IMG/VR virus record: IMGVR_UViG_3300045004_000088 | Span: 192,001-253,983 of that record | Direction: 5' to 3' (one strand) | DNA length: 61,983 bases | Source: a virus | In this document: positions 1 to 61,983 of the stretch, piece after piece | Numbering within the stretch: the first letter of the stretch is position 1 | Layout: each line of letters starts with the position of its first letter | Made by a program: the position numbers and the translations under genes | The notes under the pieces: model-generated | The model's database searches: none | Seen by the model: only the letters and a program-made list of their open reading frames with translations | Told to the model about the DNA's origin: nothing

Positions 1-7783: not shown

Positions 7784-8399
7784 ATGCTCAGGGGAACACG
7801 CATCATGACCGGCGGCGAGGCCGCACGGTTCGTCGCAACCACCGACACCATTCGGGGGTATCTTCATAGCTAAGGGCTACGAAGAGATCATCGTCCCGTC
7901 AATCTGGGAACAAGAAACCTTCGTCGGAAAAGCTGGCCCGGAGATCCTCGGCCAGATGTGGACATTTCAAGACAAGGGCGAACGCAACGTGTGCCTGATT
8001 CCCGAAGTCACCGGGATCATTCAGGAACTCTACAACACCGAGTGGAAAGCCCGCCCGAAGCCCATCCGCCTCTTCTACGTCAGCCGCTGCTACAGGTACG
8101 ACCGGCCGCAAAAAGGCCGCTACCGCGAGTTCACGCAGATCGGCGTGGAGTGCCTCGGCGGAAAAGATGATCGTCAGGAGGTGATAGACCTCTTGACAGG
8201 GTGTCTCGCCCAGTTCAAACTGAACTATCGACTGGTGCCTGCGGTGAAGCGGGGACTGGCCTACTACCTAGAAGACGGTTTCGAGGTGGAGTGCGACCAA
8301 CTGGGCGCACAGAAACAGGTGGCCGGCGGCGGCAGGTACAAAGAAGGGATCGGTTGGGCCATCGGCCTCGACCGACTCATACTCGCGATGGAGGGCTAG
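7784..8399 (+). CDS. truncated histidyl-tRNA synthetase-like class II core (about 205 aa), interrupted by a +1 frameshift in a G5 run near 7855-7861
   Basis: N-terminus RGTRIMTGGEAARF...TIRG in one frame, continuing as IFIAKGYEEIIVP...MWTFQDKGER...RYDRPQKGRYREFTQ (HisRS motif 2) ...GGGRYKEGIGWAIGLDRL (motif 3) in the +1 frame. No insertion or anticodon-binding domains. The downstream ORF is 7956..8399. Confidence 0.55.
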
Positions 8400-8529
8400 G
8401 ACGGTCCTAGCTCTAAAAAATCTGCAATGTCTTTGTTACGACATTGGCATTAAGCAGGAGGGGCAGTGATGAAAATTCACATGCAAGCTCCGCATTAGGT
8501 TGCCATTCGGCAGCCGAAACGGAGGCTTT

Positions 8530-8745
8530 ATGTGTCTGCGCAACATGCGGACCACCCAAGAACGGCGGGCCAACCAGTGCGGCCCGTGGATCAACAAGGA
8601 TCACGGCGTAGTGGTCCCCATCAAGATCCGCCCCGGTCGGGTGAAACTCATCAACGCATGGGACGACATCGTTCGTGGTGACTACGGTCACCGTAGCTGG
8701 AAGCGGCACCGCCGGACCCAGTACCATCGTGTGAAAGAAATGTAG
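8530..8745 (+). CDS. hypothetical basic protein (71 aa)
   Basis: Internal ATG with GGAGG RBS. Confidence 0.35.
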   Translation: MCLRNMRTTQERRANQCGPWINKDHGVVVPIKIRPGRVKLINAWDDIVRGDYGHRSWKRHRRTQYHRVKEM

Positions 8746-8749
8746 AAAA

Positions 8750-8772
8750 GGGGGCTTCGGCCCCCTTTATTT
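8750..8772 (+). terminator. rho-independent terminator GGGGGC-TTCG-GCCCCC followed by TTTATTT
   Basis: Perfect 6-bp GC stem, UUCG loop, T-tract. Confidence 0.7.
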
Positions 8773-8808
8773 CGTGTAGAATGGATTCGTCTTTACGAGA
8801 GGTGCGTC

Positions 8809-9213
8809 ATGAAAGCAGTGGAATGGGCCGACAAGTTCAAGGCGGCGACGACCGAAGACGAGGTCAAGCTCGTTCTGGACGAGTACGGTCGCGAAACTGC
8901 CGAACTCGCCGCCGCGAGGTCCAAGACATCGTCGGATGTCGGGCGGTTCGGTACGATGGACGGAGCCATCAACGAGCAGCGGAACAAGTTCAAAGCCGTG
9001 ATCGGCCGCGTCCCGACACTGAACCTTGCCCAGTTCGAGGCGTTGCTGGACGTTCACGTCAAGGAATACTTCACGGCTAAGGCTGTGTACGAGAAGGCCA
9101 AAGCCGCGAAGGAGAAGGCGGCTCAAGACCCGAAGGGTCACAACAACCACGACGGCCGCAAGTTCAATCGCGGCGGGCGTGGCCCGCAAACGAATCAGCC
9201 CAAAAAGAACTGA
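8809..9213 (+). CDS. hypothetical protein (134 aa)
   Basis: RBS GAGAGG before the ATG. Confidence 0.5.
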   Translation: MKAVEWADKFKAATTEDEVKLVLDEYGRETAELAAARSKTSSDVGRFGTMDGAINEQRNKFKAVIGRVPTLNLAQFEALLDVHVKEYFTAKAVYEKAKAAKEKAAQDPKGHNNHDGRKFNRGGRGPQTNQPKKN

Positions 9214-9596
9214 CTTGACGGGTAGAGACTACGAAAAGACTCCGCAACGATCACATTATGATCTCTGCGGAGTCTTGGCACTTCATTGATCTTGTACCAC
9301 CTGAGACTGCCGATGTCGTCGTTCGGCCAGAACCGAACGTCGGGTTCCACTTCGACGTAAAAGCGGTGGACGATCCGCTTGCTGTCTTGTGACCGGCCGA
9401 GTTTGGTGAGGGATTTGGCGCGAATGCCAGTCTCCTCTTTGAGTTCTCGGACGGCGGCTTCGTGCGGCGTTTCGCCTTTGTCCAATTTGCCGCCCGGCAA
9501 CACCAACTTGGTTTTGTCGTCACGGCGGGTGCCGATCAGAACCTCGACGGCTCCGTTGTGGCGACGGAAAACTGCTACGACTGAGGATTCAAGCAT
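9195..9596 (-). CDS. NUDIX hydrolase
   Basis: Nudix box GGKLDKGETPHEAAVRELKEETG. Confidence 0.7.
   Translation of the reverse strand: MLESSVVAVFRRHNGAVEVLIGTRRDDKTKLVLPGGKLDKGETPHEAAVRELKEETGIRAKSLTKLGRSQDSKRIVHRFYVEVEPDVRFWPNDDIGSLRWYKINEVPRLRRDHNVIVAESFRSLYPSSQFFLG
9238..9274. other. hairpin GACTCCGCA-N19-TGCGGAGTC with nested GATCA...TGATC palindrome, between convergent genes
   Basis: 9-bp inverted repeat; possible bidirectional terminator or processing site. Confidence 0.35.
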
Positions 9597-9660
9597 GGCG
9601 GTATATAATGAGTTCGAGTTAAACTAAAAGGAGACTTCAAATGAGAAACTGATTCAAGAC

Positions 9661-10158
9661 TTGCGTTCGCGATTCGACAAGTGTTTCGAGTTCTACCGCT
9701 CGCAAGTCAACTGCGTCCACGGGTCCACGACCAACGCCGGGTTCATCGACACGATCCGCGTCCCCTACAACGGCGAAAACGTTCCGATCCGAGACATGGG
9801 TTGGACCTCGCCAAAAGACAGTGTAGTCGTCGTCAGGCTCCACGATCCAGCCGCGATCCCCGCCGCGTTACAATCGATCAAGACGGCCGGTTTGACCGCC
9901 TACTCGACCAAGACCGATGTGGTCGTCACGATACCCAGACCGTCGCTCGATACAATCGAGAAGAACAAAAAGCGGTGTCGCGAACTGGCCGAAGACGGCA
10001 AGGTCGCCATGCGTAAGGTGCGACAAGAGTTCAGGGATCTTTCCAAGAAGCTGCCGGACGACGAACGCAAAGCCGTCGAAAAGCAAATTCAACAATCTCT
10101 GGACGAGGGAATAGCCAGGATCGACACCGACTGTGAAGCCAAGATCAAAACGTTCTGA
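9661..10158 (+). CDS. frr: ribosome recycling factor (RRF) homologue
   Basis: Aligns along its length with bacterial RRF: RFDKCFEFYRSQ..., VTIPRPSLDTIEKNKKRCRELAEDGKVAMRKVRQEFRD, ...DDERKAVEKQIQQ. The listed start is TTG. An ATG at 9641 with an ideal AAGGAGA spacing is one frame off. Confidence 0.7.
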   Translation: MRSRFDKCFEFYRSQVNCVHGSTTNAGFIDTIRVPYNGENVPIRDMGWTSPKDSVVVVRLHDPAAIPAALQSIKTAGLTAYSTKTDVVVTIPRPSLDTIEKNKKRCRELAEDGKVAMRKVRQEFRDLSKKLPDDERKAVEKQIQQSLDEGIARIDTDCEAKIKTF

Positions 10159-10163
10159 GGTGC

Positions 10164-10385
10164 GTGATGTCTATACCGGGCAACTCTTTCATCGGCGTGG
10201 TCCTGCTGTGGCTTGTCCACGGCGGGAGCCTCGTTCACAGCTATCGCGTTGGCACCGACATCCCTCACTGGGTTTTGGTTTCGGGCGACGGAACGGTAAG
10301 ACACTTCGCGCCGACACAGGACTTGTTCGACCCTCCACTCAGTCACGTCTTATACCTCGGCCGCTTCGAGGCGGTCGAAAACTAA
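10164..10385 (+). CDS. hypothetical protein with hydrophobic N-terminus (73 aa)
   Basis: ORF followed by a terminator. Confidence 0.4.
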   Translation: MMSIPGNSFIGVVLLWLVHGGSLVHSYRVGTDIPHWVLVSGDGTVRHFAPTQDLFDPPLSHVLYLGRFEAVEN

Positions 10386-10410
10386 CCCCGGCCATTCGGC
10401 GGGGTTTTTT
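10386..10410 (+). terminator. rho-independent terminator CCCCGGCC-ATTC-GGCGGGG followed by TTTTTT
   Basis: GC hairpin plus T6. A second hairpin CCCCGGAA-GATT-TTCCGGGG follows at 10417-10436. Confidence 0.7.
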
Positions 10411-10510
10411 CTTGTACCCCGGAAGATTTTCCGGGGGTGGCTATATACATGGAGCTTCTTTATGAAGGCCGAGAAGTCATCTCAGGCAAGACAAAACCGC
10501 GAGGAGCATT

Positions 10511-11116
10511 ATGAACGATTTCGGCCGAAACGACTTTACCAACACGCTCAGGGTGTTGTTGGAAGGTAAGCCAGCAGATAGCAAACCGGAAATTGCCGAT
10601 TTCCAGGGTACGGCAGCGACCCAAGACGCAGGCGACAAGAAAAGTCAGCAAAAGACCGAGAAGCAAATCAGCGGATTGCTCGTTGACTTCGAGAACAAAT
10701 GGAACGAAGCGAAAGAGAACATTCGCACCGCACTCGCCAACTGCAAGAAGGCAGTAGAAGCCCACCAAGCGAACACCGCCGGCGCAAGCATCAACAACAA
10801 GGCGACGACCGACGCCGCAGCTAAGGCAGCGGTCATGGGCAACTTGGACGACAAGCGTGCGGGGCGGCTCGCGACCGCGACTCCGGGCAGCCAGATGGAA
10901 CCGGGGCAGAGCAGGACTGATAGCGGCATTTTGAAGCAAGCTACGTTCGGCGACGAACTGGCCGGTCTTCCTGCAACCACAAAGATCTCGAAGGCTGCTG
11001 GATCGGTTAAGCAAGCCGGCGACGACTTCAAGGCTCTGGGCGGCAAGGGCGGGGTGTCCCCGACCACGGCGCGTGCCGGGTTGTCAAAGAAATTCCCCAA
11101 GCCGAAGAAGAAGTGA
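10511..11116 (+). CDS. hypothetical Ala/Lys-rich low-complexity protein (201 aa)
   Basis: RBS GAGGAG before the ATG. Confidence 0.5.
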   Translation: MNDFGRNDFTNTLRVLLEGKPADSKPEIADFQGTAATQDAGDKKSQQKTEKQISGLLVDFENKWNEAKENIRTALANCKKAVEAHQANTAGASINNKATTDAAAKAAVMGNLDDKRAGRLATATPGSQMEPGQSRTDSGILKQATFGDELAGLPATTKISKAAGSVKQAGDDFKALGGKGGVSPTTARAGLSKKFPKPKKK

Positions 11117-11124
11117 GGAGCGAA

Positions 11125-11835
11125 ATGACAGACTTTTCCAAGATTCTCGAAGAGATCGTTTCACTCGAACAACAGGTTTTGAACGAAGGCCGACCGCGTG
11201 CGACACCACCGTTCGACCCGACTGCGGGCGTGGAAAACGGTTCCACCGAAGCGAGCCGTTCGTCGGCTTCTCTTGTCATCAAGGAATTGAAAAACTTGAG
11301 GAAGTCCATCGAGAAGTACCTGAAGGAAGTGGACGAAAAACTGATGCCGATTCTCGAAACGGCAAAGACGAACCTCGGCGCGATCCACAAGCAGTTCGCC
11401 GGTTTGATGCACCTGACGGACGAGCAGAAGCAACACATCGAAGCGATCACGAAGATGGCGAACCGCCGCATCGATTCGCTGAAGGAAACTGTTGCCGAAC
11501 TGACGAAGAAGTCGGCCGGAAGCGAAGAGAAGGAAGCTGAAGTCGCACGTCTCACGGCCAGAGTCACAAAGCTCGAAGGGGATTTGTCGGCGAAGGAAGC
11601 CGAGATGGAGACTCAGCGTGTCGGGTACGAAGAGGCTCTCGACTACTACGAGAGCATCATGATCAAGATGAAGAAAGCCCAGATGGAAGCCGAACGTCAC
11701 CTCAGAAACATGGAGGTCGAGCTTGGCATGGAGTCCACCGCCAAGAAGGGCAAGGTTCTTTCGGAATCGACCCGGCCGACGCTCAGGGACTACTTCGAGA
11801 AAAAGAAGAAGACCAAAGACGAATACGACTGGTGA
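11125..11835 (+). CDS. coiled-coil protein (236 aa)
   Basis: Internal ATG after the GAGGAG RBS; the listed first ATG lies within the RBS. Confidence 0.5.
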   Translation: MTDFSKILEEIVSLEQQVLNEGRPRATPPFDPTAGVENGSTEASRSSASLVIKELKNLRKSIEKYLKEVDEKLMPILETAKTNLGAIHKQFAGLMHLTDEQKQHIEAITKMANRRIDSLKETVAELTKKSAGSEEKEAEVARLTARVTKLEGDLSAKEAEMETQRVGYEEALDYYESIMIKMKKAQMEAERHLRNMEVELGMESTAKKGKVLSESTRPTLRDYFEKKKKTKDEYDW

Positions 11836-11841
11836 TCGAAA

Positions 11842-11867
11842 GGCCCGCTTATTTGCGGGCCTTTCTT
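11842..11867 (+). terminator. rho-independent terminator GGCCCGC-TTATTT-GCGGGCC followed by TTTCTT
   Basis: 7-bp GC stem and T-rich tail. Confidence 0.7.
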
Positions 11868-11881
11868 GCATAGATACCTAC

Positions 11882-12286
11882 ATGAAAAGCTGGAAAGAGT
11901 GGCAGGACGAGAAACCCGCTCAAGCCGCTCCCCCGACCAAGAAGTGGAAAGCCACCAAAGCCCAGATCATGGGCTTCTGGCAACGCACGCGCCCCGACGC
12001 GCCAATCACCATGACGCCGATCCCTTACGACCACAAGGGATCGACATACGAGAAGGACGGCATCCGCGTCACCGGGAGCAAAGAGTTCATAACTTCGACC
12101 ATCGCGCGGTTGAAGGAATTCTTGGCTTACGAGAACCCGGAGACGAAGTTGATGTTGGTTTACCGAGAAACCCAACCGGCCGTGAACCCCGGCGACCACG
12201 CGACGTATGTCTTCTATTTGCAAGCAAAACAAAGGGGAAAGAAGTCTAAAGCCCCTTCTTCCGACACGTCTTCTCCCGCGACCTGA
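11882..12286 (+). CDS. hypothetical protein (134 aa)
   Basis: Internal ATG after the terminator; the listed longer ORF overlaps the upstream gene. Confidence 0.45.
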   Translation: MKSWKEWQDEKPAQAAPPTKKWKATKAQIMGFWQRTRPDAPITMTPIPYDHKGSTYEKDGIRVTGSKEFITSTIARLKEFLAYENPETKLMLVYRETQPAVNPGDHATYVFYLQAKQRGKKSKAPSSDTSSPAT

Positions 12287-12324
12287 ATCAAACTGAAGAA
12301 AAAGGTATTTGACTTCTAGTTTTC

Positions 12325-12333
12325 TGCTACAAT
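12325..12333 (+). promoter_or_regulatory. extended -10 element TGCTACAAT upstream of csrA (TTGACT 13 nt upstream)
   Basis: TGnTAcaAT match; the -35 spacing is short. Confidence 0.3.
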
Positions 12334-12410
12334 CAAATTGAGGGCCATGCCCGGTACAAGCGTTAGCCGGCGATTCGGCTGGCTAGGCAGAAAGCCAACT
12401 GGAGGATACC

Positions 12411-12593
12411 ATGCTCGTACTGAGTCGCAAGAAGGGTGAAAAGATCATCATCAACGAGAACATCGTGATTGAGGTGATCGAAATCAAGAACAAACAGATC
12501 CGTCTCGGATTTGAAGCCAACAAAGACATCCCCATCCGCCGGGCCGAAGTTCCCGCCCGCGAAGTCCCGCAGCAGCCGGCAGCTACCAAATGA
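12411..12593 (+). CDS. csrA: carbon storage regulator CsrA homologue (60 aa)
   Basis: MLVLSRKKGEKIIINENIVIEVIEIKNKQIRLGFEANKDIPIRRAEV matches the CsrA fold signature. Strong RBS GGAGGA. Confidence 0.85.
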   Translation: MLVLSRKKGEKIIINENIVIEVIEIKNKQIRLGFEANKDIPIRRAEVPAREVPQQPAATK

Positions 12594-12602
12594 GCTTACA
12601 CG

Positions 12603-12628
12603 GGGCGGTCAACAAAATGACCGCCCCG
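12603..12628 (+). other. hairpin GGGGCGGTCA-ACAAAA-TGACCGCCCC after csrA (terminator-like, no T-tract)
   Basis: 10-bp perfect stem. Confidence 0.4.
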
Positions 12629-12708
12629 CCGGAAATCTCACCCTGATCCAACGGTTTTTGACTATACTGTCGGACGCCGTTGGCAGGTTCGTCTATTGGG
12701 AAGAAGCA

Positions 12709-13140
12709 ATGAAAGGCTTGAAGATGAAGGAAATCGTTCCAGGGTTGTTTCAGGGCAACCACCCGCGTGTCCTGCCCCCGAACGGCATCGACGCCATTCT
12801 CAACGTCGATTTCACTGACGCCAAGTACGAAACCAAGAAACTCCTCGGTTACACCCACAAGCCCATCCTCGACGGCCGCGATCCGGGCGAGGGCTGGCTC
12901 CGAGATGCCGTTGACACCATTCAACGCTACATCAACAATGGGTGGACGACCTACATCCACTGTCAGGCGGGGATTTCTCGCAGCGTGTTCGTCACGGCCG
13001 CGTACCTCGTCCGCGAACACGGGATGACACCGAAGGACGCCGTCAGTCTGATCAACTCGAAGACCAAGATCGCCGACCCCGCGCCGGCCTACCTTCTGGC
13101 TCTGGAAAAGCTGTACAAGCAGAACCAACCCACCGAGTAA
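12709..13140 (+). CDS. dual-specificity / tyrosine protein phosphatase
   Basis: CX5R P-loop HCQAGISRS; the upstream part of the listed ORF overlaps csrA. Confidence 0.7.
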   Translation: MKGLKMKEIVPGLFQGNHPRVLPPNGIDAILNVDFTDAKYETKKLLGYTHKPILDGRDPGEGWLRDAVDTIQRYINNGWTTYIHCQAGISRSVFVTAAYLVREHGMTPKDAVSLINSKTKIADPAPAYLLALEKLYKQNQPTE

Positions 13141-13148
13141 GGTGACCC

Positions 13149-13571
13149 ATGCTACAAGACGTAGAACAAATCCTCGACTTCTGGGAATCGCAGGGAATCC
13201 TCAAGGACAACCCCGACCGCATCAAGATCGCTTGGATGGTCGAGTCGCAGCGGCGTGTCAACAAGTGGATCATCGACACCGCCCGAAAGCAAAACCGCCA
13301 GCACTACATGGACCGGACGGTCATTCACACGCTCCTGTCCGCGATCATGTACATCGGCGAACATCACCCGGCCGTATTCGCGAACACGCTCGACTTCCGA
13401 GACTGCTCCGACGTGTACTGTCTGGGTCCGTGGCCGCGCGGCGACTGGGACGACCGGCGAAAGAAGATCGCCATGCGGGTATCAACCCTCGGCGCGTCAC
13501 TCAACAGGCCGTTGATCTTCGGCGGGTTCACGTTGAAGGATGGTCGGATTTACCTGCTTGCAGCAGGCTGA
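13149..13571 (+). CDS. hypothetical protein (140 aa)
   Basis: ORF in the array. Confidence 0.5.
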   Translation: MLQDVEQILDFWESQGILKDNPDRIKIAWMVESQRRVNKWIIDTARKQNRQHYMDRTVIHTLLSAIMYIGEHHPAVFANTLDFRDCSDVYCLGPWPRGDWDDRRKKIAMRVSTLGASLNRPLIFGGFTLKDGRIYLLAAG

Positions 13572-13854
13572 CTTTCCTGAGAAGGGTCGAAAACATTTGA
13601 CGCCGCCGCGACGGATCGGGTTCCGACACGGCGGCGTCCGCGTCTTCCTCCAGTTGATTCAACTTGACCACCACTTCGCGAACGAAACCCCGCTCGTCCG
13701 GGTCGTCGGCCTTTTCGAGAGCCGCCGAAACGCTCTGTTTGAAACGTGTGACGTGGGGTAAAATGTCCAGACCGGCAGAATTGTTGCTGCCAAGAGCAAC
13801 TAACACTCGACCAATGTAGCGTTCGGCCGTAGATAGATCGTCGGCGATGTCCAT
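13528..13854 (-). CDS. hypothetical acidic helical protein (about 108 aa)
   Basis: Minus ORF filling an otherwise empty 314-nt gap; the protein-like portion starts at MDIADDL. Confidence 0.3.
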   Translation of the reverse strand: MDIADDLSTAERYIGRVLVALGSNNSAGLDILPHVTRFKQSVSAALEKADDPDERGFVREVVVKLNQLEEDADAAVSEPDPSRRRQMFSTLLRKVSLLQAGKSDHPST

Positions 13855-13885
13855 CCAGCGGGTGAATTCGATCATGAAGGTATCT

Positions 13886-14701
13886 ATGAAGATCGTCCTA
13901 AAGACGCCTGAACAGATCGAGGGCATTCGGCGAAGTTCACAGGCGGCGATCCGAGTCCTGAAACGGGTCAAAAACTACCTGCTGCCGGGAATGAAGACAA
14001 TCGAGATCAACAACATCATCGACGCCTTCATTCGCAAAGAGAAATGCACCCCCGCCACCCTCGGCTACAGAGGGTTCCCCGCTTCGTGTTGCATCAGCGT
14101 CAACAACGGAATCTGCCACGGAGTACCCAACCAAAAGGTACTCGCGCTCGGCGACGTGGTCAAGATTGACGTGACCACGATCCTCGACGGCTACTACGGC
14201 GACACCTGCTACACATGGATCATCGGCCCGCCCTCTCCAGAAGCCTCCAGAATCGTTTTTGCGGCCAAGAAGTGTTTGTGGGCAGGAATCCACGCCGTGA
14301 AGCCCGGATTGCCTCTGGGAGCGATTTCTAGGGCCGTGAGAGGCACCGCTGACAGCTTGGGCTGCTCGGTAGTCCATCAGTTCTGCGGTCACGGTGTCGG
14401 GTTGGAGTTCCACGAAGACCCGATGGTCCCTTACGATTCGACAGAAGGTCCGAAGTGGCCGATAATTAGGCCGGGGATGACCTTCACGATTGAGCCGATG
14501 ATCAACCTCGGCCGGGCCGAAGCGATAATTGACGGCTCAGACGGCTGGTCATCTTACACCGTAGATGGTAAACTGTCGGCCCAATTCGAGCATACCGTTC
14601 TTGTTACAGAAACGGGCGTCGAAGTTCTCACCGATTGGGGCGACGAAACAACGATGCTGCCGAACTGGAAGATACCGGAGGAAGTATGTCCGTCACGCTA
14701 A
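13886..14701 (+). CDS. map: methionine aminopeptidase type I
   Basis: Motifs CHGVPN, D...YYGD and HGVGLEFHEDP (metal ligands). Internal ATG with AAGG RBS gives the canonical N-terminus MKIVLKTPEQIEGIRRS. Confidence 0.9.
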   Translation: MKIVLKTPEQIEGIRRSSQAAIRVLKRVKNYLLPGMKTIEINNIIDAFIRKEKCTPATLGYRGFPASCCISVNNGICHGVPNQKVLALGDVVKIDVTTILDGYYGDTCYTWIIGPPSPEASRIVFAAKKCLWAGIHAVKPGLPLGAISRAVRGTADSLGCSVVHQFCGHGVGLEFHEDPMVPYDSTEGPKWPIIRPGMTFTIEPMINLGRAEAIIDGSDGWSSYTVDGKLSAQFEHTVLVTETGVEVLTDWGDETTMLPNWKIPEEVCPSR

Positions 14702-15759
14702 CCGCCGAACAGAAAGACGTGGTCAAGAAGATCGCCAAGAACGTTAAGTCTGGACACGAGCAAGTCCAGACTTTGGGCGGTTATGCCGGCACCGGCAAAA
14801 CCACGATCACGGCGATGCTCAACCACATCTTCCCGAACTTCGCCACCTGTGCCTTCACCGGCAAGGCAGCGAGCGTCATGCGCAACAAGGGCATGCTCAA
14901 CTCGCAGACGATCCACCGTACCATCTACTACCCCGTTCGCGGGGAAGACAACAAGATGGAGTTCTGGCCCAAGACCATCGGCATGCTCGGCGGCATCGAC
15001 GGTTTCCTTGTGGATGAAGCGTCGATGGTTGCGAAGGAAGAGTACACCAATCTGCTCTCCTACGGGCTGCCCATCGTCTTCATCGGCGACCACGGGCAGC
15101 TTGAGCCGGTCGGGTCGGACATCAACGTGATGAAAGACCCGATGTACAAGCTGGAAACGATTCACCGCAACGCTGGCGAGATCGCGTGGTTCGCGGACCA
15201 CATCCGCAAGGGCGGCGACCCGTGGGACTTCGAGTCCAAAGAAAAGGTTCAGATCGCGCACGCATCTGAGGCCACCGACGACATCATCCTCGGCACCGAC
15301 CAGATCCTCTGCGCCTTCAACAACACCCGCAAGGGCGTCAACAACAACGTCCGGCGGCTCCAGAAACGCGGGCCGACCGTCGAAAAGGGCGACCGCGTCA
15401 TCTGCCTCCGCAACAACAAGGTTGACGGGGTCTTCAACGGCATGCAAGGAACGGTATACGAAGTGAGTCTCAAGAAGAAGAAGATCACCATCGACATGGA
15501 CGACGGCGAGCGGAAGAACGACCTCCCGTTCTGGCCTCAGCAGTTCGATTCAGAAACCACGCTGGCGGATGTTGATTACCAGATCAACCTGTTCGACTTC
15601 GGCTACTGCATCACTGCGCACAAGTCGCAGGGCAGTGAGTGGGATAACATGGTGGTGTACGAACAGATCTGCAAGAAGTGGGATCACACGCGGTGGGCGT
15701 ACACTGCGGCCAGCCGCGCCAAAGGCAACCTCATTTGGCTGTGTCAGAAGAAGAGGTGA
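14686..15759 (+). CDS. Dda/RecD-like SF1 DNA helicase
   Basis: Motifs GYAGTGKTT, DEASM, GDHGQLEPV, ITAHKSQGSEWD and YTAASRAK. Confidence 0.85.
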   Translation: MSVTLTAEQKDVVKKIAKNVKSGHEQVQTLGGYAGTGKTTITAMLNHIFPNFATCAFTGKAASVMRNKGMLNSQTIHRTIYYPVRGEDNKMEFWPKTIGMLGGIDGFLVDEASMVAKEEYTNLLSYGLPIVFIGDHGQLEPVGSDINVMKDPMYKLETIHRNAGEIAWFADHIRKGGDPWDFESKEKVQIAHASEATDDIILGTDQILCAFNNTRKGVNNNVRRLQKRGPTVEKGDRVICLRNNKVDGVFNGMQGTVYEVSLKKKKITIDMDDGERKNDLPFWPQQFDSETTLADVDYQINLFDFGYCITAHKSQGSEWDNMVVYEQICKKWDHTRWAYTAASRAKGNLIWLCQKKR

Positions 15760-15762
15760 TCC

Positions 15763-16035
15763 GTGTGGAAGAACACCTACCGAGCGGGTGACGACTACCT
15801 GCAAGAAAACGTCAGGATGAAGAAATGGATTAACCAGTGCTTCCGTTGTCAGGATCAAGGGTACAAGCCTGAGATGCCTGACGACGAAGTTGATCCCAAG
15901 TTCAAGAACATCCGATACCGCTTTAAGTGTCTTCCGTTAAATGCGGACGGCCTTTGTGACGTTTGCGCCGAACACGATATAAATAAAGGACCAATATCGT
16001 GGGAGGACAAACTTGGAGAACGTACTGATCAGTGA
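15763..16035 (+). CDS. zinc-finger protein (90 aa)
   Basis: GTG start after GAGGTG; CFRC...CDVC. Confidence 0.4.
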   Translation: MWKNTYRAGDDYLQENVRMKKWINQCFRCQDQGYKPEMPDDEVDPKFKNIRYRFKCLPLNADGLCDVCAEHDINKGPISWEDKLGERTDQ

Positions 16036-16696
16036 CATTCACCTCGGCAGCGACGTGTGTCAGGCCGACGATCTTTGCCATTTGCTCAAATCGCTCGATC
16101 CTAAGAAAACCCGCCGGCTCATCATCGTCGGTGACATTTTCGACTCAATCGATCTCAGAAGGCTCAAGAAAAAGCACTGGAAAGTGCTGTCACACATCCG
16201 CCGACTGGCCGATCAAATAGAGGTAGTCTGGCTCGCGGGCAACCACGACGGCCCGGCCGAAATCATCTCGCACCTGCTCGACGCGACCGTCTACGAAGAG
16301 TACATCTTCGAGAGCGGCGACAAAAGGTTCCTGACGCTTCACGGCCACAAGTACGACAAGTTTATCGCGGAACGACCCATCCTGACCGCCATCGCGGACT
16401 GGTTCTACGGCCTGTTCCAGAAACTGGACAGGTCGCACTACATCGCGCGGATGGCGAAGCACAACAGCAAGCACTACCTCCGCAACCACGAAACGGTTCG
16501 AGACAACTCGTGCAAGGAAGCTTACTACGAAGGGTGCTACGGCGCGATCTGCGGCCACACCCACTACGCCGAGATCACCGACGTGACGGTCAAAGACAAA
16601 CAGATCCGCTACGGGAACACCGGCTGTTGGACCGAGAAGCCGGCAACGTACATCGTGATCGATCACGGCGAAATGAGACTCGAAACCGTGGCGTAG
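16013..16696 (+). CDS. calcineurin-like metallophosphoesterase
   Basis: Motifs ISDIHLG, GDIFD, GNHD and GHTH; TTG start with GGGAGGA RBS. Confidence 0.75.
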   Translation: MENVLISDIHLGSDVCQADDLCHLLKSLDPKKTRRLIIVGDIFDSIDLRRLKKKHWKVLSHIRRLADQIEVVWLAGNHDGPAEIISHLLDATVYEEYIFESGDKRFLTLHGHKYDKFIAERPILTAIADWFYGLFQKLDRSHYIARMAKHNSKHYLRNHETVRDNSCKEAYYEGCYGAICGHTHYAEITDVTVKDKQIRYGNTGCWTEKPATYIVIDHGEMRLETVA

Positions 16697-16741
16697 AGAA
16701 AGAAATTCTGCTAAACTGTTAAGGACGACGAGAACCGAACA

Positions 16742-18190
16742 ATGCCTTCAAAACTGACCGTTTTTAACGACTACTCGTTCCTTCAGACGGACAACAAACG
16801 TCTGAACTCGTTCCTTTATAACGCCCTCCGTCACCGACAGAAGGGATATTTCCACAGCCCCGCTTACAAGTCGCGGCGGTGGGACGGCTTCATCAACTTC
16901 TATACCCTCGAAAGTGGCAAGTTCCTGACCGGACTGCTGCCCGAAGTGTTGGTCGCTCTGGAAAAGACCGGCGAGGACTACGAGTTCGTTGACAACCGCA
17001 CGGACATCACATTCGACCACACCAAGATCGACCAGCACTTTCTCGACCAGTTCACCCCGACCCACTGGGCGGATGGGACGCCGGCCGAGAAAGTGGTGCT
17101 GGAAGACTACCAAGTCGAACTCGCCGAGGTCGCCGCCAAGTACCGCCGGGGTGTCGTGTTCGCGCCCACGTCGGCCGGTAAAACTTTGATCATGGTCTGC
17201 ATCATCAGGATGATCAAAAGGGGCATTCCGATCCTGATCCTCCAGAACCGGCGCGGCCTCGCACAGCAAAACTACAAGACGCTGATCCAGTGGGGCATCC
17301 CGAACGTCGGCTGCTGTTGGGGCGGCAAAGTCGAACCCAACTTCATCACCGTCGCCACGGTCCAGTCGCTAGAGAAGATCAAGAACCTGATCCCGAAGTT
17401 CAAGTGCCTGATCGTGGACGAGATCCACGACATGATGTCGGACCAGCCCAAGATCATCTACAAGGCGATGAAGAGTGCCTGCGTCCGCATCGCCATGTCC
17501 GCGACCCCGTTCAAGTACGGCGGCAAGGACAAAGTCCAGAAGTACATGGTGAAGGGCTTCTTCGGCCCGGAACTGCTGATCGAATGCGTCAAGGGCGGCA
17601 AGGTCACGACCAGTGAACTTCAAGAACGCGGACGACTCTCGAAGTCGAAGTGTACCTTCTTCCCGGTGCGGGAGCCGCACCTCGAATACGAGGTGTACCA
17701 AGACGCGGTTACTTTCGGCATCGCCGAGAACCAAGACTTCCACCAAATGGTGAAGAAGCTCGCTACCGCGCAAAAGGGCCGTACCCTGATCCTCGTTGAG
17801 CGGATCGCCCACGGGGACGCACTGAACTCGTTGATCCCAGGTTCGATCTGGGTGCGTGGGCAGGACGACGACAAGACCCGCGAAGAGGTCATCGCGAAGT
17901 TGTCGAAGGGTCGCGGCAACACGATTGCCATTGCGACTCAGGGCATCTTCAACACGGGCATCAACGTCTTCATCCACAACTTGATCAACGCCGCCGGTGG
18001 GCAGGCGGAACACACTATCATTCAGAGGATGGGTCGCGGCTTGCGGACCACAAAGGACAAGAGCGTACTCAACTACTACGACTTCATTTTCCACATCAAC
18101 GAATACCTGCTGAAGCACAGCAACAAGCGGGTGAAGATCCTTGAGGATGAGGGACACGAAGTCGAACTTCGCGAATTCGACATCCTATAG
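16742..18190 (+). CDS. SF2 DEAD/DEAH-box helicase (UvsW/RecG-like)
   Basis: Motifs APTSAGKT, DEIH, SATP and QRMGRGLR. Confidence 0.85.
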   Translation: MPSKLTVFNDYSFLQTDNKRLNSFLYNALRHRQKGYFHSPAYKSRRWDGFINFYTLESGKFLTGLLPEVLVALEKTGEDYEFVDNRTDITFDHTKIDQHFLDQFTPTHWADGTPAEKVVLEDYQVELAEVAAKYRRGVVFAPTSAGKTLIMVCIIRMIKRGIPILILQNRRGLAQQNYKTLIQWGIPNVGCCWGGKVEPNFITVATVQSLEKIKNLIPKFKCLIVDEIHDMMSDQPKIIYKAMKSACVRIAMSATPFKYGGKDKVQKYMVKGFFGPELLIECVKGGKVTTSELQERGRLSKSKCTFFPVREPHLEYEVYQDAVTFGIAENQDFHQMVKKLATAQKGRTLILVERIAHGDALNSLIPGSIWVRGQDDDKTREEVIAKLSKGRGNTIAIATQGIFNTGINVFIHNLINAAGGQAEHTIIQRMGRGLRTTKDKSVLNYYDFIFHINEYLLKHSNKRVKILEDEGHEVELREFDIL

Positions 18191-18198
18191 GAGACGTT

Positions 18199-18462
18199 AT
18201 GGACCACCGGGGCAACATGAGCAGCCAACACCGCCGTTCCAAAATCAACCACTCGCTGGTGATCGAACCAGCAGGGCTGACCGAAGCGGAATCGAGGTTG
18301 CTAAAAAGCCGCAAGCCCATGAAGAAAATGACGCTCGAAGAGTTGGAGGTCGGCGTTTCACTTTGTCGGGCGTGCATCGTGAGGTGGAAAAACCGCCGCA
18401 CACTCAGAAAGAGTTGGGAAGCATCTCTCGAAAAATTCGAGGCCGAGATCAAGAAAAGGTAA
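18199..18462 (+). CDS. hypothetical protein (87 aa)
   Basis: RBS TAGGAGA before the ATG. Confidence 0.45.
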   Translation: MDHRGNMSSQHRRSKINHSLVIEPAGLTEAESRLLKSRKPMKKMTLEELEVGVSLCRACIVRWKNRRTLRKSWEASLEKFEAEIKKR

Positions 18463-18501
18463 ACGACAACGCCCGGAAGTTCTCCGGGCGTTGTCGTTGT
18501 A

Positions 18502-19161
18502 TCACAGGTATAGGTCGCGGACCTTGTTGAGTCGGTTCTCCAGTTCGGCGAGTTCCTTCTTCGCCGCCTCGACCTTCTGTTCGGTCGCGTCGAGGAAGTC
18601 GTCGTAGGTCACCCACTGGAACCGCTTCATCATGTCCATCAGCGTTTCGACCGGCACGCCGTGGGTGTTTTTCTGGTGAAGGAAGGTGGCGACAGTCGAG
18701 ATCAGGTAGCTGTCGCGTTCCGACTCTTTTTGTTTCAAGAGCGGCAGCACCTTGTCGGTCCACCACTCCGAGTCCGGGTACGCGAAGTACACGTTGTAGT
18801 TGTGGTCCACGGCCACATCGAGGTAGTAGCGAAACGCCTGAAGCGAGATGTTCGTGTTGTCGATGATGATCGCCTTCTGCTTCTCCTTCATCGCCTTCTG
18901 CTTCTCCTTCATCGCCTTCAGGCACTTCGATTCGCAGTCCCGGTGGCCGAGGTGCGCACGCTCCCGCGACCAGTTCTTCCGGTACTCCTCCCCCTCGCCG
19001 TAGAAGTGGTCGGCCGACAGTATCAATCCGCCGACCTGAGCCGCGATGCGGCCGGCGCGGTGCGTCTTGCCGCACCCCGGCACCGCCCGCATGATGTAGA
19101 GGTCGTTGGCCTCTTGCGACCGATGTCCGGGCATGAACAGAACGGTGTTGGAAACTTTCAT
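18502..19161 (-). CDS. P-loop polynucleotide 5'-kinase-like protein (T4 Pnk kinase-domain-like)
   Basis: Walker A AVPGCGKT and IIIDNTN; contains the duplicated heptapeptide MKEKQKA. Confidence 0.65.
   Translation of the reverse strand: MKVSNTVLFMPGHRSQEANDLYIMRAVPGCGKTHRAGRIAAQVGGLILSADHFYGEGEEYRKNWSRERAHLGHRDCESKCLKAMKEKQKAMKEKQKAIIIDNTNISLQAFRYYLDVAVDHNYNVYFAYPDSEWWTDKVLPLLKQKESERDSYLISTVATFLHQKNTHGVPVETLMDMMKRFQWVTYDDFLDATEQKVEAAKKELAELENRLNKVRDLYL
18871..18920. repeat. 21-bp tandem duplication (2.4 copies) inside the kinase gene
   Basis: cgccttctgcttctccttcat repeated head-to-tail. Confidence 0.6.
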
Positions 19162-19230
19162 TTGGCATATCCTGTACTACGGGGCATCCAAATCACGATA
19201 GGCCGGAACCGCCAGTTTGTAAAAGAATGA

Positions 19231-19674
19231 TCAGTCGTCCTCGAAGTATTCGACTCGGAAGCCTTTTACCACCACACCGCCTGGACCGACCGCGACGAAT
19301 TTCGCGGACGCGGAAGGCACTTTGATCATTTCACGTTCAAGCTTGTCGAGGCTGAAGTACGACCAGTATTCATCCATTTCTCGGCCGCAGCCTCGCATGC
19401 CCGACCACCCGATTTTGATCCAGTCGTCCCCTTCGACCAAGTAAAGGTCGTAGTGGCTGGCGCGGGGCGTGAGTGGGGCCACGCCGACCGCGAGCCGGAC
19501 CTTGTTGTTCTTGACGGCGTCGTAGAACTTGTTCCAGTCAGTGATCGGTTTCGGTTCGGCTTTGACTTCTACGGCCGGCGTGGGCGATTTTTTCTCGGTT
19601 CCGAGGAAATAGCCGCACATGAAGCCGCCGTAACAGAACAGTACGATCAGGGCCAGTGTTTGAAGGGTCCGCAT
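19231..19674 (-). CDS. membrane-anchored or secreted hypothetical protein
   Basis: N-terminal hydrophobic segment MRTLQTLALIVLFCYGGFMCGYF. Confidence 0.5.
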   Translation of the reverse strand: MRTLQTLALIVLFCYGGFMCGYFLGTEKKSPTPAVEVKAEPKPITDWNKFYDAVKNNKVRLAVGVAPLTPRASHYDLYLVEGDDWIKIGWSGMRGCGREMDEYWSYFSLDKLEREMIKVPSASAKFVAVGPGGVVVKGFRVEYFEDD

Positions 19675-19687
19675 TTTTCACCTTGAG

Positions 19688-19906
19688 TTAATCCCAACGC
19701 CCACCGTCAGCAAGGAACTGCTCGATGGGGTCGATATTCGGTTTTTCTTTCTTGGGAACGTCGTGTTCGGTGCCTGTCTTGCCCTTGCCGCCACAACACC
19801 GACACCACTCCCATGCGTAATTGGGGAACTTGCCGCCAGTGAAAGTGGGGTAGCTGCGACCGCCCTTGCCGTTGCAGTGGACGCAAACTAACTCTGGCTT
19901 CGCCAT
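19688..19906 (-). CDS. DnaJ-type zinc-finger protein (72 aa)
   Basis: CVHCNGKG ... CRCCGGKG (CxxCxGxG repeats). Confidence 0.5.
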   Translation of the reverse strand: MAKPELVCVHCNGKGGRSYPTFTGGKFPNYAWEWCRCCGGKGKTGTEHDVPKKEKPNIDPIEQFLADGGRWD

Positions 19907-19985
19907 ATGCGTCTCCCGATCAACAACCCGGTGAGCGTGCCGAGCGTCCAGAACATGGCCGCGAACACGAGTATTTTGATGTCCA

Positions 19986-20891
19986 TTAGTTGCCGTGCCT
20001 TGTTTCGATGAACCTTATGGTGCCGCTGGTGGACCGCATGAACACGCTGTGCGTGATCGGGCCGGCTTTGGTGTGCCTGACGCCTCGGAGCATCGACCCG
20101 TTGGTGATGCCGGTTGCGGTGAAGCAACACGGTCCTTTGACGAGATCTTCGGCGTGGTAAACTTTTTCCCCGACGCCCACGGGCCAGAGTTGGGCTTGGA
20201 ATACGCCGCCCATGCACTTGATCGCCGCCGCCGTGATGACCGCTTCTGGAGCGCCACCCGCACCATATTGTATGTCGATCCCCGATTCGGGGAGACAGGT
20301 GGCGATGGCCGCGCTCACGTCGCAGTCTTGAATGAGCTTCAGTTTGACGCCGAGGCGTCGGGCGACGGCGATGAACTCGTCGTGACGCGGACGCTTGAGC
20401 ATGCAGACGGTGAGGAGGTGGAGCGGCTTGTTCAACCAGTCGGAGGCCGTCCTGAGATTGGATTCGAGGCCGTCCGCGAGGTTGATGCCCGATTTGGCGA
20501 GTTCCGGGCCGCAGGCCAACTTGAGCATGTAGTGTTCTTCGGTCGTGAACATGGTGTTGTGACCGGAGAAGGCCATGACGCTCATGGCTTCGGTGCCGCC
20601 CTCGGAAGTGGGGGTCGTGCCGTCAATCGGATCGACGGCGATGTCGTACTGAGTCTCTTTGCCGCCCCCGACGAACTCGCCCTGAAACAGTCCGGCGGCA
20701 CCGTCCTTCTTACCCTCGCCGATCTGGATCTCGGCGCGGATGTCCATCGAGTCGAGGCGGTTCCGCATGGCGTCGGTCGCCCACTTGTCGGCCGAAAGTT
20801 TGTCGCCGCTGCCGACCCAACGTGAAGCCCCGATTGCGGCGGCTTCGGTGACGCGGACCATTTCGAGGCCAATGTTCTTGAGGAGATCCAT
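19986..20891 (-). CDS. glpX: fructose-1,6-bisphosphatase class II (GlpX)
   Basis: MVRVTEAAAIGASRWVGSGDK...IGEGKKD...DIAVDPIDGT aligns with the GlpX N-terminus and metal site. Confidence 0.85.
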   Translation of the reverse strand: MDLLKNIGLEMVRVTEAAAIGASRWVGSGDKLSADKWATDAMRNRLDSMDIRAEIQIGEGKKDGAAGLFQGEFVGGGKETQYDIAVDPIDGTTPTSEGGTEAMSVMAFSGHNTMFTTEEHYMLKLACGPELAKSGINLADGLESNLRTASDWLNKPLHLLTVCMLKRPRHDEFIAVARRLGVKLKLIQDCDVSAAIATCLPESGIDIQYGAGGAPEAVITAAAIKCMGGVFQAQLWPVGVGEKVYHAEDLVKGPCCFTATGITNGSMLRGVRHTKAGPITHSVFMRSTSGTIRFIETRHGN

Positions 20892-20928
20892 GACGTGTGT
20901 ACCTGATGGAGAGAGGGTCCATCAGATT

Positions 20929-21327
20929 TTACATGTTGTCAGTACCCTGCGAAAGATCAGGTGGTTGTTTTGCTGTGGTTTGAGGCGTAGGACCGTCGTC
21001 CTGAGTGGTGACTTTTGCCAACTTGATCGGGATCGCGGTGAGTGTGTCGAGCAGTTCTGCGAGTCGGCGGTTCATGGGCTGGCGGAAAATCTCCTCGGCC
21101 CGTTTCTGGCTCTTTTCTGGCAGTTTCGTCCACAAAGCGGACCCCTTCAATCGCTTCGCAATAACGTCCAAATCGAGTTGTTCGAGTGGGATGTCTTCGC
21201 CCGTCTTCTGGTTGATGATGTCTTCGAGGCCCATGTTGGCGATCAGAACCCGCCGCAGGTGTTTGCTCTCATCGGCTTCGGTCAGTACGCGGTCACGGGC
21301 TTTTACGAATTCGCGAAAGGTCTTCAT
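20929..21327 (-). CDS. hypothetical protein (132 aa)
   Basis: Minus ORF, diverging from the gene at 21363. Confidence 0.5.
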   Translation of the reverse strand: MKTFREFVKARDRVLTEADESKHLRRVLIANMGLEDIINQKTGEDIPLEQLDLDVIAKRLKGSALWTKLPEKSQKRAEEIFRQPMNRRLAELLDTLTAIPIKLAKVTTQDDGPTPQTTAKQPPDLSQGTDNM

Positions 21328-21362
21328 GCAGTAATATAGGGTTCGCGGGGTAGATACTCCCG

Positions 21363-22202
21363 ATGAAAAGCCTCGCCTTCAGAGAGTGGTTCGCCAAAAA
21401 TCCAGAGGAACTGTTCGGCATCGACCCGGAACACAACCTGTCGCTGGAAGAGAAGCGGCGTCGTCGCGCCGAGAACTACGACACGCCCGGCAACATCCTG
21501 TCTCCGACTCGCCTGATGACCGAACTCATGCGCATGGGTCCGGTCAACAACAAAGAGCCGCAACGAGTCTGGAGCGACGTGGTCGCATACGGTGACGCCG
21601 AGCGTTCCGGCTCGCTGATGGCCGCGTTGACGCCCAACGGCAGTCTGCGGTTTAACATCCGCCGTCTTTGCGTGGACCTTGAAGGAACCCGCGTCTGGAC
21701 GCTGAAGAAGGTGATCTCTCTGGTAGAGAAGATCGAACAGAAGGAACGCGGAGACACAGCCGAACACGGAATGGCGCAGGAATACCACGAGGTGATCGAG
21801 AAGATCGACACGCCACACATTGACGCCGCGAAAAACGACTTCAAGGGTATGGAAGAATTGGCACTGCGGCTGGCCTCTCTGAGTCGTCAGAACCACCCGA
21901 CCGTGATGCACTATTCGGGAATTCGCAAGCACGACGACAACTACTACCAGATCTACTTCCAGTACAGGGGTCATGGCGCAGGCGGCGATACGCCGCGCCA
22001 GAGCCAACTGGAACAGTTCGACATCAACTTGAAGTATTACCGGGAACGCGGTGTGATTCGGTGTTGGGGCGGGGAGATCCAGTCGCCCAAGAAGGGTCAC
22101 CGCTGGAAGCTGATGCCGTCCGAGTGGGACGAGTATTTCGTCCCCACCCAGTCCGCGTCAGAGATTACTGAGGCCGTCATTCAGATTTTCTTGGCTTACT
22201 GA
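21363..22202 (+). CDS. hypothetical protein (279 aa)
   Basis: Protein-like composition, in contrast to the overlapping antisense ORF. Confidence 0.55.
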   Translation: MKSLAFREWFAKNPEELFGIDPEHNLSLEEKRRRRAENYDTPGNILSPTRLMTELMRMGPVNNKEPQRVWSDVVAYGDAERSGSLMAALTPNGSLRFNIRRLCVDLEGTRVWTLKKVISLVEKIEQKERGDTAEHGMAQEYHEVIEKIDTPHIDAAKNDFKGMEELALRLASLSRQNHPTVMHYSGIRKHDDNYYQIYFQYRGHGAGGDTPRQSQLEQFDINLKYYRERGVIRCWGGEIQSPKKGHRWKLMPSEWDEYFVPTQSASEITEAVIQIFLAY

Positions 22203-23042
22203 CGGTCGGGAGCGGAACTTGCCGTCTTGAGACTCGATGAGCTTCTTGTTTCGCAAACCGATCAGTATGTCGTATGTGAAATACCTAAGTCCGCGTTTGA
22301 TCATAAACTCGCGAGAAAACGTCGGCGTTTCGATTGTCGAGCCGCGCTTCTTTTCTTGGTGCTTCCGTACAGCGTCTTCACGCTTGTTGTACGACTTGAT
22401 CAGTTCGTCTTCTGAAACGTGCGGCTGGAAGATCGGCATCATTTCTTTGACCCCGACCCAATCGGCGGGTACGAACCGGAGTAGGTCGTGTTGCACACCG
22501 TAAACGATGACATGCTGTACCTTGATACGCATCGGGGTGGTCAAGGCGTCTTCTATTGACCACCCGTCACTCAGTCGTTTTTGGAGTGTGTTAAGTTTCA
22601 CTCCCAGTTTCTTTGACCACTGAGCAAGTGTCAGCGTTTCGTCCATGACGGTGAATGCCTTGCCCGCCCCGAATTGACGAGGCTTGTTGTCTTTGTGCTT
22701 GATCTTGACTTGTTTCGCCGAGTGTGAAAGCTTCGGCGAAACAAGTCGGATCAAAGTTTTATCTTCGTTATACTCTTTGTTAATGCCGCTTTCAACACGA
22801 CGGCATACCCGTCTTTTGCCCAGAGAAACTTTCATGTGCAGGGGTTCGTCGGGCTTTTTGTCCGAGTATTTCAGGTCGGCTTCTCTGGCGCGGCACGCGA
22901 TGGTCACATCGATGCTCGGCATGAACAGCACGCCGAAGACTTGTCGTGAAACCCATCCCTGATCATTGACCCAGTTCTTCTTGTCGAGCAGGATCAGTTC
23001 AGCCTTCTCGCGGAGAGACTGGATGTGGTCGATTTTTGACAT
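22158..23042 (-). CDS. HTH DNA-binding protein, possible homing-endonuclease-like; lies in a lower-GC island
   Basis: Internal ATG with GAGGAG RBS; HTH TLAQWSKKLGVKLNTLQKRLSDG. Confidence 0.45.
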   Translation of the reverse strand: MSKIDHIQSLREKAELILLDKKNWVNDQGWVSRQVFGVLFMPSIDVTIACRAREADLKYSDKKPDEPLHMKVSLGKRRVCRRVESGINKEYNEDKTLIRLVSPKLSHSAKQVKIKHKDNKPRQFGAGKAFTVMDETLTLAQWSKKLGVKLNTLQKRLSDGWSIEDALTTPMRIKVQHVIVYGVQHDLLRFVPADWVGVKEMMPIFQPHVSEDELIKSYNKREDAVRKHQEKKRGSTIETPTFSREFMIKRGLRYFTYDILIGLRNKKLIESQDGKFRSRPSVSQENLNDGLSNL

Positions 23043-23057
23043 AATGTACTCCTCTGC

Positions 23058-23084
23058 GGACCCGCCGAATAATTCGGCGGGTCC
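23058..23084. other. perfect palindrome GGACCCGCCGAAT-A-ATTCGGCGGGTCC between two minus-strand genes
   Basis: 13-bp arms; intrinsic terminator or operator. Confidence 0.5.
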
Positions 23085-23092
23085 GCAAGTTG

Positions 23093-24157
23093 TTAGGCGA
23101 TGACCAAATCCTTTTTGCTGCACAACTTGATGAAGTCACGCAGAGACGTTTCCAGAGCTTCGAGGCGAACGATCTCGTCCGAAGTGATTGACGTTTGAGT
23201 GCCGTTGGACGGGAGCCGAAGGACGGCGAGGAGCTTGTCGGCCTGCCTCAGCAGGTCGGGTTTGGTCATCACCTTCTTGGCGCGGCCTTGCATGACGCCG
23301 CCGTCCGTTTCTTGTTTCTTCACCTTCTCCATCGTCGCGAAGCGACCGGCGAGATCTTTGGTCATCGCCTTCTGCTCGTCGGTCGTCGCACACTTCCGGT
23401 ACGCTTCACAGAACAGTTTGATCTGATTGGCGTTGATTTTCGGGTTCTTGATCGCCTCGTCCACCAGAAGCTCGGCCACGCTCAGTGTGACTCGCTCGAT
23501 GGCGGTTCCGATTTCCCGTTTGACCGTCTCGTTGAGCGAGTTGGCCTTCGACTTTTTCCCGAAGGCGTTGTTGAACTTCATTATCAGGAGTTGCTCTTTG
23601 AGCCGCTCTTTCTTGACACCAAAGAGCTTGCAGGCGTCTTCGATGGTCGCGTCGTAGTTCTCGATTTCGTTGATCGCGTGTTGCAACTGAGATGCTTCGC
23701 TGTTCGGAAGACCGTTACGGTTGTTTGCGGTCTTGGTGAACCGCCGACGCGCCTTCTCGCTGGCGAAGGCGACGATGTACAGGTTGACGAACTTGTACTT
23801 ATCGCTGAGGCTGATCCGGTGGTTGCCGTCAACCAGAACGATTTTGCCGGTAGCCGGGTCGATGCAGCCCGTTCCGGCGGGGAACTTACAGCCTTTGTCG
23901 AGGTTGATCTGAAGCAGGGCGAGGTGAGACTGAATCAGAGGAGCCTCACAGCGTGCCTGATTTCTGATGCTTTTCTCGATGTCGATCTGATTGTAGTGAA
24001 CTTTTCTGAATGTCCAGAATCCGGGCGCGGGATCGGCATCACCTTCACTTTTGGTGATGCCGATCCGGGTGAACTCATCCTCCAGCGAAGAGTCGCGCTT
24101 CTCGCTGGCGGGGGAGACGCAGTTCGGCACGTCGAGGTCTTCCGATGCGTTCTTCAT
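23093..24157 (-). CDS. ParB-like nuclease-domain protein
   Basis: IVLVDGNHR (ParB/Srx DGxHR); internal ATG with GAGGA RBS. Confidence 0.55.
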   Translation of the reverse strand: MKNASEDLDVPNCVSPASEKRDSSLEDEFTRIGITKSEGDADPAPGFWTFRKVHYNQIDIEKSIRNQARCEAPLIQSHLALLQINLDKGCKFPAGTGCIDPATGKIVLVDGNHRISLSDKYKFVNLYIVAFASEKARRRFTKTANNRNGLPNSEASQLQHAINEIENYDATIEDACKLFGVKKERLKEQLLIMKFNNAFGKKSKANSLNETVKREIGTAIERVTLSVAELLVDEAIKNPKINANQIKLFCEAYRKCATTDEQKAMTKDLAGRFATMEKVKKQETDGGVMQGRAKKVMTKPDLLRQADKLLAVLRLPSNGTQTSITSDEIVRLEALETSLRDFIKLCSKKDLVIA

Positions 24158-24200
24158 ATCGTCCTCTGAAAGAATTAGGGCGACTGGTCGAGTCAATTCA

Positions 24201-24228
24201 ACTATACTAAAACGTCTCGACCAGTCAA
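24201..24228 (-). promoter_or_regulatory. sigma70-like promoter TTGACT-N16-TATAGT (minus strand) embedded in an 11-bp inverted repeat, upstream of the ParB-like gene
   Basis: Near-consensus hexamers with 16-nt spacing. Confidence 0.45.
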
Positions 24229-24248
24229 GCAATCAAAAGGAAAAAATT

Positions 24249-24650
24249 ATGGACGCAGTCAAAAGACGGTGTCTGAAGATGTGGAAAGGCATGAAAAACA
24301 GGACGAAAAGCAGGAAGGAGTACGCACGGGTCGAGTTGAAAATGACCAAAAACGAGTTCATGATCTGGGCAGGGCCGAGGGTTGCCAACTTCATGTTTCT
24401 CTATCCCGAACTCACGCCATCCCCCGACAGGATCGACCCGGAAGGGCATTACGAAATATCAAACCTGCGGATAATCGACGCAGATCACAACAGAAGGATC
24501 TCTGGGTTTACCTGCAAAGCGTTACGGCTCGACAGACTTGACACGGTTTCCGAACGTGTCGAGGTGTTCGCACTGGTGATCGACTCGACGTGCCGACACG
24601 CGAATATCCCCAAAGACAAACTAATCGAATACCTGAAGGATTCGATTTAA
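24249..24650 (+). CDS. HNH-family (HNH_3-like) endonuclease-like protein
   Basis: DRIDPEGHYEISNLRIIDADHNRR; RBS AAGGAAAAA. Confidence 0.35.
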   Translation: MDAVKRRCLKMWKGMKNRTKSRKEYARVELKMTKNEFMIWAGPRVANFMFLYPELTPSPDRIDPEGHYEISNLRIIDADHNRRISGFTCKALRLDRLDTVSERVEVFALVIDSTCRHANIPKDKLIEYLKDSI

Positions 24651-24664
24651 CGTAAGTTGTTTGG

Positions 24665-25342
24665 CTATTTGTCTTTTGGGAAATAAGACTGGAAGGCGGC
24701 GACGACCTTTTCGTTCTTCAGACCGGCGAGAGTGATCACTGGTACTTCGAGCTTGCGCAGGGTCGGCGAAAGGGCGACGAAGTACGGTCGAATGAAGCCG
24801 AATTTGAGCCATTTGAGGATGTCGCCCTTTTCGTGTCGCGATTGCAGGAACGCCGGGGTGACTTCTGGGACGTATTTGGCGAGGAACGTCGCGCTTGTCT
24901 TCAGGTCGAAGTCCACGGTTTCCATCGAGACGTTGGTGTCTTCTTCCGCGTCGGACGTTTTCCGGGCATCCCGCACCTTATTCATCATCTTCTCGTAGAC
25001 TTTCCAGCGTTTCCACGCGGCGGGGCCGGCAGTCATTTGAGGGGAAACATAGGCTTCATTTTCATCGTTGTTGACTTTGCAGATCCACAACTGGGCCATC
25101 ATGTAGTGTTTCAAGTCGGTGGGCGCGACCAGACCCCGCGTGCGTCGGATCATCCTGATCATGTACTTGAACAGGGACGAGTCGCGCGGATCTCCCGTGG
25201 CCCGGAGCTTATTCCCAGGACCGATTCTGGAGTTCGGGAAATACTCCTCGACCTTTTTGGACCAGAGAAGGGCAAGCTGGTAAGCTTGGGTTTCTTCTTC
25301 GGTCATTTGGTACTGCAACGGAATGCTGAACGGGTCTTCCAT
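24665..25342 (-). CDS. hypothetical protein (225 aa)
   Basis: Internal ATG with GAGGTG RBS. Confidence 0.5.
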   Translation of the reverse strand: MEDPFSIPLQYQMTEEETQAYQLALLWSKKVEEYFPNSRIGPGNKLRATGDPRDSSLFKYMIRMIRRTRGLVAPTDLKHYMMAQLWICKVNNDENEAYVSPQMTAGPAAWKRWKVYEKMMNKVRDARKTSDAEEDTNVSMETVDFDLKTSATFLAKYVPEVTPAFLQSRHEKGDILKWLKFGFIRPYFVALSPTLRKLEVPVITLAGLKNEKVVAAFQSYFPKDK

Positions 25343-25369
25343 CCCACACCTCGAAATGTGCCTCGCCAC

Positions 25370-26278
25370 GGACTCTCAGAGTATATACCCTGGACCCGTG
25401 AAGCAGTGCGAGACGGAGTTCTTCGTCCGTCATGCTTTCGAGTGAGTCAAGATAATCCGCCATCCGGCGGTCGTCAAGGTCGGTTCTCATCGCCGCTCCA
25501 TTTCTTTAATTTGCAGTTGCACCCCCCGCCCCCGAACGCTAGTATAACCTGAAACCGCATTCCGCCCCAAGCAGAATACGGCCAAAAGGTGTTCGAGATC
25601 GTAAGTTCCTTGTAACTTTGTACATCAGTGTACAGTTTCACGGAAAGTGTGATCTAAAACATCACGCGCAACTACCGACTACTACCGTTTCAACTACCGA
25701 CTACTGGAGTGCATCCGCCTAAAGATGCCGAGACTTGCCGTGTGGCCAGTACCCGCTGTACGGACAAGTTCGTAGAGTCGCCATGAGAGCGGCTCAAACC
25801 TGTGGGGGCTTCGCTTAACTTAGCCAAAGAAAAGGTAGCAGAGCTTATTGCAAGCGCTGTTATGGATCGGACCACCGGGGCCAATCCTATCCCACATGTG
25901 TCGTGAGGTCAGCGGTCAACTACCCTCTTCAAAAGCTGTCAGGGGGCTTGTACTGTCGTCCTGCCACCTACTCGAAAGTCTTCGGATTGTTTGAGTAGGT
26001 CTAACAGGCGGGTAACGCGATCAGCGTAAGCGACGGTTTGGTTGAACACGTTCGAGCGCACAAAGAACGTCCCTTCGATGGAAGGGCAACTGGTACACTC
26101 ATTCAGATTTACCCACATCCGGGTAATCTTTAAGCCGTAGGCTTGCACACCTACCTCAGTGGTAGGTGAAAGAACAACGAGACTAGATCTTGTTATTCTT
26201 GATGCAACTCCTACTCCCTTAAAGACAGCGACCCGGTATTGAATAGAAGTAAAACAAAGAGTATATGGGCGATTTTGC
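25370..26278. other. 0.9-kb gene-free structured region: iterons, TGTACA palindromes, multiple GNRA/UUCG hairpins and group-I-like GACTAGA...TAGTC motifs
   Basis: Listed ORFs are short and junk-like; lower GC; many perfect hairpins. Confidence 0.4.
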
Positions 26279-26515
26279 CTAGCCCTGAACTTGCCAGTGT
26301 GTACGCCACTTGTAGTCTTTCGGACTGCGCGCTTTTGTCAGGTTGTCTTGGAGCCTGATGTCCGGGTTGTCGAAAGTCCAGCACTCTCCTGTTGCGTCGA
26401 TGAAGACCACCCACTGCAAGTGGTGTTCGATCCCCACGTCGATGACGAGATGCGCCATTCCTTCGCCTTTGGGCGTAACTACCGGAATGAGCGGATTGAG
26501 TTGAAGCATTCCCAT
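26279..26515 (-). CDS. hypothetical protein (78 aa)
   Basis: Minus ORF; could instead be part of the structured RNA region. Confidence 0.3.
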   Translation of the reverse strand: MGMLQLNPLIPVVTPKGEGMAHLVIDVGIEHHLQWVVFIDATGECWTFDNPDIRLQDNLTKARSPKDYKWRTHWQVQG

Positions 26516-26583
26516 GCCCTATTTACGCTTCCTATGGCGATCACGTCTCGGATTGTCTATCATGTGAAGACTCGGAGGGAGAC

Positions 26584-27882
26584 GTGGACAGCACCTACAC
26601 CGAACTGAGTTTTTTGCTCGACGCCGCAGCCAAGAGCGGCACGTCGGTGTACCTCCATTTGGAACCACTCGTTTGGGACGTGACCGACCCCAAGTCCGAG
26701 AAGAACCTCGCGATCTGCACGCCCGACTCACGGTTCACCATCCCGATGTCGGCCGAGAACGTCCCGTTCATCTTTTCGGTCCTCAAGCGTTCCATCCTCG
26801 CGGAAAACAGAACCGTGATCGGGTGGGATCTCAAGCCGCTGTTTTCTTGGTTGAAGAGGTGTTTGAAGAAGTTCGACTTGCCGAAGATTCGGTACTTCGA
26901 CCTTCGGTATTTGGAGAAGTACGCCGGCATCCAACTGGAAAAGCCGACCGGCTTCGAGGAAGCTCAGGTTCGCGCCGGGGCCGTCACGAAACAAGACAAC
27001 TGGAAAGAAGCCACATCGATGTGGCAGAAAGTCATCAAGCCGCTGGCGACGAACGTGGTTCCCGCGTTGGAGAACAACGGGTTCCTGAACGTTGACCGCG
27101 TGGCCCGCGTGTTCCCGTGCTACCAGATCGAAGCACAGTACAACGGCCGCATGTCGTGTTCCGAGGACTTCGTCCACGGCGTCAACGTTCAAACGATGGG
27201 CGACGACTTGCGTGGAAAACTGCGGCCGTTGGGCCTGGACGAAGTGTTCATGTATTTCGACTACTCGAACATGGAAGTGGCCGTCCTTCAATGGCTGTCA
27301 CAGGACGAAGATCTCGCGGAGTTCATGGCCGAGGGCCGGTTCTACGAGAACCTGTGTCAGTTCCTGTTCGGCCGCGAGAGCAACGAAAACTCACGAAAGA
27401 TGGTGAAAAAAATCTTCCTGCCGACTATCTACGGGTCATCGGCCATCGGTCTGGCAAACAAGCTGCCATGCCGAGAACAGATTGCGGAGACGATCATCAA
27501 TCGTTTGAAGCAGCAGTTCGCGAAGTCTTTTCGCTACGTCGAACAATTCCAAGATGAAGCCGCGAAGAACGGTTTCGTCCGTGACCGATTCGGGCGTCGG
27601 CGGTACATCACTGAACCGTACCTCGCTCGTTCTTTCTCCATCGCTTCCCCGGCCACGGCCATTTGCCTTGAGCGACTCGTCGCTCTACACAATCTAAACG
27701 TCTCGCCGCTCCTGATGTCGATTCACGACGGTTTCGTCGTCTCGGCTTCACAAAAGAACGCCAGCAGCGTTTGCGCCGCCGTGAAGGACTGCCTTGAGGC
27801 CGAACCCTCTTTGGCACCGGGTCTTAAACTCAACGTTCACTGCACAATCGGGAGGAGTCTTGCCGGCATGACGGGCCTATAA
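26584..27882 (+). CDS. family A DNA polymerase (polymerase domain; no 5'-3' exonuclease)
   Basis: Motif A DYSNMEVAVLQW, motif B RKMVKKIFLPTIYG, motif C SIHDGFV; GTG start after GGAGGGAG. Confidence 0.85.
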   Translation: MDSTYTELSFLLDAAAKSGTSVYLHLEPLVWDVTDPKSEKNLAICTPDSRFTIPMSAENVPFIFSVLKRSILAENRTVIGWDLKPLFSWLKRCLKKFDLPKIRYFDLRYLEKYAGIQLEKPTGFEEAQVRAGAVTKQDNWKEATSMWQKVIKPLATNVVPALENNGFLNVDRVARVFPCYQIEAQYNGRMSCSEDFVHGVNVQTMGDDLRGKLRPLGLDEVFMYFDYSNMEVAVLQWLSQDEDLAEFMAEGRFYENLCQFLFGRESNENSRKMVKKIFLPTIYGSSAIGLANKLPCREQIAETIINRLKQQFAKSFRYVEQFQDEAAKNGFVRDRFGRRRYITEPYLARSFSIASPATAICLERLVALHNLNVSPLLMSIHDGFVVSASQKNASSVCAAVKDCLEAEPSLAPGLKLNVHCTIGRSLAGMTGL

Positions 27883-27918
27883 TTCGATGACCACACCGTT
27901 CGGTCACGAAGGAGAAAA

Positions 27919-28479
27919 TTGAAGTCGATCCTTGATGAGTGGAAAGTCACTCCCGAAGAGTACGCGAAGTTGGACCAAGAGTTCGGCAAACTCTGTTACT
28001 ACGCCGCGTGGCAACTCTCCCGCAAGAACACGAAAAACAACCACCAAAACGACCTCGAAGACTTCTACCAAGAACTGATCTTCTCGATGCTAAAGGCCGG
28101 GTCTTACACCAAACGCCAGAACTACATCAGCTCCAGCCTCGACACCTGCCGCAAGCACACGAAAGACCCGTTTTGTCGGAAAGTGCTTTTCAAGTTGAAG
28201 AAGTTGTGGAAGAATCGTACCCGTCACGGCGCGAACCGTCAAAAGTTCGGCCCGCGTCAGGAAAAGATGCTCGAAGAACTGGTGCAGAAGAACGTCCCAG
28301 AGGGCGTGCGGCCGTCGAGGGACCGCTCGCTCGAAATCGACAGCGGGTTCAAGAAATACTGCAAGCAGATCATCTGGAACCAGACCCGTTCGATGGGCAA
28401 GAAGATCACCCGCGAGAAACCGTTCCGCGTCGGAATGGTTTCCCTTTCTGAGTTCAACTATCTGGGGGGCAGCTTGTGA
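27919..28479 (+). CDS. hypothetical protein (186 aa)
   Basis: ORF in the replication module. Confidence 0.5.
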   Translation: MKSILDEWKVTPEEYAKLDQEFGKLCYYAAWQLSRKNTKNNHQNDLEDFYQELIFSMLKAGSYTKRQNYISSSLDTCRKHTKDPFCRKVLFKLKKLWKNRTRHGANRQKFGPRQEKMLEELVQKNVPEGVRPSRDRSLEIDSGFKKYCKQIIWNQTRSMGKKITREKPFRVGMVSLSEFNYLGGSL

Positions 28480-29006
28480 GCGACAAGAAGAAGTACGTCA
28501 TCATTCACGCGCACGATCCGAATCACCCCGGCCGCGTGCTGCTGGTCGAGAAGGACCGTCCCGCGTGGCAAAAGGGCTGTCTCAACCTGCTCGGCGGCAA
28601 AGTCGAGCCGGGGGAAACGGAACTGGAGACGGCTCTGCGGGAGCTAAAGGAAGAAAGCGGTCTGCCCCTCAAGACCACCAAAGACAAAAAACATCGGCAC
28701 GAGGACGTGAAGCTGATGGGCGCTATTGCCACGGACGCGGCGGTGGTGTATTGTGTTTCTTTACCTGTGGACAGCACGGTGAAACTCAAACCGAGAAAAG
28801 GCGAGACGGAGATCGCCGCGTGGTACGAGTGGGATACCGTCAAATCCGACAAGCGTCTGATCCCCAACCTGTTGTGCATCGTGCCGTTGTGCATGGCCGG
28901 CGTAACCGGGTGGTTCGTAAACGGGACGGCGGTCGGCGACGGGGTATACGATGTAACGGTCAGGCTCCTCCTCGATCACCCGATACCACACAAGCCAGAG
29001 GAATGA
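28476..29006 (+). CDS. NUDIX hydrolase
   Basis: GGKVEPGETELETALRELKEESG. Confidence 0.7.
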   Translation: MSDKKKYVIIHAHDPNHPGRVLLVEKDRPAWQKGCLNLLGGKVEPGETELETALRELKEESGLPLKTTKDKKHRHEDVKLMGAIATDAAVVYCVSLPVDSTVKLKPRKGETEIAAWYEWDTVKSDKRLIPNLLCIVPLCMAGVTGWFVNGTAVGDGVYDVTVRLLLDHPIPHKPEE

Positions 29007-29010
29007 TCCC

Positions 29011-30630
29011 ATGCCCCTGAACGCCGAAGAAGAAAAAGAACTGCAAGGTCTTCTCGCTTCGGCAAAGGGGGAGAACCCGGTTCGGTTTTCATGGGACGAG
29101 AACTTTCAGCGGCGGCTCCTCTCGCTCCTGTTAACCGACACCTACTTCCTCATCCAGTCCCAATCTCTGGTCAAGCCGACCTACTTCACCAACGAGTCCC
29201 ACGTCCTCGCGTGCGAGGTGTTGTTCGAGCTTTTCGCCAAGTACAAGTCCATACCCGAAAAGTTCATCTTGGTTCAGGGCGTTCAAGACAAACTCAAGGA
29301 CCGCGACGACTCGGTCAAGCTCGCGTTCGTCGGCGAGGTCGAAAGCGTCTACGACTACTACGTCCCCGGCATCAGCACCCGCGAAGTGCTGCTCGACCGT
29401 CTGACCATGTTTTCTCGCGCCCAATCGACGCGGATCGCATGCAAGAAAGTCGAGAAGATGATTTTGGAGAAGCCGGACGAAGAGAAGACGTGGCTCGAAG
29501 TCGATGAGATGCTCCGCAACACGTTGCTCGTTCAACGCGGTATGGATGTCGGCTTCGAGTTCTTCATGTCGATTGACGAGATGTTTCGTCGGATGAAGGA
29601 GCAGCAGGAGTCGGGCGAGAAGTTCACCACCGGCCTCGACTGGATCGACCGCCGTCTGTCGGGCGGCACCCCGAAACGCGGCGAACTGTACGCATGGATC
29701 GGCTTGCCCGGACGCGGCAAGTCGCTGCTGCTCGCACAGGCGGCTACCGAGAACGTCAAGCTCGGCCACCGCGTCTGTTACATCTCGCTCGAAATGGACG
29801 ACGTTGAAGTCGCCAAGCGGATCACGTCCCAGTTGACGTGCAACGACATCAACTTCCTGTGGGACAACCGCGACTCGATCAAAGAAGAGATCGATTTGCG
29901 GAACAAGAATCTCCAAGAGGGCGGCGGCGAACCGAACAACCTGATCATCCGTCAGTACCCCGGCGGTACGGTCGATGTGAACTTCGTCCGCGCCTATGTC
30001 GCCCACCTGAAGCTGTACGGGTTCAAGCCGGACGTTCTGATCATCGACTACGCGGGTGAGTTCAAAGAACCGGCCGACATTCCGAGTTGGGAAGCGAAGT
30101 ACCGCATCATGCGTGACCTTCGCGCGATGGCGATCATGGAAGGCATGGTGGTGTACACCGCCGTCCAGCCGAACAAGAGTGCCGCCGAACTGACGGAGAT
30201 CAACCAGTATATTGACGAGTCGAACATCGGCGGCTCGTTCGACCAGTTCAAGCCGCTCGACGGGTTCTGGTCGATCAACCAGTTGAAGCAGGAGAAGGAC
30301 GCGAACGTCGGCCGCGTCTTCATCATCAAGCACCGGAGCGGCAAGAGCCAAGAAGCCGTGGACGTTGAGTTCGACTACGGCACCATGCGAATCTCGCAGA
30401 TCGACCGGCAGCGGTACAACAAGCTGTTGCAGTCGAAGGCAGATGAGACGGCACAGGAAATCGACTCCAACAGTGCCAAGCTCAATCAGGGGTCAAAGGG
30501 CGGTAAGAAGAAGAAGGGCTTGGAGCCGTTCCACCCCAACAACACCGACAAGATGGAGTCGGAAACGTGTAACTACGAATCACCGGCACACGGCAAGCCA
30601 CCTGAAACCGCGCCCGCAGAGGAACAGTAA
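29011..30630 (+). CDS. DnaB/gp41-family replicative DNA helicase
   Basis: Walker A GLPGRGKS, YISLEM and LIIDYAG. Confidence 0.85.
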   Translation: MPLNAEEEKELQGLLASAKGENPVRFSWDENFQRRLLSLLLTDTYFLIQSQSLVKPTYFTNESHVLACEVLFELFAKYKSIPEKFILVQGVQDKLKDRDDSVKLAFVGEVESVYDYYVPGISTREVLLDRLTMFSRAQSTRIACKKVEKMILEKPDEEKTWLEVDEMLRNTLLVQRGMDVGFEFFMSIDEMFRRMKEQQESGEKFTTGLDWIDRRLSGGTPKRGELYAWIGLPGRGKSLLLAQAATENVKLGHRVCYISLEMDDVEVAKRITSQLTCNDINFLWDNRDSIKEEIDLRNKNLQEGGGEPNNLIIRQYPGGTVDVNFVRAYVAHLKLYGFKPDVLIIDYAGEFKEPADIPSWEAKYRIMRDLRAMAIMEGMVVYTAVQPNKSAAELTEINQYIDESNIGGSFDQFKPLDGFWSINQLKQEKDANVGRVFIIKHRSGKSQEAVDVEFDYGTMRISQIDRQRYNKLLQSKADETAQEIDSNSAKLNQGSKGGKKKKGLEPFHPNNTDKMESETCNYESPAHGKPPETAPAEEQ

Positions 30631-31304
30631 TGAGCAACGTAGACCTTCCCGGCTTCGGGCAGAAGCGGATCGTCAACCTCGACGGTCAGGACATCGTCCT
30701 CGACCCGGCGAACCTGCGATTCTCGGACCCGACCCTGAACCAATTCTTCGAGTTGGTGTCAGGTTTCTGTGACTACTACGGCCAGAAGTTGGCCGACGCG
30801 AACCGTGCGGTCGCGCGGGCCGAGCAGTTGTACGACCGGCTCTACATCGAGAAGTTCAAGGTCTACCGCGAGGAAGGCAAGAGTGAGAAGACCAGCGAGC
30901 TTTACGCCAAAGCCGAGGCAGAGGTCGTCAAGGCGAAGACGGCGGTTCACGAGGTCACTCACAAACGTGACAGTGTCTGGAACCACCTGAAGGCACTGAA
31001 CGCGGCCCGCGAGGACGCCCACAACCGGGGCCACTTCTTGCGGAAGGAACTCGACAAGATCAACATGGAGGTCCGCGCGGGCAACGAAACGGCCGCATAC
31101 GAGCCGCCGGCCCGCCAATCTCCGGTTTCGACCCGGAACGACTCGCCGCCGGCTTCACGGTTCCAGACGGAATCGCCCGAAGAGATCGCCGAAGTCACCC
31201 ACTCCAAGCCGCAGTTCCCGGCCCGTCGTCCAGTTTACCGGAACGACGATGCGGAAATGGATGATCTGCTCGAACAGGCGGCGGCAGCTAAGAAAAAGAA
31301 GTAA
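30630..31304 (+). CDS. hypothetical protein; possible replisome accessory or helicase loader
   Basis: ATGA-coupled to the helicase; the role is inferred. Confidence 0.45.
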   Translation: MSNVDLPGFGQKRIVNLDGQDIVLDPANLRFSDPTLNQFFELVSGFCDYYGQKLADANRAVARAEQLYDRLYIEKFKVYREEGKSEKTSELYAKAEAEVVKAKTAVHEVTHKRDSVWNHLKALNAAREDAHNRGHFLRKELDKINMEVRAGNETAAYEPPARQSPVSTRNDSPPASRFQTESPEEIAEVTHSKPQFPARRPVYRNDDAEMDDLLEQAAAAKKKK

Positions 31305-31322
31305 TCCCGAATGGGGGCGTCA

Positions 31323-32846
31323 ATGAAGTCTTTTTATATCACGACCGCCATCGACTACCCGAACGCCGAGCCGCACATCGGCACCGCGTTCGAGAAAGTC
31401 GGTGCGGACGTACAGGCCCGTTTTCAGAGGTTCGTCGGCCGTCAGGTTTATTTCCTGATGGGCAACGACGAGAACACACAGAAGGTGGCTAAAGCCGCCG
31501 CCAAGAAGGGCCAAGACGTTCAGGTTTACGCCGACGCGATGGCGGGCAATTTCCGTCACGCTTGGCGTTCGCTCGACATCACCCAGAGCCGCTTCTGTCA
31601 AACGTCCTCACCGGAACACCACAAGTTCTGTCAGGATTTTTTGCAGAAGGTGTTCGAGAACGGCCACATCTACTCCAAGCACTACGAAGGCTTGTACTGC
31701 CCGGAGTGCGAGGAGTACAAGCTGTCTGTTGTCAACGGGGAGTGTCCGCAGCACCCCGGCCCCAAGCTCCAGACCCGGAGCGAGCAGAACTATTTCTTCG
31801 CCCAGTCGCGGTTCAAGGAAGAGATCCTGAAGCTGTACGAAGAGAAAAAAATCAAGGTCATTCCAGAATACCGTCAAAACGAACTGCTCAACTTCGTACA
31901 GTCTGAAAAGGACATTTCGATCAGCCGGTCCAATCAGGGATGGGGCATTCCGGTCCCGTGGGACTCTTCGCAGGTTATCTACGTCTGGTTCGACGCCCTA
32001 CTCAATTACCTGTCGTTCGCGAACGGGAACTGGCCGGCTGACGTTCACGTCATCGGTAAGGACATCGTCCGGTTCCACGGCGCGTTGTTCCCGGCCATGA
32101 TCTTGGCTTACAACTCAGACCCGCAGAAGAAGGGTTACCCGAAGATCCCGCTGCCTCACACGATCTTCTCGCACGGGTTCGTGTGTCGGAAGACGGACAA
32201 CGGGTTGACCAAGTTCAGCAAATCGTCGGGTGACGCCCTCGGCCCGTCCGCACTCGTGCAGGTGTTCGGGTCGGACGCCTATCGATACCTGTTCATGAAG
32301 TCGGCCAACTTCTCCGAGGACGCCGAATACTCCTTCGGGATCTTCGCCGAGACGTACAACGCCGATCTGGTCAACAAGTACGGGAACCTGTTTAGTCGGG
32401 TATGTCGCCTCGCCGCGACCAAACTCGACTGTAAGATTCCCGCGCCGCAGAATCCGCTCGAAGGGGTGAAGTTCGCGTGGTGGCACCGCGACATGGCGGC
32501 GTTCAATTACCGTGACGCACTCGTGACCTGCATGGACGTGATCGACACCACGAACAGGTATCTCGAAGACCGCAAGCCGTGGGCGGAAGACGCGGTAGAC
32601 GTTCCAGAGACAATCGCGGTTGCGGCGCATACCCTGAAGATCATCTCGGCATTGTTAGCCCCGGTGATGCCGGACAGCAGCCGCGAGATCTGGCAGACGC
32701 TGACCTACGAGGGCCAGCCGTGTTTCGACATGGCCGGTCTGGAACATCTGGAAGAGTTCATCTCAAACAAACTGCCCTTGACAGTAGATCAAAAAAAGGT
32801 AAAAGAGGGTAAGGTGAATATCCTGTTCCCTCGCTACAAGGGCTGA
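31323..32846 (+). CDS. metG: methionyl-tRNA synthetase catalytic core (no C-terminal tRNA-binding domain)
   Basis: HIGH-type PHIGT; zinc knuckle CPECEEY...CPQH; KMSKS-type KFSKS; N-terminus aligns with MetRS. Confidence 0.9.
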   Translation: MKSFYITTAIDYPNAEPHIGTAFEKVGADVQARFQRFVGRQVYFLMGNDENTQKVAKAAAKKGQDVQVYADAMAGNFRHAWRSLDITQSRFCQTSSPEHHKFCQDFLQKVFENGHIYSKHYEGLYCPECEEYKLSVVNGECPQHPGPKLQTRSEQNYFFAQSRFKEEILKLYEEKKIKVIPEYRQNELLNFVQSEKDISISRSNQGWGIPVPWDSSQVIYVWFDALLNYLSFANGNWPADVHVIGKDIVRFHGALFPAMILAYNSDPQKKGYPKIPLPHTIFSHGFVCRKTDNGLTKFSKSSGDALGPSALVQVFGSDAYRYLFMKSANFSEDAEYSFGIFAETYNADLVNKYGNLFSRVCRLAATKLDCKIPAPQNPLEGVKFAWWHRDMAAFNYRDALVTCMDVIDTTNRYLEDRKPWAEDAVDVPETIAVAAHTLKIISALLAPVMPDSSREIWQTLTYEGQPCFDMAGLEHLEEFISNKLPLTVDQKKVKEGKVNILFPRYKG

Positions 32847-32851
32847 CCAAT

Positions 32852-33466
32852 ATGGTGGACCCTGTCAAATGCACTAACTTCTCCAGAGATCAATATCATC
32901 TGGAGGAGTTCGCAATCTTCAGTATCTGTGTCGCCAACAAGCCGGCCCTTCGCATCGCCAAGCTTTTGCACGACATGCTCGTACCCCTCGACGGCGACTT
33001 GCCGTTCACCAAACTCAAGAAATACGACCGGCCCGGAATAACCGACCTTATCATGAAGAGTAAGATGGGTTGCCACACCATGAAAGGTCGTGGCGTTCAT
33101 CAACTCGTGAACAAGGATCTGGACCTTCGGACCTGTACGGCCGAGGAACTCGAAGAGATCTGCGGCATCGGCCTGAAGACCTCCCGGTTCTTCCTGCTCC
33201 ACAGTCGCGAGAACCAGCGGTGTATTCCGCTCGACACGCACATCCTGAAGTTCTTGAAGGACAACGGGGTGAAGGATGTGCCGAGTTCCACGCCCAGTTC
33301 GGCGTCCAAGTATCGCGAGTTGGAAAACAAAGCTTTGGGCTTCGCCGACAAGCGGAAGATGAAGCCAGCCGAGTTCGACCTTTCAGTCTGGCGCGAGTAC
33401 AGTGGGAACACTGTGAGTGCCGTAACCGGAGAGAGTTATGACGCAGATCTCAGAAAAGCACTGTAA
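32852..33466 (+). CDS. HhH-GPD superfamily DNA glycosylase (endonuclease III-like)
   Basis: HhH LEEICGIGLKTSRFF followed by PLDTHI. Confidence 0.55.
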   Translation: MVDPVKCTNFSRDQYHLEEFAIFSICVANKPALRIAKLLHDMLVPLDGDLPFTKLKKYDRPGITDLIMKSKMGCHTMKGRGVHQLVNKDLDLRTCTAEELEEICGIGLKTSRFFLLHSRENQRCIPLDTHILKFLKDNGVKDVPSSTPSSASKYRELENKALGFADKRKMKPAEFDLSVWREYSGNTVSAVTGESYDADLRKAL

Positions 33467-34112
33467 AAAATACATGCGGATGGCGAAGCAGGTGGGGGAG
33501 GACAACAACCCGTGCTACTCAAGGCACATCGGCGTGGTGGTCGTAAACCCGCGACAGCATCGGGTCGCCGCGACCGGGTACAACGGCCCGCCCCGCGACA
33601 CGCCGCACTGTGACGACCTCGAATACCTGAAGAACGTCGTCTGGCCGCAGTTGACCGACGCCGAGAAGAAACGGTTCGTCAACATCACCTTCATCGACCA
33701 GACGACCGGCTGTCACACCGGCAATCCGTCGTGCGTCGATCCAGAAGCGATGACGGACGAGCAGAAGCGGGATTACGCCTGCGGCATTCACGCCGGGTGC
33801 AAGACGTGTCCCCGGAAGATCGTGGGTGCGCCGTCCGGTCAGCGGCTCGAACTGTGCAGTTGCGCCCACGCCGAGACGAACGCCATCGTCAACGCCGCCG
33901 ACGACCTGAACGACTGCGTGATGTTCTGCTGGTGCGGCGTTCCGTGCTTTGAATGCACGAAGCTGATCGTCAACGCGGGCATCAAAGAGATCTGGGTCAT
34001 CAACTGGGGCGCGGACTACAGTTCCGGGTCGAGGTGGTTGTTCCGCAAGGCCGGCGTCAAGATTAACGAACACAAACCGGACTACTACTTGGAAGGCGAG
34101 GCCGCGTCGTGA
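33438..34112 (+). CDS. dCMP deaminase
   Basis: CAHAETNAI and PCFECTKLIVNAGIKEI zinc-binding motifs. Confidence 0.85.
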   Translation: MTQISEKHCKKYMRMAKQVGEDNNPCYSRHIGVVVVNPRQHRVAATGYNGPPRDTPHCDDLEYLKNVVWPQLTDAEKKRFVNITFIDQTTGCHTGNPSCVDPEAMTDEQKRDYACGIHAGCKTCPRKIVGAPSGQRLELCSCAHAETNAIVNAADDLNDCVMFCWCGVPCFECTKLIVNAGIKEIWVINWGADYSSGSRWLFRKAGVKINEHKPDYYLEGEAAS

Positions 34113-34471
34113 ACGAAGAAGACCCTCGAAAGACGGGCCTTAAAAACGGCCTCCGTCAACTCACCATCGAACAACTTCGCCGGGTGATCGACTGCCCCGG
34201 CGAAATGGTCCTCGACACGCACAACTACGAGAACGGCTGTTTCTGTCCGCTCGCGGTCGGTGTGGGACTCGACAGCATGCCGCAGCCGACCCACCAGAAG
34301 GTCTTCGACATGTTGACCGACATGGGTTTCAAGGTGTACAACACTCGCGGGATCGTGGGCAACTTCTACACCACCAACCGGCGGGCTGATCTGCTGGAAG
34401 CGGCGAACGAGGTTTTGGCCGAGAAGGAAGCTGCGCGAAATCAAGAAAACTTAACGGCGTTGAGCTTCTAG
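34109..34471 (+). CDS. hypothetical protein (120 aa)
   Basis: GTG start overlapping the previous stop. Confidence 0.45.
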   Translation: MNEEDPRKTGLKNGLRQLTIEQLRRVIDCPGEMVLDTHNYENGCFCPLAVGVGLDSMPQPTHQKVFDMLTDMGFKVYNTRGIVGNFYTTNRRADLLEAANEVLAEKEAARNQENLTALSF

Positions 34472-34627
34472 ATAGTATGCCTGTCTTCGTGCGAGCTACA
34501 GGCCGTTCGCCCTCGCTCGTGAGTGCTTGGGGGATCGGACGCCGCACAGGGAGCTAGGTCGTCACGACGCCGTTGGCTCGTTGCCATCGGGGGACCGAAT
34601 TTCCGAGAAGTCTCCGAAAAAGAGACA

Positions 34628-34670
34628 GTAAGGGGTGTCAGCGAGGGTGCGGCACCCCTTACTTATTTGT
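34628..34670 (+). terminator. hairpin GTAAGGGGTG-N15-CACCCCTTAC followed by TTATTTG
   Basis: 10-bp stem and T-rich tail. Confidence 0.45.
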
Positions 34671-34673
34671 GGT

Positions 34674-35297
34674 ATGACTCCACTCGAAATCAAATCCGAA
34701 ACCGAAACCCTGTTGGCGAAGCCGTTCAACACCAGGGTTCTTTTGAACATGGCCCGGCTCATTAACGAGAATGATCGCCGGGCTTCGTCGTATACCGACC
34801 CCTACTACATCCCCTTCTACTACCATCTCGGCAAACTGATCACTCCGAAATCGGTTGTCGAAGTGGGTTTGCGTCTGGGCCTGACGGGGGCCGTCTTTTT
34901 GACATCGTGCAAGAGTGTGGAAGAGTATTTGGCTTTGCACGAGTTGAATGGGAGCGACTATTACTCTGGTAGATTGGCGAAAGCAAACATCCGCGATCAT
35001 TATCGGGGAGTGCTATATACCCACGCCGGATCGGTCGAAGACCCAGAGTTTTCGACTCGTTTGGAAGCTCGGACATGGGATCTCGCGGTCGTTAACGACC
35101 AGTTCGACTACGACCGCCACCTGTTGATGTTGGAAACCCTCTGGCCACTCATTTCGCCCGGTGGTTATTTGGTTTGCGATTACATCGGCAGTCACCCGCC
35201 CGCACGCAAGGCTTGGGACGGCTTTTGTGCGGCGAGGAGAATCAAACCTGAGTTCATAGACACCAGATACGGCGTATCTATTGCACAGCAAGACTGA
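34674..35297 (+). CDS. class I SAM-dependent methyltransferase
   Basis: Motif I VVEVGLRLGLTG and PGGYLVCDY. Confidence 0.6.
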   Translation: MTPLEIKSETETLLAKPFNTRVLLNMARLINENDRRASSYTDPYYIPFYYHLGKLITPKSVVEVGLRLGLTGAVFLTSCKSVEEYLALHELNGSDYYSGRLAKANIRDHYRGVLYTHAGSVEDPEFSTRLEARTWDLAVVNDQFDYDRHLLMLETLWPLISPGGYLVCDYIGSHPPARKAWDGFCAARRIKPEFIDTRYGVSIAQQD

Positions 35298-35312
35298 AGG
35301 GGATGAGACGCT

Positions 35313-36017
35313 ATGGGATTTGAGATCACGGGCGTGATTTACTGCTTGCGAAACTTGACGAATGGCAAGATTTACGTTGGCAGTACCACCAAACCGAAGT
35401 GGAGAAAGAGGCAACACTTCTCGGATTTGAGAAATCAGCGACACTACAACACCCATCTTCAAAATGCTTTCTCCAAGTATGGAGAAAGGAATTTCGTTTG
35501 GGAAGTTGTGGAGGAGGTTGCGGTTTCAAACCTTGCAGATGCTGAAAAGAAATGGATCAAACAGACGAAGGCCACGGATCGGCAACGAGGTTACAATTTG
35601 ACTGATGAACCATATGCCCCAATGCGAGGTAAACGCCATCATCCCGAAGCTATCGCCAAGATGAGATCTTCTTCAAGAAAGGGCAGCCGTCATCCCAACG
35701 CCAAACTGGATGAAAAAATGGCATTGGCTGCATTTGAAATGAATGCTCGTGGCGTCAAACGCAGTCAAATAGCTAATGAGTTAGGTGTTAGTGTTTCGGC
35801 GTTGAGCCTCTTATTCATTGGGAAAATTTGGAAACACCTTTCAGCATCGACTATCCCTGCCAAAAAAAGCAAATCTGGGGTTACGGGAGTTTACCAAACT
35901 GCGAATGGGAAATGGATGGCCGAGATAAATAAGGCTGGCCGAAGAATTCATCTTGGTACTCATGATGAATTAGCTTCTGCCGTCAAAGCACGCAAAGACG
36001 CCGAAAGGGGTGAATGA
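35313..36017 (+). mobile_element. GIY-YIG homing endonuclease with C-terminal HTH
   Basis: GVIYCLRNLTNGKIYVGST...R...H...YN; AT-richer island. Confidence 0.8.
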
Positions 36018-36018
36018 G

Positions 36019-36747
36019 ATGGGTTACGAAATTGTGTATTCTTACCACGAGAGATTGGATGAAGGTGGCTACAACAAGGACGAGACGAAGTCCATGAAGA
36101 AGCGGGTCGGCGACCCGTTCGAGGACGTTTGTCTGGACAAGTGCGCTGGAGCGATCCTCGCACAGTTGGCCCGCCGCGACATCTGGGTCACCGATGTCGA
36201 GGTCTACGAACTCTCGAAGAAGAAGATCACCTTCCGCGAGGCCAAAGGCGGGTCGGTGGTTTTGAAAAACAAGAAGTATCAGATGGACGGCAGTGCCGGC
36301 ATCGTCAGTCAAGAGATCACCGAAGCCCCACCTCAGCAGGCACTTCAGCCGGTTATGGCCCATGAAACCCCCGGCATCGTCCCGTCAGCCGGCAGCGGGT
36401 ATCAGCCGCACAATCGTGGCGTACTGAAGCCCATCAAATGGGTCGTGTTCCAGCCGTCTTATCAGACCGAGGGCCAACGCGAGAAAGTGAAACTGTTACA
36501 ATTCACTATCGACAAAAGGTATCCGGTGTTCGCGGAACAACTGCAACAAAACGGCGTCGGCATGGCTTACAAGACGTTGGACGACAAGAACCGCGAGATT
36601 CTTGTTTCCGATGAGTATTTCATTCCGGCCGACGCTCAGTTGGTGGCAGACCGGGAACTCCGATTCAGCGAAACACCGGCCCAACGCGACGGTGGCAACC
36701 TGACTTACGGCGGCTACCGCGAAGACAACATGCCGAAACTGAGGTGA
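36019..36747 (+). CDS. hypothetical protein (242 aa)
   Basis: Internal ATG after GGGGTG RBS, 1 nt after the previous stop. Confidence 0.5.
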   Translation: MGYEIVYSYHERLDEGGYNKDETKSMKKRVGDPFEDVCLDKCAGAILAQLARRDIWVTDVEVYELSKKKITFREAKGGSVVLKNKKYQMDGSAGIVSQEITEAPPQQALQPVMAHETPGIVPSAGSGYQPHNRGVLKPIKWVVFQPSYQTEGQREKVKLLQFTIDKRYPVFAEQLQQNGVGMAYKTLDDKNREILVSDEYFIPADAQLVADRELRFSETPAQRDGGNLTYGGYREDNMPKLR

Positions 36748-36750
36748 CAA

Positions 36751-37221
36751 ATGCCGATGACTCAGCACAAAATCAAGAAGAAGAAGCAACGCGAGAAGGA
36801 AGTCCGCAAGACCATCCTGCGGCGGCGCGAGGCCATCCGCCGCCACCGGAAGGAACAGGCCGCTCAAGAAGCGGCAATGGAGAAGGAATACTTCGAGCGA
36901 CGTGGCGACCCGACCCTGACGGAAGAACAGCGGAACAAGCTGCTTGAGAATATGACCGGAAAGTCTGTGAAACGACTCACGCCCGAAGAACGTCAGGAGC
37001 GGGACGACCTGATCGTCGGCAAGCTCAAAAACAACATCGCCATGCTTGAAGAGATGGAGAAACAGTACCTCGCGGAGCAAGAGGCCAGAAAGAAGACAAA
37101 CGAGTTGCTCGAAGACGAAGGGGCGGTTACTCTTCAAGAAAAGGTAAGGCTGCTGGAAGACAAGGCGAAAGCTCAGATGGCAGCCCACCCCGACCGGGTA
37201 CACTTGATAACGGAGGTCTGA
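36751..37221 (+). CDS. charged coiled-coil protein (156 aa)
   Basis: ORF in the array. Confidence 0.5.
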   Translation: MPMTQHKIKKKKQREKEVRKTILRRREAIRRHRKEQAAQEAAMEKEYFERRGDPTLTEEQRNKLLENMTGKSVKRLTPEERQERDDLIVGKLKNNIAMLEEMEKQYLAEQEARKKTNELLEDEGAVTLQEKVRLLEDKAKAQMAAHPDRVHLITEV

Positions 37222-37222
37222 C

Positions 37223-37510
37223 ATGTTCGGATGGCTAAGAAAGTGGTGGCACGACGGTCAAATCCCAGAACCGCCGGCCGATGATCTGCTCGACTTCCCC
37301 GGAGAAGAAGAATGGGTCTTCGACTTCGACGCATGGAAGTGGCGGGCGCAAGAGATCCCGCACAACCCATACGCGGAAGACGACGAGGACGACGGCGAAG
37401 AAGTGACAGAACTGGACGTGGTGAAACCCGAACTTCAGGTCGGGGTACACGAGAGTGTCCCCGAAAGTCGGTGCTGCGGCGGTCAGTGCAAACTCAATCA
37501 ACCACAGTGA
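37223..37510 (+). CDS. hypothetical acidic protein (95 aa)
   Basis: ORF followed by a strong terminator. Confidence 0.45.
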   Translation: MFGWLRKWWHDGQIPEPPADDLLDFPGEEEWVFDFDAWKWRAQEIPHNPYAEDDEDDGEEVTELDVVKPELQVGVHESVPESRCCGGQCKLNQPQ

Positions 37511-37526
37511 TCAGAATCAACAAAAA

Positions 37527-37565
37527 AGTCCCGGCGAGAAAAGTCGGGACTTTTTTGTTTTTGGC
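37527..37565 (+). terminator. rho-independent terminator AGTCCCGGC-GAGAAAA-GTCGGGACT followed by TTTTTTGTTTTT
   Basis: 9-bp stem and long T-tract. Confidence 0.8.
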
Positions 37566-37674
37566 CTTTACACTTCAGGGGTCACGGACGATACTTGATT
37601 TTGTCATGGAGACATGATGGCCTGTCAACGAGACGGGTCAACCGACAAACACCGACCACTACAGGGAGCCAATC

Positions 37675-38736
37675 ATGGCCAAGCTCGAATTTGAAGCCCT
37701 CGACATGAACGAGATCGGGGCAGAAGCGGCCCGCGCGAACGCGGACCCGAAGGCGAAGAAGAACAACGGCAACTACTTCATCATGGACAAGGACGGGTTC
37801 TGCATCATGCGGTTCCTGCCCAAGCTCAAGGGCGGCACCTTCTGTCAGGCGAGCCGTATCCACGCACTCAAGTCCGGCCAGAACAAGCGTCAATTCCACT
37901 GCACCCGCGTCCGCACCGTGAAGCCGGACGGCCGCACCGTCTGGATGCCGCCGACCGATGGCACCCCGGACTGCTGCATCTGCCGGATGTACAACCGCCT
38001 GTACCAGAAGCACGACAACGCGGTCGGCAAGGAAAAGGAAGCCCTCAAGAAGCAGGCACTCGAACTGCGGCCCTACGAGCGGTACTACTTCAACATCATC
38101 GTTCGGGAGTACCTCGACCCGAACACCAAGAAGATCGTCCAGAACGCCGGCCCGCTCATCCTGAGCGTCGGCAAGGAACTGTACGCCAAGATCTACACCG
38201 CGATGGTCGGTGACGCGAAGCACGGCGTCCGCAAGCTCGGCGACATCAGCAACCCGGTCAGCGGCCGTGAGTTCCGCTACGTCAAGAAGACGACCACGGG
38301 TTCGGGTGGAATGACCTACCCGACCTACGATCTCTCGACGTTCGAGGATCAAGCTCCTCTGGGGACGGACGACGAGATCCAAGACTGGCTCTCGAAGCTC
38401 CATAACCTCCCGGCACTCCGCAAGCTGTCGGACGAGGAGTCGATGAAGAAGGGTCTGAAGGTTCATCTCGGCCTGCTCCCGCCGAACGGGAACGAAGACG
38501 ACTTCGACTACAGCGAGTTCGAGGGCGGTGGTGGCGGTGGCGACGACGGTGACGTGGTGGCGGAACACAGTCACAGCAATCAGAAGACCGTGGCGCGTGA
38601 GGAGCCGGCCCCGGCGAAGAAGCCGCTCGTGAAACAAGAAAAGGTCGAGAAGAAGCCGGCCCCGGCTGCGGCTCCGCTCGATCTCGCGGCCGACCCGGAC
38701 TTCGCGGCCGAACTGGACAAGCTGGACAACGAGTGA
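37675..38736 (+). CDS. gp32-like single-stranded DNA-binding protein
   Basis: IMRFLPKLKGG resembles T4 gp32 VIRFLPSKND; Zn ligands H/C..CC.C; acidic Gly/Asp-rich C-terminal tail; RBS GGGAG. Confidence 0.7.
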   Translation: MAKLEFEALDMNEIGAEAARANADPKAKKNNGNYFIMDKDGFCIMRFLPKLKGGTFCQASRIHALKSGQNKRQFHCTRVRTVKPDGRTVWMPPTDGTPDCCICRMYNRLYQKHDNAVGKEKEALKKQALELRPYERYYFNIIVREYLDPNTKKIVQNAGPLILSVGKELYAKIYTAMVGDAKHGVRKLGDISNPVSGREFRYVKKTTTGSGGMTYPTYDLSTFEDQAPLGTDDEIQDWLSKLHNLPALRKLSDEESMKKGLKVHLGLLPPNGNEDDFDYSEFEGGGGGGDDGDVVAEHSHSNQKTVAREEPAPAKKPLVKQEKVEKKPAPAAAPLDLAADPDFAAELDKLDNE

Positions 38737-38797
38737 CAATGGTCGGCACCGGGTCGAAGATCGACCCGGTGTGCGAAAGAATGAAAGCGTGAATGTC

Positions 38798-38835
38798 AAC
38801 CCACGACGGGTAGGCACTCTTAGGAGTGCCTACCC
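38798..38835 (+). terminator. rho-independent terminator GGGTAGGCACTC-TTAG-GAGTGCCTACCC followed by TCTTTTTTT
   Basis: 12-bp stem and T7. A hairpin CCGGGTCGA-AGA-TCGACCCGG sits just upstream at 38750-38770. Confidence 0.8.
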
Positions 38836-38874
38836 GTCTTTTTTTCGTACACACACACATCATTCAGGTGCAAC

Positions 38875-40119
38875 ATGGCTAAGAGCAAGAAGAAGATCGC
38901 CCCGGACGCTCTCACCGATCTGTACGCGGACATCGCGAAAGACACCAACGGCGAGATCATCGATGATCTGGAAAACGTCAACTACTACATCGACAGCGGG
39001 AGCCTCGCCCTGAACTATTCGTGTTCGGGTCGGTTCATGGGCGGCGGTATTCCGGGCGGGCGGCTGACGGAAATCTACGGCCCGTCCAGTTCGTCCAAGT
39101 CGCTGATCGGCTCGAACCTGCTGTTCGCGGCCCAACGCGCGGGCGGCGTGGCCGTTCTGCTCGACGTGGAGAACGCCGTCAACAAAGAGTTCATGAAGAA
39201 GGCGTCCCACCTGAATACGAAGCAGGTGCTGCGGTACACCCCGCCGACGCTGGAGAAGTGTTTCGCCAAGATGTACAACGTCATCTCGGTGATCCGCAAG
39301 CGGGACAAAAACGTTCCCATCGTCATCATCTACGACTCGCTCACGTCCAGCCCGTGCGAGCGGGAACTGCGTGAGATCCAACTGCCCGAAAACTACACCG
39401 AGGCAGAGTTCAAGCGGATCGTCAAGGCCCACCGTCAGCCGGGCGAACACGCGAAGGCGTGCAGCCAAGAGCTTCGCAAGCTCAACACGGTCATGGAAGA
39501 GAACAACGCCACGGTCGTGATCCTCAATCAGACCCGTGACAAGATCGGCGTCATGTACGGCAACCCGGAACAGTCCGGTGCAGGCGGCAACTCGCTCCCG
39601 TTCTACGCGAGCTTGCGGCTCCGTCCGCAAACGCAGAAGAAGATCGAGTACACGCTCGTCGGCAAGAAGAAGAAGTGCGTCGGCGTTAACGTGAAGTACC
39701 GTAACGTCAAGAACCGGAGCTACCGACCGTTCGTGGAGGTCGAAGGCATTCAACTGACCTTCGAGAAGGGCATCAACCCGATTTCGGGCCTGATGCTCGC
39801 CCTGCTCGACGCCGGCCGCATCCAGATCGACGGCAAACGGTATCGCGTCAAGGACCAGTGGAAGCCGGAAGGCGAAGAGGTCACTTTCCAGACCACGCTG
39901 GACGCGAACGAGGTTCCGCTCGAAGTCCTGCTGAAGTGTCCGCAACTGATCGACGCCGACAGCAAGGAACAGATCGAGGAGTACCTCGCGCCGTTCATGG
40001 AAGCCGTCCGCTACCTGAAGGAAGACGGCGTCACCGAGACGAAGGTTTCGGAGAACGACGACGACGAGGAGAACATCGAGGAAGAAATCGAGAAGGCTCT
40101 GGAAGAAGAGGAAAAGTGA
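38875..40119 (+). CDS. UvsX/RecA-family recombinase
   Basis: Walker A GPSSSSKS, LNQTRDKIGVMYGNPE, acidic C-terminal tail. Confidence 0.9.
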   Translation: MAKSKKKIAPDALTDLYADIAKDTNGEIIDDLENVNYYIDSGSLALNYSCSGRFMGGGIPGGRLTEIYGPSSSSKSLIGSNLLFAAQRAGGVAVLLDVENAVNKEFMKKASHLNTKQVLRYTPPTLEKCFAKMYNVISVIRKRDKNVPIVIIYDSLTSSPCERELREIQLPENYTEAEFKRIVKAHRQPGEHAKACSQELRKLNTVMEENNATVVILNQTRDKIGVMYGNPEQSGAGGNSLPFYASLRLRPQTQKKIEYTLVGKKKKCVGVNVKYRNVKNRSYRPFVEVEGIQLTFEKGINPISGLMLALLDAGRIQIDGKRYRVKDQWKPEGEEVTFQTTLDANEVPLEVLLKCPQLIDADSKEQIEEYLAPFMEAVRYLKEDGVTETKVSENDDDEENIEEEIEKALEEEEK

Positions 40120-40337
40120 AAGAGTACAAGCTGCCGGAGAACATCGAAGCTCTCCAGCCCCATGAACTGAAAAAACATGCACTCGGCCGTGCCGAGTGCA
40201 TAGTCGCGAACACGCAAGGCGACAGTTGGGATGACCCCGAAGATTGGATGATCGAGGCCGTCGAACCCGCCCACGTCGTTTACAGGTTACTGTCTTCGGA
40301 CGGGCCGAGCGGTCCAGACAAGAACACGTCCGGCTGA
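40116..40337 (+). CDS. hypothetical protein (73 aa)
   Basis: GTG start overlapping the recombinase stop. Confidence 0.3.
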   Translation: MKEYKLPENIEALQPHELKKHALGRAECIVANTQGDSWDDPEDWMIEAVEPAHVVYRLLSSDGPSGPDKNTSG

Positions 40338-40786
40338 AGGATGGCCGCTCCAAACATCGTCTGCTGCGATCCAAAGTCCGCACACCAGTAGATCATGCCG
40401 TTCGCCTGCGCCATACCGAAACCGACATCGCGGTAACTGGCCTTCAGGATGTTGGTGCGGTGTCCCGGCGAGTTCATCCACGCTTTGAAGACCGCTGCGG
40501 GCGTCGGCTGCCCCATCGCGATGTTCTCGCCTGCCGAACAGAAGTGGTAGCCCTCTTTGTAGAGTCGTTGGGTGAACGGCGAGCCGAACTCTTCGTGGCT
40601 CAGTTTGCGGTTGATCGCCATCCACTCTGCGTGCTTTTGCGCCGCACGACAGAGTGCGGAGTTGAGGACCAAAGACTTCTTACGGTCTTTGGTCCTTTCT
40701 TTGTTGTGCAAGTCACGGAGAGCGACCGCCTCCGGTGCGAAGTTCTCACGCTGCGAGCCGAACAAGGTCATTAGCCACTGAAACAT
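40280..40786 (-). CDS. CAP (SCP/PR-1) domain protein
   Basis: HNKER (CAP3), NSPGHRTNIL...GFG (CAP1-like), YWCADFG (CAP4). Confidence 0.6.
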   Translation of the reverse strand: MFQWLMTLFGSQRENFAPEAVALRDLHNKERTKDRKKSLVLNSALCRAAQKHAEWMAINRKLSHEEFGSPFTQRLYKEGYHFCSAGENIAMGQPTPAAVFKAWMNSPGHRTNILKASYRDVGFGMAQANGMIYWCADFGSQQTMFGAAILQPDVFLSGPLGPSEDSNL

Positions 40787-41462
40787 TTTGCCCCTTATGA
40801 ATTGCTGAGGTGAAGCCGACGACGCTCATCCGCAGGTGGTCCCCGGCGGCTTGGTCGATGCGGTTCACCATGTGACAGATACCGGATTTCATCAGCACCA
40901 GTCTGTTGGGTTTCGGGACGATCATGTGTCCCACACCGAACGCGCTGATGAATGCGTCCAGTTGGCTGTGGTCGATTGACGGGTTCACCTCATAATCGAC
41001 CTTCGGCATCATGTCTGTTGGCGGGGTATTCGCGACCAAAAGCTCACCGCCCCAATGCGGACTCCAACGCGGGTGGCAGTAGAAGGTCATTGCGGCGGTG
41101 TAGTCGCCGCCGTCGCCGTGCCAACTGAGCCTGGACCCGGCCGGGTAGATGTACATCGTCAGTATCAACGAGTGCCAGTCCACGCCGCGAACCCCGCAGA
41201 TCTCCGGGTGTTGTTCGCACTCGTGCAACATCACGTCGTGGAGTTCGCTGAGGGCCGTGTCGTTCGGGAAATTGACGGTGTACATCGAGCTACTCTCGCG
41301 CAAGATCTCCCCGTCGCCCGGCCTCCAAACTTTTTCCCAGTTGGTGTTGTGCTGACGCTTGAAGCTCTTGTTCGAGAACTCGACCATCAGCCGGCCGAAC
41401 TGATCGCTTTCGAGGACGTTGTCCCAGACGACCATGCTCTTGTTGGAGATGACTTCCCTCAT
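40746..41462 (-). CDS. 2OG-Fe(II) oxygenase (prolyl-hydroxylase-like)
   Basis: SWHGDGG (HxD) ...HWGGELLV; ATGA-coupled to the upstream gene. Confidence 0.55.
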   Translation of the reverse strand: MREVISNKSMVVWDNVLESDQFGRLMVEFSNKSFKRQHNTNWEKVWRPGDGEILRESSSMYTVNFPNDTALSELHDVMLHECEQHPEICGVRGVDWHSLILTMYIYPAGSRLSWHGDGGDYTAAMTFYCHPRWSPHWGGELLVANTPPTDMMPKVDYEVNPSIDHSQLDAFISAFGVGHMIVPKPNRLVLMKSGICHMVNRIDQAAGDHLRMSVVGFTSAIHKGQNVSVANDLVRLAA

Positions 41463-41935
41463 CTTGGTCTGCACTGATAGATTCCGTGTCCGACCCGACG
41501 AATCCGGTTCCCCGCCGCCGTCAGTTCCCGGCGGATAGATGCGTAGTGGTTGCTGATCGTGCATGTTTTGAGTCCGTATTTGTTGAAGTGCCGTCTGATC
41601 ATCATCAGAGAAAGCGGCTTGCCTTTTAGGAGTTGGTCCTTGATGAACCGGCGGATCAACGCCGCCAACCTCTGTTCATCTTTCCTCTTGCTCGCCTTCT
41701 CGACGGCCGGGATGTGTTGTTTGACTATCTCGTACTCGACGGAACTGTCGATTCCGTCCCCTTCACAAAGCTCACCGGCGAGTTCGGGTAGCTCACAGAG
41801 TTGCATCGGCTTCGGCATTTCGATTGTGAAAAGCTTGCCGCCGAAGGTGTTCGCGTACTCGATTAGAAGGGGATAATTCTTCAGATCTGTCAGGAACTCA
41901 CGTTTCTCTGGTGTGCGGATCAAAAGACATTTCAT
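41459..41935 (-). CDS. hypothetical protein, possible winged-helix (158 aa)
   Basis: Minus ORF coupled to the oxygenase. Confidence 0.45.
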   Translation of the reverse strand: MKCLLIRTPEKREFLTDLKNYPLLIEYANTFGGKLFTIEMPKPMQLCELPELAGELCEGDGIDSSVEYEIVKQHIPAVEKASKRKDEQRLAALIRRFIKDQLLKGKPLSLMMIRRHFNKYGLKTCTISNHYASIRRELTAAGNRIRRVGHGIYQCRPR

Positions 41936-41973
41936 GTGGCCTCCAATTTGTTCATTTGATTCTAGTCGTTAGA

Positions 41974-42960
41974 ATGACGGGAGATGCCAAAACGGAGGAA
42001 GTCGTGAGATTTGACTATTGCCGAAGGTTCGGTTCGGAAATCGAGGTAAACGCATTCGACGGCCAAAGTTCGCCGGCCCAAGAAGGTGTGCAACCCGATG
42101 GCATCCAGCACGTCGCACAGATCGTGGCGACGGCGACCCGTGGTCGGTGCGAAATATACACTTGGCTGGCCGGTCAAAAGGCGACCGACTTCAACACGAT
42201 CTGGATGTTGAAGCCGGACGGCAGTTGCGGGATGGAGATTTGCAGCCCGGTCAGCAAAGGGCTGTACGGCATCAATCAAGGGGCCAGGGTCATAACGGCG
42301 CTTAGGGACTCACGGATCGTTCAGGCCGACTCGCGGTGTTCCTTGCACATTCACGTCGATGTTTCGGACCTGACGACGGAGCAAGTTGCTGCGGTTTTGG
42401 CGCATTGGGTCAAGTGCGAGTACACGATGCTTCTCGCCATGCCCGACCACCGCAAGAAGAACCGATACTGCCAGCCCATTGGCATGTCTGATCTTTTGCG
42501 GGCGGATTCGATCATGTCGCCGGATTCGATCATTACTTGGCTCGGAATGTACAAATACTACACGGCCAACGCTTTCCACTACAAGAACGGCAAACGCCCG
42601 ACACTCGAATTCAGGATCGCCGACGAGGAAGCGTGTAAGAACCCCGAATACTACCGCAACTGGCACAAGCTCGTCCTTCACCTCGTTGAGACGGCTGTGG
42701 CGAGCGGGATGCCAAAAACGTACAACAAAGACGACCCGACCAGCGGGTATTCGTGGTTGACGCCGTCCGAAGTGATGCGGTTCTTGAATTTTGAAGGGGC
42801 GGTTGACTTGTGTGACGAGTTGAAGGAAACTTGTACTTGGTTCAAATCCCGTGTTTTGAAGTACGCCCAGAGCAGTCTCGGCGGGATTTGGGACGCGAAG
42901 GTGTACCAGAGTGCCAGCAAGGGGTGCCAAGATGCTTTTGTACAAAAGTCAGCCGCTTGA
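41974..42960 (+). CDS. putative amidoligase (Amidoligase_2/GCS2-like carboxylate-amine ligase)
   Basis: N-terminal FGSEIEVNAF, LKPDGSCGMEICSPV, ...SLHIHVD pattern. Confidence 0.5.
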   Translation: MTGDAKTEEVVRFDYCRRFGSEIEVNAFDGQSSPAQEGVQPDGIQHVAQIVATATRGRCEIYTWLAGQKATDFNTIWMLKPDGSCGMEICSPVSKGLYGINQGARVITALRDSRIVQADSRCSLHIHVDVSDLTTEQVAAVLAHWVKCEYTMLLAMPDHRKKNRYCQPIGMSDLLRADSIMSPDSIITWLGMYKYYTANAFHYKNGKRPTLEFRIADEEACKNPEYYRNWHKLVLHLVETAVASGMPKTYNKDDPTSGYSWLTPSEVMRFLNFEGAVDLCDELKETCTWFKSRVLKYAQSSLGGIWDAKVYQSASKGCQDAFVQKSAA

Positions 42961-43396
42961 GGACTCGATCCGGCAGATGAAAAGCATGGGGGACTTTCTC
43001 TTGCCGTTCACCTACCCGGCCGCTCCCAAGTCCGATTCGGGCGACCTCGCCTTCTTCAAACTCAACCAGTTGACGGTTGACGGGTACGAGTTGTACCTCA
43101 ACTTCAACAAAGGCGATTACGGCGAATACTTCATCCAGTCGGTGGAGATCATCAACCGGAACGCACCGTTCCTGCCGTTTTTTCTGGTGTGCAAGCTAGG
43201 CAAGGCGTTCTTCGGCGATAAACACCTGTGCTACATCGATTTCTGGCGAGACAACAGGAAGCACTACTGCTGGACGTGCGCCGCGAACGTGGACGGCGAG
43301 GTGATCGACCCGCCGTTCAAGGTGGAGTTGGACGAGGCTATTTACGAGGGACTAGAATACAACGTGTTCCCCAAAGGCGGGATCGACTTCCACTAA
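42932..43396 (+). CDS. hypothetical protein (154 aa)
   Basis: Internal ATG after AAGGGGTG RBS. Confidence 0.4.
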   Translation: MLLYKSQPLEDSIRQMKSMGDFLLPFTYPAAPKSDSGDLAFFKLNQLTVDGYELYLNFNKGDYGEYFIQSVEIINRNAPFLPFFLVCKLGKAFFGDKHLCYIDFWRDNRKHYCWTCAANVDGEVIDPPFKVELDEAIYEGLEYNVFPKGGIDFH

Positions 43397-43410
43397 CCAG
43401 CAGAGGCAAT

Positions 43411-44040
43411 ATGGGATTGGGCAAGAACGTATGGCTCGCACGCGCGGACAGCAAGAAGGTCGTCAAGTTCAAGGGCAAGTTTCAAGAGGCCGGCACCGTC
43501 AACATCAACAAGAGGTGTTACCCGAAGATGACGGTGGAGGAACTCAAGGCGGGTGCGGTATACACCGAACACGTCAACAAAGATCCGGTTGCGGAACGGT
43601 TCCTGCCTCTTGCGGCAGACGAAGACGGATTCTTTCCTCGGCGAGTTCTGGAAAAGTCGGAAGAACTCAACCTCGATCTCGACGCGGTCAAGGTTTCACA
43701 CGGTGTCAGCAAAGCATACGACAAGATGAAGCTGGCAGAAGATGCCGCCTTTCTCTACGGCTGGACCACGGAACAGAAGCAAAAAAAGCTCGAAGAACTC
43801 AAGCTTGAAGTGATGGCGGCGAATCCGTCATACTTGGGCGTACCAGCCAGCGAGTTGGTCGGTCAAGGTCTGTTCGTGTCGGGCGGGACAGTTACCATCG
43901 CGGCCGACCAACCGGCTCAGGGGTTCACGATCAGCAGCGGTTTTCACCATGACGGCACCGTTAGTATGAACTCGGTCACGTTCGCTTCCGCCCCGACAGT
44001 CCAGCCCGGCAACGTCACAATCACAGGAATATGCCCGTGA
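43411..44040 (+). CDS. hypothetical protein (209 aa)
   Basis: Internal ATG with GAGG RBS. Confidence 0.5.
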   Translation: MGLGKNVWLARADSKKVVKFKGKFQEAGTVNINKRCYPKMTVEELKAGAVYTEHVNKDPVAERFLPLAADEDGFFPRRVLEKSEELNLDLDAVKVSHGVSKAYDKMKLAEDAAFLYGWTTEQKQKKLEELKLEVMAANPSYLGVPASELVGQGLFVSGGTVTIAADQPAQGFTISSGFHHDGTVSMNSVTFASAPTVQPGNVTITGICP

Positions 44041-44177
44041 GTTCAATCTTCTGGATTTTCTTTCTACTGATCTACGACGGGACTTGGAAAGAGAGATTGG
44101 GGGCTATCGGCTGCTTAGGTGGGGCGGTCGCACTACTCGGATTGGCTGGATACGGATTGTACCGCCTTTGTGTTTGA
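44037..44177 (+). CDS. small two-TM membrane protein (46 aa, below cutoff)
   Basis: GTG start overlapping the previous stop; two hydrophobic helices. Confidence 0.35.
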   Translation: MSSIFWIFFLLIYDGTWKERLGAIGCLGGAVALLGLAGYGLYRLCV

Positions 44178-44183
44178 AAATGA

Positions 44184-44220
44184 CCGAAGGAACCACAGAG
44201 GTGGTTCCTTCGGTTTTTAA
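44184..44220. terminator. bidirectional rho-independent terminator CCGAAGGAACCAC-AGAG-GTGGTTCCTTCGG followed by TTTTT
   Basis: 13-bp stem between convergent genes. Confidence 0.8.
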
Positions 44221-44493
44221 TTCACCCTGATCAGGACCAAACTAGATCCGGCCATAACTTGGCTTGAAGCCGCCACTTCGGAACCGTGCAGCAACTGCAA
44301 CGTACCGGAAACGGTCACGATCATCATTCCTTCGACAATCGACAGCATGTCCGAGTTTGCCGCATCAACGCCCGTCGTCGGTGCGCCGATGATGACGTTC
44401 TTGTTTCTGGTGCCTTGTGCCTCGTAAATGTTACCAGCGGCAGTCGTACTGCTCTGTGACGGCGTGTAGAGATTCGTATTTTGCGTCGTTCAT
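44217..44493 (-). CDS. hypothetical protein (about 91 aa) with an apparent frameshift in an A4 run
   Basis: Strong RBS CAGGAGGT-6-ATG; the ATG frame stops after 20 codons, and the -1 frame continues as a protein-like 88-aa ORF. Confidence 0.4.
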
Positions 44494-44632
44494 GTGCGTA
44501 CCTCCTGCTGGTAAAAGCGCGGAAGAAGTTCGTCTCCGAAATTGCGTTACTGTTTGAAGCTCCACTATATACCTCGTCGCTGCACGGCGGCTCCTCGTAG
44601 CTTAAAACTACGGTTACTAACAGCGAGGCACA

Positions 44633-44932
44633 ATGAGCAAACAGAAAATCCAGTCTCTACTGATCACCCACCTACTTCAGCACGGTCACATCGACCTTCG
44701 TCTTCCAGACGGCATGGTGTTGGAAATCGGGATCGATCAAGAGGGCAATAACGGAATGCTGGAAAAGAAGGACGATTACTGTTGGGTGATTGCCTCGCAG
44801 GGCGACCGAGCTATGACGATGGACTCCTTCAACTTGGGCCTGAAGTTCGCCGACGATGATCAGAGGTTCGTGTTCGATGAAAGGTTCGTGGACAACGGCG
44901 GCGACAAGGTCAGACGCCTGGACGTTGTTTAA
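44633..44932 (+). CDS. hypothetical protein (99 aa)
   Basis: RBS AGCGAGG before the ATG. Confidence 0.5.
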   Translation: MSKQKIQSLLITHLLQHGHIDLRLPDGMVLEIGIDQEGNNGMLEKKDDYCWVIASQGDRAMTMDSFNLGLKFADDDQRFVFDERFVDNGGDKVRRLDVV

Positions 44933-45303
44933 CTGCCGTACAAGTTTCCCGAAGCGGCATCGGCCGTCAGGGAACCGTCGAATCCGAGCCGGGCTTCGAC
45001 CGTGCCGACAGCGATTTTGCTGTCGTAGGGGATGGTGAAATCGATCCAGAGCAAAAAACATCCCGATTTCAGTTGACACCGGCTCACAGTAATTTGCGTA
45101 CCCCTATTGGAGAAGTCGGCGTCGTTGACAACAATGAAACTGGTGTCGAGCCGTGCGCGAACCTCTTTCATCGTCCAAACCAAGAGCTTGGCCGGATTGA
45201 TGAAAGCGGACCATTGAGCTACGAGGATCTCTTCGAGCTTTTCGACACTAATCATGTTGCCCGACGCCGCCGCAACTGTTCGGTGGGGTTGTTTTTGGTT
45301 CAT
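44929..45303 (-). CDS. hypothetical protein (124 aa)
   Basis: Convergent with the previous gene; GGAG RBS. Confidence 0.5.
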   Translation of the reverse strand: MNQKQPHRTVAAASGNMISVEKLEEILVAQWSAFINPAKLLVWTMKEVRARLDTSFIVVNDADFSNRGTQITVSRCQLKSGCFLLWIDFTIPYDSKIAVGTVEARLGFDGSLTADAASGNLYGS

Positions 45304-45332
45304 GATCTTAGGCTCCGTACAGCGGAGGAATT

Positions 45333-45614
45333 ATGGCCGTTGCAGAACACGCTCGCCCCAAGTCGGAAAAAGGGAAGAAGGGCGACTTCCTAAAAGAGTA
45401 CGCGGGCCGTCTGACTGACGAGAACCTGCGTTTTCTTGACACCCGGTTGAAACAGCGTTTCGGAGGTGATCTCGCGGACGCCGTCACATTCCTTTCCTCT
45501 TCGGCCGACATGGATCGTCACCTGTCGAACTTGAAGGGGGCCGACGAATTCTATGACGGTCTTGAAGCAATTCAAAAACAGGTCGAGAAGGAAGCTCGTC
45601 GGCGACACAATTGA
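45333..45614 (+). CDS. hypothetical protein (93 aa)
   Basis: Strong RBS GCGGAGGAATT before the ATG. Confidence 0.5.
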   Translation: MAVAEHARPKSEKGKKGDFLKEYAGRLTDENLRFLDTRLKQRFGGDLADAVTFLSSSADMDRHLSNLKGADEFYDGLEAIQKQVEKEARRRHN

Positions 45615-45693
45615 CAAGTCGGTGCGAGTGTGGCACAATACCCCCTTCGGGTAAGGGTTTTTGTTGCTTTTGCTCGCGCCGTGAGGAGCAGAC

Positions 45694-47778
45694 ATGCCGC
45701 CGCTGATCAAAGTCGGGGACCAGCCGACGCTGGTTCCCACTTCCAAGTACCCATACGCCACGTTCCCGTTCGCGAACTTCAACCCGGTCCAATCCGCCGT
45801 CTTCGAGTTTTACGACAAGGACTGCAACGCGGTCATCGCCGCCGCGACCAGTGCCGGCAAGACGGTCGTCGGCGAGATGTTCGCGAACCACGAAATCCAA
45901 GTCCGCAAAGGTACGTTCATGTACCTTTGCCCGCTCCGCGCACTCGCCCAAGAGAAGATCGATGACTGGACCGATCCGAGCCACCCGTTCAGCAAGAAGA
46001 AAGTCTCGATCTGCACCGGCGACTACCGCCTGACCCCCGAACGGAAGAAGGAACTGGCGGAAGCCGATGTCATCATCATGACATCCGAGATGCTCAACCA
46101 CCGCTGCCGCAACTTCAACAGCGAGGGCAACGCCTTCCTGAAGAACATTGGCACCATCGTCATTGACGAGAGCCATCTGCTCACCGTTCCGGGTCGCGGC
46201 GACCACCTCGAAGTCGGCCTGATGAAGCTGACGAAGATGAACCCGAACTGCCGCATCATCATGCTCTCGGCGACCATGCCCAACGTGGACGAAATCGCCG
46301 AGTGGGTCAGTTACAGCCTCACCGGGCGGGAAACCTACGTTCTTGTTTCCAAGTACCGCCCCTGCCCGCTCACGACCCACTTCGAGAACTACGACGACAG
46401 CGGGGACTACTACGAGCAGAAGGAAGAGTCCAAGATCGCGCGGGCGATGGAGATCGTCAAATACTACCCCAACGACAAGTTCCTGATCTTCTGCCACACG
46501 AAACGAACCGGCGAAAACATGTCGGAAGAGTTGAAGAGTGCCGGCATCAAGAACGAGTTCCACAACGCGGACTTGGACAAGGAAAAGCGGATCTCGCTCG
46601 AAAAGCGGTTCAAGACCGACCCGGACCTGAAGGTCGTTGTCGCCACGTCCACGCTGGCGTGGGGCGTGAACCTGCCGAGCCGTCGCGTGATCGTCTTGGG
46701 CGTCCACCGTGGCATCCAAGAGGTGCCGACCTACGACATCTTCCAGATGATCGGTCGTGCCGGGCGTCCGGCTTACGACCCGGCCGGTGACGCCTACATC
46801 CTCGTTCCGCTTTCTCAAGGGGCCGCTTGGCGGGCCAAGCTCAAAGCACAGCAACGCATCGACAGTCAGCTTCTGGAGAACGTCGGCGGGGTTCACAAGA
46901 CGATGGCGTTCCACGTCGTGTCGGAGATCTTCCACGGCGGCATCACCAACATGGACGAGATGCGGAAGTGGTACGAGCGGACGCTCGCCCACTTCCAGAG
47001 CAACGAACTCGATGACGTGGTCGCGGACGGCGTGATCAAGTCGCTCAAGGACTGTTACGCCATCAACGTCGAAGACGACGAGTTCACCGTCTCGACCATC
47101 GGCAAGATCAGCAGCCTGTTCTACTTCAGCCCGTTCGACGTGAGCCACCTGAACAAGAACTTCGGCAAGATGTTCAAAAGCGGCCACGAAACCGACGACC
47201 TTCGTGTCGCGCTCGCTCTCGGTGACATCGACAGCAACCGCCTCGGCTTCATTAGTCGAGCCGAACGGGAAGAGATCAGTGCATTCGAGCGTCGTCTCTC
47301 GGCCATTCCCGACCTGTTCAAAGAGACAAAGGCGAAGGACGGCGAAGAGGGCAAAGAGAAGCAACGCACGCTCAAGGACGGGTGCGTCAAGGCCGCGTAC
47401 CTCTATTACAGCCTTTTGACCGGGAGTCCGACCAAGATGCTGGCCGGTGCTTTGCGGGGGCTGAAGTTCGACGCTCCCCGCGTACTTCAGGTCGTTCAGG
47501 CACTGGACGCTCTGGGTGGCAAGAAGTGGGGCAAGGGTGACTTCCTCAGCGGGCTGGAGAAACGTATCACCTACGGCGTGCCGCCGCATCTCGTCGGTCT
47601 GGTAGGGTTGCCGAACCTCGGAGCGGTTCGCGCGAACAATCTCTACAAGGCCGGCATCAAGACGATGGACGATCTCGCCGCCGCGAAGCCTGAAGACGTG
47701 GTCAAGATCACCAAGATGAGTCGCAAGATGGTTGACGAACTCATCGAAGGTGCCAGCGTCAAGTCGATGATGGAGTGA
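45694..47778 (+). CDS. Ski2/Hel308-like SF2 helicase
   Basis: Motifs AATSAGKT, DESH, SAT and QMIGRAGR; C-terminal HhH-like region. Confidence 0.85.
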   Translation: MPPLIKVGDQPTLVPTSKYPYATFPFANFNPVQSAVFEFYDKDCNAVIAAATSAGKTVVGEMFANHEIQVRKGTFMYLCPLRALAQEKIDDWTDPSHPFSKKKVSICTGDYRLTPERKKELAEADVIIMTSEMLNHRCRNFNSEGNAFLKNIGTIVIDESHLLTVPGRGDHLEVGLMKLTKMNPNCRIIMLSATMPNVDEIAEWVSYSLTGRETYVLVSKYRPCPLTTHFENYDDSGDYYEQKEESKIARAMEIVKYYPNDKFLIFCHTKRTGENMSEELKSAGIKNEFHNADLDKEKRISLEKRFKTDPDLKVVVATSTLAWGVNLPSRRVIVLGVHRGIQEVPTYDIFQMIGRAGRPAYDPAGDAYILVPLSQGAAWRAKLKAQQRIDSQLLENVGGVHKTMAFHVVSEIFHGGITNMDEMRKWYERTLAHFQSNELDDVVADGVIKSLKDCYAINVEDDEFTVSTIGKISSLFYFSPFDVSHLNKNFGKMFKSGHETDDLRVALALGDIDSNRLGFISRAEREEISAFERRLSAIPDLFKETKAKDGEEGKEKQRTLKDGCVKAAYLYYSLLTGSPTKMLAGALRGLKFDAPRVLQVVQALDALGGKKWGKGDFLSGLEKRITYGVPPHLVGLVGLPNLGAVRANNLYKAGIKTMDDLAAAKPEDVVKITKMSRKMVDELIEGASVKSMME

Positions 47779-49936
47779 CCCACGGCCAGCCCGCAAGTGT
47801 GATAACGTCCGACTGCGGGCAGCAGTGTGCGTCGTGTTCGCTCGGAAAGACCTCGCTGTTGAAGTTCCACTTCTCGGCGAGGTCTTTCCGCATGTAGGTG
47901 GCCTCGATTGTGTCGGGGGTCATAGTGTCCCCGATCCACCCGTAGCCGCCGCAGTTGTTCGGGTGCGCATGAACGAGCTTGAACCTGTTGTTGATTGTTT
48001 GCAGGTATCGAATTTTGTCGTTCATGTTCTTCTTGTTCATGATCCCGTGCAACTCGATCATGATCACCTCGAACCGCGACAGGATCTTCGGATCGGTAAT
48101 TCTCAGTGTCTCCCACTCTGAATTTTCGATGTCGATTTTCAACCACATCCGTTTGCCATTCGCCGTCTTCGAGTGATCCAGCATCGTCTGGATCGAGTGT
48201 CCATCGACACCGATCCCGATTGGGAAGAACTCCGCGCCGGCCGGGATTTCTTCGGGTATGGCCTTAGAGTCGAACATTTTGATTTTGGCCCGACTCAGTT
48301 TTGCGAACTCTTTCTCGAAGTCGGAGTTGTTCCCGATTCCGGCCGAGATCAGGTAATCGACGTTCTGGATGTCCAGATCAGGCACGACGTAGCCGCCGTC
48401 GTTCTTCGAGCCGATCCTCTTTTTTAGCACCGGGCATTCGTACACGACGAGTTCTTTCAGAAGTCTGTGGCCTCTGTTTTGTCCTTTACGCAGCATCGCT
48501 TGCATCCCGTGCGTGACCTGAACGGGAACTTCGGGGAGGATTTCGTTGACCGCACGTTTGACACCCGGACAGCGTCCCCAGTTGTAGTCGTCAAGGATGA
48601 CCACGCCGTTTTCTACCATCTTCGGCCAGACCCATAGAAGTGCGTCCCGCGTTGATTGGTAGGTGTCGAAATCCAAGTGCGCGAAGGAGAAGGTCAGGTT
48701 GTCGAGATCTTTTGCCGTGTCGGGGAACCGGCCCGGATGTATCGAGACTTTGCACCCTGCCAAGAATTCGGTGACTTCGCTGAGGTTGCTCGCGAATTCG
48801 CCCTGCTTGTGTCCGGCGGGTTCTTGGTCGTCTTCAGGAATGCCCATCTCGAACCCGTCGAACATGTAGAGCGTTTTATTCGGAGCCGCGTAGGAGATAA
48901 GTTTGGCTGTGCCGCCGCGATAACACCCGCATTCAACCATGTCCCCCGGCAAGTTAGCGGTAGCAATCACAGAGTCTTGAATTACTTTCAGTCGGCCGGG
49001 GTCAACGAGGCTGCGGTCAGCAGTAATTTCGGACGGCATTTCGGCTATGTCCAAGATTGCGCCGGCGGCATCGATTGCGGCCGTTTTGAGCATTGCCATG
49101 CACATGGGAATGTTGCTGTGGTATTGATCCACGACCGGCAATGCACATTTCCTGTCAGATTCGCCGCCCACGACGATGCTTTTCCAACACCCGTTGCTCT
49201 TGCAACACGGCAACAGCCCTTGTGTGCTGAGGCTGATTTGGGTCGGGTAGCCGATCCAACTGATCGGTTCCCTGCCGCCGATCATGCAGATGTACGGTTT
49301 GCTGAATCCGGCCATGAAGTGGCCCAACGCTGTTATGCCGCCGATTCCGAAAGTAGCTCCGTGGCACAGTCGTAGCAGTTCCCTGAGAGTTGTTTGGCCG
49401 ATGAGGTTGATCGTGTCGTGTAGGGGCGGGTGGTTGTCTTTGGCCGCGCCGACTTGTACGAACCTGATCCGGTCCTTGTAGGTGTCCACTACGGACTGGT
49501 ACAGTTCGGTGCCGGCCCATTTTGCGGGGTAATCGTCCTTGTACCCCGCGTTGATTATTGCGTATGGTCCGTATTCTCCTGTCTTCTCGTTGAAAACCGA
49601 GAAGGTCTTTTCGGCAGCAGACAGGTAGAAGTGCGGCCTCGAAACTTGGAGCCTGAGCGGTAGCCCCAGAATATCGCCTAGGTGGTCGCAAAAGGCCGAT
49701 CCGAAGTGAAACGGGATGTGTGACTCGTTAATGCGGTCGTACCGCATGTCGATGTATTCACACTCCGCAGCACTCATCGGAGTTACCCACGGGTTGTTCG
49801 CGAACAGTTCGTTGTGGTTGGTCTGCATGTTCGTTAAGAACTTGCCGGGGAACTGTCGGTGCAAGCTTTCCAGAGCCATCGTAACTATGGCTACGTCGCC
49901 CGGACACAGACCGTGATTCAACAACAACTTTCTCAT
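47759..49936 (-). CDS. three-domain fusion: GT9 heptosyltransferase-like glycosyltransferase, TylF-like SAM O-methyltransferase, and a C-terminal methyltransferase-like domain
   Basis: GT9 N-terminus GDVAIVTMALESLHRQFP and C-terminus GATFGIGGITALGHFMAGFSKPYICMIGG. TylF motifs DMVECGCYRGGTAKL and VILDDYNW. ATGA-coupled to the upstream Ser-rich gene. Confidence 0.65.
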   Translation of the reverse strand: MRKLLLNHGLCPGDVAIVTMALESLHRQFPGKFLTNMQTNHNELFANNPWVTPMSAAECEYIDMRYDRINESHIPFHFGSAFCDHLGDILGLPLRLQVSRPHFYLSAAEKTFSVFNEKTGEYGPYAIINAGYKDDYPAKWAGTELYQSVVDTYKDRIRFVQVGAAKDNHPPLHDTINLIGQTTLRELLRLCHGATFGIGGITALGHFMAGFSKPYICMIGGREPISWIGYPTQISLSTQGLLPCCKSNGCWKSIVVGGESDRKCALPVVDQYHSNIPMCMAMLKTAAIDAAGAILDIAEMPSEITADRSLVDPGRLKVIQDSVIATANLPGDMVECGCYRGGTAKLISYAAPNKTLYMFDGFEMGIPEDDQEPAGHKQGEFASNLSEVTEFLAGCKVSIHPGRFPDTAKDLDNLTFSFAHLDFDTYQSTRDALLWVWPKMVENGVVILDDYNWGRCPGVKRAVNEILPEVPVQVTHGMQAMLRKGQNRGHRLLKELVVYECPVLKKRIGSKNDGGYVVPDLDIQNVDYLISAGIGNNSDFEKEFAKLSRAKIKMFDSKAIPEEIPAGAEFFPIGIGVDGHSIQTMLDHSKTANGKRMWLKIDIENSEWETLRITDPKILSRFEVIMIELHGIMNKKNMNDKIRYLQTINNRFKLVHAHPNNCGGYGWIGDTMTPDTIEATYMRKDLAEKWNFNSEVFPSEHDAHCCPQSDVITLAGWPWVTPSST

Positions 49937-50601
49937 TTCTTGCACCCGCACGGCTTACTCAGCCGACCGATCATCCTTTTCTTCGGAGTGATTTTGCTTT
50001 GAAAACCTTGCATAGCTATGGCTTCTACGACGACACACGGGTTACACGGGACAATTGCTGTTTGGTTTTCTTCCGTACCGGAGAAGCCCGGTGGGTTGTT
50101 GCAGCAGCAACCTTCTGTACATGTGTTGTCGCGATTTTCCCAGAACCCTCCTAGCCATTCCCACACACACTCTCCAGTACAAGTGACAACACCGCTACTG
50201 CTGGTGGAGCTTGGACTCACGCTCGAAGACGGGCTGCTGCTTGGGCTGCTCGACGGACTCGAACTCGGACTGGAACTCGGACTCGAAGACGGGCTGCTGC
50301 TTGGGCTACTCGACGGACTCGAAGACGAGCTTGGGCTTTTTGAGCTTGACGCACTTGAACTGCTCGACGGACTCGAAGACGAGCTTGGGCTGCTTGAGCT
50401 TGACGCACTCGAACTGCTCGAAGGTGAAGAACTGCTCGAAGGTGAAGAACTGCTCGAACTCGAAGGTGAAGAGGACGAAGACGATGAAGAACTCGAACTC
50501 GAAGGTGAAGAGGACGAAGACGAGGACGAAGACGATGAAGACGACGATCCGCACGCCGCCAAAGCTTCTTCGTATGTTTTGTATGGACCAATGAGTGGCA
50601 T
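49933..50601 (-). CDS. Ser/Pro-rich repeat protein with C-terminal Cys-rich module
   Basis: About 140-residue poly-S/P tract, then CTGECVWEWLGGFWENRDNTCTEGCCC...; ATG with AAGGAAAAC RBS. Confidence 0.55.
   Translation of the reverse strand: MPLIGPYKTYEEALAACGSSSSSSSSSSSSSSPSSSSSSSSSSSSPSSSSSSSPSSSSSPSSSSSASSSSSPSSSSSPSSSSSASSSKSPSSSSSPSSSPSSSPSSSPSSSPSSSPSSSPSSSPSSSVSPSSTSSSGVVTCTGECVWEWLGGFWENRDNTCTEGCCCNNPPGFSGTEENQTAIVPCNPCVVVEAIAMQGFQSKITPKKRMIGRLSKPCGCKK
50200..50580. repeat. degenerate 15-36-bp tandem repeats encoding poly-Ser/Pro
   Basis: Repeated ctcgaagacgggctgctgcttgggct and gaactgctcgaaggtgaa units. Confidence 0.7.
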
Positions 50602-50867
50602 GTTTTCCTTTATGCGTTGTCTGTCTTGAAACACACGGTTGCGGCAACATCACCTTCAAACCGTCCCGGCGCGGGAGGGACCATACAGAAACATCCAACG
50701 GCCGGATTGAAACATGTGCTGCTGACATTTGACCAAGATCCGTCTCCCCAAACCCAGTTGCAAACGCCGGGGCATCCGCCACCACCACTACTCGAACTCG
50801 AAGAGGAAGAAGAACTGCTCGCACTTGAACTCGAAGAAGGACTACTCGAACTCGAAGGCGAACTACT

Positions 50868-51107
50868 CTAGCTACTTGACGAACTCGATCCACAGACGTA
50901 GGCGTTCTTCTCTGCGCAACTGTTGAAGTACACGACTGTGTTCGTTTCTTGGCAACAGTACCAGCCGACGCAGCAACAGTTACAGCACCGCGCCCAACAG
51001 GAATCCGCACCGCTCATAGCCATAGTGCTGTTCATTGCAGCTTTGGCTCGTGCGGCGCGTTGTACCCTTTTGCGTAGGAACTCGGTGGCAATGATCGTCT
51101 GTCGCAT
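50868..51107 (-). CDS. Cys-rich protein ending in a poly-Ser run at an in-frame TAG; the frame continues after the TAG (50612..50867) with Ser-rich and a second Cys-rich module
   Basis: MRQTIIATEF...CWARCCNCCCVGWYCCQ...VCGSSSSSS-TAG-SSSPSSSSS...CPGVCNWVWGDGSW...; RBS AAAAGG. Confidence 0.45.
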   Translation of the reverse strand: MRQTIIATEFLRKRVQRAARAKAAMNSTMAMSGADSCWARCCNCCCVGWYCCQETNTVVYFNSCAEKNAYVCGSSSSSS

Positions 51108-51385
51108 TATGCCTTTTCGCCGAAGAAATCTGCCGGGTACTCGATCCTGACGGTGCCGTTGCCCGAAGTCGGGTGGCCCTTGTCGTCTTCGACCCACCAG
51201 CGGACCTGTTTCACTTCGATTCCCAGTTGGTCCATGTGACACTTGTCGCCGGGGAACACCGGCATGTGGTACTCTTTGCCTTGAATCAGGCAGGCAACTT
51301 TGCACTGCCCCTTCTTCCGGTCGTAGAGCATGCAGTTGTTGCAGATCTTTTCGATCACCTTCAGTTCCTTCTTCTTGTCTTCCAT
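51107..51385 (-). CDS. zinc-ribbon protein (92 aa)
   Basis: CNNC...C..C; RBS AAAGGG. Confidence 0.5.
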   Translation of the reverse strand: MEDKKKELKVIEKICNNCMLYDRKKGQCKVACLIQGKEYHMPVFPGDKCHMDQLGIEVKQVRWWVEDDKGHPTSGNGTVRIEYPADFFGEKA

Positions 51386-51442
51386 TGCTACCCTTTCTTT
51401 TTCTTGTATAATCTGGTCATCTCTTTCTTTCGGGAGGTCGTC

Positions 51443-52075
51443 ATGAACCACATCGTCTTCTCCGGTCAATTGGCTAACGGCAAAGACCAGTGTGCCGACA
51501 TCGTGCAGGGCATCCTGAATTCGACGGACGGACAACCCGCGTGGCGTCGTTCGGCGTTCGCGGGTGCCGTCAAGGATATTTACGCTCACGCCTTCGGTGT
51601 TGACCGGGACTTCATCGAGAAACACAAGCGGTTGACGGACCCGCCGCCGGGCTACCTTCAAACCGTTCGGAAAGCCCTTCAGTTCATCGGCGATGGATTC
51701 CGCAACATCCGCGCCGACGTGTGGATCGAACTGGCCCTCCGCGACCCCTCACCCGTCATTATCAGCGACGGCCGCTACATCAATGAAGCGAGGGCGGCGA
51801 AAAAACGCGGCGGCGTCAACGTAGTCGTCTGGCGTCCGGGTTTCGAGAACGACGATCCGAACCGTTCCGAGTCGGAAATCCTCGTCATCGTCAATTGGTG
51901 TCTGAAAACCAATCAGAACGGCCCGATCAGATACGTCGAGGACACGGACGCGCCAGAAGCCATCAAAGAGGGCGTTTACGACTACTTCTTCCGCAACGAC
52001 GTGTCGCTCGAAGAACTCCCCGACAAGGTAAACAACGAACTTATTCCGTATCTGGTGAATAGATACAGAGGGTAA
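51443..52075 (+). CDS. deoxynucleoside monophosphate kinase (T4 gp1-like)
   Basis: P-loop FSGQLANGKD; GAVKDIYAHAFGV and VIISDGRYINEARAAKKRGGVNVVVWRPG align with T4 dNMP kinase; RBS GGGAGG. Confidence 0.7.
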   Translation: MNHIVFSGQLANGKDQCADIVQGILNSTDGQPAWRRSAFAGAVKDIYAHAFGVDRDFIEKHKRLTDPPPGYLQTVRKALQFIGDGFRNIRADVWIELALRDPSPVIISDGRYINEARAAKKRGGVNVVVWRPGFENDDPNRSESEILVIVNWCLKTNQNGPIRYVEDTDAPEAIKEGVYDYFFRNDVSLEELPDKVNNELIPYLVNRYRG

Positions 52076-52164
52076 GAGTTACCCGCTAAGGGGGAGTGTG
52101 AGCGAACACGTTATTCGCAAGGGCGACCAACACTTTGTTGAGAAGGGTTGGGGGGAGGATGGGT

Positions 52165-53139
52165 ATGCCAACTACTGATCCTCAAAAACGCCGATCATAC
52201 GAGAAAAAGTACGAACAGTCGCCCAAAGCCAAAGCGACTCGGAAAAAGTACAAAGCCACCGTCGAAGGAGTGGCGACAAGACGCAAAACGTATTTGAAGG
52301 CTTACCATAAGGCCAAGAAAGAAACAGACTATTACGTTTGCGGAGCCGGTCGCCTTAGTTCTCTGAGAACTTCTGCAAAAGAACGCGGCTTGGAATTCAG
52401 TCTTACGGTCGAGGAGCTTAGGAATTGGTGGCAGTCCTCGGAAGATGTCTGCGAATACTGTCGTATGACAGTAGATGATTTTCGTAAGTTCAGAGATTAC
52501 GTTCGGAGCTACGAAGGAAATGATTGGGATATTGTCTCCTTCAAAAGCTTGGTCGATAACAGAACTTGCGTTGATCAGTTGACTATCGACCGCATCGATA
52601 GTGGTTCTGGCTATTGTTTGGGGAATTTGGCAAAGTGCTGTTGGTTTTGCAACCTTGTGAAGCACCGTTTTTTGACGGCCAAGCACATGGCCCAAATCGC
52701 TCCTGACATTATTGCCAAACTCAAGTCGGCGATAGATAGGACTGAACAGAAAGTTACTTCTGATTCCGCTTGGAGTGGGCGACTGGGTTATTTCCAGCAG
52801 ACTTTTGTCAAGAAAGGTTGGGGTTCGGAGCGATGGCTTTGGAACAACGATCTGTACTGCGGCAAGTACCTCTGGTTCGAGAAGGACAAGTGTTGCAGTT
52901 GGCACTACCACGCGATCAAAGACGAAGTCCTGCTTCTGGATTCGGGATCGATCAAGGTCACATATTCCGAGCAGGACGACATCGGTTTGGCGAAGGAAGT
53001 CATTCTCAAGCCGGGCGATGCGTTTCACGTCCCGGTCGGCCTTAGACACAGGATGTTTGCCCTGGAAGACAGCGGCATCTACGAGTTTTCGACGCACCAC
53101 GAGGACTCAGATTCGATCCGCATCCAACGGGGAAATTGA
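52165..53139 (+). CDS. HNH endonuclease domain fused to a cupin domain
   Basis: N-terminus CEYCRM...IDRIDSGSGYCLGNLAKCCWFCNLVKH; C-terminus WHYH...KPGDAFHVPVGLRHRM; ATG after GGGGGGAGG. Confidence 0.55.
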   Translation: MPTTDPQKRRSYEKKYEQSPKAKATRKKYKATVEGVATRRKTYLKAYHKAKKETDYYVCGAGRLSSLRTSAKERGLEFSLTVEELRNWWQSSEDVCEYCRMTVDDFRKFRDYVRSYEGNDWDIVSFKSLVDNRTCVDQLTIDRIDSGSGYCLGNLAKCCWFCNLVKHRFLTAKHMAQIAPDIIAKLKSAIDRTEQKVTSDSAWSGRLGYFQQTFVKKGWGSERWLWNNDLYCGKYLWFEKDKCCSWHYHAIKDEVLLLDSGSIKVTYSEQDDIGLAKEVILKPGDAFHVPVGLRHRMFALEDSGIYEFSTHHEDSDSIRIQRGN

Positions 53140-53148
53140 GGAGGCTTT

Positions 53149-53400
53149 ATGCTCGTCGGTCTGAACATGGCGGCTTCTTCCGTCCACTTTGCCACGAAGG
53201 GCAAACGGTTCATCGGAGACATCGAGGTCTTGGACGAACAAGTCCTCCACCAGCAAGGCTCGTTCAAAAGGGTCAAAAGGTGGCTGAGAGGGAAACACCC
53301 ACAACTGGGCATACTCCACCTCGGCTACACCGGATGGGAAACCATACAGGAAGTTGACGTGATCTCGCCGATGGTTGTGTTTGAGGTCATCGACGCTTGA
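53149..53400 (+). CDS. hypothetical protein (83 aa)
   Basis: Strong RBS GAGGAGG before the ATG. Confidence 0.5.
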   Translation: MLVGLNMAASSVHFATKGKRFIGDIEVLDEQVLHQQGSFKRVKRWLRGKHPQLGILHLGYTGWETIQEVDVISPMVVFEVIDA

Positions 53401-53671
53401 AGTGACCCGCCTTCGGGTCGTAACTCCACAGATTGTTTTCTTCTTCTTTGATGCCGTTGGCTTTGGCGGTCTTCAGGACCAGTTCCTGAAGTTCCTTTTC
53501 AGCCGCGATCACGTCGTGTGCCAGCATCATTTGCTTGGCCGTAATGTGACCCAGTCTCAACTTCAGGTCATTGGCCTTTTTCTCGGCCGCGTTGATCTCG
53601 TCAACTACTCGCGGGTGGATCTCCACTGGCAGGTGGATGACTTTCGGCGGGAGGGGTTTCTTTTTGCTCAT
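53387..53671 (-). CDS. hypothetical coiled-coil protein (94 aa)
   Basis: Minus ORF; weak RBS. Confidence 0.35.
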   Translation of the reverse strand: MSKKKPLPPKVIHLPVEIHPRVVDEINAAEKKANDLKLRLGHITAKQMMLAHDVIAAEKELQELVLKTAKANGIKEEENNLWSYDPKAGHFKRR

Positions 53672-54338
53672 TCAATACATGAGTCCGCTTCTCGCGTTCT
53701 TGTTTCCCGATTTTATCCCGCAACTTGTCCAGACCGCGTTCTGTCAGCACCATGAACTTCCACTGCCGCGCCAGACAGTATTCGTTACACGCCGCCCATT
53801 TCGCCTTGTTTCGGCCGATCTCGGTCTGACTAGAGGGTTTGACCTCCCAGATCTCGACCGTGCCGTCCGTGAACGTGATACGGATGTCCGGGTAATAGTC
53901 GTGTTGCAGTCCGTGGAAGAAGTAGCGAACAGGGAACGGTTCCTCTTCGTATCTGTGGACGATGTCCCAGTGTTCGAGTAGTTCGTAGACTTCGCACTCC
54001 ATGCCGGATCGGTAGTGCATGTCTTTGCCGTTCTTGTTGCTGCTCATGTAGCCGTCGCGGAAGTGCGGCTTCTTGGTGTTCATCTTGCCTTCTTTGGTGG
54101 AGATGTCTTTCCACACCAAAGCGCGACTCATGCCCTTCTTCGGCATCTTGTCGTAGGGGTGTTTGGCCTTGAAGTGGGCCTTCAGGTCGCGCACCGGGGC
54201 TTTGCACCGCTCCAGCGGACACAAGACGTACTCGCGGCCCTCTTCGTGGTTCTGGACGATGTGTTCTTTGAACGCCTCGAACGTGTCGAGCCGCTCGCCG
54301 CAGACGTAGCACTGGTAGACTCGTTTGTCGTTGCTCAT
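53601..54338 (-). CDS. C2H2 zinc-finger protein with C-terminal PD-(D/E)XK-like nuclease fold
   Basis: YQCYVCGERLDTFEAFKEHIVQNH, CPLERCKAP...HFKAKH; DIRITFTDGTVEIWEVKP; ATG with AAAGAGG RBS. Confidence 0.45.
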   Translation of the reverse strand: MSNDKRVYQCYVCGERLDTFEAFKEHIVQNHEEGREYVLCPLERCKAPVRDLKAHFKAKHPYDKMPKKGMSRALVWKDISTKEGKMNTKKPHFRDGYMSSNKNGKDMHYRSGMECEVYELLEHWDIVHRYEEEPFPVRYFFHGLQHDYYPDIRITFTDGTVEIWEVKPSSQTEIGRNKAKWAACNEYCLARQWKFMVLTERGLDKLRDKIGKQEREKRTHVLNEQKETPPAESHPPASGDPPASS

Positions 54339-54763
54339 TTGCCTCTTTGCTTTTCGGATCGCAGCGGGCGGCGGTCGTCCTCTTGATCCGCATCGGACGA
54401 AACGATCATCACCGGCTTGGGCTTGGTTTTCTTGCCGTTCATCTTCTTGATCAACAGGGACTCGCACTTATCTTTGCTCACGATCTTCAGCCCCTTCAGG
54501 TCTTTCTTGGAGAAGAGGTTTTCGGTGATCTTGCCGGTGAGTGCGTCGTACAGGTTAATCGCGCCGAACCGGGCCTCTTTGAGATTCGCATCGTCCTTGT
54601 TCGGGTGTTTCATTCTCGCGAACGTGAGGCGACTCTCTTCCGAGCAGCCGTAGAGTTGATTGTCTTTGGTGAAGTACATGATGAGGTTCTGACCGTCCAG
54701 CATCATGTTGATCTTCGCGGATGAGTCCTCTTCGCGCATGCAGCAGTTGTCCCAGATGTCCAT
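54335..54763 (-). CDS. hypothetical protein (about 142 aa)
   Basis: Internal ATG; the upstream part of the listed ORF is antisense to the plus gene. Confidence 0.35.
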   Translation of the reverse strand: MDIWDNCCMREEDSSAKINMMLDGQNLIMYFTKDNQLYGCSEESRLTFARMKHPNKDDANLKEARFGAINLYDALTGKITENLFSKKDLKGLKIVSKDKCESLLIKKMNGKKTKPKPVMIVSSDADQEDDRRPLRSEKQRGK

Positions 54764-54848
54764 CAGGTGACGAAAGTCGGAAAAAGCGGGTGACTGTCTC
54801 AAAATTCCCTCGCGTTTATTGTTGCTTGCGACGTGTATAGATAGAGGT

Positions 54849-55328
54849 ATGACGAACAGTTTCGCGGGCTTCAGAGCCTTCCTTGAGAAGTTCGAGCCGC
54901 AGTCCGATAAGGACAAGGACGCTGCGAAGGACCGAATCAACGGAAAAGACAAGTCGATGGACTACCTCGGTGGACTCCAACGCGAGTTGGGCATCAGGAA
55001 GGCCAGCACCCTTGCCAAGATCATTCGCACCACGCCGGAAGTTCCGGCGGGGATGCAGATAGACGGTCTTGATGCGAAATACGTTCCTGTCAAGTTCGAC
55101 CCGAACCTGCGTGGCGGCTCCATGCAGGTTCTCCCAGTGGGCAACGTGATGGTCGCTTCTAAGGACGGACGCGACGTACCTCCCGACAAGATCGACCGCA
55201 GCAGAAAGCGTGTGAAGAGATCGGGTATTGTGAAAACCCTTGAACGTGGTTGGGGTCCGGCTGTCGCGGCAGCAGCCGCACGGGATGCCGCCGGTGGCGG
55301 TGGCGCTCCTCCGATGCCGGGCATGTAA
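54849..55328 (+). CDS. hypothetical protein with Ala/Gly-rich C-terminus
   Basis: Internal ATG near AGAGG. Confidence 0.4.
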   Translation: MTNSFAGFRAFLEKFEPQSDKDKDAAKDRINGKDKSMDYLGGLQRELGIRKASTLAKIIRTTPEVPAGMQIDGLDAKYVPVKFDPNLRGGSMQVLPVGNVMVASKDGRDVPPDKIDRSRKRVKRSGIVKTLERGWGPAVAAAAARDAAGGGGAPPMPGM

Positions 55329-55338
55329 AAAGGAACTA

Positions 55339-55578
55339 ATGAGAACATTCAAAGACTGGCTCGCAAATGTCGAGAGCAACGTTTCCGCTGAAACATCCAC
55401 AAGCACGGGCGACGTTGCGGGCAACCCCTTCGGTGCGGGCATCCAGCATTACAACCCTAGCCGGGACCAGTACGGCCTCCTCAAGAAGAAAAAAAAAGAC
55501 GGAAGCGAAGAGGGGCTAGGCGGTCAGGTGATTCCGATGCGATTCACCGGCGGTAAACCGGCCGGCAGCCGCGAGTGA
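55339..55578 (+). CDS. hypothetical protein (79 aa)
   Basis: RBS AAAAAGGAA before the ATG. Confidence 0.45.
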   Translation: MRTFKDWLANVESNVSAETSTSTGDVAGNPFGAGIQHYNPSRDQYGLLKKKKKDGSEEGLGGQVIPMRFTGGKPAGSRE

Positions 55579-55582
55579 CTAT

Positions 55583-55609
55583 AATGCCTCCGTCAAAAAC
55601 GGAGGCATT
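55583..55609 (+). other. hairpin AATGCCTCCGT-CAAAA-ACGGAGGCATT
   Basis: 11-bp perfect stem after the gene; no T-tract. Confidence 0.4.
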
Positions 55610-55619
55610 AGTTATTGGC

Positions 55620-55955
55620 ATGAACGAACAGAACGACGAAAAGCTCGCCGAACAGGTCGTCTGGGGGCAGAAGAACCTCGACCGCGTCAACTGGATCTGG
55701 GAACACATCGAAAAAATCTGGGACGGCTACCGGGAAGCTCGGACCAACCAGTCGCTCGAAGCCGCTCAGAATTTTGCGGCTTGTCAAAACAAAGAAATTG
55801 CTTTACGCTATCCCGAATACCGAATCGGCGTGAGAAGGCTTCTCATGCTGCTAGAAAAGCGTTTCCAACAAGGAGCCGAGCATGTCCGAGAACACCACTG
55901 CGGAACAGTACGATGTGATGACTCTCCTGCCCAACAAAACGATCAAACTGCTTGA
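55620..55955 (+). CDS. hypothetical protein (111 aa), 3' end overlaps thyX
   Basis: Internal ATG after the hairpin. Confidence 0.35.
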   Translation: MNEQNDEKLAEQVVWGQKNLDRVNWIWEHIEKIWDGYREARTNQSLEAAQNFAACQNKEIALRYPEYRIGVRRLLMLLEKRFQQGAEHVREHHCGTVRCDDSPAQQNDQTA

Positions 55956-56790
55956 CTACGGTCACGCAACGCTGGTTGACTGCATGCCCCGTTTCGCGCC
56001 GGTCGGGTACACCGCCGACGCCGCCATCGTTCAGGCCGCTCGCGTTTCCTACGGCGACGGCACCAAGAAACTCTCCGAGGATCGCGGGCTGATCCGCTAC
56101 CTGATGCGGCACAGTCACACTACGCCGTTCGAGATGGTCGAGTTCAAGTTCCACTGCAAGATGCCGATTTTCGTGGCGAGACAATGGATCAGGCACCGTA
56201 CCGCGAACGTGAACGAGATCAGTGGTCGGTACTCGGTCATGAAGGACGAGTTCTACAAGCCGGACGCGGCCGGCATCCGCCGACAGTCCAAGACGAACAA
56301 ACAGGGCGGCGACACGCCTATCGACTTCGATACCGCCGCCGACTACCTCGCGTATCTGGATGAGGTCTGCATCAAGGCGTACCAGACCTACGAGAAGTAC
56401 ATCGGCGAAGGTGTCAGCCGTGAGCAGGCGCGTATGATCCTGCCGCTCAACCTGTACACCGAGTGGTACTGGAAGATTGACCTCCACAACCTGTTCCACT
56501 TCCTGAGCCTCCGGTGTGACGCTCACGCACAGGAAGAAATCCGCGTCTTCGCCAACGCGATGCTAGAATTGATCAGCCCGCTCGTTCCGTACTCCGTCGA
56601 GGCGTGGAACGACTACCACTTCCGTCGTCAGGGACTGATCCTGACGCGGCTCGAAGTAGAAGCTCTCAGGAAGATGCTCGGTGATTCTACGCCGCTGCAA
56701 ATCGAGAGCGACAACAGCCGCGAGAAGGAAGAGTGGAAAGGCAAACTGGCCCGTCTGGGGATACAAAAACCGTTCGAGGAGAAATCATGA
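55882..56790 (+). CDS. thyX: flavin-dependent thymidylate synthase ThyX
   Basis: ThyX motif RHRTANVNEISGRYS; RBS GGAG. Confidence 0.9.
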   Translation: MSENTTAEQYDVMTLLPNKTIKLLDYGHATLVDCMPRFAPVGYTADAAIVQAARVSYGDGTKKLSEDRGLIRYLMRHSHTTPFEMVEFKFHCKMPIFVARQWIRHRTANVNEISGRYSVMKDEFYKPDAAGIRRQSKTNKQGGDTPIDFDTAADYLAYLDEVCIKAYQTYEKYIGEGVSREQARMILPLNLYTEWYWKIDLHNLFHFLSLRCDAHAQEEIRVFANAMLELISPLVPYSVEAWNDYHFRRQGLILTRLEVEALRKMLGDSTPLQIESDNSREKEEWKGKLARLGIQKPFEEKS

Positions 56791-57239
56791 GCGAAAGAGC
56801 AGGCAAGTGGCAACTCGCGTTGTCCGTGCTGATTCTGTTGAGTGTCGGCTTCATCATCTACCGAAGCTTCCACCCGTTGGCGTTCTCAAGCGATTACTCG
56901 CCGACGAACGACCAAGTCACCACGGACATCATCGGGAAGTCCGTGGCCTTGCCACAAGGACAGGTCTGGGGGTTCAACCCGGATCAACGACTCGATGTCA
57001 AGGTCATCGGCCGTCGTCAGGTTGATTACGACGGCGTCGTGGTGACAGTCGAACTGAACGCTTCGGTCAATTTCCCGCCCCCGCCAAAAGAAGGCCCGAA
57101 CGCGCCGAAGGCGGGCGATCCGCCGCCGCCCAAGAAAGCGACATTGAGCGGGATGGCGAAGGTGTACTACGAGAGGCACAACGGGGCGTGGTACTGTACC
57201 AACGTCGAAGGCATCAACCTAAAAGTACAGGCCGAGTGA
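56787..57239 (+). CDS. membrane-anchored protein with Pro-rich segment
   Basis: ATGA overlap with thyX; TM helix LALSVLILLSVGFIIY. Confidence 0.5.
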   Translation: MSERAGKWQLALSVLILLSVGFIIYRSFHPLAFSSDYSPTNDQVTTDIIGKSVALPQGQVWGFNPDQRLDVKVIGRRQVDYDGVVVTVELNASVNFPPPPKEGPNAPKAGDPPPPKKATLSGMAKVYYERHNGAWYCTNVEGINLKVQAE

Positions 57240-57442
57240 TGTGCGTCCGAACCTGCTACTACCTAGTTTGCACGAACTGTAACAATCAGTTCATCGACCG
57301 TCAGTACGGCTCGTACTTCAGCAGCGAGGAAGAGGCGAAAGAGCAGGCGAAGACGAGAGGATGGAAAACGGACCAGAGGGTCGAAAACGGGTCACTCTGG
57401 GACTTCTGTCCGAGATGTCAAAAAGAAAACCCCGGCGATTAG
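57239..57442 (+). CDS. zinc-ribbon protein (67 aa)
   Basis: TGATG overlap with the previous gene; CxxC...CPRC. Confidence 0.45.
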   Translation: MCVRTCYYLVCTNCNNQFIDRQYGSYFSSEEEAKEQAKTRGWKTDQRVENGSLWDFCPRCQKENPGD

Positions 57443-57459
57443 GCCGGGGTTTTCTTTTT
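57430..57459. terminator. bidirectional terminator CCCCGGC-GATTAG-GCCGGGG followed by TTTTCTTTTT
   Basis: Between convergent genes. Confidence 0.75.
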
Positions 57460-57470
57460 GTTGCACTGGA

Positions 57471-58328
57471 TCAGCGACGGATGTTCACGCGGGTGCCGCC
57501 GAACAAACCTTGACGAACGACCACGTTGTTTCCACCGACTTGGACGCGGTTGCCGAACAGACCCTGACGGACCACGACGTTGTTGTTTCCAACGGCCACG
57601 CGGTTGCCGAACAGACCCTGACGAACGACCACGTTATTGCCGCCACCGACGACCACGTTATTGCGGCCGACTGCAACCACGTTGCGACGAACCACAACCG
57701 GGTTGGCGACCGCAACTACGTTGCGACGGACCACGACGTTGTTGGCGAACGCTACGCGGTTGACCACGACGGCGTTGCCGAATCCGACGTGGCTCGCACC
57801 GAAGGTGCTGAAGCCGTAGTTCGGGGCTGCCGCGAAGGATGTCCCGTAGGTCGGGGCTGCGAAGGCCGTTCCATAGGTCGGGGCTGCGAAGCTGACTGAC
57901 GGGCATGCCGGGGCTGCGAAAGGAGCGGCCATCGGGTAGTTCGGGGCTGCTGCGACCGGCGGGCATACGCAAGCCGGGGCTTCAGCCGCCGGTGGGATGT
58001 ACGGGATCGGAGCCGCTGCTACCGGCTGTGCGCACGGGACCGGAGCCGCGAACGGAACCGGGACGGCGTAAGGGACTGCATACGGTACTGCTGCCACAGC
58101 TACGTTGTGGCCGTACCCGCCGAATGCGAAGTTGTTGTGCGACGAGAACGCTACGCGGTTCACGGCGACAACCGGGGCCGCAACAGCCACACGGCTGACG
58201 ACGACGGCGTTGTTGTTACGAACGACGACTCTGTTGCCCACACGGAGGCCGTTGTGAGCCTGCGCCACCGATGCAGATCCGAAGACCACCGCAGCGACCA
58301 GAGCTAGTGAGGCGAAAAGCTTCTTCAT
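57471..58328 (-). CDS. secreted repeat protein (signal peptide; NNVVVRQGLFGNRV repeats; Ala/Pro-rich middle)
   Basis: Signal peptide MKKLFASLALVAAVVFGSASVAQA; tandem DNA repeats of about 39-42 bp at 57480-57800. Confidence 0.55.
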   Translation of the reverse strand: MKKLFASLALVAAVVFGSASVAQAHNGLRVGNRVVVRNNNAVVVSRVAVAAPVVAVNRVAFSSHNNFAFGGYGHNVAVAAVPYAVPYAVPVPFAAPVPCAQPVAAAPIPYIPPAAEAPACVCPPVAAAPNYPMAAPFAAPACPSVSFAAPTYGTAFAAPTYGTSFAAAPNYGFSTFGASHVGFGNAVVVNRVAFANNVVVRRNVVAVANPVVVRRNVVAVGRNNVVVGGGNNVVVRQGLFGNRVAVGNNNVVVRQGLFGNRVQVGGNNVVVRQGLFGGTRVNIRR

Positions 58329-58384
58329 AATTCTCCTTGTGTGAGTGAAGTTCTCTCTGAAGTTATGTATGCCGCTGCGGTCAA

Positions 58385-59158
58385 TTATCGACCGTTAAGC
58401 CACTCCCTCAGATACTGACGCTCCTCATCCGTGATTTTGTAATTCGACTGTTTCGGTGGCATTCTGCCTGCTTCCACCTCTGACAACATGGACTTGAACG
58501 GTGCGTCTGGGTTCAACACATTGTGCTGGTTGAAAATGACGACATCGCCTTTCGACCCCGGCCCAGTGTGACACGACATGCAGTTACGCGCGAGTGCGTT
58601 AATAGACGGCTGTGCCAGCGGGCTACGCGGGTTCGGGCGAGAAGCGAGCGGCGGCTGCGGGTTGCCGGTATTGGTCGGAGCCGGGTAGATCGCCATCGGC
58701 GGTCCATCGTCTTCGCCGTTGGCGGCAGCGTCTTGACGACGCATTTCTTCGAGCAGCAATTTAGCCAGTTCCCTGAGCTTGTCGTTGCTGTTGAAGGCAC
58801 CGGGGAAGCTCGGCTGAGGCTGTGCCGGCTGCTGGTACGGGCCGTGGTATTGCGGCATGCCCGGCATGGTCGGCTGACCGCCGTATGAGTGATAGCCGAA
58901 CCCCGGCTGAACACCTACTGGCGGAACGTACTGGTATGTGAAGGCCGGGACCACAATCGGCACAGCGACAGGAACGGCCACAGGGGTGATGATCTCGGTC
59001 GCGACCACATCGTGGTGCGGCTTGGTAACGACGACTGGGGCAGGGGTGCAGACGGTGTTGCCACGCACCACCACGCCATTTCTGCATTGCGCGTTCACAG
59101 TGGAAGTGAACGCTAACATCAGGACTACGCCTGACAGCATTCCGATGAGTGTTCTCAT
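58385..59158 (-). CDS. secreted cytochrome-c-like protein with CxxCH (Planctomycete PSCyt-type)
   Basis: Signal peptide; CMSCHTGPG; RBS AAGGAG. Confidence 0.55.
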   Translation of the reverse strand: MRTLIGMLSGVVLMLAFTSTVNAQCRNGVVVRGNTVCTPAPVVVTKPHHDVVATEIITPVAVPVAVPIVVPAFTYQYVPPVGVQPGFGYHSYGGQPTMPGMPQYHGPYQQPAQPQPSFPGAFNSNDKLRELAKLLLEEMRRQDAAANGEDDGPPMAIYPAPTNTGNPQPPLASRPNPRSPLAQPSINALARNCMSCHTGPGSKGDVVIFNQHNVLNPDAPFKSMLSEVEAGRMPPKQSNYKITDEERQYLREWLNGR

Positions 59159-59187
59159 TTGTTCTCCTTCATAGGGGGACACCCTAT

Positions 59188-60885
59188 TTACTTGTTTGGC
59201 GCTTTTTCTGGAACGACTACTCGTGGAACTTCTCCCGGCCTCAACTTCGAGGCCACCACGATCAACATGAAGTTCTGGAAAGATTCCTCGAACTGGTCAC
59301 GTCTTACGGCTCTGATCGGCTTCCTAAGAAGGCCGAGCATTACCGGGTCGTTCGACAATTTCAACAGTGCGTCCAACTGCGGCATTGTCAGCGAACACTC
59401 TCTCGCAACGTCCTCTTTTGTGATCAGGTGTTCGATGTAGCCGTCGTAGATCTCGGCGTAGAACTTTGCATTTTGCGCCGGCTTCAGCCCGTTCGTCAGG
59501 CCGATAGCGTCGGCAAACAACTGCATGTCTTTCACCACCTGTTTGTCCAAATCGGACGAAAACAGGTCATCGATCTTGTAAGCATCTTTTTCTTTGGTTA
59601 CCAACAACCGCACGCCGTCGTGATTCGGATTCCACCTGTTCAACGCACGCACTTCGTCGTCAATTGGTTTAATACCTTCTGCGTGGCAGATCATGCACGA
59701 GCGGCCGTTTCGCACCACACCGTCAACTGCGGTGCTGTCTTTTGCAATGTTGATAGGTGCCTCGTCCTGACGCTCGAACTTGTTATTAGCCAAGAAGTAA
59801 GCTTGGAGTCCGTTCGGTAGAGAGCAAATGAACTCGCCCGCGTCGAATTTGTCATCGAGCAGGTGGGTGAGGGACTTGTTGCCCTTGATGCTGTTCAGTG
59901 TGTCGAAGGTTTCCCAGTAATAGCCGCCCGTGAACGTCGGGCTGCGTCTGGCGCGGCGGTTGTTGCGGGTGACGCCGGACTGAATGATGACGGCGCGATC
60001 CTGACCGCGAGCTTCCTCGGCTTTCTTCGGGTCGGCGAACGCGAACTTCTCGAAGTCAGAGAGTTTGTCTCCCAGTTTCAGGAAGTTGTAGTAGGCCGGT
60101 GCGACCGTGGCGTAACAGATGAACCAGTCCGCACGCACGATGGGCGACTGCGACTGTGTCAACTTCATGAACTCGCCCATGATGTCGGCTTGGAGCCACG
60201 GTGCGCTACCGAGTTTCTCCTTGACGTTTTTCAGGTTTACGGGAATTCTGACATCGACTTCTTCTTCGACCTCTTCGATGACTTCTTCCGTGACTTTTCT
60301 TTTTTCGTAGTACGGCTGTCCGGTTCCGACGATGGTGCCTACCTGCACGTCCTTTTCGACCGTTTTGGTGACCTTCTTCTTGACGAGTTGTTTTCGTTTC
60401 TCGACTTTGTATTCGACTTCGGCCGAGTTGATCAAGAGGGTGTGGAAGTATGGTTCGGGGAACGGCCGGACACCGCTACCTTCGAGGGCCAGTTTTTCCC
60501 ACGCATCGTGAGGCCAGTCGTAATCTTTGATGTTGATACGGACAACGGTTTTGTCGCTCGCCCCGACGAAAACGGGGATGTAGATCTTCTTTCGCGTGCT
60601 GAGTGAGTTGCACACGAACGAGAGGATCTTTGCGCAGTCGTCACGTTTCGCCGCCGGAACGTTGTAGAGGGAGAAATACCTCATATTCGGCTGGAGTTCC
60701 GGTGGCAGGGTCTTTAGATCCGCCATCGCGAACAGCATCGAGCTTTCCGGGGTGTAGATTTTCTCTTCCACGATTGCGGCCGGCTGTTCAGGCACCGGCT
60801 GCGGGAACGGTGCTACTGGGGGTTGACCCAGTAGCACCGTTGCGAGGCCCAAAGACAGCAAAATGGCAAGAAATGGCTTTTTCAT
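59188..60885 (-). CDS. secreted protein with CxxCH heme-binding motif (CMICH)
   Basis: Signal peptide MKKPFLAILLSLGLATVLLG; RBS AGAGGAAAG. Confidence 0.55.
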   Translation of the reverse strand: MKKPFLAILLSLGLATVLLGQPPVAPFPQPVPEQPAAIVEEKIYTPESSMLFAMADLKTLPPELQPNMRYFSLYNVPAAKRDDCAKILSFVCNSLSTRKKIYIPVFVGASDKTVVRINIKDYDWPHDAWEKLALEGSGVRPFPEPYFHTLLINSAEVEYKVEKRKQLVKKKVTKTVEKDVQVGTIVGTGQPYYEKRKVTEEVIEEVEEEVDVRIPVNLKNVKEKLGSAPWLQADIMGEFMKLTQSQSPIVRADWFICYATVAPAYYNFLKLGDKLSDFEKFAFADPKKAEEARGQDRAVIIQSGVTRNNRRARRSPTFTGGYYWETFDTLNSIKGNKSLTHLLDDKFDAGEFICSLPNGLQAYFLANNKFERQDEAPINIAKDSTAVDGVVRNGRSCMICHAEGIKPIDDEVRALNRWNPNHDGVRLLVTKEKDAYKIDDLFSSDLDKQVVKDMQLFADAIGLTNGLKPAQNAKFYAEIYDGYIEHLITKEDVARECSLTMPQLDALLKLSNDPVMLGLLRKPIRAVRRDQFEESFQNFMLIVVASKLRPGEVPRVVVPEKAPNK

Positions 60886-60922
60886 TCTTTGTCTTTCCTC
60901 TGCGGCATTGGGCCGCATTCAC

Positions 60923-61603
60923 TCACAGCACAACGCCGGGGTGTACGTTTGGATCTACTGGTGCCGGGGCTGGTGTCGGGACCGGCATCGGCTCTGGGGA
61001 CTTCGGGGTCAACGCCTTTGTGATCGCGTCGATCAATGCTTGCACCAACTGTGGCCCGTACTTCTGGATCAGGGACAGTAGCAGGTTTTGGATCGCGGGC
61101 ATCAGAGCCTTGATGATCGACTGCCACACGTTCGGGTCGAGCTTCAGAGGCTCTGCGAACTTTTTGTCCGGCTCCACGCCGGTCACAGCCTTGATGATGG
61201 CATCGATCAGCATCTGAATCAACTGCGGGCCGTACTTCTCGATCAACTGCGGCAGCATCTTCTGGATGATTTGTTCCAGAAGCTGGCCGTCGAACAGTTT
61301 GCCGACGTTGGCGTCGATGACCGTGCCTTCGCCGACCACGATTCCGCTGTCGCCGACTGCGGCCATGCCCATCGGGGCCACTGACATATTCTTGTTGAAC
61401 AGATCAGTCAAGAACTGGAGAACGGCCGGGCCGAGCTTGTTGAACGTGTCGAGAATCCACGCGGCGTTGAACCCGTTGCGTGCCGCCTCGATCATCAGGG
61501 CAAGCACGTCCGAGCCGTGCTTTTCGAGAATGTCGGCAACCGTGCCGCCATCGAATCCGAAATTCGCTGCGGATTCCTTCAGCGTTTCCACTGTGTCTGA
61601 CAT
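60923..61603 (-). CDS. hypothetical protein with internal 24-aa repeat (LPQLIEKYGPQLIQMLIDAIIKA)
   Basis: ATG after AAAGGTG RBS, which lies inside a tandem repeat. Confidence 0.5.
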   Translation of the reverse strand: MSDTVETLKESAANFGFDGGTVADILEKHGSDVLALMIEAARNGFNAAWILDTFNKLGPAVLQFLTDLFNKNMSVAPMGMAAVGDSGIVVGEGTVIDANVGKLFDGQLLEQIIQKMLPQLIEKYGPQLIQMLIDAIIKAVTGVEPDKKFAEPLKLDPNVWQSIIKALMPAIQNLLLSLIQKYGPQLVQALIDAITKALTPKSPEPMPVPTPAPAPVDPNVHPGVVL

Positions 61604-61608
61604 AGTTT

Positions 61609-61648
61609 CACCTTTTCTAATAGAGTGTCACCTTTTCTAATAGAGTGT
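61609..61648. repeat. perfect 20-bp tandem direct repeat (caccttttctaatagagtgt x2) in the 5' UTR and RBS of the gene at 60923..61603
   Basis: Exact duplication. Confidence 0.8.
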
Positions 61649-61983
61649 CAACCGCTGACAACTGGTACGTCGTCTTCGGGATTCGAGTCTTGTGGATCGT
61701 CGTATGCCGACTGGATGGCAAATGCGTCCGGGTGCATCTGGTTGAAGTGTTCCCGACGCAGGTATGCGTACCCGCCGATGCCGAAGTTTGTCCCCCACGA
61801 GTTCTGGATCTTGATCGTCCAGCCGTATCGCGGGTGCTGCTTGATGCCGACGCCGAGGATGCAGTGTCCCCCACCGCCGCTCCTGTAAAGAGGGCAGACG
61901 CCGTTGCTGTCTACGTTGGCAAAATCGTCGCCAACCATGATTCCGAGCGGGCAGCAGAAGCCGAGGTTGATGGCTTGGCAGAT
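61648..61983 (-). CDS. papain-like C1 cysteine peptidase, C-terminal part (5' end beyond the window)
   Basis: GHCILGVGI (His) and NSWGTNFGIGGYAYL (Asn/Trp); the ORF is open to the window edge. Confidence 0.6.
   Translation of the reverse strand: MCQAINLGFCCPLGIMVGDDFANVDSNGVCPLYRSGGGGHCILGVGIKQHPRYGWTIKIQNSWGTNFGIGGYAYLRREHFNQMHPDAFAIQSAYDDPQDSNPEDDVPVVSG

Follow-up and report, generated by a model that had tools for sequence, protein, structure and literature searches.

Regulatory +1 frameshifting in bacteria has so far rested almost wholly on prfB, the gene of release factor 2 (RF2). Its site lies early in the gene and combines a purine-rich Shine–Dalgarno (SD)-like hexamer (consensus AGGGGG), a gap of exactly 3 nt and a CUU Leu codon that slips by +1 in front of a slowly decoded A-site codon. 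This A-site codon is an in-frame UGA; the release factor that reads it is encoded by prfB itself and is the quantity sensed. In Escherichia coli, the site reads CTT AGG GGG TAT CTT TGA C, and CUU is codon 25. Every CUU-stop +1 site in RECODE belongs to prfB (PMC10885494), and prfB genes without a frameshift lack the cassette (PMC12421855). More generally, +1 frameshifting is promoted when a hungry A-site codon coincides with a slippery P site and an SD element 5' of it (PMC2377451; PMC5009743). A P-site CUU slip in front of a slow cognate aminoacyl-tRNA is also found in yeast Ty1 (CUU-AGG-C), where the tRNA is constitutively rare and no SD element is present, and in starved E. coli, where the cases are laboratory constructs or errors (PMC5009743; PMC2377451). 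No report of a prfB-type site with a sense codon in a natural gene was found in the literature. In the RF2-cassette assay of Curran and Yarus (1989), the stop codon was reportedly swapped for sense codons, with the frameshift rate serving as a measure of aminoacyl-tRNA selection; this is in effect the same construct as the phage cassette described below.

The product of the present gene is related to histidyl-tRNA synthetase (HisRS, HisS), a class IIa enzyme of about 420 aa. The insertion domain of HisRS clamps the acceptor stem in the Thermus thermophilus complex (PMC4357726). Mini- and microhelices with G-1:C73 are charged by HisRS (PMC9976931), and engineered HisRS urzymes, i.e., class II cores without insertion and anticodon-binding domains, activate histidine and acylate tRNAHis even when they hold motifs 1–2 only (PMC11602164). 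Another HisRS paralogue without an anticodon-binding domain is HisZ, a protein of about 300–390 aa that has no adenylation activity and partners HisG (PMC9437257). The tRNAHis of RRCH-clade hosts (Rhizobiales and others) lacks G-1 and carries A73 and G1-U72, and for Caulobacter HisRS, E. coli tRNAHis is a more than 250-fold poorer substrate (PMC3064791; PMC3937112). Among papers available without subscription, neither a frameshift in a phage or other HisRS gene nor a truncated HisRS in huge phages was found.

The stretch of viral DNA analysed here, called the window, is 61,983 nt long. Positions 7784–8399 of its plus strand span 616 nt; this length is not a multiple of three, so the segment is not a single open reading frame (ORF), and two frames are needed for a HisRS-like product. 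Translation would start at ATG 7784. A ribosome-binding site read directly from the sequence, GAGGAG (7772–7777, plus strand), lies 6 nt 5' of this ATG and runs into the stop codon (7778–7780) of an 88-aa ORF upstream. As a class, the shifted genes show strong SD pairing 5' of their start codons (mean −8.2 kcal/mol). The zero-frame ORF (7784–7873, plus strand) has 29 codons, MLRGTRIMTGGEAARFVATTDTIRGYLHS, and ends at TAA (7871–7873). Its codons 1–27, MLRGTRIMTGGEAARFVATTDTIRGYL, cover the helix at the N-terminus of the HisRS core; next come CAT (His, codon 28), AGC and TAA, so that unshifted translation gives a 29-aa peptide. The body of the protein lies in the +1 frame (7866–8399, plus strand) and comprises 177 codons plus TAG (8397–8399). 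Joined to the 27 zero-frame codons, it gives a fused product of 204 aa, and a programmed +1 frameshift is very probably required to make it. A sequence-only reading had described a protein of about 205 aa at this place; the HisRS-like sequence is real, and the quoted peptides RYDRPQKGRYREFTQ and GGGRYKEGIGWAIGLDRL are present, but the frame change without which this protein does not exist had gone unnoticed. Automatic gene calls, like the GenBank entry for phage Phosso, also wrongly give the gene in truncated or split form, and the N-terminus is missing from about half of the entries that databases contain for the minimal-HisRS family.

At the junction, the window carries the cassette CGG GGG TAT CTT CAT on its plus strand. 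The SD-like hexamer CGGGGG (7853–7858, codons 24–25) is the proposed stimulator of the shift. It is followed by a 3-nt spacer, the E-site codon TAT (7859–7861), which is identical in E. coli prfB, and by the shift codon CTT (Leu, codon 27; 7862–7864) in the P site, for which a slip from CUU to UUC (7863–7865) is proposed. The zero-frame A-site codon is CAT (His; 7865–7867), the proposed sensor codon, which is absent from the full-length protein. The window and E. coli prfB share GGGGGTATCTT, the window having CAT where prfB has TGA, and homologue L041 shares AGGGGGTATCTT with prfB. Thus, the hexamer, its spacing (equal to that of AGGGGG in prfB), the slipping CUU and the early position (codon 27 here) are all prfB-like; in both families, homologues without a frameshift have no cassette, and the decoding of the A-site codon would here, too, depend on the gene's own product. 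However, the A-site codon is UGA in prfB and a sense codon, CAY (His), in all cases here. The site may therefore work like prfB without being a member of that family. Furthermore, CUU slips to UUU in prfB but would slip to UUC here, and what would be sensed is an aminoacyl-tRNA instead of a release factor, by a phage gene resembling an aminoacyl-tRNA synthetase (aaRS). Unlike in Ty1 and the E. coli hungry-codon cases, the codon at this site would be served by the encoded enzyme, which creates a feedback loop. Basal frameshifting may amount to a few per cent only, because cognate sense codons are normally decoded fast. A cassette of this design could simply keep expression low. The motif GGRGNNNNSTTCAY alone is not significant within the window (2 matches versus 1.15 expected); its second match (10225–10238) is taken as chance, since it lies in frame inside a 73-aa ORF and has no +1 ORF.

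Comparative analysis covered 52 unique +1-shifted homologues plus three with variant N-termini (55 distinct shifted sequences) and 26 unshifted, intact homologues. All 55 shifted sequences, including that of the cultured Sinorhizobium phage Phosso, change frame at codon 27/28, although the 52 share kinship and are not independent trials; their pairwise identity falls to 48%, and the GC content of the loci ranges from 37 to 73%. Likewise, [C/G]TT-CAY is present in 55/55. An SD-like hexamer stands exactly 3 nt 5' of the slip codon in 54 of the 55, the single exception being L069, versus none of the 26 intact genes. Its predicted pairing with the anti-SD averages −9.95 kcal/mol, versus −1.88 kcal/mol for all windows of the shifted genes. 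The spacer is always 3 nt long and begins with T in 47/52 sequences. Always codon 27, the slip codon is CTT in 37/52 and GTT in 15/52 (29%) of the unique shifted genes; GUU would re-pair with UUC at just two of three positions. Histidine is encoded in the A site of 52/52 (CAT 37, CAC 15) and also in the three variant cases. The skipped base is always C and never T, and the next two bases are always A and then T or C. With T as the skipped base, re-pairing would be possible, but the zero-frame codon would be Tyr or stop. Conservation of CAY may partly reflect the coding of Ile or Thr in the +1 frame. In the intact homologues, the same columns hold no SD-like hexamer and no CAY (0/26 each) and use mixed codons; the shift-codon column encodes L, V, A or C.

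The distance from the His codon to the zero-frame stop varies between 0 and 10 codons; the stop is thus not the conserved element, and a shift triggered by a stop codon in the manner of prfB was rejected as a general explanation for these genes. A +1-frame stop is located 4 codons 5' of TTC in 11/52 loci. Where such a stop is combined with a zero-frame stop right after CAY (e.g., L007), the shift is confined to the 15-nt cassette. A different arrangement is seen on a single contig, L011, in which the N-terminus is intact and the +1 break is found instead at the CLIPE motif, with the cassette CAG GTG TGT CTT CAT; an IMG/VR search for more relatives of this second-site cassette returned L011 itself only. 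An RNA structure 3' of the site was rejected as the stimulator, since neither the 60 nt 3' of the site nor the 60 nt 5' of it folds better than shuffled sequence (mean z −0.65 and −0.52, respectively). Transcriptional slippage was rejected, as most cassettes contain no homopolymer. A neighbor-joining (NJ) tree interleaves shifted and intact genes with about nine parsimony changes and, although it is weakly resolved, does not favor a single origin of a shifted clade. The sequence-only reading had regarded the truncated HisRS-like architecture as unusual in a phage; instead, the minimal-HisRS family is large and occurs on jumbo-phage-sized contigs. A search with positions 7000–9600 for near-identical DNA among 50,697 phage records gave no match, and PHROGs has no family for the 204-aa protein.

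The protein belongs to the HisRS lineage. It matches Pfam PF13393 (tRNA-synt_His; E = 2.6e-21) as well as PF00587, and scores 150.3 bits with the NCBIfam profile hisS (TIGR00442), which is below the equivalog cut-off of 286.75, versus 86.9 bits with hisZ (TIGR00443). Among PDB sequences, T. thermophilus HisRS (1adj; E = 5e-30) matches best and aligns in two blocks: residues 2–147 align with HisRS 6–157 and residues 141–203 with HisRS 244–317. From this alignment, the protein has neither the insertion domain (about 86 residues; about 100 had been estimated) nor any part of the C-terminal anticodon-binding domain (which begins at about residue 320), as had been proposed. The gap between 1adj residues 157 and 244 is filled by a single helix (130–144), and the protein ends 6 residues past motif 3, with no match past 1adj residue 317. 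Without the insertion domain, tRNA binding may be weaker. The AF2 model of the 204-aa product has a pLDDT of 92.3 and shows the HisRS fold; helix 10–29 is continuous across the frameshift junction (pLDDT 98), and Foldseek TM values, normalised to the query, are 0.87–0.91 for the HisRS structures 1adj, 4rdx and 1kmm.

All three class II motifs were recovered by Pfam, AF2 and Foldseek in the canonical antiparallel-sheet fold, in agreement with the sequence-only reading. They lie in the +1-frame body on the plus strand, with motif 1 at 7875–7922, motif 2 with its loop at 8073–8150, the HisA motif VKRGLAYY at 8244–8267, and HisB together with motif 3, AGGGRYKEGIGWAIGLDRL, at 8322–8378. HisA (KRGLAYY; RGLDYY in HisRS) and HisB (GGGRYK; GGGRYD in HisRS) are thus both found. 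The histidine-binding, ATP-binding and acceptor-end residues are all kept, and R104, R107, Q109, R112, R114, F116, Q118, E122, R156, Y160/Y161, GGG181–183 and R197 are invariant in the family (R104, Q118, E122, R156, Y160, Y161, G181–183 and R197 were counted in 48 sequences). The invariant motif 2 loop, ERPQxGRYR, carries the Gln of a loop type that has been described as recognising G-1:C73. By contrast, the His residues found in the motif 2 region of HisS are replaced here (YRYDRPQKGRYREFTQ). Of the 50 complete shifted proteins, 48 contain no histidine (overall 0.02%; 0.41% in intact relatives and 2.5% in 20 neighbouring genes), and the chance of zero His in 204 aa at the neighbours' frequency is 0.006. 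On the preferred reading, the 204-residue protein is a minimal, catalytic-core-only HisRS that is probably active, and it rather likely charges tRNAHis. Unlike the urzymes, it belongs to a natural, widespread family that is under selection and retains motif 3 and HisA/HisB.

The genomic surroundings add a further link to histidine. tRNA-His is the nearest tRNA in 15 of 41 tRNA-bearing loci and is often located 0–17 nt 3' of the gene, with G-1 encoded and mostly C73. In Phosso, whose host is Sinorhizobium, a G-1:C73 tRNAHis gene lies 225 nt from the HisRS-like gene, as would suit a pair orthogonal to that of an RRCH host. Both tRNA-His types are present in L009 and L053, and the second tRNA-His of L008 lacks G-1 and has G1:U72 but U73 instead of A73. 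The idea that the phage brings such a pair would apply less directly to the window's own 476-kb genome: no tRNA-His gene turned up in the window or in the 9 kb 5' of it, a search that extended to 54 kb on the 3' side of the HisRS-like gene. A tRNA_bind protein encoded at 954–1298 was considered as a trans-acting tRNA-binding partner and rejected, because it is near the gene in no other locus.

These features can be joined in an RF2-style model. After initiation at ATG 7784, peptidyl-tRNA-Leu would come to occupy the P-site codon CUU (codon 27), the internal CGGGGG, 3 nt 5' of the slip codon, would pair with 16S rRNA, and CAU would occupy the A site. With ample His-tRNAHis, His would be inserted and translation would terminate two codons on, yielding a useless 29-aa peptide. 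When His-tRNAHis is scarce, the ribosome would pause and tRNA-Leu would slip from CUU to UUC, entering the +1 frame (AUA GCU AAG and so on), and a full-length, histidine-free enzyme would be made. Since the enzyme contains no His, its synthesis would be possible during a shortage of histidine-tRNA. The enzyme would then replenish His-tRNAHis, probably by charging tRNAHis via the G-1:C73 acceptor end, for which no anticodon-binding domain would be needed, and the restored supply would close a negative feedback loop. The slip on the ribosome at CUU-CAU, an efficiency that tracks His-tRNAHis and the aminoacylation of tRNAHis are the three steps that the model would add to the sequence observations. 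As a whole, a minimal HisRS made by an RF2-type +1 shift under feedback control by His-tRNAHis supply is considered a likely reading, with appreciable reserve, and so is its central element, a frameshift that may sense this supply. A more extended version, in which a sense-codon RF2-like loop is combined with a host-orthogonal, self-regulating pair of histidine-free minimal HisRS and phage G-1:C73 tRNAHis, is put forward only tentatively.

The frame break in the window falls just 3' of a run of five G, and deletion of one G restores a single ORF, which could point to a sequencing or assembly error at GGGGG or to a pseudogene. Four independent assemblies, each from a different sample, nevertheless agree in every base of positions 7701–8420 (100% identity), and the same shift recurs in 55 distinct homologues, mostly at CGGAGG or CGAGGT instead of a G run (Phosso has no G run at all), always at codon 27/28 and with protein conservation on both sides. 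The break is thus real, and error or decay, refuted by the comparative data, is extremely improbable. Two separate polypeptides, i.e., the 29-aa peptide and an independently started +1-frame body with the SD-like hexamer as its ribosome-binding site, might be suggested by the strong SD-like element 4–10 nt 5' of the +1-frame codons TTC-ATA and by the alternative +1-frame start codons at which gene callers and the Phosso annotation begin the body. Yet, in the window, the +1 frame is open from 7809 and has no ATG, GTG or TTG before 7956, while 31 of 52 loci have no such codon in the open +1 stretch 5' of the cassette, and independent initiation was rejected on this ground. The SD-like element is followed by TTC and, as the next codon, by ATH, ACN or, in one case, ATG; ACN (15/52) cannot start translation. 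Moreover, conservation extends to the residues ahead of M58, motif 1 among them, and the amino acids encoded by 7866–7955, a stretch 5' of every potential start codon, are shared with Phosso and other homologues. Homology to the N-terminus of HisRS covers the first 27 residues, and the model has one unbroken helix across the junction; the first 26 aa are kept in the zero frame across 52 homologues (median identity 50%), and the +1 frame of the same DNA has stop codons in 46/52. Separate initiation is accordingly very improbable. A constitutive +1 shift that serves as a fixed, low-yield throttle, does not report His-tRNAHis and owes its His codon to coding or context is a more substantial alternative. 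Quick decoding of cognate sense codons makes a low, fixed rate the default expectation, the A-site effect is only about 2-fold in kinetic modelling if the P site is slippery (PMC2377451), and a requirement for A[TC]N (Ile/Thr) as the next +1 codon gives CAY by itself once the skipped base is C. On the other hand, A-site His occurs in 55/55 shifted genes, though a skipped U would re-pair too, and Ile or Thr is the corresponding residue in just 9 of 26 (35%) intact homologues. The product is nearly His-free, the gene is a HisRS homologue adjoining tRNA-His genes, and the second, independent cassette of L011 also reads CUU CAU. A throttle alone would require none of these histidine links, and it is regarded as unlikely.

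The frameshift could also work as described while its product does not charge tRNA, being a HisZ-like sensor or regulator, or an adenylate-forming ligase that loads His on another acceptor. Class II cores gave rise to EpmA/PoxA, AsnA and the amino acid:carrier-protein ligases. Paralogues that consist of a class II core only and act outside translation, HisZ among them, are known (PMC9437257), both tRNA-binding accessory domains are missing here, BFVD holds other phage proteins of about 190–220 aa that are class II cores only and have no known roles, and the window's own genome has no tRNA-His gene near the gene. From the missing domains, the sequence-only reading had doubted a bona fide HisRS and had named a HisZ-like regulator as one option; neither view is supported. 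Against HisZ stand the higher hisS score (150 versus 87 bits) and the absence of adenylation activity from HisZ (PMC9437257), whereas the ATP-, histidine- and A76/C74-contacting residues are all invariant in the phage protein. Across roughly 10 kb to each side of the gene, the Pfam-annotated gene calls include no HisG-like family. The earlier doubt is further weakened by tRNA-His genes that abut the gene in many loci and by expression that hinges on a His codon. Furthermore, HisRS identity resides mainly in G-1:C73, and catalytic fragments charge tRNAHis (PMC11602164; PMC9976931). A non-charging protein is therefore rather unlikely, and the feedback-controlled minimal HisRS is retained as the preferred reading.

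If this reading is true, bacterial +1 frameshifting would gain a second independent regulatory family with dozens of natural variants. A prfB-type cassette would be re-targetable from a stop to a sense codon, the ribosome then reporting the charging level of one tRNA, and the cassette would constitute a natural, sequence-defined sensor of His-tRNAHis that could be transferred into reporters. The enzyme would be the first natural aaRS made of a class II core alone. A widespread HisRS core of about 200 residues under purifying selection is a natural counterpart of the urzymes used to argue synthetase origins, and it tests whether acceptor-stem recognition alone (G-1:C73) supports a working synthetase in vivo. 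The orthogonal pair, if true, would explain the use of G-1:C73 tRNAs by phages of RRCH alphaproteobacteria, whose HisRS charges such tRNAs poorly, and it suggests a way in which the tRNAs that jumbo phages bring along may become functional in hosts whose identity rules diverge.

The HisRS-like sequence reported at 7784–8399 on the plus strand of the window was borne out, and the peptides quoted in the sequence-only reading are encoded there. Yet the protein of about 205 aa is not encoded as one coding stretch, as that reading had it: the 616 nt are not divisible by three, and such a product is obtained only if one base is skipped. Downstream of a putative ribosome-binding GAGGAG (7772–7777, +), a zero-frame ORF of 29 codons (MLRGTRIMTGGEAARFVATTDTIRGYLHS) runs from the ATG at 7784 to a stop at 7871–7873 (+), and the body, from IAKGYEEIIVPSIWEQ onward, lies in the +1 frame and ends with the stop at 8397–8399 (+). 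The +1 frame is open from 7809 and contains no ATG, GTG, or TTG before 7956. For this reason, the JGI gene caller splits the gene into 29-aa and 147-aa genes; an ORF listing likewise yields only the 147-aa fragment.

The presence of a HisRS-like core in the window is confirmed. Profile searches place the fused 204-aa sequence, hereafter mini-HisRS, with HisRS: in Pfam it matched tRNA-synt_His (E = 2.6e-21) and also tRNA-synt_2b, and its NCBIfam hisS score of 150 bits, below the equivalog cut-off of 287 bits, is far above that for hisZ (87 bits), which argues against the HisZ-like regulator considered earlier. The match to Thermus thermophilus HisRS (1adj, E = 5e-30) falls in two blocks (residues 2–147 to 6–157 and 141–203 to 244–317); thus, as had been proposed, the sequence has neither an insertion domain nor an anticodon-binding domain. 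An AlphaFold2 model built from 48 sequences (pLDDT 92.3, pTM 0.88) fits HisRS catalytic domains with Foldseek TM values of 0.87–0.91, and helix 10–29 is unbroken across the frame junction, with a pLDDT of 98 for the block 21–30. The acceptor-end contacts of the T. thermophilus complex, Glu114, Arg115, Arg120, Arg122, Gly260, Tyr264, and Ala278 (PMC4357726), correspond in the 1adj alignment to D106, R107, R112, R114, G157, Y161, and A175. These are all conserved and most are invariant family-wide; the motif 2 and motif 3 arginines, Q118/E122, and R156 are likewise conserved and mostly invariant.

The frame break is not confined to one assembly. Four assemblies, each from a different sample, agree at 100% identity over positions 7701–8420 of the window. 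In the closest cultured relative, Sinorhizobium phage Phosso (469 kb, 69% identity), the gene (3925–4567 of locus L001, i.e., 4044–4686 of PV764938.1) reads ATG ... CTC CGA GGT TGT CTT CAT CGA AGC TGA from an apparent true start at locus position 3925 and then continues in the +1 frame, without a G run. The GenBank CDS XYS97181.1 (‘histidyl-tRNA synthetase’, 196 aa) takes a +1-frame ATG inside the gene as its start, which leaves the deposited protein without the N-terminal helix. About half of the best 120 protein-database matches span just 86–88% of the fused query, the mark of the same start mis-call. A scan of IMG/VR and JGI/ENA metagenome contigs gave 89 additional loci; a +1 shift is needed in 52 unique genes, and the remaining 26–31 are single ORFs (intact homologues, 26 examined). 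Three more shifted genes with a GTQ N-terminus, not caught by the regular expression, bring the total to 55. Homologues sought in other jumbo phages were thus found, on contigs of jumbo-phage size (96–578 kb), and the GC content of loci with shifted genes ranges from 37 to 73%. On these comparisons, a conserved +1 shift directed by a local cassette is very probably required.

In the zero frame, all 55 shifted genes read hexamer–NNN–(C/G)TT–CA(T/C), i.e., a generally Shine–Dalgarno (SD)-like hexamer, a spacer, a slip codon for the P site, and a His codon for the A site. Among the 52 unique genes, the slip codon is CTT in 37 and GTT in 15, the A-site codon is CAT in 37 and CAC in 15, and the hexamer is CGGAGG (25), AGGGGG (11), CGGGGG (5), CGAGGT (3), CGGAGC (3), AGGAGG (2), or one of three others. 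The spacer is invariably 3 nt and the slip codon invariably codon 27. The zero-frame stop lies 0, 1, 2, 4, 5, or 10 codons past the His codon, and it is therefore not the conserved element. Eleven loci have a +1-frame stop four codons 5′ of TTC; where both flanking stops are present, as in L007 (TCC TTG AGG GGG TTG GTT CAC TGA, with the zero-frame stop directly after CAC), the predicted shift must fall within the 15 nt of the cassette. Separate initiation of the body is excluded, since the open +1 stretch lacks any start codon in 31 of the 52 loci. For the hexamer region, the mean predicted energy of pairing with the 16S 3′ end is −9.95 kcal/mol versus −1.88 kcal/mol for all windows of the same genes, and this site is the gene’s strongest in 22 of 52. 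No downstream RNA structure stands out at the slip site. At the matching alignment columns, none of the 26 intact homologues carries an SD-like hexamer or CAY; the residues there are L, A, V, or C, encoded by various codons. A single shifted gene, that of L069 (~2420–2510; Ga0335082_10000001, 436 kb), has a non-SD-like hexamer, CGTTCC, despite which it retains CTT CAT TGA. The cassette pattern recurs once in the window, at 10225–10238 (GGAGCCTCGTTCAC), in frame within a 73-aa ORF and with no +1 ORF continuing from it; two matches compare with 1.15 expected by chance.

The cassette closely resembles the programmed +1 frameshift site of prfB, the RF2 gene. E. coli K-12 prfB (NC_000913.3) reads ...GTT CTT AGG GGG TAT CTT TGA CTA..., CTT being codon 25 and TGA codon 26, and the window site reads ...ATT CGG GGG TAT CTT CAT AGC..., where CTT is codon 27. 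Eleven consecutive bases are common to both, and locus L041 shares 12 with prfB (AGGGGGTATCTT). A survey of >12,000 genomes gave the prfB motif as AGGGGG, three nucleotides, CTTT, GA, and C, elements that are also missing from prfB genes without the frameshift (PMC12421855). The architecture is the same, save that a His sense codon replaces the RF2-specific stop.

Several features point to this His codon as the likely sensor. The skipped base is C in 55/55 shifted genes; with U, a G34 anticodon could also re-pair, as in prfB, but Tyr or a stop would result. The following +1 codon is A(T/C)N in 52/52, and the corresponding residue is I or T in just 9 of 26 intact homologues. Of 50 complete shifted proteins, 48 are histidine-free (0.02% His overall, compared with 0.41% in intact relatives and 2.5% in 20 neighbouring genes); the slip-site His codon is therefore the sole one met by a ribosome on the mRNA, and the full-length product could be synthesised during His-tRNAHis shortage. 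[quoted passage not shown] In L011 (IMGVR_UViG_3300036766_000988, 3001–3616), the N-terminus is unbroken and the +1 break, CAG GTG TGT CTT CAT CCC TGA, falls within the conserved CLIPE motif, the protein being otherwise intact after the shift. The recurrence of the SD-like/3-nt/CTT-CAT cassette at another position is only suggestive, since a single contig was found. That the cassette senses His-tRNAHis is the best-supported reading and moderately probable.

The sequence-only reading held that the domain losses make a genuine HisRS unlikely. This is countered by reports that HisRS charges G-1:C73 mini- and microhelices (PMC9976931) and that designed HisRS urzymes acylate tRNAHis (PMC11602164), so loss of the anticodon-binding domain is not disqualifying. 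Genomic linkage is consistent with charging: of the 41 unique loci holding any tRNA gene, 15 have tRNA-His as their closest tRNA, and within 500 nt of the gene it is the commonest (22 cases), often 0–17 nt downstream. The linked tRNA-His has G at −1, mostly with C73 and encoded CCA, and A73 in a subgroup. Three loci hold two kinds (L008, 1994–2069 and 3552–3626; L009, 2293–2366 and 3591–3666; L053, 3042–3116 and 3121–3194): one, adjoining the mini-HisRS gene, with encoded G-1 and C73, and another without G-1 and with G1:U72, which has A73 in L009 and L053 but U73 in L008. G1:U72 and A73 without G-1 make up the tRNAHis identity set in RRCH alphaproteobacteria (Rhizobiales, Rhodobacteraceae, Caulobacterales, and Hyphomonadaceae) (PMC3064791, PMC3937112), and Caulobacter HisRS charges E. 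coli tRNAHis >250-fold less well (PMC3064791). The Gln in the motif 2 loop through which G-1:C73 is read has been lost from RRCH HisRS (PMC3937112), whereas phage mini-HisRS keeps it (Q109, invariant). Phosso, whose host Sinorhizobium belongs to Rhizobiales, has a G-1:C73 tRNA-His located 225 nt 5′ of its mini-HisRS gene. We infer that in RRCH-type hosts mini-HisRS would charge the phage’s canonical tRNAHis; charging of tRNAHis in general is the best-supported reading and moderately probable. In the window’s own ~476-kb genome, no tRNA-His was found within 9 kb upstream or 54 kb downstream of the mini-HisRS gene.

The window gene borders a tRNA array (1–6480; Ser, Ser, Phe, and four Leu). Two of the latter are tRNA-Leu(GAG) (4098–4183 and 4884–4967), which decodes CUU, the proposed slip codon, and the others are Leu-UAA and Leu-UAG; in L011, two tRNA-Leu(GAG) genes lie directly 3′ of the mini-HisRS gene. 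A 124-nt Rfam tRNA match at 2598–2721 (39 bits, above the gathering score), uncalled by ARAGORN, is possibly a tRNA interrupted by an intron or long insertion. A stand-alone 114-aa tRNA_bind protein (PF01588, Trbp111/CsaA-like; 954–1298) within the array was considered as a trans-acting tRNA-binding partner and rejected, since no other locus was found to have it near mini-HisRS. Three tandem ORFs of ~175 aa (4365–4898, 4926–5522, and 5530–6057; 175 aa each in the JGI and Logan gene calls), with no Pfam match, are interleaved with the tRNA-Leu genes and may be copies of one another. The genes downstream have a translation/RNA flavour: a NUDIX hydrolase (9195–9596, −), ribosome recycling factor (PF01765, 9661–10158), CsrA (~12411–12593), a dual-specificity phosphatase (~12709–13140), and an M24 (MetAP-like) peptidase (~13874–14701). 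In the uncultured huge phages LR745206 (L002) and LR756502 (L003), of 635–642 kb, the mini-HisRS gene is intact and is flanked by ORFs of ~220–237 aa with a KxDG nucleotidyl-transferase motif, RNA-ligase-like (L002, 3869–4582; L003, 2319–2984 and 3866–4579), which hints at a tRNA repair context.

According to one tool paper, the CUU-stop +1 sites in RECODE are all prfB (PMC10885494), and the searchable literature yielded no prior description of a His-codon frameshift or a phage mini-HisRS. The gene would amount to prfB-like +1 frameshift autoregulation transferred to a sense codon and a phage synthetase. The bare class II synthetase core fold also occurs in other phage proteins in BFVD (A0A6J5M2P2, A0A2I7SAH4, A0A292GIB7, A0A141HRQ2, and K7QJG2 of Escherichia phage phAPEC8), of 185–222 aa and 9–17% identical to mini-HisRS; such core-only proteins may be more widespread among phages.

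Follow-up and report, generated by a model that had tools for sequence, protein, structure and literature searches.

The stretch of viral DNA analysed here, hereafter the window (61,983 nucleotides of the IMG/VR record IMGVR_UViG_3300045004_000088), probably includes a conserved replication and early region of a clade of T4-like huge phages with genomes of at least 476 kb, into which four genes of cellular type appear to have been captured, each with a role proposed below and the first with a leader that would direct translational re-initiation. These genes encode a ribosome recycling factor (RRF), a CsrA/RsmA-family RNA-binding protein, a dual-specificity phosphatase (DSP) and a methionine aminopeptidase (MetAP). 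All four lie on the + strand within 5 kb, and each scores above a curated profile threshold. They seem to have been retained as four or more distinct transcription units. The analysis shows the identity of the genes, the integrity of their catalytic and binding residues, purifying selection and a conserved order; the direction in which each would act on the host we infer.

The replicon that hosts the window is an uncultivated huge T4-like phage, and the phage context assumed in the earlier note is borne out by gene content: T4-like replication genes (gp32-, UvsX-, UvsW-, Dda- and DnaB- or gp41-like genes, plus PolA) accompany a full MetRS, a tRNA_bind domain, a HisRS fragment and seven tRNAs. 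Identical genes are found on 140-kb contigs and on others in the size class of 0.2-1 Mb; contigs of the phage reach 476 kb, the longest with a 99%-identical copy of the RRF (P0001) being 475,914 bp. At first glance, the region could instead be a piece of bacterial chromosome or megaplasmid mis-read as phage, with the four genes in ordinary housekeeping service, because the four families are cellular ones, an NCBI MAG assembly includes one related contig in a bin, and large plasmids with similar gene sets were noted by Al-Shayeb et al. (2020; PMC7162821). The T4-type replication genes argue against this reading, as do the matches to gp23 and T4 baseplate proteins in relatives, the filing of relatives as viral in IMG/VR (related contigs of 262-533 kb), the lack of any cellular family for most ORFs, and RRF and CsrA scores that fall under orthologue-grade cut-offs. 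We regard a bacterial origin as extremely improbable.

The RRF gene (9661..10158, + strand) encodes 165 aa from a TTG at 9661 and may start at an ATT at 9652. A profile search upholds the assignment made in the earlier note (PF01765, 76.5 bits against a gathering score of 29.7), and the match spans profile positions 9-161 of 164. The AlphaFold (AF2) model, with a pLDDT of 89.9, has an L-shaped two-domain fold (helices 2-24, 104-136 and 141-172; beta domain 41-98), and the best 26 Foldseek matches in the PDB are all RRFs, with TM up to 0.87. The helix-3 arginines are identical to those of the Thermus RRF in the PDB, and R126 and R129, which we take to be the counterparts of E. coli Arg129 and Arg132, are invariant in alignment A2. 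The fold, a match along the whole family profile and this arginine pair are shared with bacterial frr products and with the RRFs of huge phages, genes already listed by Al-Shayeb et al. (2020; PMC7162821), where the gene likewise sits in a huge-phage genome that encodes tRNAs and aminoacyl-tRNA synthetases. However, the phage protein is only 23-29% identical to cellular RRFs, scores 59.5 bits against the NCBIfam equivalog cut-off of 149.1 (TIGR00496), has lost six residues from the tip of the helical bundle, has an altered N-terminus, and carries (D/E)T(I/L)E in place of the EERR-type arginines before helix 3. Its clade is tiny: among 5.8 billion protein clusters there are six close relatives (54-99% identical) and one distant bacterial-type match, and no close relative was found in GenBank phages or IMG/VR.

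The divergent RRF most likely clears post-termination ribosomes together with host EF-G during infection. When paired with a foreign EF-G, heterologous RRFs, such as those of Thermus or Mycobacterium in E. coli, often fail to function or are toxic. The missing EERR arginines, the shortened tip and the low equivalog score suggest that the phage RRF may not cooperate with the EF-G of its host, and it could then be an antagonist that occupies host ribosomes unproductively and blocks recycling or favours re-initiation on polycistronic phage mRNAs. This possibility also draws on the low identity to cellular RRFs and the altered N-terminus, but both helix-3 arginines and the entire two-domain fold have been kept, and the purifying selection on the gene (dN/dS of 0.13 against relative L007) is compatible with either role. 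We think antagonism unlikely and continue to favour a recycling role.

In the place of the canonical Shine-Dalgarno (SD) sequence and start codon of a bacterial frr, the phage gene has a leader ORF of three codons, ATG AGA AAC TGA (M-R-N-stop; 9641..9652, + strand). A strong SD sequence of its own, AAGGAG (9628..9633, +), stands 7 nt 5′ of the ATG, and upstream lies a -10-like element, TATATAAT (9602..9609, +), whose function we infer; this element is identical in L007, L016 and L014 and degenerate in L008/L011/L012. An SD-like purine run occupies the equivalent place in seven of seven clade loci, and the mini-ORF is conserved in all of them as ATG-AGA-RAY-stop (TRA). Such a leader was found at none of 70 distant RRF loci, and within the window an SD with a mini-ORF occurs between genes only here. 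The last base of the mini-ORF is the first base of an ATT (9652-9654) in frame with RRF, and in the clade loci the stop overlaps an in-frame AUU or AUC (UGAUU/UAAUC). In most of these loci the stop is also followed, after a gap of 8 nt, by a TTG (first base 9 nt after the stop) that has no usable SD. In L014 the RRF frame is intact, and its N-terminus contains no ATG, GTG or TTG. The leader RNA has unusually little structure (z = +1.9).

Self-sensing is known from two translation-factor genes: the AUU start of infC is sensed by IF3, and the UGA frameshift of prfB by RF2. Related systems include termination-reinitiation at UAAUG/UGAUG and the lambda bar or AGA minigenes. The RRF leader resembles infC and prfB in placing, ahead of a translation-factor gene, a signal that would be decoded through the very step which the factor catalyses. 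It resembles UAAUG/UGAUG sites in its stop overlapping a near-cognate start, and the minigenes in its extreme shortness and AGA second codon. A difference is the start, for which AUU/AUC or a UUG without SD stands in place of AUG. The layout of termination-reinitiation, an upstream ORF with its own SD and a stop overlapping or near an SD-less start, is present in 7/7 loci, and the arrangement points to this mechanism: ribosomes would most likely translate the three-codon ORF first and then re-initiate on RRF, either at the AUU/AUC that overlaps the stop or at the TTG beyond the 8-nt gap. The leader may sense RRF activity or control RRF production. PMC2490762 and PMC9955659 provide context. In E. 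coli, very short upstream ORFs were reported to be inhibitory to re-initiation downstream and not to promote it (PMC9955659), and in another study depletion of RRF left coupling unchanged (PMC7538156); both reports count against the re-initiation model.

The csrA gene (12411..12593, + strand) encodes a protein of 60 aa that matches PF02599 with 69 bits against a gathering score of 27, as the earlier assignment requires, and phrog_9500 with E = 1.5e-16. It falls under the equivalog cut-offs of TIGR00202 (57.4 vs 70.1) and NF002469 (56 vs 73). Because both RRF and CsrA lie below NCBIfam equivalog cut-offs, they should be considered divergent family members and not orthologue-grade copies. Residues 1-50 of CsrA align gap-free to RsmE and E. 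coli CsrA across all five beta strands, including the RNA-binding segments MLVLSRKKGE...IPIRRAEV, and L4, R6 and R44 are kept. Mutational studies place the RNA-binding residues of beta1 and beta5 at L4, R6/R7, R44 and E46. A variable Pro-rich tail replaces the C-terminal alpha helix of CsrA/RsmA/RsmE. The protein is 80-90% identical in relatives and is the most conserved of the four.

The control elements that the earlier note had read ahead of csrA are present, namely an extended -10, TGcTACAAT (12325..12333, +), and the SD GGAGGA (12401..12406, +), which holds two overlapping GGA. TACAAT is kept in four of five relatives, including L007, L013 and L014, and the TG in three of five. A generic sigma-70 scan of the region found promoter-like sites no commoner than chance. 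After the gene stands a GC-rich hairpin of 11 bp (12601..12628, +; -24.1 kcal/mol, z = -5.9) that has no U-tract. Small size, a putative promoter of its own and a GGA-containing SD are features shared with the CsrA homologues that Campa et al. (2021; PMC8450108) found in phages and with PHROG 9500, whose five strands and key residues are likewise those described above; here, by contrast, the gene is fixed beside the DSP gene, a pairing for which we found no description in the literature searched.

Proteins of the CsrA/RsmA family bind GGA motifs as homodimers. The targets of this minimal CsrA are most likely RNAs with GGA motifs from the host Csr/Rsm regulon and perhaps its own SD as well. The proposal that it targets 5′ UTRs of the phage found no support: across 80 predicted leaders, GGA density at -60 to -21 is 0.016 per nt against a background of 0.017, so that GGA is not enriched beyond the SD, and no GGA-dense, sponge-like RNA is present. 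In Serratia, CRISPR-Cas is repressed by RsmA, as Campa et al. (2021; PMC8450108) showed; the same study found many RsmA/CsrA homologues in phages and proposed an anti-defence role for them. The phage protein might therefore act mainly as a regulator of host takeover that mimics host RsmA/CsrA and represses CRISPR-Cas or other CsrA-controlled functions, rather than as a regulator of phage mRNAs. Together with that work, the retained RNA-binding residues, the high conservation and the lack of GGA enrichment in phage leaders favour such a role. However, the GGAGGA SD occurs in all relatives but one and an upstream GUACGGA in three of five, and the combination in the csrA leaders of several relatives suggests at least self-regulation. 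We consider a predominantly anti-defence role a serious possibility, although short of probable.

The gene that directly follows csrA, in the window and in every relative with the pair, encodes a DSP, that is, a Cys-based phosphatase, of 143 aa (12709..13140, +). The CX5R phosphatase reported in the earlier note is real (PF00782, 61.9 bits against a gathering score of 33.5), and the P-loop (I)HCQAGISRS and the general-acid Asp (PILDGRD) align to DUSP10. A TTG start at 12511 was rejected; the real start is the ATG at 12709 or that at 12724. The enzyme, which looks catalytically intact, shares the HCX5R(S) P-loop, the Asp and a DSPc-length domain with DUSP/MKP proteins, PTPMT1 and the baculovirus RNA 5′-phosphatase BVP (PHROG 10650/32716). 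Its PDB matches are spread over MKPs, PTPMT1 and the baculovirus polynucleotide 5′-phosphatase with no clear preference, and the sequence does not tell whether it acts on protein (pSer/pThr/pTyr), on RNA 5′ ends or on lipid. Unlike DUSPs of eukaryotic type, it has no regulatory domain, and its relatives are confined to the phage clade of the window.

The MetAP (13886..14701, +; 271 aa from the true start, ATG 13886) is of type Ia and exceeds even the equivalog cut-off (TIGR00500, 270.7 bits vs 171.35), in agreement with the earlier claim. It aligns end to end with the enzymes of P. aeruginosa (4JUQ) and E. coli (Map), retains the five metal-binding residues (D, D, H, E, E), and is 68-88% identical in relatives; the nearest MetAP of a GenBank phage (48.6% identical; LR756511.1, an uncultured phage of 595 kb) has different neighbours. 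In contrast to its cellular counterparts, the gene is phage-encoded and overlaps that of a Dda/RecD-like SF1B helicase (14686..15759, +; phrog_325, 263.7 bits), which starts 16 nt before the MetAP gene ends, and the two are probably co-translated. The enzyme probably adds capacity for N-terminal methionine excision alongside the phage MetRS.

The earlier note had treated the four genes as one module, a description that goes too far: they do not form an operon. Six ORFs without an assigned function are interspersed among them. Downstream of RRF lies orf73 (10164..10385, +; called in JGI/Logan contigs, with homologues in L007, L008, L013 and L014), and an intrinsic terminator, CCCCGGCC..GGCGGGG + T6 (10384..10412, +; -14.2 kcal/mol), ends the RRF-orf73 unit. 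It is followed by the weakly conserved orf201 (10511..11116, +), which has no Pfam or PHROG match, by orf240 (11113..11835, +; JGI start 11125), a coiled-coil-like protein conserved at 28-63% with no significant family in profile searches, and by the strongly conserved orf134b (11882..12286, +) just upstream of csrA. Between DSP and MetAP are orf140 (13149..13571, +), conserved in position at 31-64% identity, and orf115 (13528..13875), on the minus strand, called in JGI/Logan contigs and conserved at 40-78%. The terminator after orf73, the conserved -10 before csrA and the hairpin after it speak for separate units. A NUDIX hydrolase gene (9195..9596, - strand; PF00293, 75.2 bits) diverges from RRF and adjoins it also in L007 and L014.

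The order orf134b-CsrA-DSP-orf140-(orf115)-MetAP-Dda is kept in L007, L008/L009, L013 (a contig of 586 kb) and L014 (262 kb). Synonymous sites are saturated in the relatives that keep this block (dS > 1 in distant pairs), and dN/dS values of 0.06-0.15 against L007, for the two closest phages, indicate purifying selection. RRF is less stable than the CsrA-DSP-MetAP block: it is absent from L013, at least one relative in which it is dispensable, and in L014 it lies 9 kb from the block behind a glycosyltransferase insert. The crowding of four genes into 5 kb of one strand, the conserved neighbourhood and the other translation genes nearby could suggest a single co-regulated module or operon through which translation is jointly reprogrammed. 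Synteny between related phages, however, extends over the whole genome, and a shared gene order is by itself no proof of a functional link. The unrelated interspersed ORFs, one of them on the opposite strand, the terminator and separate promoter-like elements that divide the stretch, the movement and loss of RRF while the remainder stays put, and the coupling of MetAP to a DNA helicase gene all make joint regulation improbable. We therefore retain the interpretation of separate units.

The phage's copies of these four bacterial genes, whose products serve protein synthesis and RNA control, look functional, and from this gene content it is reasonable to suppose that the phage may remodel host translation. 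The idea is not new, since both gene types have been reported in phages, RRF by Al-Shayeb et al. (2020; PMC7162821) and CsrA/RsmA by Campa et al. (2021; PMC8450108); the leader of RRF is the new detail. We found no comparable self-sensing arrangement for any frr gene in the literature searched or among the 70 distant RRF loci. Because RRF removes post-termination ribosomes, its own activity would set the rate of its synthesis if ribosomes load only on the mini-ORF and RRF is made only by those that stay on the mRNA after termination and restart at the overlapping AUU/AUC or the nearby UUG. We put forward such a self-regulating gene tentatively, as a rather doubtful proposition. If true, it would stand beside infC (IF3/AUU) and prfB (RF2/UGA frameshift) as a circuit of the same kind that senses recycling.

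The four open reading frames that the earlier note named between 9661 and 14701 are present on the + strand of what is phage DNA, and their gene identities are solidly confirmed. The ribosome recycling factor (RRF) gene, at 9661-10158 (+), encodes 165 aa that match nearly the whole Pfam RRF profile (76.5 bits, gathering score 29.7) and the solved RRFs of Aquifex, Thermus and E. coli (E = 1e-13 to 1e-11). An AlphaFold model built from six family sequences (mean pLDDT 89.9) shows three long helices and a beta/alpha/beta domain, as expected, and its best 26 Foldseek matches in the PDB are all RRFs. The csrA gene (12411-12593, +) encodes 60 aa that score 69 bits (gathering score 27); residues 1-50 align without gaps to RsmE and E. 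coli CsrA and retain L4, R6 and R44, which leaves the beta-sheet RNA-binding core complete, and a Pro-rich tail replaces the helix. Both proteins pass the Pfam gathering score and fall below the NCBIfam equivalog cut-offs, and by these scores they are best regarded as family members and not as typical orthologues. The dual-specificity phosphatase (DSP; DSPc 61.9 bits) carries HCQAGISRS and the general-acid Asp and is, to judge from its sequence, catalytically intact. The type I methionine aminopeptidase (MetAP) scores 270.7 bits against the TIGR00500 cut-off of 171, can be aligned over its full length with P. aeruginosa MetAP and has every metal ligand. Two starts were corrected, that of the phosphatase to ATG 12709 (or 12724), since TTG 12511 would overlap csrA, and that of MetAP to ATG 13886.

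The earlier note read these genes as a translation and post-transcriptional control module, which is an overstatement. The four genes do not form one operon, and six ORFs without a family (orf73, orf201, orf240, orf134b, orf140 and the minus-strand orf115) are interspersed among them. A classical intrinsic terminator (10384-10412) follows RRF and orf73, csrA does have the promoter-like TGcTACAAT and the GGAGGA Shine-Dalgarno (SD) sequence of its own that had been ascribed to it, the phosphatase is preceded by its own TATACT-like element, and the MetAP and Dda genes overlap by 16 nt. Because of these features and a hairpin immediately after csrA, we consider the stretch to be several transcription units. 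The hairpin (12601-12628) has 11 GC base pairs, is very stable (z = -5.9) and lacks a U-tract; it may stabilise the RNA or serve its processing instead of acting as a classical terminator. The promoter motif TTTGACT was not enriched (11 observed, 8.5 expected).

The order orf134b-CsrA-DSP-orf140-orf115-MetAP-Dda is identical in four diverged relatives. Among the related loci, the RRF is 83% identical to that of the window in L007 (a Logan contig), 54% in L008/L009 (ENA/Logan contigs) and 52% in L014 (a 262 kb JGI contig), and it is absent from L013 (a 586 kb contig of an NCBI MAG assembly). The RRF is the unstable element. An unrelated 149-aa ORF occupies its place in L013 and was rejected as an RRF on an hhalign probability of 0.3%; in L014 the RRF unit lies 9 kb from the CsrA block, with a glycosyltransferase insert in between. 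This insert (1892-6737 of L014) is a sugar-modification cluster that encodes a DegT aminotransferase, a hexapeptide transferase, WbqC and two glycosyltransferases. Purifying selection acts on all four genes: dN/dS against L007 is 0.06-0.15, and the distant pairs are saturated at synonymous sites. Constraint is strongest on CsrA and orf134b (dN about 0.13-0.16) and weakest on RRF and DSP (about 0.35-0.48). This shows that the four genes are kept by selection and are not recent passengers. The orf134b gene (11882-12286), which immediately precedes csrA, equals CsrA in conservation (76-85% identity). Its family comprises 223 representative clusters, has no Pfam, PHROG or PDB match, and also occurs in more distant huge phages without CsrA nearby.

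The called start of the RRF gene, TTG 9661, has no SD. A strong SD, AAGGAG (9628-9633), instead lies 7 nt before the ATG of a three-codon mini-ORF, ATG AGA AAC TGA (9641-9652), and TTG 9661 starts 9 nt after its stop (an 8-nt gap). The pattern ATG AGA RAY TRA is found in all seven clade loci with an available 5′ end (the window, L007, L016, L011, L008, L012 and L014), in each of which the mini-ORF stop shares its final base with an in-frame AUU or AUC (TGATT, TAATC, TAATT); the RRF-frame codons that follow differ synonymously among loci (ATT/ATC, CAA/CAG). L014 has lost the TTG through a 3-codon deletion; its RRF frame is intact with no ATG, GTG or TTG near the N-terminus, and the gene caller gave only an 84-aa fragment. 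Because L014 has an RRF frame without it, TTG cannot serve as the start in every locus. The TTG product is about nine residues shorter at the N-terminus than solved RRFs, and the modelled N-terminal extension is helical (AlphaFold). Conserved N/D-E-K/R-L residues ahead of the Ile were set aside as evidence for such an extension, as their conservation may be a by-product of the mini-ORF frame. The SD-plus-mini-ORF is the sole intergenic one in the 62 kb window, 70 distant RRF genes have none close to their starts, and the leader RNA has less structure than 199 of 200 shuffles.

On the simplest reading, the mini-ORF would recruit ribosomes, which would re-initiate at the overlapping AUY or at the nearby UUG. 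Frameshifting or hopping out of the mini-ORF and into the RRF frame was rejected because no mechanism or slippery site is common to all loci: AAC-to-AAA slippage is feasible in the window and L007 alone, AGAGA +2 slippage in the others alone, and the take-off and landing codons are mismatched across loci. Under re-initiation a feedback loop is conceivable, because RRF governs the fate of those post-termination ribosomes. Whether ribosome recycling controls bacterial re-initiation is disputed (Inokuchi et al., PMC9955659; Saito et al., 2020, PMC7538156), and in the latter study RRF depletion had no effect on coupling.

The roles of all four proteins are read from family knowledge. A full-fold RRF that has kept its helix-3 arginine pair would dock in the A/P region of the 50S subunit and clear post-termination complexes with EF-G. 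This RRF differs from cellular RRFs in a 6-residue deletion at the bundle tip, an altered EERR motif and an identity of 23-29%, and with host EF-G it may function poorly or as an antagonist. Its clade is small, with six close relatives among 5.8 billion protein clusters; an RRF scan of JGI metagenomes added two members only (L015 and L016), and an RRF-profile scan of IMG/VR yielded no relatives. The tblastn matches in GenBank phages (23-29% identical, annotated frr or in bacterial-looking records) look like host contamination and were discounted.

Phage RsmA/CsrA has been proposed to mimic the host regulator, for example in CRISPR-Cas repression (PMC8450108), and such mimicry fits this CsrA as well as any reading. 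The earlier suggestion that it binds GGA motifs in phage 5′ UTRs was not borne out, as GGA density at -60 to -21 of the leaders (0.016) equals the background (0.017) with no enrichment outside the SD. A search for a sponge-like RNA found neither a GGA-dense non-coding stretch (maximum 9 per 150 nt) nor a CsrB/Rsm family of Rfam, and tblastn of CsrA against GenBank phages found nothing. The csrA leaders of L007 (12790-12821), L008 (14757-14789) and L014 (9975-10000) carry GUACGGA about 25 nt before the GGAGGA SD, with a conserved GGC-N5-GCC hairpin between the two. This geometry resembles a dual CsrA-binding site and suggests self-repression; the window leader has GGC, not GGA, at the upstream site. 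The csrA dS of 0.26 between the window and L007 was dropped as a sign of RNA-level constraint, other pairs giving 0.7-1.9.

The sequence of the phosphatase singles out no substrate class, because MKPs, PTPMT1 and the baculovirus RNA 5′-phosphatase are all among its PDB matches; its pairing with CsrA is invariable. With the phage MetRS, MetAP would serve N-terminal processing when phage proteins are produced in bulk. A full-length MetRS lies at 31311-32846, and the enzyme looks split into a 511-aa catalytic and anticodon-binding core and a separate gene for the usual C-terminal tRNA_bind (Trbp111-like) domain (921-1298), 30 kb apart; both parts match the same PHROGs (8598, 24194). A 147-aa HisRS fragment (7956-8399) represents part of the class II catalytic core (PF13393 positions 55-143 of 308), is also kept as a short ORF in L007, and may be a regulatory or decoy piece rather than a synthetase. 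The window has seven tRNAs. An additional Rfam tRNA match (124 nt, 39.2 bits, 2598-2721) may be a degenerate tRNA or one with an intron; ARAGORN made no call there, also when it was set to search for introns.

The replication genes comprise a gp32-like SSB, UvsX, UvsW-like, Dda-like and DnaB/gp41-like helicases, and a family A polymerase; a dCMP deaminase and two NUDIX genes are also present. Near the region lie a full GlpX fructose-1,6-bisphosphatase (340 bits; 19986-20891, -), a calcineurin-like metallophosphoesterase (16013-16696) and an AAA_33/polynucleotide-kinase-like ATPase (18502-19161, -). These give the phage at least two unrelated phosphoesterase types beyond the DSP. At 730 aa, a protein (47759-49951, -) with TylF/Methyltransf_24 and FkbM methyltransferase domains is of unusual size for such a phage enzyme. 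The 5 kb had no nucleotide match among GenBank phages by megablast. Metagenome contigs of JGI and Logan (140 kb and 0.2-1 Mb class) carry an identical CsrA protein, a contig of 475,914 bp has a near-identical RRF, and IMG/VR files related contigs that are 262-533 kb long. In GenBank, the closest relative of MetAP belongs to a 595 kb uncultured phage (LR756511.1, 48.6% identity), where its neighbourhood contains none of the other genes. Dda scans of genome contigs for a host link gave no matches.

Phage RRF has already been listed (Al-Shayeb et al., 2020) and phage CsrA/RsmA described (Campa et al., 2021); PHROGs already holds CsrA-like and dual-specificity phosphatase families, and MetAP also occurs in a small number of phage records in GenBank. 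The novel elements are the conserved pairing of CsrA with the phosphatase, the divergent RRFs as a small clade of their own, and the mini-ORF leader. The self-regulation reading of that leader is the part that would matter if true. The leader would also offer a compact natural reporter on the disputed recycling and re-initiation question, and a phage RRF acting with or against host EF-G would be a tool for dissecting RRF/EF-G specificity. The locus adds a well-delimited, evolutionarily stable case to the list of huge phages with genes for late steps of translation and for global RNA regulators.

Follow-up and report, generated by a model that had tools for sequence, protein, structure and literature searches.

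Bacterial and phage RNAs that are both large and intricately folded are rare, and the large RNAs of known function—rRNA, RNase P RNA, group I and group II introns, and tmRNA—are mostly catalytic or information-processing. The OLE, ROOL and GOLLD RNAs have recently been found to form unprecedented RNA-only assemblies. The DNA polymerase gene is a common intron host, and the plasmid transcript ColE1 RNA II depends on a family A polymerase. ROOL and GOLLD are phage-encoded, are usually found beside tRNA islands in phages and prophages, and have no known protein partner or function (PMC12286853).

The locus described here lies in a 61,983-nt stretch of viral DNA (positions 192,001 to 253,983 of the IMG/VR record IMGVR_UViG_3300045004_000088), referred to as the window, which very probably contains at positions 25665–26240 (core 25706–26239, plus strand) a gene encoding a large non-coding RNA with extensive structure, from an undescribed family. 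The element resembles ROOL, GOLLD and OLE in its length range (approximately 500–800 nt), its many helices, its invariant loops and junctions, and its probable pseudoknots. Unlike these RNAs, however, it is located about 19 kb away from the tRNA island and adjoins the DNA polymerase gene (polA) in all relatives, carries a 5′ tail of heptamer repeats, and belongs to one narrow clade of huge phages. With group I introns it shares the features of a phage-borne structured RNA of the 0.3–0.6 kb class near a DNA polymerase gene, and with ColE1 RNA II and the T4 oriF/oriG transcripts those of a structured, ~0.5 kb transcript adjoining replication functions. Overall, a structured RNA of a new family that acts as a stand-alone molecule is the best explanation, to which we assign a probability of roughly 0.6.

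The non-coding stretch comprises 788 nt (25491–26278) and is bounded by two conserved small genes on the minus strand. The preliminary description had portrayed a gene-free interval holding junk frames only, a view that these open reading frames (25209–25490 and 26279–26515) do not bear out. The left one (25209..25490, minus strand), recognized by protein alignment and ORF survey, encodes a protein of 93 aa in the window and of 63–129 aa among relatives, overlaps the start of a 225/234-aa gene, and is kept at 10/10 related loci, where it co-occurs with the structured RNA. A protein database search with this small protein returned no homologues, and its single-sequence AlphaFold model (pLDDT 60) is uninformative. 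On the right, a 78-aa gene (26279..26515, minus strand) is placed between the RNA and the polymerase gene; its product is 70% identical over 77 aa, ungapped, to that of the closest relative, L004 (tblastn), and the gene is confined to these two loci, the others being without it. The family A DNA polymerase gene itself (polA, 432 aa; 26584..27882, plus strand; Pfam PF00476, with Taq and Bst Pol I as matches in the PDB) is encoded on the same strand as the RNA, which heads a replication module of PolA, a 186-aa gene, NUDIX and DnaB. The 225-aa protein was considered as the missing exonuclease of PolA and discarded, its Pfam match being sub-threshold (E 6e-4) and not repeated with the L003 homologue; a comparison with the PDB gave no match. 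The neighbouring small proteins matched no family, and no initiator gene was identified.

Conservation of the core was established by blastn and nhmmer, and its fold by RNAalifold, pair counts, a strand test and a coding control. The element was found as ten full-length copies and one contig-truncated copy, all within one narrow clade of huge phages, and these constitute the family sample. Each copy is flanked by the small protein gene on the minus strand and by polA, and the core measures approximately 490–550 nt. While the polymerases of the element-bearing relatives are 56–86% identical, the non-coding DNA is 71–77% identical over 290–416 nt to every close relative (blastn, E down to 5e-58), a conservation equal to or above that of the flanking coding DNA. 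In distant polymerase relatives (32–37% identity; L014, L025–L029), neither nhmmer nor the covariance model R1 detected the RNA, and the equivalent site is occupied by protein genes or a short gap; in L027–L029, a Prim-Pol primase gene is found at this position upstream of polA. Model R1 scores 106–126 bits in the ten copies and has no further matches. A blastn comparison of the region with 50,697 phage records was likewise negative, as was a scan of 185,579 species genomes with a two-block DNA pattern. In the viral scan with the same pattern, L018 and L022 proved to be genuine copies, and L019–L021 were dismissed as chance coding matches. Three further viral contigs that match the 18-mer TCGGACCACCGGGGCCAA are coding sequence without other similarity, and matches of a hub pattern in one Gemmatimonadetes MAG and one viral contig are attributed to chance. 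Literature searches, including those with literal sequences, revealed no matching RNA family; so far, the element is known only from one small group of related huge phages.

The comparative alignment of these copies yields both conservation and compensatory changes, and the large structured ncRNA that had been listed among the candidate functions finds strong support in the conservation and covariation seen among ten relatives. On the plus strand, the consensus fold contains at least 17 helices with 101 pairs over ten sequences, in which 96.6% of the cells are paired, versus 37–43% when the partners are slid against each other. Compensatory changes occur in 33 pairs, versus 6–14 in the slid controls, and 0/500 shuffles reached the observed pairing values. 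The RNAalifold energy is −114.9 kcal/mol (covariation term −13.1) for the plus strand and −88.95 kcal/mol (term −5.4) for the minus strand, on which the G-U pairs of the plus strand are read as C-A mismatches. The opening 540 nt of polA, taken as a control from the same eight genomes, give −25.8 kcal/mol and a term of +0.82, i.e., no signal. In the window copy, the fold constrained to the consensus (−157 kcal/mol) is less stable than the unconstrained minimum (−200.6 kcal/mol). Owing to the small sample from a single narrow clade, the predicted helices H1, H6, H8 and H10 are invariant across the ten sequences and show no covariation.

From sequence comparison, the core is predicted to be organized into three domains, namely a 5′ hairpin trio, a central domain of three hairpins, and a long rod. 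The 5′ domain (25711..25794, plus strand) is defined by consensus fold and pair counts and comprises hairpin H2 (25711–15/25724–28), H3 (25736–46/25755–64), with four pairs showing compensatory changes, and H4 (25776–81/25789–94), with five such pairs; H3 is further distinguished by three tandem G-U wobble pairs, all conserved, and by an invariant loop, CAGUACCC. In the central domain (25801..25896, plus strand), which consensus fold, pair counts and covariance model R1 support, H5 encloses the hairpins H6, with an invariant loop of 11 nt, H7, with seven covarying pairs, and H8, which carries the invariant stretch GGAUCGGACCACCGGGGCCAAUCC. The rod (25898..26061, plus strand), likewise delineated by consensus fold and pair counts, consists of H9–H15, among which H11 has four, H14 five, and H9 and H13 two compensatory pairs each; the loop of H12 (25923–27/25942–46, plus strand) contains the motif AAAAGCUGUC. 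H14 includes a variable inner hairpin, CCTACTC...GAGTAGG, one of the perfect hairpins already noted in the preliminary description, which we locate at 25967/25993. The others are equally present—TTACCC/GGGTAA at 26109/26121, CACCTAC/GTAGGTG at 26148/26162, and CCCTTC-GATG-GAAGGG (CCCTTCGATGGAAGGG) at 26071. The TTACCC/GGGTAA pair corresponds to H16 (UUACCC...GGGUAA; 26106..26129, plus strand), the 3′ strand of which, GGGUAAUCU, is invariant, and the CCCTTC-GATG-GAAGGG hairpin is an insertion into an RNA junction (26068..26092, plus strand) that is found in the window only and in none of the other nine sequences.

Towards its 3′ end, the element contains an invariant segment of 26 nt, CUCCCUUAAAGACAGCGACCCGGUAU (26214..26239, plus strand), termed the hub, which occurs once in the window and is predicted to close the fold, at least via helix H17. 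In H17 (26127..26225, plus strand), the strand UCUUUAAG (26127–34) is paired with CUUAAAGA (26218–25); 88.9% of its cells are paired, versus 34–61% in slid controls, and one of its pairs is U-A in five sequences, C-G in four and G-C in one. H17 encloses a variable sub-domain (26136–26213) that contains, besides the CACCTAC/GTAGGTG hairpin, a long hairpin rich in A/U; the sub-domain adopts a nested fold in 10/10 sequences. Besides the 5′ strand of H17, the hub is complementary to a 5′ GGAG (H1), to the loop of H12 (GCUGUC/GACAGC), and to the loop of H8 (ACCGGG/CCCGGU). The GACAGC/GCUGUC complement is common to 10/10 sequences, compared to 2.5% of 2000 hub permutations (P ~0.03), and ACCGGG (25874–79) is complementary to CCCGGU (26232–37) in 9/10 sequences, both strands being invariant. 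The H1 and hub/H8-loop pairings never vary among the ten sequences and are candidate pairings by complementarity. In the L013 lineage, the hub has the sequence GACUGC. A role of the hub as a repeated phage promoter was rejected on the grounds that it is unique in the window.

The region upstream of the core contains DNA signals for divergent transcription. A leftward −10 hexamer, TATACT (25541..25546, minus strand), recognized by alignment and by promoter scans of L018, L003 and L005, belongs to the promoter of the small protein gene and the 225-aa gene; at this position, the relatives have TTGAAG-18-TATAAT. The −35 region of this promoter is overlapped by a conserved hairpin, CCGCATTC...GAATACGG (25555..25581), which was read from the sequences and has the form GTCTTC...GAAGAC in relatives, its stem letters varying by lineage with pairing maintained. 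The TGTACA palindromes pointed out earlier are indeed present (25619 and 25629) and form a dyad, TGTACA-N4-TGTACA (25619..25634), a putative operator that occurs once in the window, is kept in 8/10 relatives, and lies immediately upstream of the rightward promoter. That promoter is of the sigma-70 type (TTGAC(G/T)-16/18-TA.AAT) and located directly upstream of the repeats in 6/10 relatives; the window's own rightward −35 and −10 hexamers are degenerate, and a TAAAACAT box (25655..25662, plus strand) corresponds to the promoter spacer of the relatives.

Downstream of this promoter follows the ACTACCG repeat array (25669..25705, plus strand), which has three exact copies and partial ACTAC units in the window. 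The repeats were correctly read in the preliminary description, with the heptamer at 25671, 25681 and 25693 and the 15-mer CAACTACCGACTACT at 25669 and 25691. Close-spaced ACTACC..ACTAC pairs number two in the window, both at this locus, versus 0.03 expected by chance, and in the relatives the arrays comprise 2–7 copies with a period of 10–12 nt and, thus, a variable copy number. Such arrays are confined to this site. In the RNA, they probably constitute a C-rich, unpaired 5′ tail. A search for complements of the ACUACC repeats in phage tRNA D-loops or other genomic sites brought no convincing match.

Membership of the element in a known large RNA class, i.e., as a very divergent RNase P RNA, a group I or II intron remnant, a tmRNA, or an RNA of the ROOL/GOLLD/OLE type, is very improbable. 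It would fit a tRNA-rich phage with a tRNA island in the window (1–6480), and an internal hairpin of L001 has a local 17-nt match to a T-arm, but this T-arm-like loop is limited to L001 and L022. The parts ...ACAGC.ACCCGGUAU of the hub and GGACCACCGGGGCC of the H8 loop bear what we take to be a loose resemblance to the two P4 strands of RNase P RNA, and the candidate ACCGGG/CCCGGU pairing near ACAGC recalls the P4 pseudoknot of this likewise large RNA; nevertheless, helix order and domain layout differ, with the ACCGGG strand enclosed by H5, and none of the RNase P models of Rfam (bacterial A or B, archaeal, nuclear, type T) matched. Searches of Rfam 15 at the gathering score and at E ≤ 10, conducted with the window, its core alone, L001, L018 and L022, returned no RNase P, intron, tmRNA, ROOL, GOLLD, OLE or HEARO match even with lax filters, and none to the raiA covariance model; only chance matches were obtained (Lacto-phage-1 with 17.7 bits, mir-277, THF-II, and the 17-nt T-arm), and ARAGORN found no tmRNA. 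The lack of a significant match means only that the family is absent from Rfam and does not refute a structured RNA. The degenerate or ORF-less group I intron proposed earlier finds no support in the Intron_gpI model (RF00028; no match at E ≤ 10 in the window and three relatives). The P7-like strands exist, yet GACTAGA is located at 26181 instead of 26179 in a loop lacking conservation among relatives, TAGTC is located at 26313 instead of 26321 and inside the 78-aa ORF, and the Tetrahymena P6-like motif falls into a non-conserved segment. Furthermore, the element is inserted in no gene, and its flanks—promoter and variable repeats on the 5′ side, variable spacer or an opposite-strand ORF on the 3′ side—are without conserved exons. 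It is just as hard to maintain that there is no functional RNA and that conservation reflects either DNA regulatory sites in a promoter/operator array or an overlooked protein-coding gene. At the 5′ edge, DNA signals are certainly present in the form of the operator-like dyad, the promoters and the repeats, but conservation extends over ~500 nt downstream of the promoter, where G-U pairs specific to one strand occur together with compensatory changes, and the hub and the other blocks are unique in the window rather than repeated motifs. A coding gene is at odds with single-base indels inside the conserved blocks, which break the frame and thus rule out a shared ORF, and with the polA control, in which coding sequence gives no covariation signal.

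Alternatively, the same structured RNA might work in cis, as a 5′ leader of exceptional size for the replication operon (polA, the 186-aa gene, NUDIX, DnaB and further genes) that controls mRNA read-through, stability or processing, e.g., by binding a replication protein or a metabolite; this is rather unlikely. Co-transcription with polA as a leader is quite possible, since a sigma-70-like promoter between hub and polA is missing in 9/10 relatives, as is a plus-strand terminator past the hub in the three relatives scanned (L018, L003, L005); in most relatives, the RNA lies on the polA strand 110–160 nt upstream of this gene. In the window and L004, however, a conserved opposite-strand gene and a terminator-like site on the plus strand part the RNA from polA. 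A GC-rich hairpin with a U-run inside the 3′ domain, called terminator-like by the scan in L005 and L018, would suit an attenuating leader, but its U-run is engaged by an A-run upstream, and H17 together with a further helix encloses the hairpin, so that the latter looks structural and not switch-like; no alternative antiterminator pairing was found. In addition, the riboswitches and leaders known so far are all much smaller than ~550 nt, and none of the cis-regulatory families in Rfam, riboswitches and T-boxes included, was matched. A replication origin, or an origin-associated control site, in which ACTACCG would be the initiator iterons, the TGTACA dyad would offer another binding site, and initiation would be activated or primed by the transcript, as with ColE1 RNA II or a T4 oriF/oriG R-loop, appears improbable. 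The direct repeats have many traits of iteron-type origins and operators—heptamers conserved at a spacing of 10–12 bp or about one helical turn, variable in number, restricted to one site, and adjacent to a palindromic dyad—and the site, flanked by divergent transcription units, is at the front of the replication genes; at the equivalent position upstream of polA, the distant relatives L027–L029 have their primase gene. The iteron part of the earlier proposal stands in so far as the repeats are real and conserved, while a GC-skew turning point is missing: the cumulative skew has no extremum at 25–26 kb in the window, which represents 62 kb of a genome of possibly ~476 kb. Neither an initiator gene nor a conserved AT-rich unwinding element beside the repeats was identified, and all repeats are downstream of the inferred promoter and, therefore, probably transcribed as the RNA 5′ end. 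In contrast to the ColE1 and T4 primer transcripts, this 5′ end is C-rich instead of G-rich and poor in G, disfavouring a stable R-loop, the GC skew is flat, and the invariant loops together with the hub suggest that the RNA is globular rather than R-loop-forming. Iterons also leave the 33 compensatory pairs spread over 500 nt without explanation. Nonetheless, the origin and structured-RNA roles are not mutually exclusive.

For the stand-alone RNA, a mechanism may be outlined that, taken as a whole, is tentative. Judged from the relatives, transcription would start at the sigma-70-type promoter, presumably read by the host polymerase, just past the putative TGTACA-N4-TGTACA operator; from the promoter position, the RNA would begin with the unpaired C-rich tail of 2–7 ACUACCG repeats. 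We infer both transcript ends from the sequence, and in the window a terminator-like hairpin with a T-run that matches the consensus (26311..26339, plus strand), ~70 nt past the hub, is a possible 3′ end. The molecule would not be a mere mRNA leader, and the fact that the window and L004 tolerate a minus-strand gene between RNA and polA counts towards this stand-alone reading. Its compact, hub-locked core could serve as a scaffold or an active centre and its repeat tail as a single-stranded, multivalent docking site; from co-occurrence alone, the leading candidate for the partner bound there would be the small basic protein of the divergent adjacent gene. The action of the RNA may be tied to the replication gene module (PolA, NUDIX, DnaB). 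Rather doubtfully, the RNA might even represent a new functional class, i.e., a catalytic or a cage- or scaffold-forming RNA that is made early in infection and acts directly in replication. It could then, for example, recruit or prime the exonuclease-less PolA or replace the protein gene that distant relatives have at this site, with the ACUACCG tail as a substrate- or partner-binding arm. Trans-splicing of a split polymerase was also considered and dismissed; the N-terminus of polA is conserved and has its own start, the RNA and polA are not contiguous, and there is no space for a 5′ intron half past the 225-aa gene.

An RNA without detectable relation to known large RNAs, heading the replication genes of huge phages, suggests that such genomes hold RNA machinery which protein-centred annotation has missed. 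The unusual architecture of repeat tail, three domains and 3′ hub provides a defined object for structural and functional study, and the family model (alignments A6 and A7, model R1) allows testing in metatranscriptomes and in vitro. As regards base composition, the lower GC content ascribed to the region is real but modest, amounting to 0.50 for 25491–26278 versus 0.556 for the window, which is below that of 96% of equal-size windows.

The locus singled out in the preliminary description, upstream of the family A DNA polymerase gene (polA; 26584-27882, + strand), is real and interesting, and the structured non-coding RNA encoded there (core 25706-26239, + strand) appears to constitute a new family, with a probability of about 0.9 for its identity as a new structured RNA. 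For comparison, ten relatives were taken with a polymerase identity of 56% or more and with contigs that extend upstream of polA; in these, gene callers leave approximately 1.0–1.2 kb upstream of polA empty (0.9 kb in relative L012). Positions 25671-26068 and 26203-26239 are matched in each relative at 71–77% identity (blastn, E-values down to 5e-58), and the DNA identity of the element is equal to or higher than that of the neighbouring coding DNA. The alignments contain invariant blocks of up to 31 bases and intervening stems that vary in sequence with their complementarity kept, while single-base indels within these blocks rule out a common reading frame. Two further copies (L018 and L022) were obtained from a metagenome pattern scan, and L013 has the 3′ half of the RNA at a contig end.

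The comparative data show a conserved, strand-specific, multi-domain RNA fold, whose 3′ segment pairs back into the body. RNAalifold on eight sequences gave −114.9 kcal/mol with a covariation term of −13.1 and 120 pairs for the + strand, compared with −88.95 and −5.4 for the minus strand; many G-U pairs of the + strand turn into C-A mismatches on the opposite one, so that the reading direction of the RNA is that of the polymerase. To control for relatedness, these eight genomes were also folded over the first 540 nt of polA, which yielded −25.8 kcal/mol and a covariation term of +0.82. The consensus from a ten-sequence alignment comprises 101 pairs in 16 helices, with 96.6% of the cells paired versus 37–43% upon sliding the 3′ partners by 1–3 columns, and with 33 pairs changed on both sides versus 6–14 upon sliding; none of 500 shuffles equalled the observed values. 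Single-sequence folding (z scores of −3.85 and −2.47 for the + and minus strand, respectively) is weak evidence on its own, and for the window copy the consensus-constrained fold (−157 kcal/mol) is less stable than the unconstrained minimum (−200.6 kcal/mol); thus, the case for the RNA stands on the comparative data.

The ACUACCG repeats (25669-25705, +) form a tail that is probably the 5′ end of the RNA, followed by GGAG (25706-09), which could pair with CUCC (26214-17) to form helix H1, an invariant and, hence, only candidate helix. The 5′ domain carries hairpins H2, H3 and H4; in H3, three tandem G-U pairs are kept as wobbles and the loop is invariant. The central domain (25801-25896) consists of three hairpins closed by H5, namely H6 with an invariant loop of 11 nt, H7 with seven covarying pairs, and H8, a 24-nt invariant stretch. 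In the rod domain (25898-26061), H9, H10 and H11 are stacked, branch to H12 (loop AAAAGCUGUC) and continue via H13 to H14 and H15. H17, which was found by hand, pairs UCUUUAAG (26127-34) with CUUAAAGA (26218-25); one of its pairs is U-A in five, C-G in four and G-C in one of the ten sequences, so that the invariant 26-nt 3′ block (26214-26239; the “hub”) belongs to the RNA. H17 encloses a variable sub-domain with nested hairpins and a lineage-specific closing helix in all ten sequences. Further complements link the hub to the H12 loop (GACAGC/GCUGUC, common to 10/10 sequences versus 2.5% of hub permutations) and to the H8 loop (CCCGGU/ACCGGG, in nine of ten); as neither varies, both pairings are leads rather than results. 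In L013 (251-290), a hub variant, AGACTGCC in place of AGACAGCC, reads GACUGC, and the corresponding H12 loop falls off the contig end.

The repeats, palindromes and hairpins of the preliminary description lie where it had placed them or within a few bases; close ACTACC..ACTAC pairs occur at this site only in 62 kb (chance expectation 0.03), and the lower GC content is a modest one (0.50 versus 0.556; below 96% of equal-size windows). H14 has the CCTACTC/GAGTAGG hairpin as its variable tip, TTACCC/GGGTAA is H16, CCCTTC-GATG-GAAGGG is an insertion unique to the window copy, and CACCTAC/GTAGGTG together with an A/U-rich hairpin holding GACTAGA makes up the variable sub-domain. The boundaries of the described interval need correction: it is not gene-free but contains two conserved minus-strand ORFs, leaving 25491-26278 as the truly non-coding stretch. 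The first ORF (25209-25490) is kept in 10/10 related loci, extends, in a different frame, into the start of the neighbouring gene and was overlooked by gene callers in nearly all of these loci; its product retains the core ..EY..SLE.MS.EEL..L..GAR..KL.V.G.. at about 35–40% identity and has no entry in a database of 5.8 billion proteins. The second ORF (26279-26515), a 78-aa gene inserted between the RNA and polA, aligns gap-free at 70% identity with its counterpart in the closest relative, L004 (3443-3673); it is missing from the other loci and has no family match.

Concerning known RNA families, the searches with four independent copies against Rfam 15 (E ≤ 10), with ARAGORN for tmRNA, and of the literature, including the literal sequence, gave no credible match. 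A group I intron, as had been proposed, is not supported: no model matches, the element is not inserted in a gene, and the suggested P7 and P6 strands fall in non-conserved or coding sequence. The covariance model built for the central domain gives 106–126 bits in the ten copies, detects no further copy within the window and has no match at the loci of relatives with a more distant polymerase, where the site upstream of polA is occupied by a 372-aa protein, by a Prim-Pol plus a 90-aa protein, or by a 141-aa minus-strand gene and a short gap. Searching IMG/VR and 185,579 species genomes by pattern yielded just the already known contig and chance matches; the family is thus rare and, on present data, limited to one clade. 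The hub and the H8 loop loosely resemble the P4 strands of RNase P, with no support from model matches or helix order. The alternative of a large structured non-coding RNA, also raised initially, is well supported. Nearest in kind are ROOL and GOLLD, phage-borne “ornate” large RNAs of unknown function (PMC12286853); the present RNA is of that kind, but it is not a member of either and its genomic setting differs.

A sigma-70-type promoter, TTGAC(G/T)-16/18-TA.AAT, stops a few bases short of the first repeat in six of the ten relatives, so that the repeats probably form the 5′ end of the RNA; the window's own hexamers are degenerate. Directly upstream of the −35 hexamer lies a TGTACA-N4-TGTACA dyad, unique in the window, and several relatives have an extra TGTACA half-site ahead of polA. 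A divergent promoter (TTGAAG-18-TATAAT; −10 of the window, TATACT) serves the small protein and a 225-aa gene. Upstream of this leftward promoter, a hairpin (25555-25581 and equivalents) keeps its pairing with a stem differing by lineage (CCGCATTC/GAATACGG versus GTCTTC/GAAGAC), and its loop in the relatives holds the −35 hexamer TTGAAG.

A stand-alone, trans-acting role is our tentative proposal. The host polymerase would use the sigma-70-type promoter to transcribe the RNA, controlled by a protein bound to the dyad, the unpaired C-rich repeat tail could serve as a multivalent binding platform, and the RNA might act free or as an RNP, linked to replication. A possible partner, or else the operator-binding regulator, is the small basic protein of the divergent gene, found along with the RNA in 10/10 loci. 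Less likely in our estimate, though quite possible, is a giant leader that acts in cis on the replication operon. Downstream of polA, the same strand carries genes for a 186-aa protein, a NUDIX protein, a DnaB-type helicase, a 224-aa protein and methionyl-tRNA synthetase. Between hub and polA, nine of ten relatives have no sigma-70-like promoter, and the three relatives scanned (L018, L003, L005) have no + strand terminator after the hub; this interval holds an opposite-strand gene in the window and L004, and a + strand terminator-like site in the window. The origin function suggested initially is improbable, with no support from GC skew, albeit from a window spanning only part of the genome.

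The window appears to come from a huge phage: an identical polymerase is recorded on contigs as long as 476 kb, relatives of it reside on 262-, 586- and 587-kb contigs, and among GenBank phages the best match is to an uncultured one of 595 kb (31% identity). A tRNA island (1-6480; two Ser, one Phe and four Leu genes) is consistent with such a genome. Within it, a 124-nt tRNA-like gene (2598-2721, +; Rfam tRNA 39.2 bits, CCA at the end), not called by ARAGORN, has about 50 nt inserted downstream of the anticodon-stem region; this may be a phage tRNA with an intron or some other interruption. The polymerase (Pfam PF00476; PDB matches to Taq and Bst Pol I) comprises just 432 aa, with database matches spanning residues 172–425, approximately, and no recognisable 3′–5′ exonuclease domain was found in it. 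The divergent 225/234-aa protein (24665-25369) gave only a sub-threshold match to DNA_polI_exo1 (E = 6e-4), not reproduced with the L003 homologue; polymerase and exonuclease could conceivably be split between these two genes. Two HNH-endonuclease-like ORFs (PHROG 3377; 22161-23123, − and 24051-24647, +) lie inside a stretch of about 2.5 kb that is missing from L003, L005 and L008, and, thus, probably represents a homing-endonuclease insertion adjoining the replication module. In L025, a distant huge-phage relative (587-kb contig), an IS605-type TnpB/Cas12f-like gene (1-365) is located about 4.6 kb upstream of polA.

Follow-up and report, generated by a model that had tools for sequence, protein, structure and literature searches.

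The window analysed here, that is, the whole stretch of DNA of 61,983 nucleotides, comes from a huge uncultivated phage of roughly 476 kb, and the 725-aa protein on which this analysis centres is recorded, in identical form, on contigs of up to 475,914 bp. This protein is encoded on the minus strand (47759..49936, defined by its ORF and Pfam matches) and joins a GT9-like glycosyltransferase (GT) domain, a TylF-type O-methyltransferase domain and an FkbM-type methyltransferase domain. Its gene is the last of a four-gene operon, in which it is preceded by a gene for a 92-aa protein and by two genes for serine-rich proteins, W1 and then W2. The enzyme ORF extends over 47759-49951, giving 730 aa if translation starts at a GTG and 725 aa if it starts at the ATG at 49936; its TGA stop lies at 47761-47759, and the ATG overlaps the stop codon of W2 as ATGA. 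The initial annotation had described both this coupling and the three-domain fusion, and both stand, since the overlap is evident in the sequence and each of the three domains was confirmed. At the 5' end, the 92-aa gene (51107..51385, minus strand) is probably the first gene of the operon, and it is translationally coupled to W1, whose ATG overlaps the upstream stop (TAATG). Its Cys-containing product (CNNC...C...C) has no match in Pfam, PHROG or NCBIfam. The operon lies among replication and nucleotide-metabolism genes (ThyX, dNMP kinase, amidoligase, 2OG-Fe(II) oxygenase, helicases, gp32/UvsX) with no structural module around it, and the nucleotide genes are on the opposite strand or separated from it. 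Sequence identity with the window is 100% at two other loci, L004 and L005, the latter ending short of the W1 TAG codon discussed below; IMG/VR does not contain the window itself, and three look-ups of the exact product had no match.

W2 (gene 49933..50601, minus strand; 222 aa, protein 50601-49936) has a Shine-Dalgarno AGGA 8 nt upstream. It begins with MPLIGPYKTYEEALAACG and continues with a poly-Ser/Pro tract of about 120 aa (about 50194-50547), a module rich in Cys and Trp (50044-50181) and a basic tail ending in CGCKK; in composition, 100 Ser and 24 Pro are followed by CTGECVWEWLGGFWENRDNTCTEGCCC. A poly-Ser/Pro gene with a Cys-rich module had thus been correctly recognised from the start. 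W1 (50610..51107, minus strand, 165 codons) is a paralogue of W2 that is interrupted by a TAG. The initial annotation saw here a small protein with its own Cys-rich block that ends in SSSSSS, and it was right about the block (CWARCCNCCCVGWYCC at the N-terminus) and about the stop, since the first stop in the ORF that starts at the ATG at 51107 is an in-frame TAG (50870-50868) directly after SSSSSS, but not about a simple end of the gene. In the same frame the TAG is followed by 27 further Ser-rich codons and an intact Cys/Trp module (CPGVCNWVWGDGSWSNVSSTC..., 50631-50774), and the frame closes with a TAA (50612-50610) 8 nt ahead of the W2 ATG. Because of the TAG, W1 may be a pseudogene; a readthrough of this codon that yields two isoforms is conceivable, and we put it forward tentatively as an addition to the broader reading given below. 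Genome-wide recoding or suppression of TAG was considered and rejected, as gene density in the window is normal under the standard code; TAG terminates 12 of 81 crude ORFs in the window, a TAG and a TGA both lie between the two members of the one same-frame ORF pair examined, and none of the 7 tRNAs is a suppressor.

Is the serine frame really the coding frame? Several features of the sequence indicate that it is. All six Ser codons, which form two unlinked codon families, are used for the 100 Ser of W2, implying that a constraint at the protein level keeps the tract serine. In a 67% identical relative (L001) the non-repetitive ends of W2 are conserved and the ATGA overlap recurs, while the antisense ORF is fragmented, and homologues of the module are found in proteins that have been called as genes. 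The possibility, raised in the initial annotation, that the poly-Ser frame is antisense to a real plus-strand gene can therefore be rejected. Gene junctions around W1 and W2 are compact, and there is no other poly-Ser ORF of comparable density within the 62-kb window. Neither W1 nor W2 has a recognisable virion domain or a hydrophobic N-terminal segment; a lipobox-like LAAC|G was not accepted as evidence of a lipoprotein, as no hydrophobic signal segment stands ahead of it, and in L007 and L009 a similar LACCGG is buried some 110 residues into a conserved protein.

The Cys/Trp module, a repeat of about 45 aa with six Cys, is undescribed and recurs in proteins encoded in the tail regions of phages. 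A search for it in other phages had been suggested initially, and homologues surfaced only when an exhaustive HMMER search was run with both window modules. This search retrieved 14 proteins of up to 1042 aa, holding one to seven modules with poly-Ser or poly-Thr between them, and some of these are encoded beside GT genes: two genes downstream lie a GT9-like gene in the case of P0022 (poly-Ser) and a GT2 in that of P0018, and a fusion of GT2 and Methyltransf_24 comes after P0024 (poly-Thr). A further member, P0017, occupies the tail-fibre position of a prophage; its module is 49% identical to the one that follows the TAG in W1, and it shares with W2 and L001 a C-terminal ...KPCGCKK motif. A word-indexed protein search, pattern-based scans of viral and metagenome contigs and tblastn against 50,697 GenBank phage records yielded no relative of the module, nor was there any sequence or fold match in PDB or BFVD or any match in Pfam. 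Structure prediction gives a confident fold (pLDDT 74-93 over residues 1-50). The module is probably a binding (adhesion) module.

The GT domain (about residues 1-300; 49037..49936) is assigned on the basis of family alignments, profile matches to WaaC and WaaF, an AlphaFold2 (AF2) model and Foldseek. Taken alone, the window protein scores below the Pfam cut-off for GT9 (PF01075; E 0.007, 16.2 bits against 22 bits), but 11 of 12 members of its GT family match PF01075 (best E 9.8e-9), several homologues carry this annotation in precomputed form, and family members also match NCBIfam heptosyltransferases I, II and III. Since single-sequence phmmer of the domain against PDB found nothing, the identification required a family profile and a structure model. 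The profile has its best PDB matches in WaaC (E 4.5e-4) and WaaF (E 5e-3), and the AF2 model (pLDDT 82.6, pTM 0.83) has a GT-B fold with two Rossmann-like lobes whose nearest structures are GT9: Foldseek ranks 1-30 in PDB are all GT9 entries, the top matches including 3tov (7.5e-12), 1psw, 4rap/4rb4 and 2gt1/2h1f/6dfe, with TibC at about 2e-9, and no known DNA glycosyltransferase is among these structural matches. An invariant Lys of the family aligns with K192 of WaaC in the HMM alignment. An invariant PGD closes strand 1, and its Asp can be equated with D13 of WaaC by position only, because the HMM alignment stops short of the WaaC N-lobe. A GGREP motif is also present, and after it, late in the C-lobe, four invariant Cys (C-x5-C-x13-C-x14-C) are inserted. 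The domain is thus confirmed, at the level of family and modelled fold, as a distant GT9 glycosyltransferase, in agreement with what had been proposed.

Both methyltransferase domains anticipated in the initial annotation were recovered as well. The TylF/NovP/MycF-type domain, of a class of metal-dependent sugar O-methyltransferases, scores above the Pfam cut-off (residues 320-469, 48545..48994; PF05711, E 3e-16, 59.9 bits against a cut-off of 23). It matches NovP (2wk1, 7.8e-12) and MycF (1.7e-7) in PDB with motifs aligned, and its own motifs are GDMVECGCYRGG, HLDFDTYQST and ILDDYNW; the alignment to NovP keeps GDxVExGxxRGG, DxDxYxST and DDY, i.e. the G-rich SAM-binding motif and the Asp metal triad. 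The FkbM-family domain (Methyltransf_21, PF05050; residues 534-648, 48008..48352) scores marginally above its cut-off (E 2.4e-5, 24.9 bits against 22.7) and has no sequence match in PDB; PF05050 is also found on the orthologue P0002 and on the distant match P0015. When the full enzyme was compared with GenBank phages, only its TylF-like region matched, in a single record that is MtfB of Mycobacterium avium.

Across unrelated phage contigs, a link between the GT9-like family and poly-Ser proteins on the same strand recurs and is statistically supported. We compared 36 non-redundant IMG/VR loci that carry the family, spanning roughly six or seven independent lineages, with 70 control loci (696 kb), scoring any ORF on the same strand in which Ser makes up at least 80% of a stretch of 25 aa, at no more than 5 kb from the GT. 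Such an ORF was present at 10 of the GT loci and at none of the controls (Fisher p = 8e-6, relatedness uncorrected). The 80% threshold was chosen because weak Ser-rich antisense ORFs occur in the control loci, where ORFs of 60-72% Ser lie opposite other genes. A dense poly-Ser tract within 5 kb is absent at 24/36 GT loci, so that either poly-Ser is not the only acceptor of the family or acceptors are encoded elsewhere. At three loci the Ser-rich gene is translationally coupled to the GT gene, namely the window (ATGA), L001 and L165, where a protein of 310 aa with SQ repeats overlaps with the start of the GT. One phage clade has the order major head protein, two small genes, poly-Ser-tailed protein (an N-domain of about 170 aa and a tail of 100-200 Ser), 100-aa gene and methyltransferase-GT9 fusion, followed by three to four more methyltransferases, LicD, radical SAM and a sugar epimerase/dehydratase; at loci with a major capsid protein at least 52% identical to the query, the GT is present on every contig long enough to reach its position. 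Poly-Ser tails are C-terminal in the L013 clade and in L014. Partners at other loci comprise a protein encoded close behind the major capsid gene, a tail protein (phrog_1101), one with a PKD domain and one in tail-fibre position, and many of the partners have a pure poly-Ser tail with no Cys/Trp module. GTs of the family are also embedded in capsid and tail modules, in phages that appear to be lytic, and in a prophage a GT-TylF unit is fused to a tail-module protein domain. Neither the GT domain, nor the L013 methyltransferase-GT9 fusion, nor the N-domain of the capsid-side poly-Ser protein has a relative by tblastn among the 50,697 GenBank phage records, and our literature searches found no description of the system; the initial annotation likewise recognised no described phage system in the architecture.

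Genes for a possible sugar donor are found beside some of these GTs. L165 encodes, next to its GT9-like and FkbM genes, an HldE-like kinase/adenylyltransferase (NCBIfam 2e-46) and, in the same neighbourhood, an ADP-heptose-6-epimerase-like protein (3e-36), both well below the equivalog cut-off, and HldE-domain-II-like genes are present in L007 and L008. No gene of the ADP-heptose pathway was found in the window.

Judging from the sequence evidence, we think it somewhat probable that the operon makes O-glycosylated, sugar-methylated poly-Ser proteins. In the cytoplasm of the infected cell, the GT9-like domain would transfer a sugar, most probably heptose from ADP-heptose, from its nucleotide sugar to Ser hydroxyls in the poly-Ser/Pro tracts of W2, and likewise of W1 if the latter is produced in its full length. 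Next, the TylF-type and FkbM-type domains of the fusion would O-methylate the transferred sugar, and the product would be a stiff, protease-resistant, mucin-like stalk bearing the small six-Cys, Trp-rich beta module, either displayed on the virion or set free at lysis. For the phage of the window we infer the poly-Ser tract as acceptor, heptose as the sugar, the sugar as the site of methylation and an association of the products with the virion. That a GT and O-methyltransferase cassette acts on its Ser-rich neighbours, as first suggested, is favoured by the comparative linkage and by the reverse search with the module, and a virion fibre or decoration protein as its target is favoured by the capsid-side, phrog_1101 and tail-fibre-position partners in other phages. 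A more general reading, to which we give rather less credence, is that this is a widespread phage system for building mucin-like stalks, in which homopolymeric Ser (or Thr) tracts on capsid-decoration and tail-fibre proteins are densely O-heptosylated and the sugars O-methylated. On the same tentative footing, the GT9-like clade may be phage-specific and a relative of the bacterial autotransporter heptosyltransferases (BAHT), with one lineage displaying the six-Cys/Trp module.

To our knowledge, experimental evidence for glycosylated proteins in phage particles comes from a few mycobacteriophages only. The locus and its relatives define a phage-specific GT9-like clade, whose members are repeatedly fused to sugar O-methyltransferases or encoded in a cluster with them, and at some loci with genes for ADP-heptose synthesis. 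They further define a simple sequence signature of the likely acceptors, namely homopolymeric tracts of Ser on proteins of the capsid and tail sides, and a new Cys/Trp repeat module. The pairing seen in capsid and tail modules of related phages points to an undescribed way in which phage proteins may be coated with methylated sugars. If so, protein O-heptosylation would extend beyond bacterial autotransporters, and phages would have tools for protein glycosylation on a par with those behind bacterial adhesins, for adhesion or shielding. Coats of methylated sugars could bear on adsorption, stability in the environment, recognition by the immune system and adherence to mucus, and many "low-complexity" ORFs that are missed or called on the wrong strand may encode virion glycoproteins.

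A closer precedent than the SRRP/GtfA-B systems is TibC/Aah. TibC is a GT9-like enzyme that O-heptosylates serines of a protein substrate with ADP-heptose as donor (PMC4358343). Besides the GT-B catalytic domain, the two enzymes have in common their genetic context, TibC acting on Ser hydroxyls of a protein encoded next door and the window enzyme adjoining Ser-rich genes, and perhaps the donor, given the HldE-like and epimerase-like genes beside relatives of the window enzyme. The four-Cys cluster of the window family may also lie at about the same position, late in the C-lobe, as the iron finger of TibC (C339, C342, C358, C370), and the profile region with its first two Cys aligns to TibC 273-347 at an E-value of only 0.25. 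However, TibC is not significantly similar in sequence (E 0.25-0.35), and the N-terminal beta-barrel domain that BAHT enzymes (TibC/Aah) need for activity (PMC4358343) is missing, the AF2 model having a Rossmann strand at residues 2-8 with no domain ahead of it; strict membership in the BAHT family was therefore rejected. Further differences are that the TibC acceptor is a folded beta-helix passenger whereas the candidate acceptor here is a low-complexity tract, and that the window enzyme is phage-encoded and fused to two methyltransferases. WaaC and WaaF (CAZy GT9, PF01075) share with the window family the fold, the Lys of WaaC K192 and, judging by position, an N-terminal GD motif, but they sit in LPS core operons, whereas the window family is found near phage capsid, tail or Ser-rich genes and has the additional four-Cys insertion and methyltransferase fusions. 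TylF, NovP and MycF are stand-alone enzymes that methylate deoxysugars of small-molecule antibiotics, whereas the TylF-type domain here is fused between the GT and the FkbM domain and presumably acts on a protein-linked sugar. In the SRRP systems of Gram-positive bacteria, dedicated GTs encoded next to the substrate, GtfA and GtfB, O-glycosylate long Ser-rich tracts while these are still in the cytoplasm, resulting in an adhesin on a glycosylated stalk. The comparison with them made in the initial annotation is apt as a functional analogy only, because no defining part of that system is present: its GTs are of the GT4 type rather than GT9-like, and SecA2/SecY2, a signal peptide and LPXTG are all absent from the operon and its flanks, so membership was rejected; in addition, the window system is phage-encoded and includes methyltransferases. 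CBM1-type modules of secreted glycoside hydrolases are small, rich in disulfides and aromatic residues, and carried on O-glycosylated Ser/Thr linkers, an architecture analogous to Cys/Trp modules on poly-Ser or poly-Thr linkers, although the Cys/Trp module has no match in sequence or fold in PDB or BFVD.

Phage GTs of mycobacteriophages Che8 and Corndog are reported to O-glycosylate structural proteins within the host, capsid and tail-tube subunits bearing the glycans at their C-termini (Freeman et al. 2023, as cited in PMC12619734 and PMC13445384). The C-terminal position corresponds to that of the poly-Ser tails in the L013 clade and L014. The hosts are different, the candidate acceptors here are long homopolymeric Ser tracts, and no homology to the mycobacteriophage cassettes was seen by tblastn, the GT domain, the L013 fusion and the poly-Ser N-domain being unmatched in GenBank phages, mycobacteriophages included.

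One may also consider alternative explanations. The enzyme might modify a non-protein target, i.e. the host LPS core or an envelope glycoconjugate, for example for superinfection exclusion or receptor masking, with the poly-Ser proteins as neighbours of no relation to it and their Ser tracts as plain flexible linkers. We regard this as unlikely, even though GT9 enzymes are classically LPS heptosyltransferases and the best matches of the family (WaaC, WaaF, NCBIfam heptosyltransferases I, II and III) are of that kind, TylF-like enzymes methylate glycolipid sugars (the sole GenBank "phage" match being the M. avium MtfB), and dense poly-Ser is missing from the vicinity at two thirds of the GT loci. 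Against it stand the recurrent adjacency to, and translational coupling with, same-strand Ser-rich genes, the position of the GTs within the capsid and tail modules of phages that appear to be lytic, and the fusion of a GT-TylF unit to a tail-module domain in a prophage. Moreover, module-bearing proteins with Ser/Thr linkers attract GT2 genes as well, which fits a logic centred on the acceptor better than one centred on LPS.

Hypermodification of the phage DNA, with glycosylation of a modified base and methylation of the sugar, appears improbable. The ATGA coupling ties the enzyme to a poly-Ser gene, whereas the nucleotide-metabolism genes that would suit this explanation (ThyX, dNMP kinase, amidoligase, 2OG-Fe(II) oxygenase, with helicases and gp32/UvsX) are separated from it or on the other strand. 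GT-B enzymes of phages are known to glycosylate DNA, as cited in PMC12619734, but no known DNA glycosyltransferase was among the structural matches, and relatives of the GT lie in structural modules beside poly-Ser proteins. Comparably improbable is that W1 and W2 give rise to secreted peptides rich in Cys, either RiPP/glycocin-like products or toxins, with a module tailored by S-/O-glycosylation and methylation and the poly-Ser as leader or spacer. Small Cys-rich genes directly 5' of a tailoring enzyme and the conserved ...KPCGCKK terminus of W2, L001 and P0017 would agree with this, but proteins with up to seven modules and 1042 aa, one of them at a tail-fibre position, are not peptide-like, in many partners of the GT family a pure poly-Ser tail stands without any module, and the operon contains no protease, transporter or RiPP recognition element. 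Least probable of all, and to our mind very improbable, is that the Ser-rich ORFs have no function, being repeat DNA or pseudogenes in decay, which would leave the enzyme gene as the only one of importance: the DNA is indeed tandemly repetitive, JGI gene calls over the region are antisense ORFs and W1 has its TAG, but this sits poorly with the six-codon serine usage, the compact junctions, the conservation of non-repeat ends and coupling in L001, and a module that is conserved across 14 or more database proteins and confidently predicted to fold.

A compact operon of four genes on the minus strand of the window ends in the gene for a 725-aa enzyme (49936-47759, minus strand). It begins with a gene for a 92-aa Cys-containing protein (51385-51107, minus strand), whose end, TAATG, has one base in common with the start of W1 (ATG at 51107, minus strand), the first of two poly-Ser genes. 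W1 has a Cys-rich N-terminus (CWARCCNCCCVGWYCC) and then poly-Ser, where the standard code places a stop (TAG 50870-50868). Past this TAG the frame holds 85 further codons of poly-Ser and a Cys/Trp module (CPGVCNWVWGDGSWSNVSSTC...GCFC..PP..GRFEGD....C) and ends in TAA, followed after an 8-nt gap that includes AGGA by the ATG of the second poly-Ser gene, W2 (50601-49936, minus strand). The 222-aa W2 protein (100 Ser and 24 Pro overall) consists of MPLIGPYKTYEEALAACG, a Ser/Pro stretch of about 120 residues, the module CTGECVWEWLGGFWENRDNTCTEGCCC..PP and a basic tail with a CGCKK end, and its TGA is overlapped by the ATG of the enzyme gene (ATGA). The initial annotation had described the fusion enzyme, this coupling and the Ser-rich, Cys-rich proteins accurately; for W1 it was right about the Cys-rich block and the stop in poly-Ser, but what it took for a second small protein is actually an interrupted paralogue of the first, whose frame continues past the TAG.

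The enzyme had been proposed to join a GT9-like glycosyltransferase (GT), a TylF-like methyltransferase and a third, methyltransferase-like domain. The TylF domain is clear from Pfam (E 3e-16), and its alignments with NovP (7.8e-12) and MycF, both of them sugar O-methyltransferases, show the SAM and Asp metal motifs conserved, while the third domain is by Pfam a marginal FkbM/Methyltransf_21 (E 2.4e-5, barely over threshold). The N-terminal 300 residues do not score significantly in Pfam on their own (E 0.007). The GT9 assignment is nevertheless borne out by the family: 14 homologues were found, 11 of 12 family members match Glyco_transf_9 (best 9.8e-9), the family profile matches WaaC (4.5e-4) and WaaF (5e-3) in the PDB, and a confident AlphaFold model of the domain built on the family alignment (pLDDT 82.6, pTM 0.83) has GT9 enzymes as all 30 of its 30 best PDB matches, including 3tov, WaaF, the autotransporter heptosyltransferase TibC and WaaC. 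The alignment contains an invariant PGD after strand 1, a GGREP motif, an invariant Lys aligned to WaaC K192, and four invariant Cys in an insertion late in the C-lobe, roughly where TibC has its four-Cys iron finger (PMC4358343). However, TibC matches the family insignificantly in sequence and its N-terminal barrel is absent from the window enzyme, and thus this is a separate GT9-like clade rather than a BAHT in the strict sense.

An IMG/VR scan with the GT family alignment gave 51 loci, 36 of them non-redundant. At 10 of these 36 a same-strand ORF with at least 80% Ser over 25 residues lies within 5 kb of the GT; two more loci have 68-76% Ser, and one has a poly-Thr ORF. In contrast, no such ORF occurs on either strand of 70 control loci, which cover 696 kb surrounding capsid genes of distant relationship, a difference with a Fisher p of 8e-6 if kinship among loci, which represent some 6-7 independent lineages, is ignored. 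In one clade of 40-kb-class phages the gene order starts with the major head protein (phrog_334), two small genes and a protein whose conserved N-domain (~170 aa) leads into a tail of 100-200 residues of Ser only, proceeds through a 100-aa gene, a methyltransferase-GT9 fusion and 3-4 more methyltransferases, and closes with LicD, a radical-SAM/SPASM protein and a sugar epimerase/dehydratase. Re-sampling this clade via its capsid gene yielded 13 contigs that carry the GT as well as the poly-Ser protein, and no clade contig that reached far enough for the GT was without it, whereas contigs with more distant capsids had neither, except L090, where a GT-family gene is present and dense poly-Ser absent. 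That the glycan of this clade is more complex, and possibly phospho-substituted, is suggested by three members of the cassette that follows the capsid-side poly-Ser protein in L013 (L013:5978-10648): LicD (phosphocholine/phosphotransfer family), a radical SAM/SPASM protein and an enzyme of 4,6-dehydratase type.

Elsewhere the poly-Ser partner is a tail protein (phrog_1101, in L054), a 334-aa protein with 25 Ser at its end (L014) or, in the position of W1, a PKD-domain protein with a poly-Ser end (L001). Two Ser-linker proteins (L007:1705-2694; L009:3771-4694) have a conserved N-domain ending in LACCGG, then poly-Ser/Pro and an unrelated Cys-rich C-domain. In W1 and W2, for comparison, ...(A/V)CG stands immediately before the Ser tract, and such motifs might serve the transferase as a signal for recognition or for starting.

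The module itself offers a view from the substrate side, and both a search for it elsewhere and a structure prediction, as proposed in the initial annotation, were carried out. Run exhaustively against 1.84 billion representatives, with both modules of the window as query (E <= 1e-3), HMMER found 14 proteins, prophage ones among them, with one to seven copies each of a repeat of about 45 aa, C-x-G-x-C-x-[WY]-x-W-x-G-x2-W-x(5-7)-C-x(2-5)-C-x-C-x2-P-x(3-5)-G-x-[FY]-x-G-[DEQ]-x(4-6)-C, for which there is no Pfam model. The linkers are poly-Ser in P0017 and P0022, and poly-Thr in P0018, P0024, P0026 and P0019. An AlphaFold model of the module, built on two sequences, is confident over the first ~50 residues (block-mean pLDDT 74-93), with a beta-hairpin and a third strand; it has no match in the PDB, and the sole, marginal match in BFVD is one uncharacterised phage protein (E 0.025).

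Several of these proteins are encoded next to glycosyltransferases. P0022, with four modules, has a GT9-like gene two genes downstream on the same strand (E 8e-83); P0024, in a prophage region and with six modules by regular expression or seven matched stretches by HMMER, has a GT2 + Methyltransf_24 fusion directly downstream; and P0018 has a GT2 two genes downstream. P0017, the closest full-length relative of W1 and W2, occupies a prophage tail-fibre position, its module being 49% identical to that of W1 and 33% to that of W2, and the tail ...LGRVQKPCGCK is shared as well. The protein just upstream of P0017 (in L156) is homologous (35% identity, E 1e-30) to the N-terminal segment, a tail-module domain, of P0004 (L002:8001-10379, a prophage in a 3.8-Mb contig), a 792-aa protein in which that segment is joined to GT9-like and TylF domains and whose gene comes directly after Phage_tail_T and a putative tape-measure gene. 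Downstream, these two prophages are organised alike (23S_rRNA_IVP and serine-recombinase genes), and they show no DNA similarity. The acceptor-like architecture thus attracts GT and methyltransferase genes from more than one family. Poly-Thr-linked proteins pair with GT2 (L161:8001-12896; L160:8001-13231), in one case as a fusion with Methyltransf_24, and poly-Ser-linked ones with GT9-like, which may reflect acceptor specificity, in a small sample of 2 versus 3-4 loci.

The best-supported reading, and to us a fairly probable one, is that the GT9-like domain O-glycosylates W2, and possibly W1 too, on the poly-Ser tracts in the cytoplasm. The sugar transferred would probably be a heptose, to be O-methylated next by the two methyltransferase domains of the fusion, giving a rigid, protease-resistant, mucin-like stalk that bears the Cys/Trp module. 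By analogy with the related loci, the products are likely to be surface-exposed phage components for adhesion or shielding. At L165 a tape-measure gene is followed by two genes, the gene for a 310-aa SQ-repeat Ser-rich protein, a GT9-like gene and the gene for a 1218-aa protein; the SQ-repeat gene overlaps the start of the GT9-like gene, and the 1218-aa protein (L165:9299-12955), in this phage tail module, has GT9-like and FkbM domains (apparently two of the former, a GD motif lying near either end, plus another region resembling methyltransferases). Next, after a 155-aa gene, come an HldE-like bifunctional heptose-7-P kinase/adenylyltransferase (2e-46) and an ADP-glyceromanno-heptose-6-epimerase-like protein (3e-36); L007 and L008 have HldE-domain-II-like genes. 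These matches are under the NCBIfam equivalog cut-offs, yet are the best assignments, and as predicted functions they would fit GT9 chemistry. The window contains no ADP-heptose pathway gene, so the donor would have to come from the other ~410 kb of the phage or from the host. A GT domain with WaaC and WaaF among its matches might instead modify LPS or the envelope, a reading that we rank below glycosylation of the poly-Ser tracts, beside which genes of this family recur.

The enzyme was found in identical form on contigs of up to 475,914 bp, and the window belongs to a huge phage, for which the nearest GenBank record is a 595-kb uncultured phage (DnaB-like helicase 34% identical). Neighbours of the operon include genes for DnaB-like, Dda-like and Hel308-like helicases, DNA polymerase, gp32, a RecA-like protein, ThyX and a dNMP kinase. 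Such replication and nucleotide genes place the operon outside any obvious structural module in the window, and this position is the main weakness of considering its products virion proteins in this phage. With these neighbours one may also consider a role in DNA hypermodification, which we rank lower than poly-Ser glycosylation, as we do glycocin-like peptide tailoring of W1 and W2. The only IMG/VR relative found for the Dda-like helicase (74% identity) is on L078 (IMGVR_UViG_3300013121_000017, 261,680 bp), which may be a relative of this huge phage. Near the operon, in a 334-aa ORF (52135-53139, plus strand), an N-terminal part resembling HNH/endonuclease VII is joined to a C-terminal cupin matching phrog_7851 'cysteine dioxygenase' (E 1e-47), an unusual fusion.

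Among 50,697 GenBank phage records there is no relative of the GT domain, the capsid-clade GT fusion, its poly-Ser partner or the module, and the full window enzyme matches only a Mycobacterium avium record (MtfB), in the TylF-like region. Full-text literature searches turned up no published account of a phage system that pairs GT9 with poly-Ser. Comparable in concept are mycobacteriophage virion glycosylation, bacterial autotransporter heptosylation and Gram-positive SRRPs; dedicated protein O-glycosylation systems are already known, and what is new here is the enzyme clade, the domain and the host class.

Non-functional repeats, another lower-ranked explanation of the Ser-rich ORFs, agree poorly with the codon usage of W2, whose 100 Ser use all six codons (TCG 25, AGC 25, AGT 20, TCT 13, TCA 11, TCC 6): as the TCN and AGY families are not interconvertible by single synonymous steps, it is the amino acid that is conserved rather than a DNA repeat. 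L001, with an enzyme 67% identical, has a W2 orthologue with the same N-terminus (MPLIGPYNTYAEALAACG), the module, a ...CGCKKQ end and the ATGA overlap; its poly-Ser tract differs in length and the antisense frames opposite it are fragmented. Module homologues elsewhere are likewise proteins called in the Ser frame. All this argues against the poly-Ser frame being antisense to a real plus-strand gene, a caveat of the initial annotation. JGI nevertheless calls antisense Leu/Glu/Asp-rich ORFs in place of the Ser-frame genes (50018-50629 and 50707-50871, plus strand; also L004:9066-9754), which accounts for the lack of any match to the module in a word-indexed protein search; poly-Ser genes of the W1/W2 kind are likely to be systematically missing from protein databases.

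The TAG in the poly-Ser tract of W1 (50868-50870, minus strand) lies inside a palindromic CTAG and is one substitution away from the Ser codon TCG. Since the 85 codons downstream are intact and conserved, with a complete module and a canonical gene junction, the region was coding until recently, or still is. No recoding or suppressor tRNA was found within the window; possible explanations are a nonsense mutation that arose recently, polymorphism within the population, misassembly of the repeat or low-level read-through.

Seven predicted tRNA genes, some of which may overlap ORFs, cluster in the window (1-83, 1311-1400, 2407-2479, 4098-4183, 4884-4967, 6059-6134 and 6398-6480), namely Ser(GCU), Ser(UGA), Phe and four Leu. 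The two tRNA-Ser jointly read five of the six Ser codons of the poly-Ser genes (AGC, AGT, TCA, TCG and possibly TCT).
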